Shown here: positions 1 to 64,000 of the stretch, one piece after another
Layout of the letters: each line of letters begins with the position of its first letter
Position numbering within the stretch: the first letter of the stretch is position 1
Assembly (NCBI RefSeq): GCF_035084215.1
Contig: NC_090345.1
Coordinates: 34,038,001-34,102,000 of the forward strand
Source of the DNA: Heptranchias perlo
Taxonomy: Eukaryota
Length of the DNA: 64,000 bases
Direction of reading: 5' to 3'
The notes under the pieces: model-generated
What the model was told of the DNA's origin: nothing
What the model saw: the letters and a program-made list of their open reading frames with translations, nothing else
Databases searched by the model: none
Program-made: the position numbers and the translations under genes

Positions 1-317
1 TTGGCACAGCATTACTTCCTTTAAAATCTCATTGTTGAGAGGGAAAGCAGGTAGTGATAATCAGAGTCTTCACATCTACACTGACTGACCTGGGTGCTGC
101 CATTCAACCTCTCAAATTGGCTTCCAGCATTCCAATGCTGTTCACTCCTAATTTGCATTTTAGAATGCCTGTTCTAAAATGCAAATTAGGAGTGAACACT
201 CTCAGCTAGATAAAGTCACTTTAAGTGCGATCCTGGACTTCATGACAAGATATAAAATATAAAAGTAAGTGCTACTGCTATTATACAGAGTGCTGGTCAG
301 ACCTCATTTGGAATATT

Positions 318-915
318 GACCTCGATATTTGCGGGGAGGGAGCGGGGGTGCGTATGTCCGGCTGGGAACCCAGAAATACCGGGAAGGCAGAGGTCCTGTC
401 GAATTTAACTGCCAGGCAGGGAAGGCTGCCTGGCAGTACAAGGCCGCAGCAGGGGCTTGTTGGGGAGGGGGTGGGGGGCTCGAAGCACGGCAGGGAGTGA
501 GGGAGAGATCGCTGGGGCAGGGAGGGAAGAGAGAGAGATCATGGCAGAAGGTTTGCTTGGGGGGCCTGGGAAAGCACGCCTGCTCCTCCTGGCCCACAAG
601 CATTGCTGGAAAAGCACTTACCTGCTGGATCTGGCAGTACTGCCTCCCTTTAGCTGCTGGGTTTCCCAAGCCCTGGGAAGCACGGCCCGCAGCTGTTAAA
701 TTCAAATGGCTCCCAAAATCTGAGGACTTGAGCCTCATTTAAATATTATAATCACTGACCCGCCTTTCCAGAGCAGGTTACTCAGCTGCCCCCAAACCCC
801 CTGCGGTTAAACCGGAAATAGGCGCATTCGCGGTGGGTTGGGGTTGGGTTTCTTATTTTTACCAATTTAATCCCCCAGGCCCTCTCCAGTCTGTCGGGGG
901 GGTTAAAATTCCCCC
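318..915. mobile_element. Harbinger-type MITE inserted in an old CR1 fragment
   Basis: Ends GACCTCGATATT...TTAAAATTCCCCC; the interrupted CR1 reads gaat[ATT]..[ACT]gtgctcag, consistent with a 3-bp TSD; 645-815 is partly repeated at 1168-1350. Confidence 0.7.
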
Positions 916-1449
916 ACTGTGCTCAGTTTTGGTACCCTACTCTAGGTAGGATATACTGGTTTGGAGAAAATCCAGTGAGGGTTCATCAGGATAATACCTT
1001 GAGATGAAGGGATGTGGAAATGTTGAAACTGGATATGCTTGGGTATATTCCCTGGAGATGAAGAGGTTATAGGGTGATCTGATTGAAAAATAATTTTGAG
1101 AATTGACATGAAAGATAAGGGAACAATTTTTTCCTCCAATGCAGAAATCCAGAACGGAGACAGAAGCTTAAAATTTCAGCTTTAGCTGCCGGGTTTCCCG
1201 AGCCCTGGAAAGCATAGCCCGCAGCCGTTAAATTTAAATGGCTCCCAAAAGCGGAGGAACTGAGCCTCATTTAAATATTATAATCACCGACCCGCCTTTA
1301 CAGAGCAGGTTACTCGGATCCCCCAAATCCGTCGCAGTTAAACCGGACTTGGTTACAACTGAATTCAGGAAAGAAACTTCACATAACTAATTGAGAAAAT
1401 ATGAAACACCAAAGCCATAAAGGCGATAGACACCCCAGCCCTCCCATGC

Positions 1450-1790
1450 CTCTAATTATAATACTCATCCTCATACTTAATTCCTTTCATGGTTTCACCC
1501 TTCCTATCTCTGCAACTTCCTCCATCCCTACAACTCACCACTGAACCTTCCATTCCTCTGACTCTGGCCTCTTGTGCATCCCCCCTCCCTTCGCACCACT
1601 ATGGCATCTAGTGCCCATGCTCTGGACTTCCCTCCCTAAACCCACCTCTCCACCTCCCTCTCCTCCTTTAAGACCCTCCTTAAAACCCACCCCTCCAAAT
1701 ATCACTTTCTTGACTCACTGTCCAATTTTTTTTTCTTGTTGGTTCTGTAAAGTACCTTGGGATGTCGAAGGTGCTATATAAATGTTGATA
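1450..1790 (+). mobile_element. L2 3' end
   Basis: ctctggcctcttgtgcatccc...tttaagaccctccttaaaaccca...aaggtgctatataaatg. Confidence 0.7.
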
Positions 1791-2689
1791 GAGCAAGTTC
1801 AGGAGAGGAGGGAACATCCTTTTCCTTTTGGATTCCTTTAAATACCATTGAAGTATCCACCTGCGTTTGTGGGCGGGACCAAGTAGCATTATTGGGGTGG
1901 AAAGGTCAGGAAATCACGTGGTGTCTTAATGGCCCTGATTTACATATATTTATGAGGGTTCTGCCTGTTTCAGAGTGGAGTGTGTCAGAACTCCAGCCTC
2001 CCACCCCACCCCACCCCACCCCCGCCCAGAAAATTGGATGGTCCCAGAATATTGGGAGGTCCCGGAAACTGGTGCTAAGAGAGTGAAACCAAATCCCATT
2101 CCATTTTCTGACCACTATAAAGCCAGATGCTAACCAAAATCGCCCCTGTAATTCTAACAAATTCCTTATATTTCTTCCAGCTTCCACATGGCTCCTTAGC
2201 CCACGTTTTTCGACTCCTTTGGTGCATGCTGTGCAATCATGTGTTTCCATCCAAATTTCCACCTTTTTTTCCAATTATTATTCACCCGTGTGTTGTATAT
2301 TAAAAGATTATACCGTGAAATGGACAATGTTCCTGTCTTATAAAACAGCATATCCTCTGGCTCACTGGGAAAATCAACTAATGCTATTTAATATACTGTG
2401 TGTTTAGGACAATCAAATCCATACTTAGACAGACAAGGGGAAACAATATAATTTAGGAATTCTGAACAATTCAACACTAAGAAACTTGTATGCTCTCATA
2501 ATTTCTTGAAATATCCTGTTGGCACTTGCAGTCAACTTACAGGAACTCAACTATACTCAACCGACAATTTAAATGGCTGGGTGACTTAACATGTTGGAGC
2601 TCTAAAACATTGCTGCAGAATACAATTTCACAGCAGCAAGCTTTCATGTGAAGTGTTGCTAATGTCAACTATGCCAATTGGAGGCCAAG

Positions 2690-3290
2690 CATTTCTTCAC
2701 AGGAAGGAAGGAAAATTGCTGGTCAGTGTTGCACATCTTCAGTAGTCAGTTTAAATGAAGAGGTTGTAATGTTTGATGTGTAAGGCACTAGTCATATCCC
2801 ATCTGGAGTACTGGTTGTCGTTCTTGACATCTATTCATAGGAAGGATATTATTATTTTGAGGAAAGGTTAAGGACTTGTAGTCTTTGGAAAAGAGGAGAC
2901 TTTAACATGACCAAAATTATTGTTTTCAAGGTTATGAAGGGAATTGACAAAGGTGATAGATGGAAATCCTTTTCTGTGCTATAGCTAAAAGTTCAAATAC
3001 CAAGGAAAACAAGATTAAAAAATCATTAAGCTAGGAGTAAGAAGAGAAAGTAGATGGAACTTTCTCATGCACAGGTTAACAGGGTTACGGAAAATGGTAA
3101 CAGGGAAGTCCAATGAAGCAGAGTGTAAAAATGGGTTCAAGAGGCAATTTGGGTGCCTTTCTAGAGAACAGAAAGGATTGCAGTGCCTAGTAAGAAGGTG
3201 GTTGGTGGGTTTAATCTATCAAAAAGGGGCAAGGCTTATTGGACCAAATGGCCTTTCCTGTTCCTAAAAATTTCTACATTCAGTTAACAA
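2690..3290 (+). mobile_element. degenerate CR1 3' fragment
   Basis: catctggagtactgg...ataggaaggatatt...; 3' tail ggaccaaatggcctttcctgttcctaaa. Confidence 0.65.
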
Positions 3291-3389
3291 TGGGAGCATG
3301 GCTTCAATCCATCCTGTCAACAAGATGTTTAGCATGGGAAAACTAAAAATTAAAGACAACTATTTCTTCTAAATGGCATGTTAAGTTTT

Positions 3390-3578
3390 CTATATATCAT
3401 GAACCAAAGATGCTACATAGATCCACACTGATAATACATTGGTGGGGTATGGATGAATATATACTGCAACAGCAAACTCTGCATTGGGGATTTCTATATT
3501 ATGAATACCAGTACTGTAGACTTTATCAAATATTGTCTGCAAGTTTGAATAGCGCATCTGAATAGGAAATCCTGAAAC
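3390..3578 (-). CDS. CC2D2B: CC2D2B-like terminal coding exon (CEP76/CC2D2 C-terminal domain) with TAG stop
   Basis: ccacag|GTT; [10 protein letters not shown]...[29 protein letters not shown]; 'GFPIQM' favours paralogue B over A ('GFPLHM'). Confidence 0.94.
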
Positions 3579-3914
3579 CTGTGGAGGAGGTAAAAAAAAA
3601 AAATAAATTGCCACAGTAAATGTTTGAATTATGTGTTTCACAAATCAAAACATTTCTTCCAATTAATCAGAAAATTGATTAGGCAGAAATATGCCATATA
3701 TGGTGCATGATACATACTCCTTACTCTTAGTAACCATCAGCTGTAATTTTGCACAACATGGAGAGATAACTTATTGAGACCCAGTAATATTTTTTTCTAA
3801 ATTTTCATGCAGAAAAAAAATGCACACCTGTATTTTGTCAAATCAATATACAGTCTTGCCACACAACACAGTACTTACAGAAAACTACATTAGCATGCCG
3901 TGGTTGTAAATAAA

Positions 3915-4750
3915 ATACATAGAAGTTACAACATGCGAGCAAATAGTTGTAATGACATTTACCCACCCAGCTCTTAATATCCCTTCAACCCCTTTTCCTC
4001 CATTCACCTCTTCGATCTAATCTGGAATGTTGACATAGTTGTTGTCTCAACTACTAACCCGGAAGTGAATTCCACCTCCTCACAACTTTCTGTGTGAAGA
4101 TGTTTCTTCTGCCCTCAGTTCTAAATCTCTTACATTTAATCTTGTATCTATGCTCCTTGTTCTTGACCCCTTCACTACCGGAAACATTTGGCTTCTATCT
4201 CCCCTGTCCCAACCTTCCATAATTTTAAACACTTCTATTATATTGCCCCATAGCCTGCATTGTTCTAATGAAAAAAGACCCAATTTTTCAAGCCTTTCTA
4301 CATATTTCCTCTTTCCAGGCAGCATCCTAGTGAATCCACGTTGCAGCTTCTCTAAAGCCTCAATGTTCTTCCTATAGTACGGAGCCCGATACTGCACACA
4401 GTACTCTATCCGAGGTCTTTTATATAGGCTCGTCATTGGCTCTTGGCTTTTATATTCTATACTTCTTGAGATAAAACTTAGAACTCTATTAGCCTTTTTT
4501 TAACAGCCAAATCAGCCTTTAATGTTCTGTGAGCCTGTACCCCCAAGTCTCCCTGCTCTTTCACAGCACCAAGCCTATTTCCATTCAGAGTACAATTACA
4601 TTTGCTGTTACTTTTTTACCAAAAGTATAATCTCACACTGGCAGTGAATTCCATCCACCACTTTTTAACCCATTCCCTCATCTTATCGCTGTCCCTTTGC
4701 AGCATCCTTTGGTCTTCTAAAGAATTAACTGTACATACTATTTTAGTATT
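3915..4750 (-). mobile_element. CR1 3' fragment
   Basis: RPRIEYCVQYRAPYYRKNIEALEKLQRGFTRMLPG. Confidence 0.85.
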
Positions 4751-5339
4751 ACGTTGAAAACAATAAATTGTTTGGGGATTTAGATAATCTGGTCAGGGCT
4801 ATCAGGTTTCTGTATAACTGTTTAAGATAAATATCCTGTTAAATTTTGAAAGGTTTCTTTCTCCTCAATTACATTGTTGATTTACAATACCATTTTCATT
4901 GGAAGTACCTACCTTGTAATTTTGCAACTGTCATCTACGAATTTTGTTAAGATTCCTTATTCTTTGCAAAAAAAATTGATCTTCAAATGAAAATATGGTA
5001 TTGCTATCATTCCATAAGGGAAGGATATTGTAATTTTAGGAAAATGATTCTTGCACAGTCAGATGACCACCCCTTTGTATATTAGGGGTTATTCTAGACT
5101 GTCTTTAGGACTGAAGGAGGCAATATTGAGGTCCGAAGTAGCGGCGTAAACACTTGAACACAACATTTGTTGTAAGCATTTAACGCCTACATGTGAACAT
5201 GATTATACCAAATTAGGGCAGAAATTAGTGTTTGAGCTCTTGAAGCCTTACATCTTTGCGCTGGCTTGAAACATAGCACTTAAAAAGCCCTTGCTCACTT
5301 AAGTTATCAACTGACCTCTGGGGCCTGGGTTAAATCCAA

Positions 5340-5736
5340 AGAAAGAAAGACTTGCATTTATATAGCGCCTTTCACAACCTCTGGACGTCCTAAAGCGCTT
5401 TACAGCCAATGAAGTACTTTTGACTTGTAGTCACTGTTGTAATGTAGGAAACACAGCAGCCAATTTGCACACGAGGTCCCACAAACAGCAATGTGATAAT
5501 CATCAGATAATCTGTTTTTATTTAGGTGTTGGTTGAGGGATAAATATCAGCCAGAACACCAGGGAGAACTCCCTTGCTCATCTTCAAAACAGTGCCATGG
5601 GATCTTTTATGTACACAACATATGGGACGTACACAGCAGATGGGTCTTTGGTTTAACGTCTCATCCGAAATTCAGCACTCCCTCAGTACTGCACTGGAGT
5701 GTCAGCCTAGATTTTGTGCTCAAGACCTGAACCCAC

Positions 5737-5767
<31 letters not shown>

Positions 5768-5785
5768 AATTGAGCCACAGCTGAC
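5340..5785 (-). mobile_element. tRNA-derived Deu-domain SINE (SacSINE1/AmnSINE1-like) with L2-type tail
   Basis: Head gtcagctgtggctcaattggtagcac...gggttcag; core cagtgcagtactgagggagtgctg...ggatgagacgttaaacc; tail aaggcgctatataaatgcaagtctttc. Confidence 0.8.
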
Positions 5786-8700
5786 CCTTGTCCACCACAG
5801 AACTTTGGGCTAAAAATCTGTTGGCCTAGAACCACAGCACAATGCTTCCCAAAATTTGGCATGAATTAACACTCGCATTCAGAGAGGTTGCAGGATGATT
5901 AGTAATGGAAAAATGCCACACTGGCGGGGGTGTTTGCTAGTGCTGTTGGGGAAGGTTTAAACTAGAGTGGCAGGGGGATGGGAACCTGAGCGGGGAGTCA
6001 GAAGGGAGTAAAGTTGAGAGCAGCAAGAGAGGGGAAGACCCAGGGGAAATTTACAATACAAATAGTACAAACAGTTGATCAAGAACAAGTAGAGCAGCAG
6101 AACGAAAGTGTACTTTAGACACTACAGATAAAGTGAAAACTAGAAGGTGTAAGGCGATTAACCCAGCATCAAAGCTGAAGGTCAGGCTAGGGTGTGTGGC
6201 CCAACTAAGAGTTCTATATACAAATGCATGGAGTATAAGGAATAAATTAAATGAACTACAGGTTCAAATTCAAATTGGAGGGTATGACATGATAGCTATT
6301 ACTGAGACATGGCTGCAGGATGGTCAGGATTGGGAACTAAATATACCGGGTTATAAGGTCTACAGGAGAGATAGGGAAAATGGAAGAGGGGGAGGAGTAG
6401 CCTTAATGATTAGAGATGAAATCACTTCAATGATAAAGGAGGATATAACAAGAGGTAAGCAGCCAAGAGACCTTATGGGTTGAACTGAGAAATAGGAAAG
6501 GATCTAAGACTACAGTGGGAATTGTGTATAGGACCCCTGGCAGCAGCTCTGAAGTGCTAGATTGTATAAATGCAGAGATTAGACAAGCGTGTAAGAAAGG
6601 CATAGTGGTCTTAATGGGGGACTTTAACCTTCACATAGATTGGGAAAAGCAGACTAGCAACTGTCAGAAAGGTGGTGAATTTCTTGAGTGTGTCCGGGAT
6701 AGTTTTCTACAGCAGTATGTCCTAGAGGCAAGAAGGGGGCAAGCTGTACAAGATTTAGTAATGAGTAATGAACCAGATTTAGTTAACGGCTTAACTGTAC
6801 GCGAATATCTATCCAATAGCGATCATAACATGATCGAGTTCAATGTAGTGTTTGAAAGGGAAAAAAGTGAGTCAGCTGCTAAGATTCTAGACTTGGGTAA
6901 GGCCGACTTCAATGGGATGAGACAGAGACTGTCCACAGTAAACTGGGCAAATCTGTTAATGGGTAAAACAACTGATGATCAGTGGGAAATGTTTAAAGAC
7001 ACATTTAACGTGATACAGAATCGGTTTATACCCCTGAGGGGCAAGAACTCTACTTGCCAAAAAAAACAGCCATGGACAACTAAAGAGGTAAGGGACAGTA
7101 TAAGACATAAGGAAAGGGCATACAAAAAGGCAAAAAATGGCACAGATCCTGGCGAATGGGAAAGAAACAAAGATCGACAAAGGGTCACAAAACAGATTGT
7201 AAGAGCTCCAAAAAGAGAGTATGAAAAGAAACTTGCAAGGGATATCAAAATCAATACGAAGAACTTTTATAGTTACATTAGGAAAAAGAGGGTGGTCAGG
7301 AGCAGTGTTGGCCCCTTAAAAACTGAAAGTGGGGATATTGTCATTGACAATGGGGAAATGGCGGACATGTTGAACGATTACTTTGCGTCAGTATTTACAG
7401 TAGAAAAAGAGGATAGCATGTCGGAAATCCCAAGAAAACTAATATTGAATCGGGGACAGGGACTCGATAAAATTAACATAAGTAAAGTAACAGTAATGAA
7501 GAAAATAATAGCACTAAAGAGTGACAAATCCCCAGGACCAGATGGTTTCCATCCCAGGGTTTTAAAGGAAGTAGGTGAGCACATTGCAGATGCCCTAACT
7601 ATAATCTTTCAAAGTTCTCTAGATTCAAGAACTGTCCTTCTACATTGGAAAATTGCACATGTCACTCCGCTTTTTAAGAAAGGAGAAAGAGGGAAACCAG
7701 GGAATTATAGACCAGTTAGCCGAACATCTGTTGTGGGGAAAATGCTGGAGTCTATAATTAAGGATAGGGTGACTGAACACCTCGAGAATTTTCAGTTAAT
7801 CAGAGAGAGCCAGCATGGATTTGTGAAAGGTAGGTCGTGCCTGACAAACCTGATTGAATTTTTTGAAGAGGTGACTAAAAGTAGTGGACAGGGGAATGTC
7901 AATGGATGTTATTTATATGGACTTCCAGAAGGCATTTAATAAGGTCCCACATAAGAGACTGTCAGCTAAGATAGAAGCCCATGGAATCGAGGGAAAAGTA
8001 CGGACTAGGTTAGGAAGTTGGCTGAGCGAAAGGCGATGGAAAGTAGGGATAATGGGTAGGTACTCACATTGGCAGGATGTGACTAGTGGAATCACGCAGG
8101 GATCTGTCTTGGGGCCTCAATTATTCACAATATTTATTAACGACTTAGATGAAGGCAGTGAAAGTCTCATATCTAAGTTTGCCGATGACACAAAGATTGG
8201 TGGCATTGTAAGCAGTGTAGATGAAAACATAAAATTACAAAGGGATATTGATACATTCGGTGAATGGGCAAAACTGTGGCAAATGGAATTCAATGTAGAC
8301 GAATGTGAGGTCATCCACTTTGGATCAAAAAAGGATAGAACAGGGTACTTTCTAAATGGTAAAAAGTTAAAAACAGTGGATGTCCAAACGGACCTCAGGG
8401 TTCAGGTACATAGATCATTGAAGTGTCATGAACAGGTGCAGAAAATAAGCAATCAGGCAAATGGAATGCTGGCCTTTATATCAAGAGGACTAGAGTACAA
8501 GGGGGCAGAAGTTATGCTGCAGCTATACAAAACCCTGGTTAGACCGCACTTGGAGGACTGTGAGCAGTTCTGGGCACCGCACCTTCGGAAGGACATATTG
8601 GTCTTGGAGGGAGTGCAGTGTAGGTTTACTAGAATGATACCCGGACTTCAAGGGTTAAGTTACGAGGAGAGATTACACAAATTGGGGTTGTATTCTCTGG

Positions 8701-9062
8701 AGTTTTGAAGGTTAAGGGGTGATCTGATCGAAGTTTATAAGATATTAAGGGGAACGGATAGGGTGGATGGAGAGAAACTATTTCCGCTGGTTGGGGATTC
8801 TTGGGGCCCGATATTAACATGGCGGCGGGTTTGCGGCGGGGGTCGATCGGGCGTGTGGGTAACGCGCCTGGTGAAATCAGTCTGCTTCGCGCGCAATCGC
8901 AGGCTGATTGGATCCACTTACCCGTTGTTCTGGGTTCCCTGCTGCTAAGCTGCGCGGCAGGCGGACTGCGCATGCGCAGTAAGGTCTGTCAGCTGGAGGA
9001 GCTCTATTTAACGGGGCAGTCCTCCACTGACTAATGCTGCAAGAAATAGGAAAAATTACAGC

Positions 9063-9307
9063 ATGGAGCAGTCCAGGGGGAAGGCTGGTCCCAGGTTAAT
9101 GATGCCTCACTCCAGCTCTTATTGGATGGGGTGAGGAGAAGGGGGAGGACAGAGATCTTCCCCCTGGTGGGCGGGAGGAAGCGGCCTGCCTCTGCCACCA
9201 AGAAGGCCTGGCTCGAGGTGGCAGAGGAGGTCACCTGCACCACCAACATATCGCGCACCTGCATACAGTGCAGGAGGCGCTGCAGTGACCTAAGTAGGTC
9301 AGTCAAA
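9063..9307 (+). pseudogene. Harbinger Myb/SANT-like DNA-binding gene, exon 1 remnant
   Basis: ...KKAWLEVAEEVTCTTNISRTCIQCRRRCSDL (NAIF1/MSANTD-type motif W..VA..V......RT..QC..R..DL), ending at a gtgagt donor; frameshifted. Confidence 0.8.
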
Positions 9308-9800
9308 GTGAGTACACTTACTCATTCCCCTACACTCCGTCTGCCACATCACCGCCCCCACCCCACATCTCCTTCTGCACAGCCAACACTACTCTGTCAC
9401 ATCACTCCTCACACCCACTCAAACGTCATCCTCATCTTACCTGCACTTACTCACCTCACCAGTACTCATCCCGCCACTACCACTCAACCCAATCCTCATA
9501 TAATCTCATGGCTCTATCTCATACACACCTTCTGATGCATCTCTTTCACAGTCAGCCTCACTTAACCTGCCACTACCTGTGCTGCAACCACAGGGCATGC
9601 ATCACATGTGCAGTACGAAGCGTAAGGCAAACGTGTCGTGAGCATGAAGGGGATGCACAAGGGTGTTTGAGGGTTTGTCATGGTTTTTACTTGTATTTAA
9701 TTTCTGATCAACTCACATTACATATTATATTGGCACCACTACTGCCACATCTTTGTGAATCTTGTCTGGTTTGTGCAATAATGTCCTTTCATGAGGATCA

Positions 9801-10310
9801 CTATGATGACCCACAACTGATGACACCCATTGTGTCACTGCAGAGTGGTGTAGGTGTATTTGCAGGGCTCTTTTGTGCAGACGACTGAGAGACGTCGGCG
9901 ATATCTTCAGTGGCACCCTGGAAGGATGCGGAGGAGAAGTTGTTGAGGGCAGTGGTGACTTTGACAGCGACAGGTAAGAAGATGGTGCTCGGGCCAGCCG
10001 GGAGCAACTCGGCATGAAGGAGGCTGCAGATGTCCATGACTACATGTCGAGTGACTCTGAGCCTCCGTGTGCACTGCTGCTCAGAGAGGTCCAGGAAGCT
10101 GAGCCTCGGTCTGTGGACCCTGTGGCGAGGGTAGTGCCCTCTGCGATGCACCTCTCTCTGCAGTTGCCCTCACTCCCGCTGTGCAAGTGCATGTGTCACA
10201 GCACTGTGTTGTGGAGCTCCACTTTTCAGAGGTGGACAGCGTGGCCGGCGAGGCTGGTGATGCTGTTCGCCCTCCGAGAAGGTCATGACTGCTGCTACGG
10301 CAGCCCCCAT
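9801..10310 (-). pseudogene. Harbinger (HARBI1-like) transposase N-terminal remnant
   Basis: RPRLSFLDLSEQQCTRRLRVTR...LPVAVKVTTALNNFSSASFQ; truncated before the DDE core. Confidence 0.85.
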
Positions 10311-11458
10311 CTGGAAGGTGAACATCTGAGGGGGTCCACAAGGTAGGTACATGTGTCTGGACACTGGGGTAAGTGTGCAAGTTTGTGAATTTTATTGTTA
10401 TGAGGAAGGTGGTGGAGGCCAAACTTTGTCCAAAGTGACAGAGTGGCCTCCTGCAATGAGTGAGGGTCTCCCCCCCCCCCCCACCTGTCAAATGGACCTT
10501 TGCCGCTGCCACAGGCTGATGGCTGCAACACGTCCATTTGAACTGGGAGTGTTTCCCCCAGTATGGGAAACAGTCCCAGTTGTTTGAAAATCCCACCCCT
10601 CCTAAAATATCATGTTAATCAGGTCTCTAAACGACCTGAAATACCTAAATAAATACCTTAAGTGGCACCCCGCCGGCAATTAAAGCCGGCGGGAGTCCCA
10701 CCTGCGGGGGCTGCGCGCGCATGTCAGCGCGTCTGTGGGGAACCCGGAAATGGGGCGGGTTGGAGCCGGGCTCCCGCCCCGCTCCGGGAATCCCCGATTT
10801 TCGTAGCCCCCCCGCCAGAAACGCACCCGATCGCGGGTGCTAAAATCGAGCCCTGGAGTAAGGGGCACAGTCTAAAAATTAGAGCCAGACCTTTCAGGAG
10901 CGAGATTAGAAAACGTTTCTACACACAAAGGCTGGCTGAAGTTTGGAACTCTCTTCCGCAAACGGCAATTGATACTAGCTCAATTGCTAAATTTAAATGT
11001 GAGATTGATAACTTTTTTGGCAACCAAAGATATTAAGGGATATGGGCCAAAGGCGGGTATATGGAGTTAGATCACAGATCAGCCATGATCTTATCAAATG
11101 GTGGAGCTGGCACGAGGGGCTGAATGGCCTACTCCTGTTCCTATGTTCCTATGGTGCAGTATGGGGTGCTGTTAGTCTGGGACTTTGATATATTGAAGGG
11201 GCAGAACAGAGAGGTTTAATTTTGCGTACAATCATGCTGATACTGGGTAGCCAAAATAGAAAACAATTTCATTTCTAATGTTAAAATTCTTCAGCTTAAT
11301 AAGCATAAAATTCAAATTCACTGCCAAAAAATAATTTTACCTACAATTAATTTTCTAGGTTTTAGTATATATTTACTGTATTATATGTTTTGACAAGTCA
11401 ATTATAAGAATAAGCTTAATTGAAAACAAAAAGCATGTTCTAAAGGGGCAACACAAAC

Positions 11459-11636
11459 CTTGAACTCTTTTAATAAACTCTCTAATCCTGTGCTCTGCTC
11501 TTCACTTACTGAGCGACCGAGGTTTTGTTCTAGTAGAGGAAGAAAATTTTGAAACACTCCAGTACAGTAACGGTTCCATCGAGTGGGGCGTTGAGCTCTC
11601 CATTCCATAATTTTGTTCTTCAGTGCCCATTCAATT
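11459..11636 (-). CDS. CC2D2B: CC2D2B-like penultimate coding exon
   Basis: acttag|A...TTCAAG|gtttgt; 178 nt, phase 2-0; IEWALKNKIMEWRAQRPTRWNRYCT...LLKEFK. Confidence 0.94.
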
Positions 11637-11769
11637 CTAAGTCATAATAAATAAACAGAGAATAAAGTACACAACCAAACACTTTTTGAAAGCAGCAACC
11701 AGAAAGATTTACTATTTTAACTTAATTAATATGACTGTTTTTGTGAGAAACAACCAACAAGACAAATCA

Positions 11770-13540
11770 ACTTTAATGAGATACAATGGCCTCTGCCTCA
11801 ACTAATCTGTGTGGCAAAGTACTCCATGCTCCAATAATCAGCTGAGTAAAGAAATTTTGCCTAACTTCATTCTCTTAGTGACAACATTGAATTGGTGCCC
11901 TCTCATCACTGACTCCCTAACTATCAAAATCTCCATTAAATCTCCTCTTAGCCTTTTTTCTCTAGTGGAAATAATCCCATCATCTCAAGTCTCTCCTCAT
12001 AACTATAATTTTTCATCCCTGGTATCATCCTGGTAAACCTATGCTCTATACTCTCTGTGGCTATAATGTTCTTTCCATAATCGGGTGCTTAGAACTGTAT
12101 GCAGTACTCTAACTGTGGCAAATACCTTGTACAAATTTATCATAATCTTTTTGCTTTTGAACTCTACAGCCCTATTTATAAAACATAAAACTATACTGGC
12201 CTTTTTAAGCCTTTATCTACCTACACTCAAACTTTTAACCAATTATGTATTTGAACCGTAGATCTCTTTCCATCCACACCTTCCAGCATCTTTCCATTGA
12301 GTGTATATTTCAATTTCTTATTTTCCTCCTAAAATGCGTTACTTCACATTTCTCATTAAACTGCATCTGCCACCTGTCTATCCATTCCACTAAACTGCTT
12401 TTGTCCAACTGAATTTTTTTTTTACAGTCCTCCTCCAGTCAAACTGCTACTGTTTTGTGGTCAGTAAATTTTGATATAGTGCACCCTATTCCCAAATCCA
12501 AATCATCTATATATATATATTCAGAACAAAAGTGGACTCAATACTGATCCTGGAGGTGCTACTTCCAGCTGTCATGGCCGATAGGGTCGAGATCTGAGAA
12601 CTTCTATCTCCAAGTACCTTCCTATTGACCGCTATCTCTGGCGAACCAGACTGCAGTGCACTAGCCAGGGAAAGGGGATTTGTGCCATAGGTTCGAGTAC
12701 GGTTAACCGTACCAATAAATAGATTGGTTTAAATAATTAATTGTTTATTTAGCATCAGATTTCTTCACATACATAAATCTCACTTTTCAGGTGTAGTTCA
12801 GCAAAAAGGCAGGCATATAACAGAAGTTTACGTACACAACAGCAATACAGCCAAAAAATATATAAGCTCACCCACAATCAATCTGCTCTCTGCCAGCAGG
12901 CAGCTACGGTTCGTCTCCTGCTCAGGTTTCATCTGCTGGGGGTTTAGTTTATATCCCCTTCTAATTCGCAGCAACAATTATGCAATGCCACTTCATTATT
13001 ATATGCGCCCCCTTTTTTCTAAGTAAGCTGTCATTTTCTTTTCTTCCCCTTCCATAGCACCTGCTTACTTTTAAGTCAAGCCCCCTTGTGCCCAGCACAG
13101 CCTATTCTCTTCCAGAGGAAATGGCCCATTAAGAAGGAAAGGGCCCCGTTCTTCTGCAACAATGTTGCAACAGTAGGAACAGTATTCTGTTAGAAGAGGG
13201 GTCAAGTGACCCGAAGTACCTTCATCAAGGTACAAACTTATCTTGTGATCTTGAGTGACATGTCCATATGTATACACTTATACAAAGTGTAAGCAGTATA
13301 ACTGACTGCTTAGATGGACAGTCAACAAAAAAGCATTTGGAAAGAGGAAACTGGGACTGCATTCATCTGCAACACAGCCCTTCTCTACTCTGAGCAACAT
13401 CCACTATACCTAACCATCAACCAACTTTCTATCTATGCTGCTACATTTCTTCTTCTGTAATATACCTGAATTTTTGTAACAAGCCTCCTGCAAGACACCT
13501 TAAGAAACACCTTATATACCCTCTATGGACAGTGGTATTG
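11770..13540 (-). mobile_element. old CR1 fragment interrupted by the solo LTR
   Basis: Antisense CR1 RT motifs on both sides of 12570-13374. Confidence 0.65.
12570..13374 (-). mobile_element. solo LTR (805 bp) with 4-bp TSD CAGC inserted in a CR1 fragment
   Basis: TGTCA...CAACA termini; CAGC at 12566-12569 and 13375-13378; minus-strand TATA-like GATATAAA (~12948-12955) upstream of AATAAA (~12744-12749); host CR1 continues across the site. Confidence 0.8.
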
Positions 13541-15820
13541 CATAGAATTACATAGAATGTACAGCACAGAAACAGGCCATTTGGCCCAACTGATCCATGC
13601 TGGTGTTTATACTCTGCACGAGCCTCCTCTTTCCCTACTTCATCCAATCCTATCAGCATATATTTCTATTCCTTTCTCCCTCATGTTTATCTAGCTTCCC
13701 CTTAAATTCATCTACGCTAGTCACCTCAACTATTCCTGGTGGTAGTGAGTTCCACATTCTAACCACTCTCTGGGTAAAGAAGTTTCTCTTGAATTCTTAT
13801 TTCATTTATTAGTGACTATATTATATTTATGGCCTTTAGTTCTGGTCTCCTCCATCTGTGGAAACACCTTCTCTACATCTACCCTATCAAACACTTTCAT
13901 AATCTTAAAGACCTCTATCAGGTCACCCATCAGTCGTCTAGAGAAATGAGCCCCGCCCTGTTCAATCTTTCCTGAGAGGTATAACCTCTCAGTTCTGGAA
14001 ATCATCCTAGTAAATCTTTTTTGCACTTTTTCCAGTGCCTCTATATCCTTTTTATAATATGGCGACCAGAACTATTCACAGCACTCCAAGTGTGGTCTCA
14101 TCAAGGTCCTATACTAGTTTAACATAACTTCTCTGCTTTTCAATTCTATACCCCTAGAAATGAACCCCAGTGCTTGGTTTGGTTTTTTTATGGCCTTATT
14201 AAACTGCATCGCTACTTTTAGTGATTTGTGTATCTGTGCCCCCAGATCCCTCTGCTCCTCTACCCCATTTAGACTCTTATATTCCAAGGAGTATGTGGCC
14301 TCCTTATTCTTCCCACCAAAATATACCACCTCACTTATCTATATTGAAATTTATTTGCCAATTACATGCCCATTCTGCAACTTTATTAATGTCTTCCTGC
14401 ATTTGGTCACAGTCCTCCTCAGTATTAATTATACCCCCCAATTTGGTGGTGTCTGCAAATTTTGAAATTGTACTTCCGATTCCAGAGTCCAAATCGTTTA
14501 TGTAAATGGTGAACAACAGTGGTCCCAGCAGCGGTCCTTGTGGAACACCACTTCCCACTTTTTGCAAGTCTGCGTAACTACCTTTAACCCCTACTCTCTG
14601 TTTTGTTTTGTAGCCAGCTTGCTATCCATCCTGCTACTTGTCCTCTGATTCCACATGCTCTGACCTTAGTAATGAGTCTACTATGCAGTACCTTGAAGTT
14701 GAAGGCCTTTTGAAAATCCAAATATATTACATCTACTACATTACCCTTGTCTACTCTTTCTGTTACTTCTTCAAAGAAGTCAATAAGGTTGGTCAAGCAT
14801 GACCTTCCCTTTTGAAATCCATGCTAACTATTCTTAATTATATTTTCGATTTCTAGCTGTTTTTCTATTACATCTTTGAGTAAGAATTCCATTATCTTTC
14901 CTACCCACCAACGTTAAGCCAATTGGTCTATAGTTCCCTGGACTTGTTCTAGCTCCCTTTTTAAATATAGAAATCGCATTAGCAGTCCGCCAGTCCTCTG
15001 GCACTATTCCCCTTTCTAATGAATTTTTATACATATGTAATAATGCCTCTGCTATCTCATCCCTGACTTCTGTTAATATGTGCGGATGCAATCCATCCGG
15101 ACCAAGGGTTTTATCCTCTCTGAGTTTGATTAGTTCATTAATTATCTCCCCCCTTTCTATCTTAAATGTCCTTATATCTGTTTTGATCTCTTCTTCTAAT
15201 GTCACGCCCATCATGTTAGTCTCCCTGGTAAACACTGAGGCAAAGTAATTATTTAATATTTCTGCCATTTCTCTGTAATAACCTTTGTATTTATCGTGTG
15301 TATCCCTTAGTGGTCGTATCCTTATCCTGATTTTTCTTTTGTTATTTATGTGTTTATAGAATACTTCATTATTTCTTTTTATATTCCTTGATAATTTAAT
15401 TTTGTAGTTTCTCTTTGCCTTCCTAATTGTTTTTTTGACTTTTTTTCTAACCTTTTCGTATTTCCTTTTGTCATCCTCTCCTTTATTGTCCATGTACTTA
15501 GTGTATGCCTTTTTCTTTAGGTTCAATTTTGCCCTTATTTCATTATTTGTCCATGGTGTGTCATTACTGGCTGGTTTGTTCTTGCTTTTTAGTAGGATAT
15601 ATTTCTCCTGGACTCTATCAATCAATGTTTTAAATGCTTCCAACAGCTGTTCTATTTCTTTGTTTGTCAGTAAATTTTTCCAGTTTATTTTCCCTAGTTT
15701 CATTCTCATCCCCTTAAAATCAGCTTTTTCCAATTTATGACTTTGGTCTTTGTCTTACTTATGTCCGTCTCAATCTTTATCTTAAATCTTATTATGTTGC
15801 GATCACTATTGCCTGGTACT
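13541..15820 (-). mobile_element. CR1 LINE, 5'-truncated, frameshifted ORF2
   Basis: LGPDGLHPHIL, PGNYRPI, YLDFQKAF, GVPQGPLLGP, KFADT; 3' tail at ~13545-13600. Confidence 0.92.
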
Positions 15821-16233
15821 TGGGGGCCTGAGAGGCCTGCAGCTGTGGGACAGTCAGCTGGCATCAGGGCCTTCTGACTACTGTTCTGCAACAGCAGCCA
15901 AAAGGCGTTCAAGGTCAGAAATCCATGGGACACTGCAAAAGAAAGTTGAGGATATCTTCTCAGTCCTCCCTAGCCTTGGTGCTTGGCCTCTTCAAACCCT
16001 TAAATCTGAGGGGGTCCCAGGTGCAATACCAGCTTCCTTGAGGGCCCTCAATATGGGTGCCCTTCTGTCACTCTGAGAGGACATTGAGGTGGGAGGGCCA
16101 GGACTAATACTTCCCAGCTAATTTCCAGGGCTAGCGTTTACCTGAGCCCATTGTAAGCACAGGCTTAGGGCTGACTCTGAGGAAACCCTGGAAATCCTGG
16201 GGCAACATAAAGGGGGCAGAAACCTGACATAAC

Positions 16234-17000
16234 AGCCACAATTTTTACAGGGTAGGGTGCGGGAAGGGTGCACGGGAGCCCAGTAGCGGGTGACGAACCT
16301 GGCGAGGTTGGGGACATGGATTTGAATAAATATTTCCACAGTCTGGCCCAACACCTGGCCAGATTTACTACCTGGCCGGTGGGTGGGATTGGGCATCTGG
16401 CAGCAAGAGGCCACAGCCGGGGATCCGTGGGAACGGTCCCCGGCAGTCAGTGGGTGGAGGGGATTCCCTGGCTTTGCGATGGGAGAGGCAGGCCAGGGTT
16501 TCCTTTTAATAAGCAATTGGAAGAATGCCAGGGCTGGGGATTTTCTGATGACTGGATGGGCGATTCCCCGAAAATTGAGGGGATGCCTGCTGGGGAGGCC
16601 CTAGGACTGCTTGAAGAGCCTAGGGGAGCACTCTTACTCCTCCTGGCCCACAAGGAGTTCAAAGACAGGCAACATTTTAAAATTTACCTGGGCCTCTTCT
16701 GGCCATTTGGCTTCTCCTGCTGTGTTTCTGCTGCCGGCAGCAGACAGCACAGGAATCCCCCTGCATGGACCTTAAAATTACGTCGCGGTGCCTATGACCT
16801 CATCAGGCTGTGATTTTAAGTAGAATCTAAGTAGACCCCGCCTGTTTTTAGCGGGAGCCTCATGCACGGCCTGAATCGCCACTGTAAATATGGCTGCTGG
16901 AAACAAGGCGACTTGGAGGCAGGACCTCAATTTCTAGGATTTTAACCCCTCGCCCGACCCTTTCCTGCCCATCAGGGAAGGGGGGGTTAAAATCAAGGCC
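16234..17000. mobile_element. Harbinger-type MITE
   Basis: Ends AGCCACAATTTT / revcomp GGCCTTGATTTT; flanks AAC/AAT; shares the internal motif ctcctcctggcccaca with 318-915. Confidence 0.65.
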
Positions 17001-17429
17001 AATGGATCTCCGTCCACTTTTCCTCTCTGTAGCACCTGGGAACTATGCATTCTCCAGGCAATACAGAGAGGAATATTGGGGCCAAATGTTACACTTCATT
17101 ACATGTGCAATGTCTCTCTGCGGCAGAAAATCCTGATTGGGTCAAATAAATGAAGCAACAAATCAGAGTTAATTAAACAATGCCAACTGACTGAAATATG
17201 GTTACACAGGTGCAAAACTATCAATGAATAACTAGATTGCAGCAAAAAGGCACCAATGAACAAGTGGCAAGCATCATAAAATAATGAAATTGCTCAAAAT
17301 ACTAGGGGTAATTTTAACTTTTGGCGATTGTGTAAAACAGGCAATATCGGATCGGCTGTCCATTGTACACCTCTCCCAATTTTCCTTTCCATCAGATAAA
17401 ATCGAAGCTCTCAATTACTGTATAAAATT

Positions 17430-18760
17430 TGGGAACATAGGAATATATGAACAGGAGTAGGTCATTCAGTCCCTCGAGCCTGTTCATAGAATCATAGAAT
17501 AAAATCATTGAATGATTACAGCACGGAAGGAGGTCATTTGGCTCGTCGAGTCCGTGCCGGCTCTCTGCAAGAGCAATCCAGCTAGTCACACAGCACCGCC
17601 CTATCCCCGTAACCCTGGAAATTTTTTCCCTTCAAGTACTTATCCAATTTCCTTTTGAAAGCCATGATTGAATCTGCCTCCATCATCCCCTCAGGCAAAA
17701 GTTTTTTCTCATGTCCTCTTTGGTTCTTTTGTCAATCACCTTAAATCTATGCCCTCTGGTTCTTAACACCTCCGCCAATGGGAAAAGTTTCTACCTACTC
17801 CGTCCAGACCCGTCATGATTTTGAACACCTCTATCAAATCTCCTCCCAACCTTCTCTGCTCTAAGAACAACCCCAGCTTCTCCAGTCTATGCACGTAACT
17901 GAAGTCCCTCATCCCTGGAATCATTCTAGTAAATCTCTTCTGCACCCTCTCTAAGGCCTTCATATCCTTCTTAAAGTGCAGTGCCCAGAACTGGACACAA
18001 TACTCCAGTTGTGGCTGAACCAGCTTTTTATAAAGGTTCATCATAACCTCCTTGCTTTTGTACTCTATACCTCTATTTATAAAGCCCAGGATCCCATATG
18101 CTTTCTTAACCGCTTTCTCAACTTGTCCTGTCACCTTCAACGATTTGTGCACATATACCCCCAGATATCTCTGTTCCTGCACCCCTTTTAGAATTGTACC
18201 CTTTAGTTTATATTGACTCGCCTCATTCTTCCTACCGAAACGTATCACTTCACACTTTTCTGCATTGAATTTCATCTGCCACGTGTCCGCCCATTCCACA
18301 AGCCTATCTATGTCCTCTTGAAGTCTATCACTATCCTCCTCACTGTTCACTACCCTTCCAAGTTTTGTGTCATCTGCAAGTTTTGAAATTGTGCCCTGTA
18401 CACCCAAGTCCAAGTCATTAATATGTATCAAAAAAAGCAATGGTCCTGGTACTGACCCCTGGGGAACACCACTGTATACCTCCCTCCAGTTTGAAAAACA
18501 ACTGTTCATCACTACTCTGTTTCCTATTATTTAGCCAATTTCGTATCCATGTTGCCACTGCCCCCTTTATTCCATGGGCTTCAACTTTGATGACAAGCCT
18601 ATTATGCGGTATTTTATCAAACACCTTTTGGAAATCCATATATACCACATCAACCGTATTGCCCTCATCGACCCTCTCTGTTACCTCATTAAAAAACTAT
18701 TCCGCCATTCAATTAGATCATGGCTGATCTGTACCATAACCCCATTTACCCGCCTTTGCT
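17430..18760 (-). mobile_element. CR1 3' half with nested CR1 tails
   Basis: SGVPQGSVPGPLLFLIHINDL...KLADD...QLEYCVQFW. Confidence 0.9.
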
Positions 18761-20170
18761 CCATATCCCTTGATACCATTACCTAACAAAAATCTATCTA
18801 TCTCAGTCTTGATAGCATCATTTGACCCAGCATCCACAGCCTTCGGTGGGGGGGGGGTGGGGGGGGGTAGGGGGGAGAGTTCCAGATTTCTACTGCCTTC
18901 TGAGTGAAGAAGTGCTTCCTGATTTCACTTCTGAAAGTCTGGCTCTAATTTTATGATTATGCCCCATTGTTCTGGATTTCCTCACCAGAGGAAATAGTTT
19001 CTCTATATTTACCCTATCGAAACCTTTTAACATTTTAAACACCTCGATTAGATCACCCCTCAATCTCCTATACTCAAGGGAATACAAGCCAAGTTTATGC
19101 AACCTGTCATCATAATTTAATCCTTTTAGTCCCAGCATCATTCTGGCGAAACTGTGCTGCATCCCCTCCAAGGCCAATATATCCTTCCTGTAATGCGGAG
19201 CCCAGAACTGAACGCAGTACAAGCCATTATTCTTTTTGTGTCTTTTTGTACCTGTCAGCTAGCTTTTAGTGATTTGTGTACATGAACACACAGATCTCAT
19301 TGCTCCTCCACAGTTTCTAGTTTCTCATCATTTGGAAAATACTTTGATTTCTTTTTCTTGAATCCAAAGTGAATGAGCTCAGACATTAAACTCCATTTGC
19401 CATAGGTATGCCCACTCAATCTATTTATGTTCCTTTGTAACTTCCTGCTCCTATCTGCACTACATACTGTGCTTCCTAATTTAGTGTCATCTGCAAACTT
19501 TGACACACAACTCTCTATTTCTTCATCCAAATCATTGATAAATATGGTGAAAAGCTGAGGCCCCTGATCCCTGGGGAACATCACTTGTCACATCCCGCCA
19601 ATCAGAGTATGTACCCTTTATCAATACTCTCCATTTCCTGCCTCCCTACCAATTTTCAAACCAAGCCACAAGGTTGCCTTCAATTCTGTGCATTTTCACT
19701 TTGGCTAATAATTTCTTGTGCGGAACCTTATCAAATGCCTTCTGGAAATCCATATAGATAACATCCATAGACACTCCCTTATCCACCATGTTAGTGACCT
19801 CCTCAAAAAAATTAACTAAATTAGTCAGACACGACTTACCTTTCACAAATCTGTACTGATTCTCTCTGATCAGCTCAAATTTGTCAGAGTGCTCAGTCAC
19901 TCGCTCCCTAATGACAGATTCTAGTAATTTCCTCATGACTGATGATAGACTGAAAGGTCTGTAGTTATCTGGTTTCTCTCTCCCACCCTTCTTAAATAAT
20001 GGAGAGATATTTGCAATTTTCTATTCCAACAGCACAATTCCCGAATCAAGGGAGCTTTGGAAGATTATTATTAATGCATCTGCAGTTTCCTCACCTATTT
20101 CTTTTAATACCCTGGGGTGGAAACCATCAGGTCCAGGAGATTTATCCATTTTGTAGTTCTTAATATTTTC
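18760..20170 (-). mobile_element. CR1 fragment, head-to-head with 20180-21880
   Basis: DVIYMDFQKAFDKVPH, GPQLFTIFINDL, KFADD, RRLRGDLIEVFK. Confidence 0.9.
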
Positions 20171-20179
20171 TTTGCGTCC

Positions 20180-21880
20180 CTTTGACATTCCAGGAAAACT
20201 AATAATGAATCAAGGACTGGAACTCACTAAAGTTAACGTAAGCAAGAAAACAGTATTAGAACAAATAAAGGCACTAAAGACGGACCCCAGGACCTGATGG
20301 TTTCCACCCTGGGTTTTAAAGGAAGTAGGTGAGGAAATTCCAGATGCTTTAGCCATAATCTTCCAAAGCTTTCTCGATTCAGGAATTGTCCCTTTAGATT
20401 GGAAAATTGCAAATGTAACTCATTATTTAAGAAAGGCGAAAGAAAGAAAGAAAGCAGGAAATTATAGACCTGTTAGTCTAACATCTGTTGTGGGGAAGTT
20501 ATTGGAATCTATAATTAAGGACAGTGTGACTGAGCACTTAGAGAAATTTGAACTGTTTAGAGAGCCAACATGGATTTGTAAAGGATAGGTCATGTCTAAC
20601 GAACCTAATTGAATTTTTTGAGGAAGTAACTGAAGTAGTAGACAGGGGAATATCAATGGATGTAGTTTATATGGACTTCCAGAAGGCATTTGATAAGTTT
20701 CTACATAAGAGACTGTTAGCTAAAATTAAAGCTCATGGAATTGAAGACAAATTATTGACCTGATTAGGAGAATGATTAAAATTACAAAGATACACTGATA
20801 GATTAAGTCAGTGGGCAAAACTGTGGCAGATGGATTTCAACGCAGGTAAGTGTTAGGTCATCCATTTTGGACCAAAAAAGGATAGATTTGAGTATTTTTA
20901 AATGGTGAAAAGCTATGAACAGTGGAGGTCCAAAGAGATTTGGGGGTCCATGTATGCAGATCATTAAAATGTAGCAGTCAGGTAGAAGGCAGAGAGTAGG
21001 GATAATGGGTACGTACTCAAATTGGAAGGAAGTGACTAGTGGCGTTTCACAAGAATCTTTGCTGGGGCTTCAACTATTCACTATTTTTATCAATGACTTA
21101 GATGACATAATATAGAGAGCCATATATCCAAGTTTGCCAATGATACAAAGATTGATGGCACAGTATGTAGTGTAGACGGGAGCATAAAATTACCAAGAGA
21201 CATTGATAGATTAAGTGAGTGGGCAAAACTATGACAGATGGATTTCAGCACAGGTAAGTGTGAGGACATCCATTTTGGACCAAAAAAGGACAGATCCGAG
21301 TATTTTTTAAATGGTGAAAAGCTAGGAACAGTGAGGTCCAAAGAGATTTAGGGGTCGATGTACACAGGTCACTAAAATGTAGTAGTCAGGTACAAAAAAA
21401 ATCAGAAAGGCTAATGGAATGTTAGCCTTTATAACTGGAGGGCTAGAATATAAAGAGGAGGAAGTTTTGGGACAGCTATACAAAGCCCTGGTTAGACCAC
21501 ATCTGGAATACTGTATATAGTTCTGGGCACCACACCTTAGAAAGGATATACTGGCCATGGAAGGAGTGCAGTGCAGATTCACCAGAATGTTACCAGGACT
21601 CCAAGGCTTAGATTATGAGGAGAGATTACATAAATTAGGCTTGTATTCCCTGGAATATAGAGTGTTAAGGGGTGATTTGACCCAACTCTCCTCCAAAAAG
21701 CAGTAGATGGTAGCTGAATTAATAATTTTAAATCTGAGAGCGATAGATTTTTGCTAGCCAAGGTTAATAAGAGATATGGAGCCAAGGCAGGTGGATGGAG
21801 TTAGGATACAGATCAGCCATGATCTCATTGTACGGTGGAACAGGCTCGAGGGGCTGAATGGCCTACTCCTATGTACCTAT
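20180..21880 (+). mobile_element. CR1 fragment with an internal out-of-order duplication
   Basis: QHGFVKDRSCLTNLIEFFEEVT...YMDFQKAFDK; 3' tail gggctgaatggcctactcctatg. Confidence 0.9.
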
Positions 21881-22094
21881 GTTGCTTTTTACAGTTCTCC
21901 CAGTCCGCTGGATTTCCACTTTTCTTTGCATTTCTGTAAGCCTTTTCTTTTAGATTGATTCTGTATCTTACCTCATACTGTTGACCATGGTTGCCTAACT
22001 ACACAAGTGGAGCTTTTGCCTTTTGGGGGTATGTACTGGTCTTGTATTGTACCAAACACTTCTTTGAATAGGTAACAGTAAAAATAAATTCTAC

Positions 22095-22153
22095 CTGTTC
22101 CGTAATTTATCCACCATGCTTCTTTCTGTGTAATAGTAGATTAATTCTTGTGG
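22095..22153 (-). CDS. CC2D2B: CC2D2B-like coding exon
   Basis: ttctag|CCA...AACAG|gtagaa; 59 nt, phase 0-2; PQELIYYYTERSMVDKLRN(R). Confidence 0.9.
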
Positions 22154-22433
22154 CTAGAAAATATTTCAGTATTACTTGTTACAGATGCATCTAAGTTCTA
22201 ACCGTAATAAAAAACTGTTTCTTCTTATTATTGAATTAATCTATTTAAAATATTCTGTGCGCAACAATAGAAATAAAACTGCACTTTTATTAAAATTAGC
22301 TTTGAAATAAGCAATTTTATATTAGCAAAGAAATTTTATTTCAAGATCTCTAAAATTTTTAAAAATTTTGTTTCTGGTTAGCCAAGACCCATAATGATGT
22401 CTCTAGCCCTCCAAATTAATAATAATAAACTAC

Positions 22434-22553
22434 CTGCACAGTAGTCAACACATAATGCTGGGAACTCTTGAAGAATGGTCGCCAATTATGTTCCTTTGTG
22501 ATGTCAAAATTAACACTCATAGGGAGGCTGTTCTTTTGAATATTAAACCAGAT
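22434..22553 (-). CDS. CC2D2B: CC2D2B-like coding exon
   Basis: ttacag|ATC...GTGCAG|gtagtt; 120 nt; IWFNIQKNSLPMSVNFDITKEHNWRPFFKSSQHYVLTTVQ. Confidence 0.94.
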
Positions 22554-23658
22554 CTGTAAAAATATATTTTAAAAGTCATTATATAATTTTAAAAATCCAT
22601 CATTCTTATTATACATTAATTGAATAATTATTTTATAATTAAAGCCTTAACAATAAGTTTTATCTTGTCTATGTCTGTCAAATTTATAAAGAAAGATTAC
22701 CTATCTTTTTCATTGTTGAACTGGGGTAACATTATACCCCAAAAATGCCACATCACATTGGAACATTTACTTATGCAGGATGTTACAGTTTGGGAACTAC
22801 TTCAATTTAGTTTACATCTAAATATACAGAAGCAAATATACAGTACAAGGACTATTCCACGGCATTGCTCACAGTGAGTTACAGCATCTATCATATATGC
22901 AAAATTGCACTGTGACTATAGGCGCTGAATTCAAAGTCATCAGCAAGAGACTCCAAGGAACAGGCAGATGATGTGCACAGCTGATGTTGTTGCAGCCTGG
23001 GTGTGAAAGGCTGGAACAGGGAGAGTATGGGTTTGGCCAAAGGAAAGGAAGATTCAGAAAATTTCTTTTTGAAACTGAACTTGTCTTTGTGTTGCCAGGT
23101 TGTTGTTGTAAACAAATTGTAAACAATTGTAATTGTTTACAATTTGTGTTGCCAGGTTGTGCTGCCATTTTGCATGTTGATGGCATGATATTATTTCTTG
23201 TCATGCATTCATGAAAGAAGGGGAAAAGACTCTGGGAGAGGGGAAAATCAACAATTATAGATGATGTGGGGACTATAAAGTGAAGTGGAGCAGCAACAGC
23301 AAGCAGCACGTGCACGGTGGCTAGAATATAGGTGCTGAGACTTGCACATGTGTAATGAGTCCGCTCACTCTCTTGCAAGGACGTACATGCACAGTGGAAA
23401 GCAATAGACCAAGGGGTTATAAAGTCAGTGAGGACAATTGGGGTGGGCAGTTGATAGTCCCAGCAGCTGACCCCTCCAAGTTGTATGATAATACTTTAAG
23501 GGCCAAAACCATGCCAATGCCTGGTATCACCTGATGACTTGCATGGTGAAGAAAGCAGTTTTGCTGCTTTTGTATTGTCTTTAATATGGATACATGTATT
23601 AGTTTAAACCATTTAATTTACCTTTAATATTTATGTAAATCTTAAAATAAAAGACTAC

Positions 23659-25257
23659 GGGGGTTAAATTGGTTAACCCCCGAAAACGGGCGGGTCCAGG
23701 CAATGCAGTACAGGCAGGCGTAACATTCGTGCTGCCTGCTAATCCACATGATTGCTGCGTGCAGCCGGCACTACCTGTGCTGTGAGTGGCTGCACACACC
23801 AGCACCAGGGAGTGGCTAGCACTACTAGCAGCCTGCACCTCTTAAAGGGGAGGTGCACTGTGGCTGCAGGAAGGGCTGGAAGATATTGAGGAATGGCTGC
23901 GTCTGCGAGAGAGCTTGCACTAAGACTCTTGGATGCGTGCGTTGCGGACCTGATTCATGAACCACTTCATGAAGGGATAACCCTTGTCGCCCAGTAGCAA
24001 GCCTTTGACTTGCCGTGCTGGTTGAAATATAGGTGGCACGTTGGACTGCCGCAGAATGAAGGAGTCATGACCGCTGTCAAGATAGCAGGCACTGACTTGC
24101 ATGATGCGCTGCATGTCATCGCACACCAGCTGCACATTGAAGGAGTGGAATTCCTTTCTGTTCATGAATACAGCCAAGTTCTGATGTGGAGCATGCAGAG
24201 CAATGTGTAGTCAATGGCACATTGCACCATGGGGAAGCCTGCAATGCAAGCAAACCCTTGTGCTCATTCCTGCTGCTTGTCTCTGTCAAGAGGGAAAGTA
24301 ATGAGCCTGTTTTGGAGTGCGGACAGGGCCTCAGTGACCTCCCTAATACAGCAGTGCATTGCAAACTGTGAAATTTTGCTTATATTCAGCAGCAGCCTGA
24401 AAGGAGCAAGAGCTGTAAAAATTAAGTGCCATGATTACCTTGACAGCCACAGGCAATGCTGTTCTTGCCCTGCTCTGTGGCTGCAGTTGTGGCTGCAGCA
24501 GTTGACAAATCTCAGTCACGATCTCTTTCGTGAACCGCAGTCGTCGGATGCATTGGTCGTTGCTGAAGTTGAGGTAGGAGAATTGGTCCCTGAATGCCTT
24601 CCTTGGATATGGCCTCCTGCTGAGTGCCTTGCACCTCTTCCTCCTCCTCCCTCTTCTTGCAGCTTGTCCTGCTCTGTGTGGCCTCTCTGCATGCTCCCAG
24701 TGATGTTCAATTCCCAGAGGAGGCCCTAGCAGACCACCCATGTCTGGAAGCAACCTTGTTCATGACACTATTTTAAATGCCACTAACAGTACTGCAAGAC
24801 CACCCAGACCACTCTATATAATATTGCAACATTCTCCAAGTATAGGAAACTTCCACAAACAGCTACAATTGTAGCAGCAGCCAGAATAACTAATCCAGTA
24901 ATTAACCTGTAACTCCTGCATGATCCCTTTAAATAGCGCTGGTGGGGGGGTTCTTCATGCCCTTTAACTCCTGTTCAGTTGTGGGAGGTGAGGACAGTGT
25001 GTTGGCTGTAGCGTGGAGTTTGAAAATGGCACCGGCTGCTTCAAATCAGCATTGCACACTGATCTACATCATAATCTCCCTACTTTGCATGTTGCTGGCA
25101 ATCGTTAGGTGCGTGGGTGCACAGTCACCTTCACCAAGACGGCGTCCTGCGCACGTCACGCCGGAAGTGTGCGCGCGCATCTCGGATATCATTTTTGGGG
25201 CTTAGGAGTCCACATAGTGCCAACACAATGGGCGCTACATGGTGCAATTTAGCCTCC
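23659..25257 (-). mobile_element. PIF/Harbinger element remnant with a frameshifted transposase (~24753 to 23920)
   Basis: TIRs GGGGGTTAAATTG / revcomp GGAGGCTAAATTG; QCIRRLRFTKE, LPVAVKV, NRKEFHSFNVQLVCD, GHDSFIL, LLGDKGYP motifs. Confidence 0.88.
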
Positions 25258-25504
25258 ACCGTTTTTCATTTGTCTCTGGTGTCTTCTCTTTTTCAAACCC
25301 ATTTTATAACTAGATTTGAGCCCTTCATAATGTTGCTTGCTTTCCCTCCTAGTTGTAACTGCAATGATTTTTGGAGTGTTCAGTTAGATACTGTCCTTTC
25401 TTGTGCTGTGGGTCCTACAATGTGTGATATATTCATCTTGAGGCTGTTGCGATGGAAGCTGAGCCTCACATAAAAACATTTCTGCATTATTTCTCTAATG
25501 TGCC

Positions 25505-26100
25505 TTTAAGTTAAAAATGTGGTAAGGAAATTTTAGAGTTTTTAATTAAGGATGAAATTACCACGTATCTAGATAAAGAAAAGTATTTAGAAGTAGCCAG
25601 TACGGATTTCAAATAGGATGACTGCACTTGACAAACCTCATAAAATTCTTTGAGGAGGTAACAGACATGATAGATGGGGGAACTGCAGTGGACGTGGTGT
25701 ACATAGACTGAAGGAACTCCATTGACAAGGTACCACACAGGAGATTGCTAGAGAAGATTAAGGGGTATGGGTTACTAGAGAAGGTTAAGGGATATGGAAT
25801 TAGACGGGGGATAGCAAACCGCATTAAAAATGGTTTAAAAAAGTAGAAGTGAAGGACAGTTTTTCCAGTGGTTGGGAGTGGGTAGCAGTGTCTCTCAGGA
25901 TTCAGTCTGGGGCCACTTCTGTTCACTCTGTATATCAATGATTTGGATATAGGCATAGAGTGGTGTTGAAATTTGCAGATGATGTCAAAATAGGAGATAT
26001 AGTTAATTCTTTAGAATACAAAAGGAAGGTGAAAAGGATAAGATGGGGGAATGGGCTAAAAAGTGGCAGATGGAATTCAATGTTAGTAAGTGTGGGGTTT
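25505..26100 (+). mobile_element. degenerate CR1 RT fragment
   Basis: ttgacaaacctcataaaattctttgaggaggtaaca...ctggggccacttctgttcactctgtatatcaatga...tttgcagatga. Confidence 0.75.
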
Positions 26101-26420
26101 ATGTGAGGTCAATGCTGATTTCCCACTGCCCCCCCCCCACCAAAAGGCGTGCAGCCAATGAATATCATGGGTAGCGCTGGCTGCACGCCTGAATTATTTT
26201 AACGAGGTCTCAGCACTATTTTAACGTGCTGCTTGGGACCAACAGACACATGCAGTGTGCGCCCCGCCCACTGCGTGTCCGTTTTCAGATGTGATCAAAT
26301 TTCTCGGCTTTGAAGTTTAGTTTATGACAAGTTATTCTAAATGTGGTCAGCAAGCACAGTGCACAGCTTCCTTATAATTTTATCTGACATAATTATGCTT
26401 TTATATCCAAGGATACTCAC

Positions 26421-26555
26421 ATTTTCATTATTGATCAGACAATCAGCACTTTGCAATGGACAAAAAGCATTAAACTGCTCATAACACTCTCCAGTTTCTG
26501 GACTCCAAATCATGGTGTTCATTTTTTCTTGAGTAATCACATAAGCTGTCACTCC
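26421..26555 (-). CDS. CC2D2B: CC2D2B-like coding exon
   Basis: ttaaag|GGA...GAAAAT|gtgagt; 135 nt; GVTAYVITQEKMNTMIWSPETGECYEQFNAFCPLQSADCLINNEN. Confidence 0.94.
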
Positions 26556-26697
26556 CTTTAAAATAGAAGTTGTGAGGTTATGAATCAGAATACCATTTGA
26601 ATCAACGTATTCAAAATCTAAGGAAAATACAAGACCAACATTTACAGCATGAAAATAGAAGACAGATATAATGTAGAAAAACAAGGAAATAGACATG

Positions 26698-27229
26698 AGG
26701 GCCAAAATTCCTCAGGCATAACTTTGGTGGGAGTCCACTGGAATGCCAAAACTTTGGTGGGACTCGGATACACCAGATTCTGGCTACGGGGTCTAGTTTC
26801 TGGAATGGCCTAGTAGGGGGTAGAGCCTCCGCCCACTCGTACAAAGCTATCAACATAAGACATGGGGCTGGAGCTGGAGATTCTCTACATCAGGAGTTCC
26901 AGTCTCACAGGGACCTGGCCTACAGTTGAAGGTCATATACCTAAGGAAAAGAGGTGGACTGGGCTCCTGATGGTCAAGGAGGTGGCCCGGTGGAGCCTAC
27001 TTTCGTCCATCAGGGGGCCAGTCCACCTCCCAGACTGGGCAAAGATTCCAGATTTCCAGGCAGTTTGTGGGAGGCAGGTGCCTGAAATGTCCCCACAGTG
27101 GTGTGGGCAGCCACTGGCCCCATGCAATATTAGGTTCCTTCTCCTGACATTGCATATTGCAGTGGGTTTGGTGCTGGAGTGCACCAGTAGGTGTGATCCC
27201 GGCATTAGTGCAAAAGGAATTTTGGCCTC
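26698..27229. mobile_element. MITE with short TIRs (Harbinger-like)
   Basis: GGCCAAAATTCCT at the left, AGGAATTTTGGCC at the right; GC-rich island in an AT-rich intron. Confidence 0.6.
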
Positions 27230-28403
27230 AAAGAATATATCATACTGTACTGTACCACTGTACTGTGGAAGCAATTTCACAAATGTAACAAAAAAACCGT
27301 AACATGCAAGTAACAAAGTCATGAATAAAAAATATTATTCTGCTGAGTAAAACAATCTTGCAATAAATGATTATTACCTATGATTGAAAACATATTAACT
27401 ATAACAAAGAATTAGATTACTTAATGTAAGTGTTCTTGCTCATTCTTTGAAACTTCAAATCCACATTGAAACAGAGCTGCCATCATCCTACTTGAAAAAA
27501 TAATCTGTCAGAGTATCCTTAAGAAATATTGTGCCCTTGGTGATTAGGTGATCCTCATTAATCCTGCTGTACTATAGCCTCAATCTGAAGTAGGCCTTTA
27601 TTTGTTGCCTAGAGGTGGAATTGGTAAAACCCAAGGAACCAACAAGAGCACTGAAACATTACAGTAAACAATAAAAATGGTAACTAGAAACTAAAGCAAA
27701 AAACAGCTCCAAGGTACACTACGTTGGAAAGAGAATGAAATGTGGACCCAGATGGAACATTGTGAAGTTGATATTTCTTTCAATGGACAAAGAAGTCGGG
27801 AGGTGAGGGTGATGTCTTTGGGGTAGGCCTAGAGGGAAATTTGGCCTTTGGTGGCTCCCTTCCCATCCTCTTCCCTAACCACTCATTCTTCCCCCACCCC
27901 CTCGCTCCCATTCCCCCCATATCCCTTCACATTCTCAATGTCTGTTCCCCTTCTTACCACAACCTCACTCCCATTACCACCCATACCTCTTGCCCTTTGA
28001 ACTATCTGCTCAACCCATGTATCTTCCCCTCCGCTTGCTCCACTGTCACATCTAAATCCTTAACCCTCCATCCACTCACCCCCACTCCCACTTGCTCCCT
28101 CCAAGGGAGGGTGGCGAGAGATCAGAGACTTCCTCATCCTCAACCAGTTTTTCTCCTCTGCTCACCCTTCCACCTCTTCCTAGCTGTTTCCTTCAAAGTA
28201 GTTTTGTTTTCTTTCAACTTGCTTATTTTAAAAGCAATAGAATCAAATTAGAATGTGGAAAGAAACTGCCTGTCTGCCTTTCTCTCTATTTGTCTTTGCC
28301 CTCATTTCTTTCCATCTTAAATAACTGAACTTCCATGGTGTGAACAGATATATGAATTGGAAACTGGACAAAAAAATAAATCTTTATAAATTATTGTACT
28401 TAC

Positions 28404-28517
28404 ATCAAGAATTGAGGTTCCTAAGAGTACAAAAGCATTCAACTTCATGTACAAGAAATAGTTACAAAGAAGGACTGCATGGTCCTCTTTACCTCCAAGT
28501 ATCAGATTAAGAAATTG
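28404..28517 (-). CDS. CC2D2B: CC2D2B-like coding exon (transglutaminase-like domain)
   Basis: cttcag|CAA...CTTGAT|gtaagt; 114 nt; QFLNLILGGKEDHAVLLCNYFLYMKLNAFVLLGTSILD. Confidence 0.94.
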
Positions 28518-28881
28518 CTGAAGAAAAGCAACATGATTTAAAAATATTATTTGGCATTCTTCTTCAAGTAAACAATGTGTTTATAGATATTACTAATATG
28601 CAAGTTTATAACATTTACAATCCCATACTTTGGGATATTGATAGATTGTACCAAAATAACAGATGGCCATGAACTAATTACAAAAATGAATCTAGTACAT
28701 CACGGGTATAGGCTAATATGTGAAAACATCAATGGTATCCTACCATTACTCTTCATGTGCAAAATCTTAAGTAATTAAGGTGTTAAAAAGCTGTAAATGG
28801 GGCATTAAATAATGTAATCAACTGCTTTACATGTTATTCCTTTTAAAAATACACAACATTTATCCCTGGTGTTCTACTTAC

Positions 28882-28971
28882 CTGTGATGTCAGCCAAATA
28901 TTGCAGGCATCTGAAAAACCTAGGCTATCTGGAAGATATGGAATCAAGGACACAAATCTGGCTATAAGATT
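28882..28971 (-). CDS. CC2D2B: CC2D2B-like coding exon
   Basis: ttttag|AAT...TCACAG|gtaagt; 90 nt; NLIARFVSLIPYLPDSLGFSDACNIWLTSQ (family motif ARxVSLIP). Confidence 0.94.
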
Positions 28972-29797
28972 CTAAAACGGAAAAAAAGTACCAATTATAT
29001 ATTTGTGTTAGCTATATTGTAAATAATACAAAGATTCATTGTTTTTTATAAGCACTAGAGTAATATCTCATTTATTTTGATATCTACCAAATGATTTTCA
29101 TAGTATAGTTAATTTAGGTATTTATTAAATAAATATAGTAAAATTTGTAAGACAGCCATTGATGTATTGTAATACAGGGACAGTAGTTGATAACATGTTA
29201 AACTCAACGTACGTTACAAAAACTCAACGAAATTCAAACAGAGGAAACATAGTGTGCCTTTAAATGATGCAAATATCTGATGACACTTTGCATTGGTTGC
29301 ACAGCTGCTGTTTTATAAACATTTTTTTGTCATTTTATTCAAAAAGTGAGTTGGAGGCAGTAATCATGGCACTTAACTCAAATAAAAATATAGTTGCTAA
29401 AAAAAACACTGGGAGCAAACTAACTTGAGAAAAAAGGAGACATTTATTAGTCATAGATTGAGAAGTATTAAGTGATTTTTTTTTCAACTTCATAAAGACC
29501 TCTGCATAGGGATCCATCACTCTCCCCCCACCATCACCCCACCTCCGGTGTTATATATGCCTAGCTAAAGCTGTGCAGCTTACCAATGCAGAGCACTGAT
29601 AAGCTTCCTGTTGCTTGTGCATTTTTGACTAGTCTAGTGGATTTGTTTGCAGTGTTACCTGCAGTCAAATAGGAAGAATGGTTGCCTCCATGATAGATCC
29701 ACCCACACATGTCCCATCAGCCAGGCAGGCTGCCTAATTGGACATCAGTAATTCCCTGGAACACTGCAAATCTGCCTGGCTCAGGAATTGAATTACA

Positions 29798-32700
29798 GGC
29801 CTTAATATTAACCCACCCTCCTCCCCCTCCCTCTCACTATGATGGGTAGGTGTCGGGTGTTTAAAATGTAAATTTTCACGGCGGCTGTCAGTGGTCCGAC
29901 GATTGTCTCGCTATGGCGAGGCGGGAGGCTCATAAACATATTTAAATCGGGGTCCTATGACACAATAAGGACCCAGAATTGAATTTAAGTACAGGAGCAG
30001 GCGTTTCCTGTGGGTTGGCAAGGTCTCCAGGGTAACAGTGGCAAGATGTTTATTTAGGTGCTTAAATATGAGTTCTCATGTGAAAACCTCTGCACTCACT
30101 GGTGCTTCCTCAATTCATTGTGGGCTACAGTTTTGTTAAAGTACTTGACTTCAGATAATGATTTTGAAACTCTTCAGTGGGCAAAGAAGAAGTCCATTAT
30201 GGGTGCTGCCATTGCTGCAGTGTTCTGGACTGATGAAGAGAAGGAGGAAGAGGAGCACCAGCAGCAAGAGCAAGCTGAGGAGGGAGCTACATAGGGCCCA
30301 TGCTCGCTCAAGGTCATACCCATCCAACAGGGTGAATAGGCAGAGGCTCAGTTTCCTTGACCACTCAGAGCAGCAGTGCTTTAGGAGGCTCCAGGTGACA
30401 TGTCAGGTGGTCGCCAATCTCTGCAGCCTCCTAGAGGAAGACCTTCTGCCAGCTGGACCTGGCAGCCATACCATGCCAGTGGCAGTAAAAGTAACCACTG
30501 CCCTGAATTTCTTTGCTTCCAGCTCCTTCCAGACTGCGAAAGGAGACATCTCGAGGATGTTGCAGTAGGCAATCTATAGGACTGCTGAAGTTAAGGTTCA
30601 GGTGCAACATCCTCCAACTTGTGAGATTCAAAACATCTCTCCACCTTCCACATCCATTAAATTAAAACCTGACTGTGAAGTCTGCATTCAATAATGGGAC
30701 ACAGGGGAAAGGTGTAAGTAACAAATGTTTAATGTAAAGAACAAATAAATTGTGTTAAGACAAAAAAAATGTGACACTCTGTGATCTATATATTTTTTCT
30801 CTTTCTATGCCTACCACTTCTACATAGTGTTGTCCCTGTGGCTTCAGCGGATTTGGTGGAAGGCTGCTGTTCACCTTTCTCAGTGTCCTGAGGTTTTTTT
30901 TATTCGTTCATGGGATGTGGGCATCACGAGCAAGGCCAGCATTTATTGCCCATCCCTAATTGCCCTTGAGAAGGTGGTGATGAGCTGCCTTCTTGAACTG
31001 CTGCAGTCCGTGTGGTGAAGGTTCTCCCACAGTGCTGTTAGGTACAGAGTTCCAGGATTTTGACCCAGTGACGATAAAGGAAAGGCAATATATTTCCAAG
31101 TCTGGATGGTGTGTGACTTGGATGGGGTGATGCTCCCATGTGCCTGCTGCCCTTGTCCTTCTAGGTGGTAGAGGTCGCAGGTTTGGGAAGTGCTGTTGAA
31201 GAAGTCTTGGCAAGTTGCTGCAGTGCATCCTGTAGGTGGTGCACACTGCAGCCACGGTGCGCTGGTGGTGAAGGGAGTGAATGTTTAGGGTGGTGGATGG
31301 GGTTCCAATCAAGAGGGCTGCTTTGTCCTGGATGGTGTTGAGCTTCTTGAGTGTTGTTGGAGCTGTACTCATCCAGACAAGTGGAGAGTATTCCATCACA
31401 CTCCTGACTTGTGCCTTGTAGATGGTGGAAAGGCTTTAGGGAGCCAGGAGGTGAGTCACTCGCTCTTGGCCGATAACCTCTGGGTTTTGGAACCTGTGAG
31501 GGCCCTGCCACTACTGCTCCTCCTATGCTTGTGCAGGGGCAGAGTAGGTCAGCTGGAGTGGAGGCACCGTGTCAGGTATTGGTTGAGGGGGTAGCAACGG
31601 ATAAGACGTGCAGACATCTGGACTTACCTTGCCCGTTCTGCCATCCTCCCTCCCCTGGGGCAGCGGCACATCAGTCCTACCTGCCTGCGGGAGAGCAGAG
31701 TGTAGGAGATTCGCGACGCCTTGGAAGCCTTGAATTAGTCTGTCTACGATCTGGTCAAGCCTGGTAGAGACACTCATGCCCAGTCAGCAGAACCGCTGCC
31801 TGAATCTGCATGCAGGACACAACTGCTGTCAGCATTGACTCATGTGAGCAGCCTGCTACAATTTCCATAGAACTCGCCACATGCTCCATGGCGGATTGCA
31901 GAGTTGAAAAGTCTTGCGGCATCACCCCACATATGCTCGAGTTGGACTCCTCCATCCTCTCTGCTACTGTGGAAAGTGTGCCTGGCAGGCCTGCCAATAT
32001 CTCACACAGTTACAGCCTGCTCCTTTTCAGTGCTGGCCCTAGGGGTTCTGCATCTCTGTCCTGTTCAGCAGAGCTTGGAGAGGACAGTGCCCTCCAGGGC
32101 GTAATCTCATCAGCTGTCCCTTTCACCATTCTCTGCTCTTGCTCACTTGTGCTGTGAGAGTAATCAAGCGCAGTCCCATCTACCTGACTACGAGCCCAAC
32201 CAAGGTGCTGGTATCTGCGCTAGTGCCTGCGACACTTGTGTCATGTGACGGTGCATCCTCAGCAGATATTAGTTCCTCTGAGGAATATTTGTCCTCTCCC
32301 ATTGGGAGCTCTTGAGCTTTACGTGATGGCCCTGGAGGAGAGAAGAAAGGGAAAGTACTAAGTGGTGGCACTTTGAGAATGTTGATCTGCACGTGAAACA
32401 CTTCATCAGAGTTATCAATGTTCTGAGGCCCGCTGAAGGTGAAGTTGATCTGTGGGAGATGTGGGTATGAAAGATTAATGTTGTCTCCCTTCTCTGCGGG
32501 ACTGTCAGCCTCGCCATCGCCAATGATGAGGGAGCTTGATATGCTGCTGAGCTCTAGTGCCTCCTCTTCCGCTGGGGAAATTTTTACAATATCTTGCAGC
32601 CCTCCATCAGTCTTCACCCTCTCCCTGGCATTTTGCGCTCTCTACTCCTGCCAGGGTGGCATGACATACCTATGAGTGGCTCTGAGGAATATGTACATCC

Positions 32701-33563
32701 GATGGAGTAGTGCATACGTTGAATCAGGTGCAAGCATAAGGAGTGTGAGTGGCATGCCTTTGAGGATTGTGCTAACGGTGCCATTTCAGGACGTGTGATG
32801 AAAGTGGTTGGAGGTGACTGAGGTCGTACAAGATGAGATGAGGATTACGGTCACTGGCAGTGGTAGAGGGAGGAAATGGGAGGTGAGCATGCCAAGGGAA
32901 TGAGGGTGAGGGGAGGTGCATTGATTCAGTACGATTTGTTGTGATGAGGGTGATGTGGGCGTGAGGGGTGGTGTGAATGGAGTAGGACTGACAAGACAAA
33001 GTGAGAGGGGTTGCAGTACAGGATCTCGGTGAATATTGCCGTATGCTCACCTTTTCTCACCTAGTCAGGTCATTGAACCGTTTGTGGCACTGAATCCATG
33101 ACCTTTGGTTCACACTCCTGCTGCTGACCACCTCTGCCACCTCCAGCCAGGCCTTCTTGGTTGGGGCAGCAGGCATCTTCCCACTGGCTGGGAATAGCAC
33201 CTCTCCATTGCTCCTTACTACCCCAGCAGCACATCCAGCGTTGCATCAGAAAATCATGGGGCAGCCTTTCCTCCTCTCCCACTCATCCTTCAACTTACTG
33301 GTTCTTCTTTGATAATTTAACCCTACAAACCTCCTCATCCATTTCATCTTTATACAGCGCCTTTAAATAGTCAAGGGGAAATCGCATCATGCAGGTCCGC
33401 GTCACACCCGCTCATGCGCATTGGAGATGCGAAATGCGGAATTAAAATGATAATGAGTCATCCCCGTTGAAAATCGGACATTCCTACCCGTCCCACGATG
33501 TTGCGCGTTCATTGCCCGCTGTCCCCCCCGCTCCTTTCCCATCTCCACATTAACATCGGGGCC
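29798..33563. mobile_element. PIF/Harbinger element: transposase N-terminus (+, ~30199-30600) convergent with a multi-exon Myb/SANT-like gene remnant (-, ~33280 to 31500)
   Basis: TIRs GGCCTTAATATTAA / revcomp GGCCCCGATGTTAA; flanks ACA/ATA; MPVAVKVTTALNFFASSSFQ; KKAWLEVAEVVSSRSVNQRSWIQCHKRFNDL then a gtgagc donor; next exon AQNARERVKTDGG. Confidence 0.85.
30893..31465 (-). mobile_element. 5'-truncated family B LINE 3' end nested in a Harbinger element
   Basis: Closely matches 42051-42635 (MEYSPLVWMSTAPTTLKKLNTIQDKAA); T-run at the left end. Confidence 0.9.
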
Positions 33564-34389
33564 ATAGAAACTGGAGCAAAGGATCAAATTAGTTCCAAAC
33601 TCCCATTTCCAGGAATGTCAACTCAATCCCTGTTTACCTTACCCTCTTCCAGAGGATAATTATTAATTGGTCATAGATAAATGACAAACATGGGTTTGAG
33701 CCCTTGCTAGGCTGACAGTATGTGCCAGGAACCACTTTCAGGTTTCATAATGAGCATCACAGCTCACCATAAAACATGTGAATACATTGCCACCATCCTC
33801 TTGACCACCAGAATTAGTGATTGAAGCAGAGACCAGAGTTGTCCAATTAGTGAATTACAGGAGGGAACACAGTGAATTACAAAACATTAGTGAGGAAGAC
33901 ATACATTATGCACACTGAATGGTGATTCCAACAGATGGGGCTGTAGAACTTCAGTAGTAGCTGTTAGAAATTTAGGACTGAGAGTCGGAGAAACTATTTT
34001 ACACAGAGGGTTGTAAGGCTGTGGAATGCACCATCAGAGTTGGGGTGGTCAATTAGTGAATTACAGGAGGGAACACTTAGCGAATTACAAAACATTAGTG
34101 AGGAGGAGCAAGTGGAGGTGGTATTGAAGGAGCGATCCTGCTGGCCAGAGGACTAACTCAAGTGCTGCTTCAAATGCTGAGCCTGTGGATTCGGACTTCA
34201 CAGGGCCTGAATACAAAAGGAATTGGAATTGAGCATTTGGTAATGTGCCAAGCAACTTGTAATATGGAAGGGTCAACTACCTGTATCTGTGCAGTGATGA
34301 ATGGTCCCCTAAAGGAGTTGCAACCACTATGGAAAATGTGGCAACTGAAGAGCCCGCTGCAGTGGAGCCCCCATTGATTGAAGCACCTA

Positions 34390-35044
34390 GGCCTCAATAT
34401 TAAACCCCCCACGACGAGCGGGAGAGGATTGGGGAGGGGGAAATTAAAAACTTAAATAGGGGGAATGCAACACCAACACGCTGTGCACATGTCTGCCACC
34501 TATTTTACGGCGGCGGATATCAGGGCGGCCAAGTGTCCTGCCATGGAGAGGCAGGACACTTCATTAACATATTTAAATCTGGCTCCCACAGTGCAATTGC
34601 GGGGCCTAATTTAAAATTAATTCTGCTGTGCAGGTTTCCAAGGGTTCAGGAAACCCGGCAGTGAAAGAGAGGCGGGAGCTGTTGGCTCCACAAGGTAAGT
34701 GCCTCTTCCACCACTCCTTGTGGGCCAGAAGGAGCAGGAATGTTCCCCCCAGCCCCTCAAGGAAGCCTTGGGCCTCCTTCCTGCCGATCGTGGCCTCTCT
34801 CTCGCTCCTGCCGTGATTGCCTAACTTCCCCCTCCCGATTGCCGGGGACCATCCCCAAGGCCTCCTGCCGCTGGTTTTCCCTCCCAGCCGCCAGCCAGGC
34901 TGTCAATTTGACAAGCTGCCGGGTGGGAAACAGATCAAAAAAATGATAAGTTCAGCAGGACCTCCGGCTCCCTGGCCGTGCTGGGTTCTTCGGCCATTTT
35001 CCATCTCCCCTGCACCCACCCCACCTTCCCATAAATTCGGAGTC
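34390..35044. mobile_element. Harbinger-type MITE (opposite orientation to 318-915)
   Basis: Starts GGCCTCAATATTAA; internal ttgtgggccagaaggagcagg is the reverse complement of the family motif. Confidence 0.6.
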
Positions 35045-35852
35045 AGTTTCACTAACTGGATGCTGATAGGGGCATGTCCTGATTCAACATGCTGGCAAAT
35101 TAGATTGAAACAGCCATGCAATGACTACCTAGATACCCAGCAGTCTGCTCCTATGCACATCAATGGACATGCTGAGGGATTGATCAGCAGCAGGAGGATG
35201 ACAGGAGTTGGAATGGATAATGGAGTTGTCTCTCAGAGCAATGGCACATTCATACCATACAGCCACTCTAAATGTGCCAGATAGCACGCAGAACCAGGCA
35301 ACCACTGCAGCACTACATGTGATCCTAGCAGTTACAGGGCTACCTACTAATCCACCATAAGGAGATACTGGATCACATCTATCCCGAGAAGCAAACATTG
35401 ACACTCGGCAACCACCCATCACACTTACTCATGTGACCCAGGAATCACTTAGAAGGAGCAAATGGCTAGTTAGTAGATGACACATGCCATAATTTTCATA
35501 AAGGGGAAGCACCAAAATAAGAAACACTGAGCAAAGATGCACCACTCTGTTACAGAAAATAAATTTGGGCTAACTGTAATTTGAATGTGGTATGTCAGTT
35601 CATTTAGTATGAGGCAGCATAAGATGAATAAGGAATGTAGTGATACCCATTGTACTTATGTAAGGCTGAACAAAATAGTGGGGATCGTTCCACTTTATTG
35701 GTGGCAGTGGGTCAGGTTGACAAGGATGGTGGAGGGCAGGGCAATTTTTTTTTAAATTGGGTTCTCCCCTTCAGCGCTGCTCAGGATTATTGACTCCATC
35801 ATGTTTTGTTAGTTTCTTTATGAATCCTAAAAAAAATTAAAATGTGACGTAC

Positions 35853-36056
35853 AAAGGTTGCCTCTGGATTTTCAGGAAACGTATCAAGTAATTCTTGTGG
35901 TGGACAAAGTGGCCTGATATATCTCGTAACAATCCCAACTCTGCATTCACTGTCAATAATACTGACAACAATTCTTCTCTTTGGGTAAAGATTATTAACC
36001 TCCTTTTGAAATGTATATGCCAAATGCAAAATCTCCTCATCTTCTATTGTTTCCAA
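35853..36056 (-). CDS. CC2D2B: CC2D2B-like coding exon
   Basis: ttttag|TTG...ACCTTT|gtacgt; 204 nt; LETIEDEEIL...VTRYIRPLCPPQELLDTFPENPEATF. Confidence 0.93.
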
Positions 36057-36168
36057 CTAAAACAGGTCAAAAGAGACAATAATATTAAAGGCCACTTATT
36101 ACATTATTGTTTCAACATATAATAAGATAGAAATGAGCAAATGTGCACTTTCTAAATAGATTACTAAC

Positions 36169-36195
36169 CTGCCAGAGAGGCGGTTGTTTATCTTC
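36169..36195 (-). CDS. CC2D2B: candidate 27-nt in-frame microexon (EDKQPPLWQ) of the CC2D2B-like gene
   Basis: ctcttttgctttag|GAAGATAAACAACCGCCTCTCTGGCAG|gttagt; good acceptor and donor, phase 0-0, no stop. Confidence 0.65.
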
Positions 36196-36420
36196 CTAAA
36201 GCAAAAGAGTGCACGTTCAGAAAAAATTACTAATCATCACAGAGTACCACTGCCAAGATAGCACACAGAAAAAACCCCAGGCAAACCACTAATTTCCATA
36301 TTCCACAAAATTTATCAATATGCTATTTAATGGTCCAAAAATTGAATAAAGATGAATTATTTTTATTGAAACAATTTTTTATTGAAAATTTAATTCTAAC
36401 ACAATGAAATTAGGACTTAC

Positions 36421-36585
36421 ATTATCTGAGCAAGAAACCTGAGGGTCCAGAGTGATGAAGATTGTTAAAAGGGAGCTTTCTGCAAGTCCAAATTCATAAA
36501 ATTGCTCACAAGAGCCTGTCTCTATTTTCTTCCAAGTGTACCCTAGTAACATTGGTGGGGTGTCTATTCTGAAAGTACCACTGAC
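36421..36585 (-). CDS. CC2D2B: CC2D2B-like coding exon
   Basis: gtctag|GTC...GATAAT|gtaagt; 165 nt; VSGTFRIDTPPMLLGYTW...LTIFITLDPQVSCSDN. Confidence 0.93.
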
Positions 36586-36687
36586 CTAGACATACAACAA
36601 ACAAAGAAAAAATGCAACACTTTCAATGATACAAATTTTTAGGCAAATGCTACTTTATAATGATTCAACTGTAACCAATACTAATAC

Positions 36688-36783
36688 CTTTGATTGTTCG
36701 AGGATTGTACTGAATGGAATAGCAATGGATCCCAGCCAATGCTTGACATGTGGCTTAATGTTGCAAGTCTCGAGGCAGTCATT
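36688..36783 (-). CDS. CC2D2B: CC2D2B-like coding exon (C2 domain end)
   Basis: ttgtag|AAT...TCAAAG|gtatta; 96 nt; NDCLETCNIKPHVKHWLGSIAIPFSTILEQSK (family motif WLGxxxxPFS). Confidence 0.93.
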
Positions 36784-37404
36784 CTACAATCAAAAATATT
36801 AATTCAATTATTTGTTGTGTCAAAATCTATGAATGCTATGAAAAGTCGATTTAAAAAATCTAATCAGAACAGGTCAAAAATTCCAGAAAACACAAAATTT
36901 GGATAATCTTTTCCTGGTGCGATGGTATGAAGTTATTTACAGGCAGAATTTTTAATGGTATTGAATTGATGAAGAGGGTTGATTAAAAAGGGACTGGCAT
37001 GCATTCCTTTAGTATGCAATAGTTCTTCTGTTTAAAACTATCAAAGTATTTACTTTTCAAAAGTAATTTTTTTCAATGACAGCGCAGCCACATCTTTATT
37101 ATGTGGAGTTCTGGGTGCAAAAAGGTGAAAAATAAGCCGATCAGGTAAAAAAAACTGATGATGGAAAAGAGGGTAGTGTGCATTAGGGGATGAAAAAACA
37201 CAATGGATGACCAGAAAAAGGGCAGGCCAAGTAGATGGCCACATAAGCAACCTCACTGCTGCCCCTAAGTCACAAGGCAAGCTCAGGGGACCACAAGAAT
37301 TTAATTAAACAGCATTTCATACATGACAACCTAAAAAACTATCTAAAATTGACCAATAGTTTTTAAAAAATTGACGCTGACAATTAAAAATGATCTGTCA
37401 CATA

Positions 37405-37528
37405 TCCGGTCTGGCCTACATGTGACTCCAGTCTCACACTGTGTGGTTGACTTTTAATGCTCTCGGGACAATTATGGGTGTTCAATAAGCGTTAACTTGC
37501 CAGTGTTGCCCACTTCCCAAGAAGAACA
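37405..37528 (+). mobile_element. diverged LF-SINE-like fragment: core joined directly to the family B 3' tail
   Basis: ccggtctggcctacatgtgactccagtctcacactgtgtggttgactttta (reverse complement of ~45047-45099) followed by caattatgggtgttcaataagc...cttgccagtgttgcccacttccca (family B tail). Confidence 0.7.
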
Positions 37529-37529
37529 A

Positions 37530-40500
37530 CTTGAATTTATATAGCGCCTTTAACATAGTAAAACATTCCAAGGCGCTTCACAGGAGTGTAATCAGACCAC
37601 ATTTGATACCGAGCCACATGAGGAGATATTAGGACAAGTGCTGGGTCAAAGAAGTAGGTTTTAAGGAGCGTCATAAAGGAGGAGAGAGAGGTAGAGAGGC
37701 GGAGAGGTTTAGAGAGGGAATTCCAGAGCTTAGGGCCTAGGCAGCTGAAGGCACGGGCTACCAATAGTGGAGCGATGAAAATCAGAGGAGCACAAGAGGC
37801 TAGAATTGGAGGAGCGCAGAGATCTCGGAGGGTTGTAGGGCTGAAGAAAGTTACAGAGACAGGGAGAGGTGAGGCTATAGAGGGATTTGAAGAACAAATA
37901 ATAAAATGTAATTACATTGGCAGTGCAGTTGGATACAGACTTGTAACTTCCAAATCACACTGTCATACATCTCTGGCATTCCCCCAGTATAGTTCCCATC
38001 TTCATTCCCTCAGTCGGAGGGCTGTAAACTCAAGTGCATCAGGTTCATTCATTGCCTGATTTGGCATGCCCATGTGCCTTTCTCTCTACAGCCAAAACCT
38101 CCGATCATTCCGGGAATCATAAGAACATAAGAAATAGGAGCAGGAGTAGGCCAATCGGCCCCTCGAGCCTGCTCCGCCATTCAATAAGATCATGGCTGAT
38201 CTGATCCTAACCTCAAATCTAAATTAATGTCCAATTTCCTGCCCGCTCCCCGTAACCCCTAATTCCCTTTACTTCTAGGAAACTGTCTATTTCTGTTTTA
38301 AATTTATTTTTATTTAATGATGAATCATCCCGGAGCACAAAGAGAACCAAAGATTCAATTTCTTCATGACTAATCGCCTCCTCAAACCCCTTTCCACCGC
38401 TCCCTCCACACTCACTTCAAATGCTAAATACAAAGAATTCATGGATTCTTCATCTATAAGATTGAGACTATTCATATAGCTGCCTCTGCTTCTTCCTCTC
38501 CTTTCTATTCCAATATCTCCCACCAAACACTCCAGTTTTTTTTAAACCCATTTTAGGCTTGAAATCTGCCACTCTGCAGTTTCTCGCCTTCTCCTCCGCC
38601 ATCATCTTCAAACGCATCTCTTCCATAACTCCCACTTCCTGCTCCTTTCCCCACTCAACACCTGATCACTCCACTACCCATGCTAGCTGATATTGTTAAT
38701 GGCTCCCTTCCCTTAGGCACTATCCTTCTATCTTTCAAAACTGGTATTAGCATCCGCCTCATCAAGAAAAGCACCCTCAAACATCCATCCTCTACAGCTA
38801 TCACTTTATCAAATTCCTCCATTTCCTCTCAAATGCTTCGTTGCATCCCAGCTCCATGCCCTTCTCTCCATAAGCAAACCTCTTAAGTCTGGCTTCTGCC
38901 TTTGTCATTGTACTGAGGGTTCCCTGGCCAAATTCACAAAAAATATTCTCTGTGATTGAAGTTGTGGTGCATTATCTCTCCGGGTACTCCTTGATCTCTT
39001 GTAACATTTGACTATGCCCCGTGACCGTTTCTGTGCTGTCAGATTGCCTCTCTAATGTCTGAGTCAGAATATTCCCTAATTGAGTAATAGGATGACCAAA
39101 TCCATCTTCTTCAATTATCACCATAAACTTGCTCCATAGTACTCTCTGGCCATTCTCTCAGCTTGAATAAGACTGTGTGAAAGTTTGATTTCCTGCTTGA
39201 CCCAGAACTGAACTTCAAACCCCACATCCTTTCCATCACCAAGGCAGATTACTTCTGCCTCCAAAGCATTATCTGCCTCTTCTTTTTAATTAATTCTCAG
39301 GATGTGGGCATCGCTGGCAAGGCCAGCGTTTATTGCCCATCCCTAGTTGCCCTTGAGAAGGTGGTGGTGGGCCTTCTTCTTGAACCATTGCAGTCCATGT
39401 GGTGAAGGTGCTCCCACAATTTTGTTACGTAGGGAGTTCTAGGATTTTGACCTAGCGACAATGAAGGAACACTGATATATGTCCAAGTCAGGATGGTGTC
39501 AGGCGGGTCTGTCCCTACATCAGCCCATCCACTGTTGAAACCCTCATTTACACTTTTGTCACATCCAGACTTGATTTCTCCTATGTCCTTCTTGCTGGTC
39601 TCCCATACTCTATGCTCTATAAACAGCAACTTGTCCAAAATTTAGTCGCCATTATTCCATGTCACTTAAGTCATGCTCACCCATCACCCCTGTCCTTGAT
39701 GACCAACACTGGCTTTCTCCAACACATTTAAAATCCTCATGCTCGTCTTCAATTACCACCATTGCGCACCTCGGTCCTACCTCTGCAGTCTCCTTCAGCC
39801 CCACATCCCCTTCTACACCCTACAGTCTTCTGACTTTGGTCTTTTGCACATCCTTCCTCCTCATTTCAATCCACCATTAATGCCATCTCGGCCTCACTCT
39901 CTGGAACTTCCTCCACAAAGTCCTTAGACTCTCTACTTCTCGCTCCACCTTTAAAATTCTCAACACTGATTTCTTCAACCAAGCTTTTGGTATCCTTCCT
40001 TAATGGCTTTCTTAAGGGCTCAGCCTACATTTCTTTTATATATTTTTATAATTCTCTCCATAAAGCACCTTGGAATGTTCTCTGTTAGGTATATGTACGT
40101 ATACAACAATGGCTTATATTTATATAGAGCCTTTAGTATTATGAAACAGAACAAGTCACTTCATGAAAGTATAAAAAAGCAGCAATGAGCAAGGAAGAGA
40201 TTAGGAGGGGTGACTTCGTATAAGAGGTAAGTTTTGAGAAGTTTCCTAAAGTGGAGAAAATGGTGGAGAAGTTTAGAGAGATAGTTCAGGTGAGTAGTAT
40301 TAAGACAGCTGAAAGTACTGCCAATAATGGTGAGGTGGAGGGAGCGGGCATACACACAAGGCCTGAATCAGAGGAATGAAGCTTTTGGGAGGGCACATAA
40401 TGCAAGAGGTGATTGCAGAGATAGGGTGGGGCAAGGCCATGGACAGATTTATAGACAAGGACGAGGATTTTACATTTAATGTATTGGGAGTCAACATTGG

Positions 40501-41010
40501 TTAACAGCAACAACATGCATTTAGATAGCATGTTTAACATGGAAAAACATCCCAAGGAACTTCACAGAGGCACCAGGAAAATGGTGAACCAAAGAGGAAT
40601 TGGGAAGGGTGACCAAAGAGACGGGTTGTAAGCTGTTTTTTAAAGGAAGAGAGGCAATTGAAAAGATGGAAGAATTCCAGAGTGAGGGATCTATCTGGCT
40701 GAAGGCACAGCAGTCAATGATGGATAAAGGGAGGGGGGTTGCACAAGAGGCTAGAGTCGGAGGAATGTAGAGTTTGGGGGTGGGCTTTGCAGTACTCGAG
40801 ATGGTTACAGCATAGAGAGGGGGGAGGCTGTGGAGGGATTTAAAGTCGAACATACGAATCTTAAATATGAGGCACTGGGTATCAGCAGCCAAGATAGGTC
40901 AGCAAGGATGGACACGATGGGCAAGCAGGACTTGGTGCAGGGTAGGTTATGAGCAGCAGAGTTTTTGATGAACCAAAATTTATAGAAGGTGGAGCATGGC
41001 AAGGAAAGCA
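37530..41010. mobile_element. cluster of L2 LINE fragments in both orientations, with a CR1 tail at 38118-38310
   Basis: Repeated L2 3' ends (ARAFSCLGPKLWNSL; FKILVLVYKS.HGLAPPYL; tail aaaggcgctatataaat). Confidence 0.75.
39282..39498 (-). mobile_element. family B LINE 3' tail fragment inside an L2 remnant
   Basis: gatgtgggcatcgctggcaaggccagcgtttattgcccatccc... matches 42075-42270. Confidence 0.85.
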
Positions 41011-42050
41011 ATGGAGTAATTATTGTCTGTGGATATAGTGGATGGAACCCATGGTGTCAAAGTGAATAGGAGGAGGTGGCAGTTCTCTTATCTTGCAGAC
41101 ATTCATCAGATGACTGACCATTTTAGGGCAGTGGTCTGCATCCTGGGAGTCAGAGAGATGGCAGTTAAATCGACTGCCAGCTTCATCCATTTGAGTTTTT
41201 GCCACTCTTTTTATTAGCTTCTTTTAGTTATTACCCAGCAAGCATTCCCTTCCCATCCTCATCTATTCCATTAAGACCTCCAAATCGACATTTCACAGGT
41301 TAGAGACTCTGTGCTTCGGTAATTTTCCTGAAAGGGGCTTGGTTGGGGCTGTTCGCACTCATGAAGAGAAGGCTGCCAAGATGTCTCTGGGCACCTGTAA
41401 ATCAAGTTACTTCTGCTTCTCTGCTTTCACGTGCCCCAACAAATCTCATTTTAAGTTGCTGCAGGCTTCCTCACTCCAGGGTATTTCTTCCGTTTTACTT
41501 GGGAGTTATATCCCTGGGCTGCCCACTAATAGAGTAATGAGCACACCCCCTGACTTCCGTTTTGCAGGGAAGGAGGCCACTGAAGGCAGTTACCAGACCT
41601 ATGTGGAGGGAGATGGTAGTGACAGTGAGTAGCCCCTCTTGTAACCTTCAGGACAATGGCACAGAACCATAAGAGGTTTACTAACCCGATGAGGGCAGGA
41701 AAGATAAGAGAACTGCTACCTTCACCTTTTCACGATAGCGCCTGGGACTGTCTCCACTGATTACCCTCACTTCTTAAATGGAATGATATCTTTATTCAAA
41801 GTGCAATGGCTTTCTAGCTATTCCACCTGGAGCTCCTATCACAAGCCCTTCTTGCATGCAGCATCTAACCATTCCAACATCCATGTTACAGGGTCTTTCT
41901 AATATTTGTCCTCCCTGTTACATCAGCTGTCTTCTGCCACGTGGCAGATATCCATCAGATTGCCTTCATCTGTTGCTGTTAGTATTGCTCCAGGAAAAAC
42001 AGGCCCAGGAGAGGCAGGCCCCAGGTGGCCAGTTGCCATCTACAGGTGAA

Positions 42051-45000
42051 TTTTTTTTTAATATTCATTCATGGGATGTGGGCATCGCTGGCAAGGCTGG
42101 CATTTATTGCCCATCCCTAATTGCCCTTCAGAAGGTGGTGGTGAGCCGCCTTCTTGAACCGCTGCAGTCCATGTGGTGAAGGTTCTCCCACACTGCTGTT
42201 AGGAAGGGAGTTCCAGGATTTTGACCCAGCGATGATGAAGAAACGCTGATATATTTCCAAGTCGGGATGGTGTGTGACTTGGAGGGGAACGTGCAGGTGG
42301 TGTTGTTCCCATGTACCTGCTGCTCTTGTCCTTCTAGGTGGTAGAGGTTGCAGGTTTGGGAGGTGCTGTCGAAGAAGCCTTGGCAAGTTGCTGCAGTGCA
42401 TCCTGTGGATGGTACACACTGCAGCCACTGTCCGCCGGTGGTGAAGGGAGTGAATGTTTAGGGTGGTGGATGGGGTGCCAATCAAGGGGGCTGCTTTGTC
42501 CTGGATGGTGTTGAGCTTCTTGAGTGTTGTTGGAGTTGCACTCATCCAGGCAAGTGGAGAGTATTCCATCACACTCCTGACTTGTGCCTTGTAGATGGTG
42601 GAAAGGCTTTGGGGAGTCAGGAGGTGAGTCACTCGCCACAGAATACCCAGCCTCTGACCTGCTCTTGTAGCCACAGTATTTATATGGCTGGTCCAGTTAA
42701 GTTTCTGGTCAATGGTGACCCCCAGGATGTTGATGGTGGGGGATTCGGCGATGGTAATGCCGTTGAATGTCAAGGGGAGGTGGTTAGACTCTCTATTGTT
42801 GGAGATGGTCATTGCCTGGCACTTGTCTGGCTCGAATGTTACTTGCCACTTATCAGCCCAAGCATGGATGTTGTCCAGGTCTTGCTGCATGCGGGTTCGC
42901 ACTGCTTCATTATCTGAGGGGTTGCGAATGGAACTGAACACCGTGCAATCATCAGCGAACATCCCCATTTCTGACCTTATGATGGAGGGAAGGTCATTGA
43001 TGAAGCAGCTGAAGATGGTTGGGCCTAGGACACTGCCTTGAGGAACTCCTGCAGCAATGTCTTGGGGCTGAGATGATTGGCCTCCAACTTCCTTTGTGCT
43101 AGGTATGACTCCAGCCACTGGAGAGTTTTCCCCCTGATTCCCATTGACTTCAATTTTACTAGGGCTCCTTGGTGTCACACTCGGTCAAATGCTGCCTTGA
43201 TGTCAAGGGCAGTCGTTCTCACCTCACCTCTGGAATTCAGCTCATTTGTCCATGTTTGGACCAAGGCTGTAATGACGTCTGGAGCCGAGTGGTCCTGGCG
43301 GAACCCAAACTCAGCATGGGTGAGCAGGTTATTGGTGAGTAAGTGCCGATTGATAGCACTGTCGACGACACCTTCCATCACTTTGCTGATGATTGAGAGT
43401 AGACTGATGGGGCGGTAATTGGCCGGATTGGATTTGTCCTGCTTTTTGTGGACAGGACATACCTGGGCAATTTTCCACATTGTTAGGTAGATGCCAGTGT
43501 TGTAGCTGTACTGGAACAGCTTGGCTAGAGGCGCAGCTAGTTCTGGAGCACAAGTCTTCAGCACTACAGCTGGGATGTTGTCGGGGCCCATAGCCTTTGC
43601 TGTATCCAGTGCACTCAGCCGTTTCTTGATTATCACGTGGAGTGAATCGAATTGGCTGAAGACTGGCTTCTGTGATGGTGGGGATATCAGGAGGTGGCTG
43701 AGATGGATCATCCACTCGGCACTTCTGGCTGAAGATGGTTGCAAACGTTTCAGCCTTGTCTTTTGCACTCACGTGCTGGACTCCGTCATCATTGAGGATG
43801 GGGATGTTTACAGAGTCTCCTCCTCCCGTTAGTTGTTTAATTGTCCACCGCCATTCACAACTGGATGTGGCAGGACTGCAGAGCTTTGATCTGATCCGTT
43901 GGTTGTGGAATCGCTTAGCTCTGTCTATAGCACGTTGCTTCCGCTGTTTAGCATGCATGTAGTCCTGAGTTGTAGCTTCACCAGGTTGGCACCTCATTTT
44001 TAGGTACGCCTGGTGCTGCTGCTGGCATGCTCTTCTACACTCCTCATTGAACCAGGGTTGATCCCCTGGCTTGTTGGTAATGGTAGAGTGAGGAATATGC
44101 CGGGCTATGAGGTTACAGATTGTGCTGGAATACAATTCTGCTGCTGATGGCCCACAGCGCCTCATGGATGCCTAGTTTTGAGCTGCTAGATCTGTTCTAT
44201 CCCATTCAGCACGGTGGTAGTGCCACACAACACGTTGGATGGTGTCCTCAGTGCGAAGACGGGACTTCATCTCCACGAGGACTGTGCGGTGGTCACTCCT
44301 ACCAATACTGTCATGGACAGATGCATTTGCGACAGGTAGATTGGTGAGGACGAGGTCAAGTAAATTTTTCCCTTGTGTTGGTTCGCTCACCACCTGCCGC
44401 AGGCCCAGTCTGGCAGCTATGTCCTTTAGGACTCGGCCAGCTCGATCAGTAGTGGTGCTACCGAGCCACTCTTGATGATGGACATTGACGTCCCCCACCC
44501 AGAGTACATTCTGTGCCCTTGCTACCCTCAGTGCTTCCTCCAAGTGGTGTTCAACATGGAGGAGGAGTGATTCATCAGCCGAGGGAGGGCGGTAGGTGGT
44601 AATCAGCAGGAGGTTTCCTTGCCCATGTTTGACCTGATGCCATGAGATTTCATGGGGTCCAGAGTCAATGTTAAGGACTCCCAGGGCCACTCCCTCCTGA
44701 CTGTATATCACTGTACCGCCACCTCTGGTGGATCTGTCCTGCTGGTGGGACAGGACACACCCAGGGATGGTGATGGAAGAGTCTGGGACGTTGGCTGAAA
44801 GGTATGATTCTGTGAGTATGGCTATGTCAGGCTGTTGCTTGACTAGTCTGTTGGACAGCTCTCCCAATTTTGGCACAAGTCCCTAGATGTTAGTGAGGAG
44901 GACTTTGCAGGGTCGACTGGGCTTGCCTTCGTCATGCCCGGTGCCTAGTGGTCTGATGCGGGTGGTCTGTCCGATTTTATTCTTATTGCGACTTTTTTTA

Positions 45001-45339
45001 GCGAGATTTTACAACTGAGTGGCTTGCTCGGCCATTTCGGAGGGCAATTAAGAATCACCCACATTGCTGTGGGTCTGGATTCACATATAGGCCAGGCCGG
45101 GTAAGGACGGCAGGTTTCCTTCCCTAAAGGACATTAGTGAACCAGATGGGTTTTTACGACAATCCGGTAGTTTCATGGCCACCATTACTGATACTAGTAC
45201 TTTAATTCCAGATTTTATTTAATTAATTGAATTTAAATTCCCCAGCTGCCGTGGCGGGATTTGAACTCATGACTCCGGATTATTAGTCCGGGCCTCTGGA
45301 TTACTAGTCCAGTAACATAACCACTATGCTATCGTACCC
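42051..45339 (-). mobile_element. near full-length non-LTR retrotransposon ('family B', CR1-group-like APE-RT) with tRNA-derived 5' head and LF-SINE-like core; decayed by frameshifts and stops
   Basis: Endonuclease from ~44907 (KVLLTNI*GL, ILTESYL, VGDVNVH, LLDLVLT, SDHRTV); RT motifs (NYRPISLLS, ALDIKAAFDRV, GVPQGSVLGP, FADD); 3' tail with AATAAA and A-run ending at 42051; A box 45321-45331, B box 45257-45268. Confidence 0.9.
45257..45339 (-). promoter_or_regulatory. tRNA-derived type-2 Pol III internal promoter (A box TAGCATAGTGG, B box GAGTTCAAATCC) at the 5' end of the family B element
   Basis: Box consensus matches, plus the tRNA-like anticodon hairpin CTGGACTAGTAATCCAG. Confidence 0.8.
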
Positions 45340-46773
45340 TATGGTACAGTATGATTGGGTTCAAAGCACCAGCTGTAGCACTTCAAAGAACCAAGCGGCA
45401 ATAGAACTCCAGAGCTATCTCTATCTTGTCACCCTCTCTGAGTGCTACACATCCATCATCACTTCAATTTGTCTTCTTCCACAGATCTAGCACAGCAACA
45501 GGAGTGGAAAAGGAGGAAGGTGAAATGATGATGACGAGGAAGTAGAAGGCGATCAATACTTTATTGTTTCATTATGATGATAATATGATGATGATGATGA
45601 CAATGAGGATGACCACCCTGCTCCATGTACTACTGGCACCGTGCTCACTCCCTCGATTTTATCCTCTTCATCACCCATCTTCTGTATCCCATGCACCATC
45701 TCAGAGACTGGGGATGAGAATACTGCCCCTGGTGAATCACAGAGCACAAGAGAGCCAGAGGAGTGGGCAGTGGATAAGGACTCACCTGTTCCCCAGCAGA
45801 GGTTGCATAGACAGCTTCCCTTGGTTGAGGAGCCAGCAACTCAAATATCCTGAGTCCTGCTGTGAAAGTAAGGATATTTGTTGAACATCATATGTAATTC
45901 TTTCCCAGGACATGCAGCAGATAACAGGGATCATTGTAGAGTCCACTGCCCACATATTTGGCAACATTAAGGAAACTTTGTCATCACTGCAGACATTAAT
46001 GGTATGCAGCTTCATTGGAGTCTGCGATAACCTCACCACCCCCATGCCGTAGCAGAGTCCCAGGATAAGTTGGTACCTCCTCTTCATTAGAAGCACACAC
46101 TGCAGCCCAGTAAGTTTTGATGGATAGACTTGAGTGATCCCTGCATTCCGGCTTTTAGACACTTAGGGCCAGCTTAGAGGATACACTATCTTGGGGGCTT
46201 TTGGGATCTGGTGGCCACCCTGAACCTGACCCAGTAACAGTGACATGGGTGCAGTCAACTGACATGAGGCTCACATGAGAATAGTAGCATATGCCAGGTC
46301 TCCAGCCTAGCTCTGCTAAAAGAACACATAGGATGCATGGCGATGCAGCTGCACAAGAAATTTCACCTACAGCGAGTCTTTCCTAGAACTCAGCTGTCAA
46401 GGACCACTTCAATCCCAACAGCTTCTTATATGAAACCAGCATCCAACCACTTTTTGTGACACTGGCTCAGGTGGCACCAAAACTAAGCACCAGGATAGGT
46501 AATAGAAAGCCAATCCAGGCACAGAAGAAAAACATAGTGATTAGAAGTAGGTCTGATCTCTATAATTTTAAAATAAATCTAATGTTCCACTTTGTATTGC
46601 CTCTGTTATTCAATGCGCACAGAAGGTGTCATGAAGTCGGGTTGGAGCGATGCGATATATTTTTTAATGGAGGCCAAGAAGACAAATGTTCCAGTATAAA
46701 ATAATTGGAGCTGGTGTGAAGTATGGAGATGTAGTGATGGAAGTTTTCAAAGGGTATGACTTTAATCCAAGGA

Positions 46774-46953
46774 TGTGGAGATGCCGGTGATGGACTGGGG
46801 TTGACAATTGTAAACAATTTTACAACACCAAGTTATAGTCCAGCAATTTTATTTTAAATTCACAAGCTTTCGGAGGCTTCCTCCTCCGAAAGCTTGTGAA
46901 TTTAAAATAAAATTGCTGGACTATAACTTGGTGTTGTAAAATTGTTTACAATT
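46774..46953. mobile_element. Penelope-like insertion forming a perfect 71-bp-arm hairpin, flanked by a 10-12-bp TSD
   Basis: Arms 46806-46876 and 46883-46953 are exact reverse complements with a 6-nt loop; (TT)AATCCAAGGA at 46762-46773 and 46952-46963; the Penelope assignment is from recalled similarity. Confidence 0.7.
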
Positions 46954-47194
46954 AATCCAAGGAGAATGTATTACTAATGATCTCCCTAGTTCCTGCACTG
47001 GAAACTCAGTAGAATGAAAACTGCCATATAAAACCGGCAAAAATGGATCCCTCCCTAAAATCTGACTTTCAAAATGTAGATGCTCCTGCATAACATCCAT
47101 ATCTCGCCAAAAAACAGCACAGATTTCAGCTCCCATGCCTCTACTTATAACAAACCAATGCAGTCGACATATTATTCAAAATATATTGAATTAC

Positions 47195-47291
47195 CTCTGG
47201 GGTAGCAACAGCTATGTTATCAAATACATTAATGAATATTTTGTCCTTCAATTTGCATAAGGCTGCACTGTTGTAATCCCCATTCGGTGAT
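47195..47291 (-). CDS. CC2D2B: CC2D2B-like coding exon (C2 domain)
   Basis: ttgtag|A...CCAGAG|gtaatt; 97 nt, phase 2-0; SPNGDYNSAALCKLKDKIFINVFDNIAVATPE. Confidence 0.93.
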
Positions 47292-48001
47292 CTACAATCA
47301 AAGAAATATGGTAAAGATTTCATAGAAATTAAGACTTATTTAATTCATAAGCTAAATATTTTTTAAGAATCTGTTACATCAAAATTATAGTAGTTGCTCA
47401 CTCCCATTATTGAACTTTTTGGTCTTTGCATTTATTCTTCAATATCACACATCATTCTTTGGGCAAGATGACAAGTAGGTATCCTATTCTTGATATCTAC
47501 AATTGGTACTTAGTAACCAACTTCTAGGAGGTGCATGAGAGGGGTCCAGATCATTTTATCCACTGATTTTATTGTGAGGAAGCATCTCAAATCTCATTCA
47601 GGACAATCTTTATTTAACACGAGTTTGCATGGTCATAGTTTTTGAAAGATAAAATGCAAACAGGTACAATCAAAATCTGATGAATTCACTACACGAATTT
47701 GTAAAATCAACAGAATAAAATTATTTATGACCACATGGCACAATCTCTGCTTATTCGGAAGGGACTTTGATCAGGTTTTCACCATACTACATGTTAGAAA
47801 TTTTCAGTTTACAATTGCATTGCATTAGCTTGTACCTTTTCAGTTTAAAAACTACTGAAAGATGCAACTATAATTTGGGCAACCAATCAATGATCTGAGT
47901 AAAATCTCAGAAAGATTTAGAAAAATATATGCTGATTTAAGGGTCACTATTTATAGATCACCTATAATACACAAAATAAACAAATATTTTAAATAAATTA
48001 C

Positions 48002-48111
48002 TTGAAATCCATTTCAAGTTTTTCATTCCAACATGGCTGGGATCCATCAGCAATACTTGTCTGATACATTAATTGCTGGAAGGTAACTTCCACGAAGGGT
48101 TGCACTTGAAT
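48002..48111 (-). CDS. CC2D2B: CC2D2B-like coding exon (C2 domain)
   Basis: gtatag|ATT...TTCAA|gtaatt; 110 nt; IQVQPFVEVTFQQLMYQTSIADGSQPCWNEKLEMDF. 'GSxPCWNE..DF' is closer to CC2D2B than to CC2D2A 'GPNPSWNE..PF' as I recall them. Confidence 0.93.
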
Positions 48112-49045
48112 CTATACAAGATAAAAATACAATTTATTTATTTGTAGATAGTTTCACCATTCTCTCCCAAAATAAGTGCACTGATATTGTCCTAATCATA
48201 GCTTTTGCAAAATGAGTTAACAGTTTTGAATATATCCATTCTGGTAAATGGCTACTGCATAATGGTTATCAAGAAATTCTCATAATATATCAAACACAGA
48301 ACAGAATTGTAAACAAAAACATAATACTCTTATTTGGGAGCAAGTCTAAGTAACTTTGGGAGCCAGTTAAACAATGTGTTACAGTGGAGGAAATCCCATA
48401 TTACAGGGATTAAAAAGGTGTGTGTGCAGAATCCTGTGACAGATCATAGAGATTCCACCAAAAATCATATCTCTAGTCTTTCTTTCCCTACATGAACTCT
48501 GTTAGTAGCTAGATGGACAATCACTTATTGGAGGGGTAGTTTTGTTTATTCATTTTTTTGGTCAGCTGGGTTTCTGACACATGTGGAAAGACATCATTAT
48601 ATTTATGAGTCTTCAAACCAAGTTATTGAGAAATTTAAATATTTAGAATTTCTTTGACTGAAATGAAGTGCATATTCTGGCCTGAAATTTCATTGGGGTT
48701 CTCCTGGTCTCCCATCGTAACTTTGATGGGAAACGGGCATCTGCCCATGTCACAATACGGAGACTGCCCTGGCTAAAATCACGAATGACATTCTCTGTGA
48801 TTGTGAACATGATGCATTATCCCCACCTTTTCTTCACCAATTTTTCCGCAGCATTTGACATGATTGATCATGTCCTTCTCCCTCACTTCTCTTCCATCGT
48901 CCAGCTCTGCGGGTCTTCACTTAGATGGTTCCACTCCTTCCTATCCAAATGCAGCCAGCAATTCCCTTCCCCCACACTCTCACCTCCAAATTCCCCCAAG
49001 GATGTATCCTTGGACTCTTTCTTCTCCTCATCTATATGCTCCCCT

Positions 49046-50191
49046 TTGGGCTGATAAGTGGCAAGTAACATTTGCGCCAGACAAGTGCCAGGCAATGACC
49101 ATCTCCAACAAGAGAGAGTCTAACCTCCTCTCCTTGACATTCAATGGCATTACCATCACCAATTTCCCCGCCATCAACATCCTGGGGGTCACCATTGACC
49201 AGAAAATAAACTGGACCAGCCATATAAATACTGTGGCTACAAGAGCAGGTCAGAGGCTGGGTATTCTGTGGCAAGTGACTCACCTCCTGACTCCCCAAAG
49301 CCTTTCCACCATCTACAAGGCACAAGTCAGGAGTGTGATGGAATACTCTGCACTTGCCTGGATGAGTGCAGCTCCAACAACACTCAAGAAGCTCGACACC
49401 ATCCAAGATAAAGCAGCCCGCTTGATTGGCACCCCATCCACCACCCTAAACATTCACTCCCTTCACCACCGGCGCACTGTGGCTGCAGTGTGCACCACCC
49501 ACAGGATGCACTGCAGCAACTCGCCAAGGCTTCTTCGACAGCACCTCCCAAACCCGCGACCTCTACCACCTAGAAGGACAAGAGCAGCAGGCGCATGGGA
49601 ACAACACCACCTGCACGTTCCCCTCCAAGTCACACACCGGATTGGATTTGTCCTGCTTTTGTGGACAGGACATACCTGGGCAATTTTCCACACTGTCGGG
49701 TAGATGCCAGTGTTGTAGCTGTACTGGAACAGCTTGGCTAGAGGCGCAGCTAGTTCTGGAGCACAAGTCTTCAGCACTACAGCTGGGATGTTGTCGGGCC
49801 CTATAGCCTTTGCTGTATCCAGTGCACTCAGCCGTTTCTTGATATCACGTGGAGTGAATCGAATTGGCCGAAGACTGGCTTCCGTGATGGTGGGGATATC
49901 GGGAGGAGGCTGAGATGGATCATCCACTCGGCACTTCTGGCTGAAGATGGTTGCAAACGCTTCAGCCTTGTCTTTTGCACTCACGTGCTGGACTCCGCCA
50001 TCATTGAGAATGGGGATGTTTGCAGAGCCTCCTCCTCCCGTTAGTTGTTTAATTGTCCACCACCATTCACGACTGGATGTGGCGGTTCAAGAAGGCAGCT
50101 CACCACCACCTTCTCAAGGGCGATTAGGGATGGGCAATAAATGCTGGCCTTGCCAGCGACGCCCACATCCCATGAATGAATTTCAAAAAAA
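49046..50191 (+). mobile_element. rearranged family B LINE fragment (sense / inverted / sense) inserted in an L2 remnant
   Basis: 49046-49638 is the RT C-terminus (+); 49637-50083 matches ~43423-43872 in the same plus-strand reading, so it is antisense to the element; 50082-50191 is the 3' tail plus A-run. Confidence 0.88.
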
Positions 50192-50579
50192 TCAGCAAAA
50201 TGGAATCAGCTTCCATATGTATGCCAATGAAGCTGAGTTGTACCTCTCCACCACGTCTCTTGAACCCTTGACCAGCTCTATGCTGTTCTTCAACTGGATA
50301 TCAGGAAAGCAAAAGCCAGCACCAAAACCCTTATCTATGTGTCTGTCACCTCCAGACATGATTATTCTAATGCTCTTCTCACTGGCCTTCTCTCATCCAT
50401 GCTCCATACACTCCAACTTGTCCAAAAACTGCCTGTATCTTGTCCCACTTGCATTACTGCTGTCCTTATGGACCTACACTGGCTCTAAATCTAAAATCCT
50501 CATCCTCACCTTGAACTCACTGTATGGTTTCACTCTACCCCGTCTCAGCAGCCTCCTCCAGACTTACTTTCCCTCACAC

Positions 50580-51455
50580 ATCAGGGGATGTAGTTAATAC
50601 AAAGGAAGAATGCATTAAAATGCAAGAAGACATTAATAAACTTGCAGAATGGGCATGTAACTGGCAAATGAATTTGAATATAGATAAGTGTGAGGTGGGA
50701 AGAATAAGGAGGCCACATATTGCTTGAATAATAAGAGTCTAAATGGGGTAGAAAAACAAAAGGATTTTGGGGTACAGATGCATAAATCACTAAAAGCAGC
50801 GGTGCATGGTAATAAGGTCATAAAAAAGGTAAACCAAGCATGGGTTCATTTCTAGAGGGATAGAATTGAAAATCAGAGAAATTATGTTAAACTTGTATAG
50901 AACCTTGGTTAGGCCACACTTGGAGTATTGTGCACAGTTCTGTTCTCCATATTATAAAAAGGATACCGAGGCATTGGAGAAGATGCAAAAAAGATTCACA
51001 AGGATGATATGCTTATCAGGAAAGACTAAACAGGTGGGGGCGCTTTTCTCTAGACAAGAGGAGACTGAGGGGGTAACCTGATAGAGGTCTTTAAGATAAT
51101 GAAAGGATTTGATAGGGTAGATGTAAATAAAATGTTCCCACTTGTGGGGGAGCCCAAAACTAAAGGTCATCAATATAAGGTAGTCATTAATAAATTCAAT
51201 AGGGAATTCAGGAAAAACTTCTTTACCCAAAGAGTGGTAAAAATATGGAACGTGCTACCACAAGTACTTGAGGCAAATAGCATAGATGCATTTAAGGGGA
51301 AGCTAGATAAGCACATGAAGGAGAAAGGAATAGAAGGGTATGCTGATAGGGATAGACGAAGTAGGGAGGGAGGAGGCTCGTGTGGAGCATAAATGCTGAC
51401 GTAGACCAGTTGGGCCGAATGGCCTGTTTCTGTGCTGTAGATTCAATGTAACTCA
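50580..51455 (+). mobile_element. CR1 3' fragment inserted in an L2 remnant (48740-51745)
   Basis: LVRPHLEYCAQF...KGFDRVDVNKMFPL...FFTQRVVKIWN; tail gggccgaatggcctgtttctgtgctgta. Confidence 0.88.
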
Positions 51456-52010
51456 ACGTTACATCCTTTGGTCTTCTGATTCTGGGCTGCTATGCATCTC
51501 CCCTTCCTTCATCCCACCATTGGTGGCAGAGCTTTCAGCAGTTGAGACCCTGGAACTCCCTTCCTAAATCCCTTTGATTCTCTACTTCAAAAATCTTCTC
51601 AAAACTCATCTTTTCACCCAAGTTTTCAGTCACCGCTGGAGCATTTCTCCCCTGTCTCAGTATTATCTTCCTCCAACTACTACTCTATAAAGTGTCTGGG
51701 ACATTTTGTATGTAAAGGAAATTACATAAATGCAAATTGTCGTTGATGTTTGTTCCTTCAATTATATCCACTTTGGGCCCTCATGATGGGAGCCTACAAT
51801 GGGAGTCATAGCATCTCTCAAGAATACACACACTGTTGCCATACAGGTCTTAAGCTCTACTGACTCCTCATCCTTGGACAGGCTAGGAATCACATTGATA
51901 GAGGCTGCAGTAATTTCAATGTTCTCACTGGGTTCGCTTTGAGACAGTTAGTGGCCATGTTGAGACAGAGCCCAGTAACAAGGGCAGATGTAGAATTGGC
52001 ATGGATCTAG

Positions 52011-55000
52011 AGTGGGGCAGCACCTGTGTTTCTCAGAAGCTGCACACCAGGAATGCATTAAGATCATTAAGGCCTCAAATAAAAGTGCCAAATTTGCCCT
52101 ATATTGTAGTGTCAACAACACTGCTGGAGCTGAGCACCTGTATAAAATGGCTGCTGGATGATTGGCCCATGTAGGTTTCTGTTTGTAAAGGGGGAATCTG
52201 CTTGATAGCTGCATCAAATAGTTGACCCAGCAATTTCATTGTTTATCGCTTGGCGTTCTTGGGTTTCTATACTGCAGTTATCACACCTTCTTAAAGGTGG
52301 ATGCTATCTGCCACCTATGGCTGTTGGCTGAGTTAAGTGTAATTGAAGCCTGCCTAACGAGGGCCTATTGGTAGTCTATTGGTTGTTCCTTTAAATTGTA
52401 TAATCTGTATTGTGTACGTTTGGAATATGATATGACAACTGTATTGTATGTATTGCTGCAAATTTTATGAATAAAGTATATTTTTGGAAAAAAAAAATTG
52501 GTTGTTCCTTTCCAATTTGCTGATCTAGAGGAGGAAGTCCAGGCAAGGCTTGCCTAGGTATCAAAGATGATTGCAACCTGATCGATTGTACATAACCTCA
52601 CTCTACCATGGTACAGGTCAAGAAGAAGAGAACCTGCCTGAACTAGTGGCAGAAGAGGACACTGGCAATTAGCCACATTATGTGGGTCTGCAAACATGCA
52701 GCTTGCAGATAACTTGTGTTGGCTGCATGCTTATGTTTCTTCCTTGCCACATTTCATTGGCCACATGACACACCAATGATAGAGTGTCATGCTAAAATAT
52801 GGTAATGCCTGTGCATATGGAAAGTAGTTTGTCAGAGTGTTGATGGCATTTCTCTGGGTTTGTGCAGAAGTTATAGTAGCTGATCGGGAGAACCTCGTCA
52901 GGGAATTACTGACGGTTGTATTTACCTGTACACTTTCTGCGACCAATGAGCATTGCATGGAATTTGTGTTTTGATTAGCCCTGATTTCATTGTTTTGATT
53001 TGATTATGTTTTTAGCTATTTTTTATTAGTGTTATTTTTGTTTAAAACTAGTTTGGGTGAGCTGTCCCTAAATGAAATTTTAGAAGTATCGCTCTGGGTG
53101 ACAGCACATCTGCACCCTTTGCACCAACCTCATACAATAACTTCACATGTGCCAGAATGCATGCAAGACAAGGCTACATGCAAGTGCTGAAGTGGCGCAG
53201 CTTGCAGCTGGGCCATCTCAGGCTCCTGGTCACAGCAATCAATGCCCAACATCACCTCAAGAGCGTTCCATGCTGAAACCATTTGGAGAGCATATCAAAG
53301 AAGTATAAGATTAGGGAGTAGAGCACAACAATCATGCACCAAGGAGAAACACCAGGGTGGCAAACAGTAGCAAGAAATGCAGATCACATGTAGGGACATA
53401 ACATTTGGTGCTACTTTATTTGCATTGTGTTTAGAGAATGTTCTTATAATAACATTGCCTACTGCAACATCATGTTCTGGTTGGCAGTTAGGGAGCAGTT
53501 GTCAAATATAAGGAATGGAGAGGGTATAAAGGGAATTGTTCATGCAAAGAGTCTAAAGTGTCATTATCTGATCAGAATCTAACAGATGGCAACCTTGATT
53601 CATCAGTAGCAATCTAACGTATGTCTACAAGTCGAGAAGGCTGAGGAGTTTGCTCACCCCAAGGCTCCATGTTTATGTTGCTATGCACAAAAATGTTGTG
53701 CAGCATACATAAACTATAATGATGTGTGATAATTCACCAGCCTATATTGGAGAAAGCCCCACAGAACAGTCAGGGCCTCAGAATTTCTGCTTCACTATTC
53801 TGTTGGGTGATTGCTCTTTGTTCAGCAGATATTTGTGGATGCCTCATAGGAATCTTAAACCGGGGCTCCCTGGTTTCTAAAGAGCCAGTCTATCACTTTT
53901 TTGTCCAGAGTCAAATAATGGGGGAAATGGTGAACTGTCATAAAATTAAGGCATGTGGCCTAAAAAAGGGATAGCACCCGAATCAGGGCACGATCCCATA
54001 GCACACGTCTAATGAGGCCAGCAGTAAGATTACGGCAAATTGGTAATTGTTTATTACCTGTGAGCTGTGGGCACCAGTACTGGCCCCAGAGGCAGCTCGA
54101 CAGTCACAGAGAGGGAGGGAGGGAGTGAAGGTGCACTGGGACTGTGGGATTAAGCAAAGCGCAACCATCCCAGGATATCTCAATGCTTCCCCATAAAGGC
54201 ACAATACTTCTAAAATTTCATTTGGGGATGACACACTCAAACTAGTTTTAAACAAAAACACTAATGAAAAAAGTAACTAAAAACACAATCAAATCAAAAC
54301 AATGAAATCAAGGCTAATCAAAACAAAAAAAATCCATGCAATGCTCATTGGTCACAGAAAGTGTACAGGTAAATACTACTGCCAGTAATTGCCTGACTAG
54401 GTTCTCCTGATCAGCTACTATAACTTCTGCAGAAACCCCGAAAAAACGCCATAAACACTCTGACAAACTACTTTCCATATGCACAGGTATTACCATGTTT
54501 TAGCACTACACTCTGTATTGTTGGCGTGTCATGTAGCCAATGAAATGTGGCAAGGAAGAAACACCAAGCATGCAGTCAACACTAGTTATCTCCGAGCTGC
54601 AGACTCACATAATGTGGCTGATTGCCAGGGTCATCCTCTGCCACTAGTTCAGGCAGGTTCTCTTCTTCTTGACCTGTACCATGGTAATGGCCCTTTGTAG
54701 AGTGAGGTTATGTATAATCCATCAGGTTGCATTCATCTTTAATACCTAGGCAAGCCTTGCCAGCCTTCCTGCCAAAGATGGCAGATAGCATCCACCTTTA
54801 AGAAGGTGTGAATAACTGCAGTATAGAAACCCAAGAACACCAGGCAATAAACAATGAAATTGCTGGGTCAACTATTTGATGCAGCTATCAAGCAGATTCC
54901 CCATTTAGGAACAGAAACCTACTTATATGGGCCAATCATTCAGCAGCCATTTTATACAGGTGCTCAGCTCTAGCAGTATTGGCAAGGACCTAAATTGACA

Positions 55001-55075
55001 TTTTCATTTGAGGCCTTAATGGTCTTAGTGCATTCCTGGTGTGCAACTCCTGAGAACCACGGGTGCTGCCCCACT
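52011..55075. repeat. long imperfect inverted repeat: arms ~52011-53090 and ~54203-55075, spacer ~1.1 kb
   Basis: E.g. 52735-52840 is the reverse complement of ~54455-54562; the arms are collinear along their whole length. Confidence 0.88.
52393..52496 (+). mobile_element. short 5'-truncated poly(A) retroposon end (L1/Tx1-type) with 15-bp TSD
   Basis: AATAAA at 52470-52475, then an A-run; ATTGGTTGTTCCTTT at 52378-52392 and 52497-52511. Confidence 0.8.
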
Positions 55076-55401
55076 GCATTATCCTGCATTACGCTCAACA
55101 GGAGAACAATAGGTCTCAGTCACCTGCACCTGAAAATACAGACCTCCTGTACCTGATGCATAGCAGTGCTAATGGTGGAGCATTACATTTTTACTATCTT
55201 TTAGAATAGGAAAAATTAGCTATGAAGAACAGAGCAATATTACTGAGCTGGTGTTATAATATTGGCTGTAAAGCGTTTTGGGTGTCCTGAGGTTGTGAAA
55301 GACACTATATCAATATAAGTTATTTTCTTTGTTTTCTTTTAGAAATAATTTTAAAAGGAAGCAAACGCTATAACATTTGATTGGGACAGTGTTTTTTCTA
55401 C

Positions 55402-55498
55402 CTGATTAAAAGGATCCTCTTCACCTTCAGGCTTCCTGTAATGCATTCCACTGGACATTCCAGACACTGGGGACAACAGTCCATAGAGTGGTTGTGTT
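55402..55498 (-). CDS. CC2D2B: CC2D2B-like coding exon (variable linker)
   Basis: ttcttag|A...AATCAG|gtagaa; 97 nt, phase 2-0, bridges the neighbouring exons in frame; TQPLYGLLSPVSGMSSGMHYRKPEGEEDPFNQ. Confidence 0.8.
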
Positions 55499-57902
55499 CT
55501 AAGAATAAAATTATTCCACAATATATAGTGATTTTCCTGTCTAACAAAACTGAGGATGTCCAAGAACAAAGTATATTTTATGACAACGCTTTTTCATTTA
55601 CACTCTTAAAGCATGTCTCGGGATGCACATAACCTGAGCTAATTACAATTGCTGGAAGCAAACATCTTCCATTTAAAGTAAATAATATTTTCTGTGAAAA
55701 TTTATCTCAGTTACAAAGGCTTTTGCAAACAATGATAAAGAATGAACATTATTTGTGAAGGGCCAAGCTGACAAGAGAATATTCACCTTTTGTTGTAAAT
55801 AAACTACACTGTGAGAAATATATGGGATAGATTTTCCTGGTTTTGTGATGGGCGTATTAGATCACCTGAGCACAGTAAATATAGGAAAATCAGGCAGGGA
55901 GGAATGTATGCCCGTAAGGGAGCCCACCCATTTTTTGCTCCATTTAAGTTTTTAATTCATTTTTGTGCTTACTAAGTTGAAGGATGTAAGAGCTGAAAAG
56001 GAAAACCATTTCAGGCATCCAGAGTCAACATCAAGCACTTCAAGGTTAGATACACCATGGTTAGATGCAGAGTAAAGAAAGCTCCTTTTGCTCTGCTCAG
56101 CAATATATCTGAGCTCCAACCTCAAAAGAGCAGCCTACTGCTTCAGTGTAACAAATTTAATTTCCCAAACCAGTCATCCTTGATGCCTTTTGGAGTAGGA
56201 TTGTCAATTTTGGGCTGAAATTAAAAGGTCAATTATTTCCTGATACATGCCTCACTCCATTTTTGAATACGAGGGTAACTTTATCAATAATCCTCAGGCA
56301 TAGCTCCTTTGTTTAAGGTGTTCCTAAAAATATTAACCAAAGCTTTACAAAGGAAACTTCACAAATTCATTGCTTGTGAGTTAGTCATCTTCTTCATTCT
56401 TGGAATAGACATTACACTCAGCAACTTCTTTTGCAGCAGCATCTGTGTTTGAAATTATTCCTTCCAACGAAATGGATGACTTCACTTGTCCAGATGCTGT
56501 CGCACTTTGAAAGCTGATGCCAAATTACTTGTTGGCAGAGCTCCCTCCATGTTTGATGTATAATAATGTCAAAGATTGGCATGGATGTATCTATGATCCT
56601 GTTGCCTATTTGCATTTTTTATGAATTTGCAAATTAAAAATGCAAATTTGCACCAACTGCCATTGACTTCTTACTTCACTGATTTTATCTCTTTGAATTC
56701 TGCAAACATTAGGCTCGAGGTTTATTCACTGCGCTACTATTAGCCCCGCAGAATTCAAACAGGTAGAACCAGTGGAGCAGGAAGTCGGCAAGAGCTGAGA
56801 TTGTGGGACAAGAATGGATCTACAGTGGAACTGCATCCTAGGGAAGCAGCAGGAAATTCCGCCATTCGATGAGAAGCAGCAGCCTGCTGTCCTTCCCCAA
56901 TATGGATTGCCATCTCAGCCCCATCCTCCATAGCATTATCTGCCTCTGTCCTCGGCCACTCCCGGACCAATTGGTACTCGTTGTCGATTTATCAGCTCTT
57001 AATTTCAAAACACACATAGCAGCTATGCCATCTGCCTCCATCCTTGGCTGCTCCTAGGCTTGCTGGCCACTCATTGGTGGTAAGAAATAGGTTGTTTACA
57101 TTTTAAAGTGCTATTAGCGCTTATAATATATTTGCTAAATAAAAATTACTCAGCAAATATAAATACAGTGAGCTCTGTAAAGCAGCCAATTTCCCACCTC
57201 CTTCTCTTCCTTTAAGACCCTCCTTAAAACCCTCATGGACCACACTTTTCATCACTTCTAATATCTGCTTCTTAGGCTCGGCGTCAATTTTTCTCTGCTT
57301 ACACTTCAGTGAAGCACCTGGGAATGTTTTTCTACATTAAAGGTGCTATATAAATGCAAATTGTTCCTTGGGAATTTTTCCTAATTTTGGGGGAGAAATT
57401 CTGCAGAATTTTCTTTGGGAAACTAAAAGGTTGAAACTGCTCTCTGCAGGATTTATGAATTCCTCTGTGAGTACAGCAGGAGTTAGGGAGTGCGCCCCTG
57501 AACAACTTTTCAACCCAGCCACCCAGATCTGTCAAAAAATCAGTGGAGATGTACAGGAAATCTAGGCCAATGCCTCAGCTTGGAAAGGGAAAACTCAAGA
57601 GTTCTCACTCCTGACCGCACAATAACACTCTGGTATTATGCCCTCCATAGTCAATTGGCCTGCCAACACTCAATATCAAGGCTCACACATGAGGAATGGC
57701 CACTTTGGTGAGGTAGGAACTGTCTTCAAGTATGAATTTATGCTTTTAGAAAAGGAGGGGAGATAATTGGAAATTCCAATTTAGTAATAAGCACATTGGT
57801 TGCAATAACAATATATTACTGGAGCAACACAATATACCAGTACAGGGACTAACATGAAGCATGACTTCCCATAAACCTAGGCACATTTTATATACTTCTT
57901 AC

Positions 57903-58070
57903 CTGGCAATACATTTCCTCATTGGTATGTTGTATGCCCCTATTACGTTAATGAGCAGCTTGATGTCTCCGTCAGACAAGGTCTGGGCAGGTATTTTTTT
58001 TCTCTCCTTACGCAGAGGTTTCAATGCTTTTCGTCGTGCAACCAAGTTTATCAAGGCAAGAGTTATTTGG
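57903..58070 (-). CDS. CC2D2B: CC2D2B-like coding exon (start of C2 domain)
   Basis: tcaaag|C...GCCAG|gtaaga; 168 nt, phase 2-2; ...ALKPLRKERKKIPAQTLSDGDIKLLINVIGAYNIPMRK matches the CC2D2 family motif LSDGDIKLLVN. Confidence 0.93.
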
Positions 58071-59184
58071 CTTTGACACAATAAACAATATATAGTAGTA
58101 AGTTTAGACATTTTTATGTTGCCAGGATTCAATTCCAACAAGCAAAAGAGTATACAGTATGATTTTATTTTAGACCTTAGTTTTTATTCTACCAAAATAT
58201 AAACAAATTAATACAGTGGAACCTATTTCTAGTGATCTCAGACATAATGGCCTTGATTCCCTGCCTGCTTCCCCACAAATTTTTTGGCATATTTTGTGGT
58301 GTGAAGGAGATGGAAAATTGTTCAGGGATATGGTCCGTTGCATCCCAACCTCATGCAGTGACTCCCCATTTCCGGCATCCTGGGCCCCGGGTGTATATGT
58401 GACAAGGCTTAATAAAATTAAATGCAAATGAGGGAAATATGTCCTCCAATCCACATGTCCAACACTCTAAAGTTAGCCCAGAAATTTTGCTGCAACATTA
58501 TATAAATAAAAATGAACACAGGATTGCTTTAAAAATAAAAAAAGAGCACATCTTCAGGAGGTCCAGGCCACAATCCTGGCATGGACCCTCAAGTGGGGTT
58601 CACATCTGCCATTCTGTGGCCTGGTCTCACCAGGCATACTGCTGCCAGTGACATACCCAGTTGATAGGAGGCTGGGGATGCGGGAACTCACAGCATCGGC
58701 AACCCTTTCCCCCAGACCTACCCCCACCTATGACACTGGTCTTTTAAGGAGTCGGTGGGGGCTATGCCCCTTAAAAGACACTACAGAATCCCGGGTGTAA
58801 GGCCAGGACCTGGTTACAACAGGAGTGCACTGGAAGAGCCATGGAATTTCAGCCTCACTCACACCCCAAACTTATCCGGCTCTCACTCCTGTTTTAAAGC
58901 TTGCTTTAAATAATAGAAATTAGTACGTTGTGTAAATGAAACTGTAGTTAAAGAAATTTGCAAAATTCCTTTAATTGCTTCCTAACAAGAACTTTACAAG
59001 CAAAAGAAAACCTTTAATGTACAGTTTGTGCTTATATCTACTCCATTAATGCAAACTCACAAATTTGCCATACAAGAATGCACAATTAACGAGTGTGCGA
59101 TCTCTAATGCTTAGAGGAAATTAAACCCTCAAGTATTTAACCTGGTAACTACAAGTGGACAGATGATAAAACATAGAACACAAT

Positions 59185-60333
59185 GGCCTAGAAATTCAAT
59201 GGTGCCATGCCTGTTTTTCAGGCGCAAAATTGGCACCTATGCATCCAATAAGGTGGGCAGGGCATGCACACACCTTACGTGCCGGAAGTGCACCGCCCAC
59301 CATATTGGTGAAGGCAGGAAAAGAGGCATCCAGAATCCTTTGAACATAAGAATATAAGAAATAGAAGCAGGAGTAGACCATACGGCGCCTCGTGCCTGCT
59401 CCACCATTCAGTAAGATCATGGCTGATCTTCTACCTGAACTCCACTTTCCCACCCTATCCCCATATCCCTTGATTCCCTTAGTGTCCAAATATCTATTGA
59501 TCTCAGTTTTGAATATACTCAACGACTGAGCATCCACAGCCCTCTGTGGTATGGAATTCCAAAGATTCACAACCCTCCAAATGAAGAAATTTTTCCTCAT
59601 CTCAGTCCTAAATGGTCGACCCCTTATCTTGAGACTATGACCTCTAGTTCTAGATTCTCCAGCCAGGGGAAACAGCCTCTTAGCATCTACCCTGTCAAGA
59701 CATCTAAGAATATTATACGTTTCAATGAGATCACCTCTCATTCTTTGCATATACACTATACAGGGCCTAACGCCTGTTTGAGGCCCCCTTTGTAAAATTG
59801 GTCTGCCCTGAACGCAGCTGGCGCTGGGCTAATTGCGTTCAGGAAAACATGGTCTACTTGCGGCCTAACCGGCATTCCTTAAAGGGACCATTGCGGGCTG
59901 CTACCAAAAAATTATGTTTAAAAAAAATACTTACCTGAATGTAGCGCCACGAGGCGCAGGAGTGCTCCTCCTGGCTCCACATTAAAACCCAGGACCGCTG
60001 CCAGCCACCTTCCCGATTGCCTCCCACACTGTCCAGATCGCTGCCACCCTCCTTCTCCTCCTCCCAATTGCTTTCCTCCCTCACCTGGTCACCCAGCTCC
60101 CTCCCGATCGCTTCTCCCAGTTGATCTCCAGCAACGCAGTGGCCTGAAATTCAAATCATCTTCACAGTGAGCTGCCTGGGGATGCCCAGCAGGCATCTGC
60201 AGCTCACAAGCCTCATGTAAATGGGGCCCAAGGCCCAATAGTGGGTGGACTTTGGACCTACCAGTTCTGGCACAGGGATCATTCCCTGCCACTAATTTGT
60301 GTTGCCAGGCCAGTGTGAACCAATTTCTAGGCC
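59185..60333. mobile_element. Harbinger-type MITE containing a nested CR1 3' fragment (59342-59746, -)
   Basis: Perfect 12-bp TIR GGCCTAGAAATT; flanks AAT/ATT; nested MRGDLIETYNILRCLDRVDA... Confidence 0.75.
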
Positions 60334-60411
60334 ATTAATTTAAATAAACGAAGCTAAAATTATTTCATTTCTTATTATTTCATGATTCAGTAAATACATC
60401 AAATAGCTCAC

Positions 60412-60506
60412 CTTATGGTATTAACTTCTTCACTTTCAACAACAATATCTGACAATGTATAATGATGCTTGACCCGCAAAAGTCTTTTCATCACAGTAGC
60501 TTTCAC
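60412..60506 (-). CDS. CC2D2B: CC2D2B-like coding exon (first visible; gene continues 5' beyond the window)
   Basis: ttgaag|GTG...ATAAG|gtgagc; 95 nt, phase 0-2; VKATVMKRLLRVKHHYTLSDIVVESEEVNTI(S), resembling CC2D2A/B '[26 protein letters not shown]'. Confidence 0.8.
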
Positions 60507-60561
60507 CTTCAAGACAACATGTTATATAATTATTTGTAAAAACTGTTATTTTAGAAATGTT

Positions 60562-61125
60562 CTCAGTAATTTTAACCTCCCCAGGACAGGCGGTAGAGGG
60601 GCGAGGCGGGGTTAAATTGTTAAAAATGGAAAACCCGACCCCAACCCGCCACAAAAGCGCATACTTCTAGTTTAACTGGGGCGGGTTGGGGGTCGGGTGA
60701 GTAACCCGCTGTCAAGAGGCAGGTCGTTAATTATAATATGTTAATGAGGCTCTGTGCCTCAGATTTTATCAGCCATTTGGATTTAACACCTCCAGCAGGG
60801 CTTTCCCGGGGCTCAGGAAACCCTGCAGCTGAAAGGAGGCGAAAGCTGCCGGATTCAGCAGATAATTGCTTTTCCAGCACTGCTTGTGAGCTAGGAGGAG
60901 CATAGGTGCTTCCTCTGGCCCATCAAGCAAACCTTCTGCTGCGATCTGCTGCCACCACCGCCCCCCTCCCCCCACCATTTCTCCTTCCCTCCCTCCTTGC
61001 TGCTGCGCTCTGAGCAAACCCCCCCACCAACCACCAACTTCTCAATTGCCGGAGACAATCTCCAGCAGTTCCCGTCTGCTGCCTTCTACCACAGGCTTTC
61101 CCGCCCGGCAGCCAGCCAGCCTTCA
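60562..61125. mobile_element. truncated MITE, inverted copy of the 318-915 family
   Basis: aattttaacc...aacccgaccccaacccgcc...tttccagcactgcttgtgagctaggaggagca is the reverse complement of 580-905. Confidence 0.65.
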
Positions 61126-61369
61126 ACCTTAGTTTCAACAGCATACTGGGTAGATTTAACTTAAGATGTAGTCTTTATTTTCTTCAAATTATTCACTCAC
61201 ACATTCAAAATTAAAAGATATCACCCTAGTAAACTGAATATAGTAAATGCATTGCTAACATTTTTCCTTAACTCATTACTACTATTCATTCAGGTTAATA
61301 GTAATCATTTGGGAAAATATACATTTATCAAATAATTTAATGCTCATCTATGATATAATTAGTTTCTTT

Positions 61370-61850
61370 GCATATTTACAAGGATGCTGTCAGAATTGAG
61401 AGGAAGCAACTATCAGGAAAAACTGAGCTGACTGGAGCTTTTTTCTCTGGAAAAGAGAAGACTAAGAGATGACCTGATAGAGGTCTTTAAAATTATGAAG
61501 GGGTTCGATAGGATGAATGTAGGGTAACTGTTTCCACTTGCAGGTTAGTCCAGAATAAGGGGGCATAAATATAAGATAGCCACTAACAGATCAAATAAAG
61601 GATTTGGGAGGAATTTCTTTAAACAGAGTGGTAAGAATGTGGAATTTGCTGCCACATAGACTGGCTGAAGCAGATAGCATTGGTGCATTTAAGAGAGGTT
61701 TGATGCATACATGAGATAAGGAAAGGAGGGATATGGGAGCAGGGTGGAGAGAGGTCATTAGAGTGGGAGGAAGTTCGTCTGCAGTATGAACACCAGCATA
61801 GGCCAGTTGGACTGAATGGCCTGTTTCTCTGCTGTAGATTCTGTGTAATG
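61370..61850 (+). mobile_element. CR1 3' fragment
   Basis: gacctgatagaggtctttaaaattatgaaggggttcgatagg...; tail gactgaatggcctgtttctctgctgtag. Confidence 0.8.
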
Positions 61851-62235
61851 GATGACAGGTGTTAAGGCCTCTCTGGGCAGTTCATATAACTATCCAATTA
61901 CTTTTAACTCTTTTCCAGCCATTTCCAAGCTATTAGGTACGAGAAACCCAGTCTTTTAAGTGTATTGTGTCTTAAGACAGAAGATACTCCCTCAATTTTA
62001 TCACTGCCCATAATGTAATACTAAGGCCTACAGAGCCAGTGACAAACTATCGTTACTAAAAGCATCTATAGCAACACTTTTGGCAGTAGGAAAAGGTAGT
62101 GAGGATACAAAAATGTTGTTCAAATAAAAGCATAGCTAGATCTCAGATGAGTTCTACTGCATAGGAGGTGGCTATAGAAAACTGGGAGGTTGGTGTTCTT
62201 TTTGGCTACCTGGGCCTGTATGCTACCTTGCATAT

Positions 62236-63150
62236 CTTTTTTTTTATTCATTCATGGGATGTGGGCGCCGCTGGCAAGGCCAGCATTTATTACCCATCCC
62301 TAATTGCCCTTCAGAAGGTGGTGATGAAACGCCTTTTTGAACCGCTGCAGTTCATGTAGTGAAGGTTCTCCCATAATGCTGTTAGGTAGGGAGTTCAAGG
62401 ATTTTGACCCAGCGACGATAAAGGAACGGCGATATATTTCCAAGTTGGGATGGTGTGTGACTTGGAGAGGAACATGCAAGTGGTGTTGTTCCCATGTGCC
62501 TGCTGCCCTTGTCCTTCTAGGTGGTAGAGGTCGCAGGTTTGGGAGGTGCTGTTAAAGAAGCCTTGGCGAGTTGCTGCAGTGCATCCTGTAGATGGTACAC
62601 ACTGCAGCCACAGTGCACCGGTGGTGAAGGAAGTGAATGTTTAGGGTGGTGGATGGGGTGCCAATCAAGCAGGCTGCTTTGTCCTGGATGGTGTCAAGCT
62701 TCTTAAGTGTTGTTGGAGTTGCACTCATCCAGGCAAGTGGAGAGTATTCCATCACACTCCTGACTTGTGCTTTGTAGATGGTGGAAAGGCTTTGGGGAGT
62801 CAGGAGGTGAGTCACTCACTGCATAATACCCAGCCTCTGACCTGCTCTCGTAGCCACAGTATTTATGTGGCTGGTCCAGTTAAGTTTCTGGTCAATGGTG
62901 ACCCCCAAGATGTTGATGGTGGAGGATTTGGCGATGGTAATGCCATTGAATATCAAGGGGAGGTGGTTAGACTCTCTCTTATTGGAGATGGTCATTGCCT
63001 GGCACTTGTCTGGCGCAAATGTTACTTGCCACTTATGAGCCCAAGCCTGGATGTTGTCCAGGTCTTGCTGCATGCGGGCTCGGACTGCTTAATTATCTGA
63101 GGGGTTGCGAATGGAAATGAACACTGTGCAATCATCAGCGAATATCCCCA
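62236..63150 (-). mobile_element. 5'-truncated family B LINE
   Basis: Matches 42051-42968 (MQQDLDNIQAWAHKWQVTFAPDKC); T-run at the left end. Confidence 0.9.
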
Positions 63151-63796
63151 TATCTGCAGGCATTTATCAGGGTGGCTGGATATTACAGTTTTGGCATCAC
63201 CTTGAGGTGGATCATCCATGCCTGCTGCTGGGACACCTTATTGATGGCATGCATATGGCCATGTGTGAGAGGGGACTGCTGGGCAGCAATGAGGTTACTG
63301 AAGCCCTGCTTTATGGTTGTCACAAAAACACTGTCCAACATGGTGAATCCAGGTAATACAAACTGCTGGAGATTGGAGCCCAAAGTCTTTAGAGCCGCAG
63401 TCAGAGCACTTGCGGTGGAATCTAAGCCTGGGGTTGGGACTGTGACCATGAGGACTTCCACTGCAGAGCCCTGCAGGGCTTTGTGACATCCGATTCTTTA
63501 ACTGAAATTTTAAAAAGGATAATTTGAGATAACTTGGGCTATCAATGCTAAAGAAAATCATGAAGAATATACAAAGTGCAGTAGGGAATTGATAAGGGAG
63601 ATTATAAAGGCTAAAAGGGAATATAAAAAAGGTTAGAAGATGAAAAAAAAGGAGTCAGGCTTTTATTAACACATTAAAAGTAAAAGCATAATTCAAGAGA
63701 GTAAAGGGCTGCCCAGGGATAAAGTGAGTTGTGAAGGATTTAGGTTTAGTGAGAAATTAAATCAATATTTTGCTTCTGGTTTTACAAATAACAGTA

Positions 63797-63885
63797 GAAG
63801 TACAGTGGTTATGATATTGGACTAGTAACCCAGATTTCAAATCCCATCATGGCAAGTTGTGAAATTAAATTCAATAAATCTGGTC
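63797..63885 (+). mobile_element. degenerate tRNA-derived head of the same SINE/LINE family
   Basis: agtggttatgatattggactagtaacccag...ttcaaatcccatcatggcaagttgtgaaattaaattcaataaatctgg resembles the reverse complement of 45205-45330. Confidence 0.65.
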
Positions 63886-64000
63886 AAAAAGTAAAACCAT
63901 AGATGCTGGAAATCTGAAAGAAGAACAGAAAATGCTAGAAACACTCAGCAGGTTAGTCAACATCTGTGGAGAGAAGAGATAACATTTCAGGTGCCTTAAT

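What the first reader, a model, noticed from the sequence alone, without database searches (positions are those of the whole stretch)
45005..45256. The element's 5'UTR and 3' tail look like LF-SINE: possible autonomous parent of LF-SINE-type SINEs
Seen: the minus strand reads ...ccatctggttcactaatgtcctttagggaaggaaacctgccgtccttacccggcctggcctatatgtgaatccagacccacagcaatgtgg...aaatggccgagcaagccactcagttgt. The 3' tail reads agggatgggcaataaatgccagccttgccagcgatgcccacatcccatgaatgaa. From memory both resemble the LF-SINE consensus, the ancient tRNA-derived SINE exapted as conserved enhancers and exons in tetrapods; I could not run an alignment. Inference: such a SINE could simply be this LINE with its ORF deleted, so head, core and tail would all come from one autonomous element.
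Basis: partly seen in the sequence, partly recalled or inferred. Interest (0 to 1): 0.8.

Follow-up and report, generated by a model that had tools for sequence, protein, structure and literature searches.

The report
Shark LINE with tRNA-derived head

Summary
The quoted sequences are there. They are the 5' UTR and 3' tail of a decayed, full-length 3,289-nt single-ORF LINE at 45339-42051 (minus strand). It is the elasmobranch Zenon (CR1 group): all 7 shark and ray Zenon consensus rows of Stuart et al. 2026 begin with the same tRNA-like head and core, while the 3 hagfish and coelacanth rows do not. Three shark gene models independently link core to endonuclease. So the head belongs to the family and is no one-off chimera. 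An old headless fragment at 37397-37526 has core fused directly to tail, as an ORF-deleted derivative would. The LF-SINE identity found no support, although the direct Dfam alignment could not be run. The head holds the window's only A+B box pair, and Zenon sense strands have 0 runs of four or more T in 6,006 nt against 29 in 9,704 nt of CR1 (p 0.01-0.11). That suggests, but does not show, polymerase III transcription. The LINE is published; I found no mention of its tRNA head.

The parts
45245..45339 (-). tRNA-derived head, 5' end of the element; A box 45331-45321, B box 45266-45258; an anticodon-like hairpin followed by a near-duplicate of it between the boxes
   Evidence: Rfam tRNA 19.8 bits, E 0.17; only A+B pair in the window; hairpins but no cloverleaf, z -0.34; same start in 7 of 7 elasmobranch Zenon consensus rows
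45150..45244 (-). AT-rich spacer of the 5' UTR, variable between species
   Evidence: published rows compared by eye
   Evidence: exact 15-nt motif in 6 of 10 Zenon rows, a 7th with one base missing; translated pieces upstream of APE in three shark gene models
44906..45010 (-). linker between core and endonuclease; ORF start codon unresolved
44172..44905 (-). APE endonuclease domain of the single ORF (in-frame stops at 44885-44883 and 44174-44172)
   Evidence: Pfam Exo_endo_phos_2 E 2.9e-13
42117..44171 (-). rest of the single ORF with reverse transcriptase, broken by frameshifts; no ORF1 upstream
   Evidence: Pfam RVT_1 E 1.8e-09 and 2.9e-16 in two pieces; best full-length relatives are 930-990 aa APE+RT proteins, up to 44% identical
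42051..42126 (-). 3' tail (overlaps the last codons of the ORF) and A-run 42059-42051
37397..37526 (+). old short element: core fused directly to tail with no ORF; no head found upstream
   Evidence: core 54/67 and tail 47/61 identical, 1 nt apart, 0 of 300 shuffles reach either score; nhmmer E 3.4e-06 and 3.6e-05
63799..63879 (+). degraded copy of the head lacking the second hairpin, cut off before the core
   Evidence: 50/61 identical, 0 of 300 shuffles; nhmmer E 2.7e-04
62237..63156 (-). 5'-truncated Zenon copy, 92.7% identical
49046..50191 (+). 5'-truncated, internally inverted Zenon copy, 90-96% identical
30894..31463 (-). 5'-truncated Zenon copy, 89.7% identical
39280..39499 (-). 5'-truncated Zenon copy, 86% identical

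Best explanation
SHOWN: 45339-42051 is a dead, full-length copy of the elasmobranch Zenon LINE (one APE+RT ORF, no ORF1, poly-A tail). Its family-wide 5' end is a tRNA-derived module with A and B boxes followed by a conserved core. FROM ESTABLISHED LINE BIOLOGY: the ORF protein copies its own RNA from the 3' tail by target-primed reverse transcription, so most copies are 5'-truncated. INFERRED: the tRNA-derived head is the element's internal promoter, acquired in an elasmobranch ancestor and carried into each full-length copy. The most likely reading is that TFIIIC and polymerase III start at the tRNA-like +1 and read the whole 3.3 kb, which would explain the lack of T4 terminators (I put this step at about 0.45). 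INFERRED: because the promoter sits in front of the core, deleting the ORF gives a ready-made SINE (head-core-tail) that the LINE moves in trans; 37397-37526 is a relic of such an element. The confidence given is for the structure and for the head acting as promoter module, not for the polymerase.
For: 7 of 7 shark and ray Zenon rows start with head+core, 5-10 nt before the A box (by eye); 6 of 7 keep a canonical B box although the sequence between the boxes differs; lengths 2,886-3,314, white shark 3,288 against 3,289 here; in 2 of 7 the endonuclease start is visible inside the 400 characters shown. 3 of 8 tested gene models have core sequence just upstream of this APE: Rhincodon P0140 and P0127, Heterodontus P0123, z 9-20, 0 of 60 shuffles each; all 3 core hits among 279 proteins fall among the 19 close APE relatives, P 2.7e-4. 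No ORF1, A tail and grouping with crustacean RTs match the published Zenon description. T4 runs: 0 in 6,006 nt of six Zenon stretches, 29 in 9,704 nt of eight CR1 stretches; first T run 52 nt past the A tail. The head does not fold as a cloverleaf, which fits a DNA-level promoter role better than an RNA-structure role. Core-tail fusion.
Against: No transcript data. T4 absence is marginal: P(0) 0.0095 (base shuffle), 0.0125 (protein kept, third-base codon draw), 0.075 (codon usage kept), 0.07-0.11 (dinucleotide); Phe TTT:TTC 3:15 is not significant, p 0.076; the Zenon copies are related, so not independent, and are poorer in T than CR1. Kojima 2024 states that non-LTR retrotransposons use polymerase II and that polymerase III elements are short (passages). 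Polymerase III RNA is uncapped and the UTR holds several upstream ATGs, so translation needs explaining (established knowledge). An AATAAA lies in the tail at 42108. The stingray row has a degenerate B box. 5 of 8 gene models show no core upstream, and a protein search with the translated core found nothing. The short element is one copy, has no head, and does not show direction. No clear TSD.
Confidence: 0.72

Rival explanations
1. The head is family-wide but the coding RNA is made by polymerase II (from the core, or by read-through). The A/B boxes only recruit TFIIIC or keep the locus open, or serve short polymerase III RNAs and the derived SINEs.
For: LINEs are described as polymerase II transcripts; the RT must be translated; AATAAA in the tail; T4 statistic not significant under two of four nulls.
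Against: Consensus 5' ends sit at the tRNA +1 position in 7 of 7 rows, so the copied RNA includes the whole head; no terminator anywhere in the element.
Confidence: 0.4
2. Direction reversed: an older tRNA-core SINE that used the Zenon tail donated its 5' half to the LINE by template switch or recombination, so the SINE is the parent of the head, not a deletion product.
For: The short element (about 20% diverged) and the lone head (18%) look older than the LINE copies (4-14%); hagfish and coelacanth Zenons lack head and core in their first 400 nt; module exchange and Zenon-tailed SINEs are documented.
Against: Not excluded. Zenon is known to spawn internally deleted derivatives repeatedly (Persaeus), and the fragment's tail begins within the ORF's last codons. 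This rival is compatible with the promoter reading.
Confidence: 0.4
3. The tRNA-like head works as RNA: RNase P or a similar activity cuts read-through transcripts at the tRNA +1, like the 5' ribozymes of R2, RTE and Ingi elements.
For: 5' ends at tRNA +1; 5' self-processing is known in other ORF1-less clades.
Against: No acceptor or T stem in the predicted fold, z -0.34; the Rfam match stops before the T arm; box sequences are kept while stems are not.
Confidence: 0.08
4. One reading: core and tail are LF-SINE, and this LINE is the autonomous parent of LF-SINE.
Against: [quoted passage not shown] LF-SINE is described as specific to lobe-finned fishes with about 10^5 coelacanth copies, yet Zenon coverage is 1.6 Mb in coelacanth and 0.8-94 kb in the tetrapods listed (the method behind that table was not in the sections I read). 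The coelacanth Zenon row lacks head and core. Naville 2014 found no LINE-SINE 3' similarity among its coelacanth elements. My own recollection of LF-SINE also does not fit (recall, not a test).
Confidence: 0.05
5. One-off chimera or chance adjacency of a SINE and a LINE at this locus.
For: Only one copy in the window has the head; no TSD.
Against: Same junction in five species' consensus rows and three gene models.
Confidence: 0.01

Closest known systems
Elasmobranch Zenon (CR1 group), Stuart et al. 2026, PMC13343379: CarCar, HypSab, RhiTyp, ScyCan, SquAca_Zenon
   Same: Same 5' sequence, length, single ORF, no ORF1, poly-A tail. This is that family; 0.7-6.8% of shark and ray genomes.
   Different: The paper does not mention the tRNA head: 'tRNA', 'polymerase III' and 'promoter' occur 0 times in the main text and 'tRNA', 'Pol III', 'promoter' 0 times in the held supplement text; no derived SINE is described in the parts read.
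Persaeus SIDE and lepidopteran Zenon, Wang et al. 2019, PMC6740152
   Same: Single-ORF Zenon giving internally deleted 5'+3' derivatives.
   Different: Persaeus has no tRNA homology and no polymerase III promoter; here the promoter module is on the LINE itself.
Bipartite RTE/Vingi-derived SINEs and RTE-1_DAn, Kojima 2018, PMC5786205
   Same: SINE body from a LINE 5' UTR plus LINE tail; one LINE group (RTE-1_DAn and relatives) is noted to carry a tRNA-like sequence.
   Different: In that model the head is added after the deletion, and only RTE and Vingi contributed bodies. Here the LINE is CR1-group and already has the head. The paper gives no position or role for the RTE-1_DAn sequence.
Cassandra, Helenus, Ajax (TRIMp3), Kojima 2024, PMC10886601
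   Same: Retroelements with a small-RNA-derived polymerase III promoter.
   Different: Non-autonomous LTR elements under 1.3 kb; no ORF.
LF-SINE / LFSINE_Vert
   Same: tRNA-derived head.
   Different: No sequence link found; lobe-finned distribution against elasmobranch.

Membership tests
Zenon LINE (CR1 group) | APE + RT in one ORF | tested here: met
   (ORF broken in this copy)
Zenon LINE (CR1 group) | no ORF1 | tested here: met
   only about 430 nt upstream of APE, stops in all three frames
Zenon LINE (CR1 group) | poly-A tail | tested here: met
   A-rich ends in the five copies aligned
Zenon LINE (CR1 group) | sequence identity to published elasmobranch Zenon consensus | tested here: met
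   exact 15-nt motif in 6 rows, first 400 nt compared by eye, length 3,288 vs 3,289; no computed alignment
Zenon LINE (CR1 group) | RT falls in the Zenon clade | tested here: inconclusive
   56-row tree: groups with crustacean rows (99/92), apart from turtle and stork CR1, but holds no named Zenon reference and is midpoint-rooted
LF-SINE | alignment to the Dfam/Repbase LF-SINE consensus | not testable with these tools
   no tool or readable paper supplied the sequence
LF-SINE | match to Rfam uc_338 (reported to overlap the LF-SINE 3' end) | tested here: not met
   presence of the model in release 15 not confirmed by a call
LF-SINE | abundant in coelacanth, relics in tetrapods | tested here: not met
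   indirect, from a published coverage table
tRNA-derived SINE (short element 37397-37526) | LINE-derived tail and no ORF | tested here: met
tRNA-derived SINE (short element 37397-37526) | tRNA head on the same copy; many copies with one structure | tested here: inconclusive
   single 5'-truncated copy; a separate lone head at 63799-63879
Meta, Deu and UCON3 SINE domains | core matches the conserved domain | tested here: not met
   by eye only, against printed alignments; CORE, V and others not compared
Polymerase III transcription unit (type 2) | A and B boxes at proper spacing near the 5' end | tested here: met
   65 nt apart; kept in 6 of 7 published rows
Polymerase III transcription unit (type 2) | no internal T4+ terminator | tested here: met
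   0 in 3,289 nt; significance marginal
Polymerase III transcription unit (type 2) | transcription by polymerase III shown | not testable with these tools
   needs experiment

The most novel reading that the evidence does not exclude
Elasmobranch Zenon is an autonomous, protein-coding LINE transcribed end to end by RNA polymerase III from a captured tRNA promoter, with its ORF purged of T4 terminators and translated without a cap. It makes up as much as 7% of some shark genomes and yields SINEs simply by losing its ORF.
Probability: 0.4. Interest if true: 0.85.

Novelty: new variant of a known kind. Interest (0 to 1): 0.6.

Why it matters
The usual split is LINEs on polymerase II and SINEs on polymerase III, and SINEs are thought to gain their head after a LINE loses its middle. 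A very abundant shark LINE that itself carries a tRNA-type promoter blurs that split. It offers a one-step route from LINE to SINE in the CR1 group and raises a testable question: how would an uncapped 3.3-kb RNA make reverse transcriptase? It also affects annotation, since Zenon 5' ends will be called SINEs or tRNA pseudogenes.

Tried and rejected
LF-SINE sequence: not found in any readable paper or supplement, so no direct alignment. Full-text search for two window motifs: 0 papers. Meta, UCON3 and Deu domains: no match by eye. Supplement of the C. milii SINE paper unavailable. ATG 45035 as ORF start: in frame only in this copy; P0122, P0123 and the stingray consensus row point to a small indel near 44920, so I dropped it. 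Protein search with the translated core: nothing. Scan of prokaryotic genome contigs for stray shark DNA: 2 of 83 candidates passed, both 17-20-residue chance matches in bacteria, not used. Phage collection: no match. Folding of head, core and tail: none better than shuffles, z -0.34, -0.74, 0.02. TSD search: none convincing. One-off chimera and LINE-inserted-into-SINE: rejected (family-wide junction; no SINE tail remnant after the A run). No eukaryotic DNA collection was available, and the metagenome and viral contig collections stayed unchecked.

Full report
Observation. The minus strand carries the quoted core at 45149-45011 and the quoted tail at 42118-42064. Between them lie an APE domain and an RT domain in four stop-to-stop pieces, with no ORF1 upstream. 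The element starts further up than the stated interval, at 45339, with a tRNA-like head: Rfam tRNA scores 19.8 bits, E 0.17, under the gathering cut-off, ARAGORN finds nothing, but an A box (45331) and B box (45266) form the only such pair on either strand of the window. It ends in an A run at 42059-42051, 3,289 nt in all, with no convincing target-site duplication. Four other 5'-truncated copies, 86-96% identical, lie in the window. The host is a shark: the closest named proteins are gene models of Heptranchias, Heterodontus and Rhincodon that have absorbed pieces of this LINE.

What it is. Stuart et al. 2026 (PMC13343379; I read main-text parts 1, 2, 3, 5 and 6 of 8, passages, and supplement rows) describe Zenon elements in elasmobranchs, coelacanth and hagfish, with no ORF1 and a poly-A tail, grouping with crustacean elements. 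Their Supplementary Table 2 shows only the first 400 characters of each row here. A 15-nt core motif occurs in 6 rows, all elasmobranch Zenons. Of the 10 Zenon rows shown, all 7 from sharks and rays begin with this head and core (the seventh has the motif with one base missing), and the 3 from hagfish and coelacanth do not (by eye). Row lengths are 2,886-3,314; white shark is 3,288. In 2 of 7 the endonuclease start is visible within the 400 characters. My RT tree (56 rows: the window plus 55 of 120 hits, chosen by rank, coverage and name) puts the element with crustacean rows (99/92) and away from turtle and stork CR1, but has no named Zenon reference. Zenon covers 0.7-6.8% of the seven elasmobranch genomes listed, and intact ORFs are rare, for example 1 of 1,419 in whale shark.

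Independent linkage. Among 279 proteins retrieved, 3 match the region upstream of the APE, and all 3 are among the 19 with a close APE match (P 2.7e-4). With a frameshift-aware alignment, 3 of 8 upstream peptides tested score z 9-20 with 0 of 60 shuffles reaching them; the other 5 score as chance. The three are Rhincodon P0140 and P0127 and Heterodontus P0123.

The short relative. At 37397-37526 (+) the core (54 of 67 identical) is followed after 1 nt by the tail (47 of 61), with 0 of 300 shuffles reaching either score (nhmmer agrees). A lone degraded head lies at 63799-63879. Both are about 20% diverged, more than the LINE copies, so they do not show whether the SINE came from the LINE by deletion or gave the LINE its 5' half.

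LF-SINE. I could not obtain the LF-SINE sequence, so the direct test is open. Indirect tests all point away. [quoted passage not shown] PMC2315648 (passages) calls LF-SINE specific to lobe-finned fishes with about 10^5 coelacanth copies, whereas Zenon-matching DNA is 1.6 Mb in coelacanth and 0.8-94 kb in the tetrapods listed; how that table was computed was not in the sections I read, and its lungfish value looks like an error. The core does not match the Meta, UCON3 or Deu domains by eye. Bejerano 2006 was not seen.

How it works. Target-primed reverse transcription from the tail follows from general LINE biology and from the truncated copies. That the head is the promoter is inferred: the published rows start 5-10 nt before the A box, 6 of 7 keep a canonical B box while the sequence between the boxes varies (by eye), and the head does not fold as a tRNA. 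For polymerase III to make the coding RNA, the sense strand must lack T4 runs, and it does: 0 in 6,006 nt of six Zenon stretches against 29 in 9,704 nt of eight canonical CR1 stretches, with the first run 52 nt past the tail. By eye the first 400 nt of the 7 headed rows also have none and the 3 headless rows each have some. The statistic is marginal, P 0.01 to 0.11 by null model, and the copies are related. Against it: LINEs are described as polymerase II transcripts and polymerase III elements as short (PMC10886601, passages), the RNA would be uncapped, the UTR has upstream ATGs, and the tail holds an AATAAA. The ORF start is unresolved.

Novelty. The LINE family and its sequence are published. 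I found no description of its tRNA head or derived SINE: searches, and zero counts for tRNA, polymerase III and promoter in the Zenon paper and its held supplement text and for tRNA in the whale shark preprint (passages; its supplements are closed). Subscription papers, Repbase and Dfam notes and the Zenodo deposit were not visible. [quoted passage not shown] Other papers seen: PMC4824008 parts 1-3 of 6 and supplement part 1; PMC5499810 parts 1-2 of 6, supplement unavailable; PMC7245038 parts 1-3 of 4 and supplement parts; PMC5753468, PMC4255032 and PMC3649676 passages. Verdict: a new variant of a known kind, real and testable, with the LF-SINE label removed.

Noticed in passing
window 49046-50191: Zenon copy with a sense piece, an inverted internal piece and then the tail, as twin-priming inversion would give.
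   Followed up: no
window 45311-45271 (-): The hairpin after the anticodon-like arm is a near-duplicate of it; the lone head at 63799 and the stingray consensus lack it. The anticodon position reads as Thr(AGT) in this copy.
   Followed up: partly
window 45044-45036 and 42135-42127 (-): The two ends of the deletion implied by the short element lie beside similar 9-nt words (7 of 9 alike); possible microhomology, weak.
   Followed up: no
window 4060-4771, 6139-8876, 13686-15730, 17808-21688, 50584-51323: Decayed canonical CR1 copies, about 30-60% identical in segments to turtle and stork CR1 proteins; used as the T4 control.
   Followed up: partly
window 37514-37692, 40506-40568, 57196-57374: Another repeat abuts the 3' end of the short element; it looks like an L2-type tail in reverse (recall, not tested).
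   Followed up: no
window 133-204: Palindrome that scores weakly, below gathering, against several miRNA models.
   Followed up: no
P0122-P0131, P0140, P0166: Several shark gene models (for example a CWC25 homologue and an immunoglobulin-domain model of Heterodontus) contain Zenon pieces as false or absorbed exons.
   Followed up: no
PMC13343379 Supplementary Tables 3 and 4: The lungfish Zenon value nearly equals its Unknown value, and one SquAca ratio appears as a plain number; both look like spreadsheet errors.
   Followed up: no
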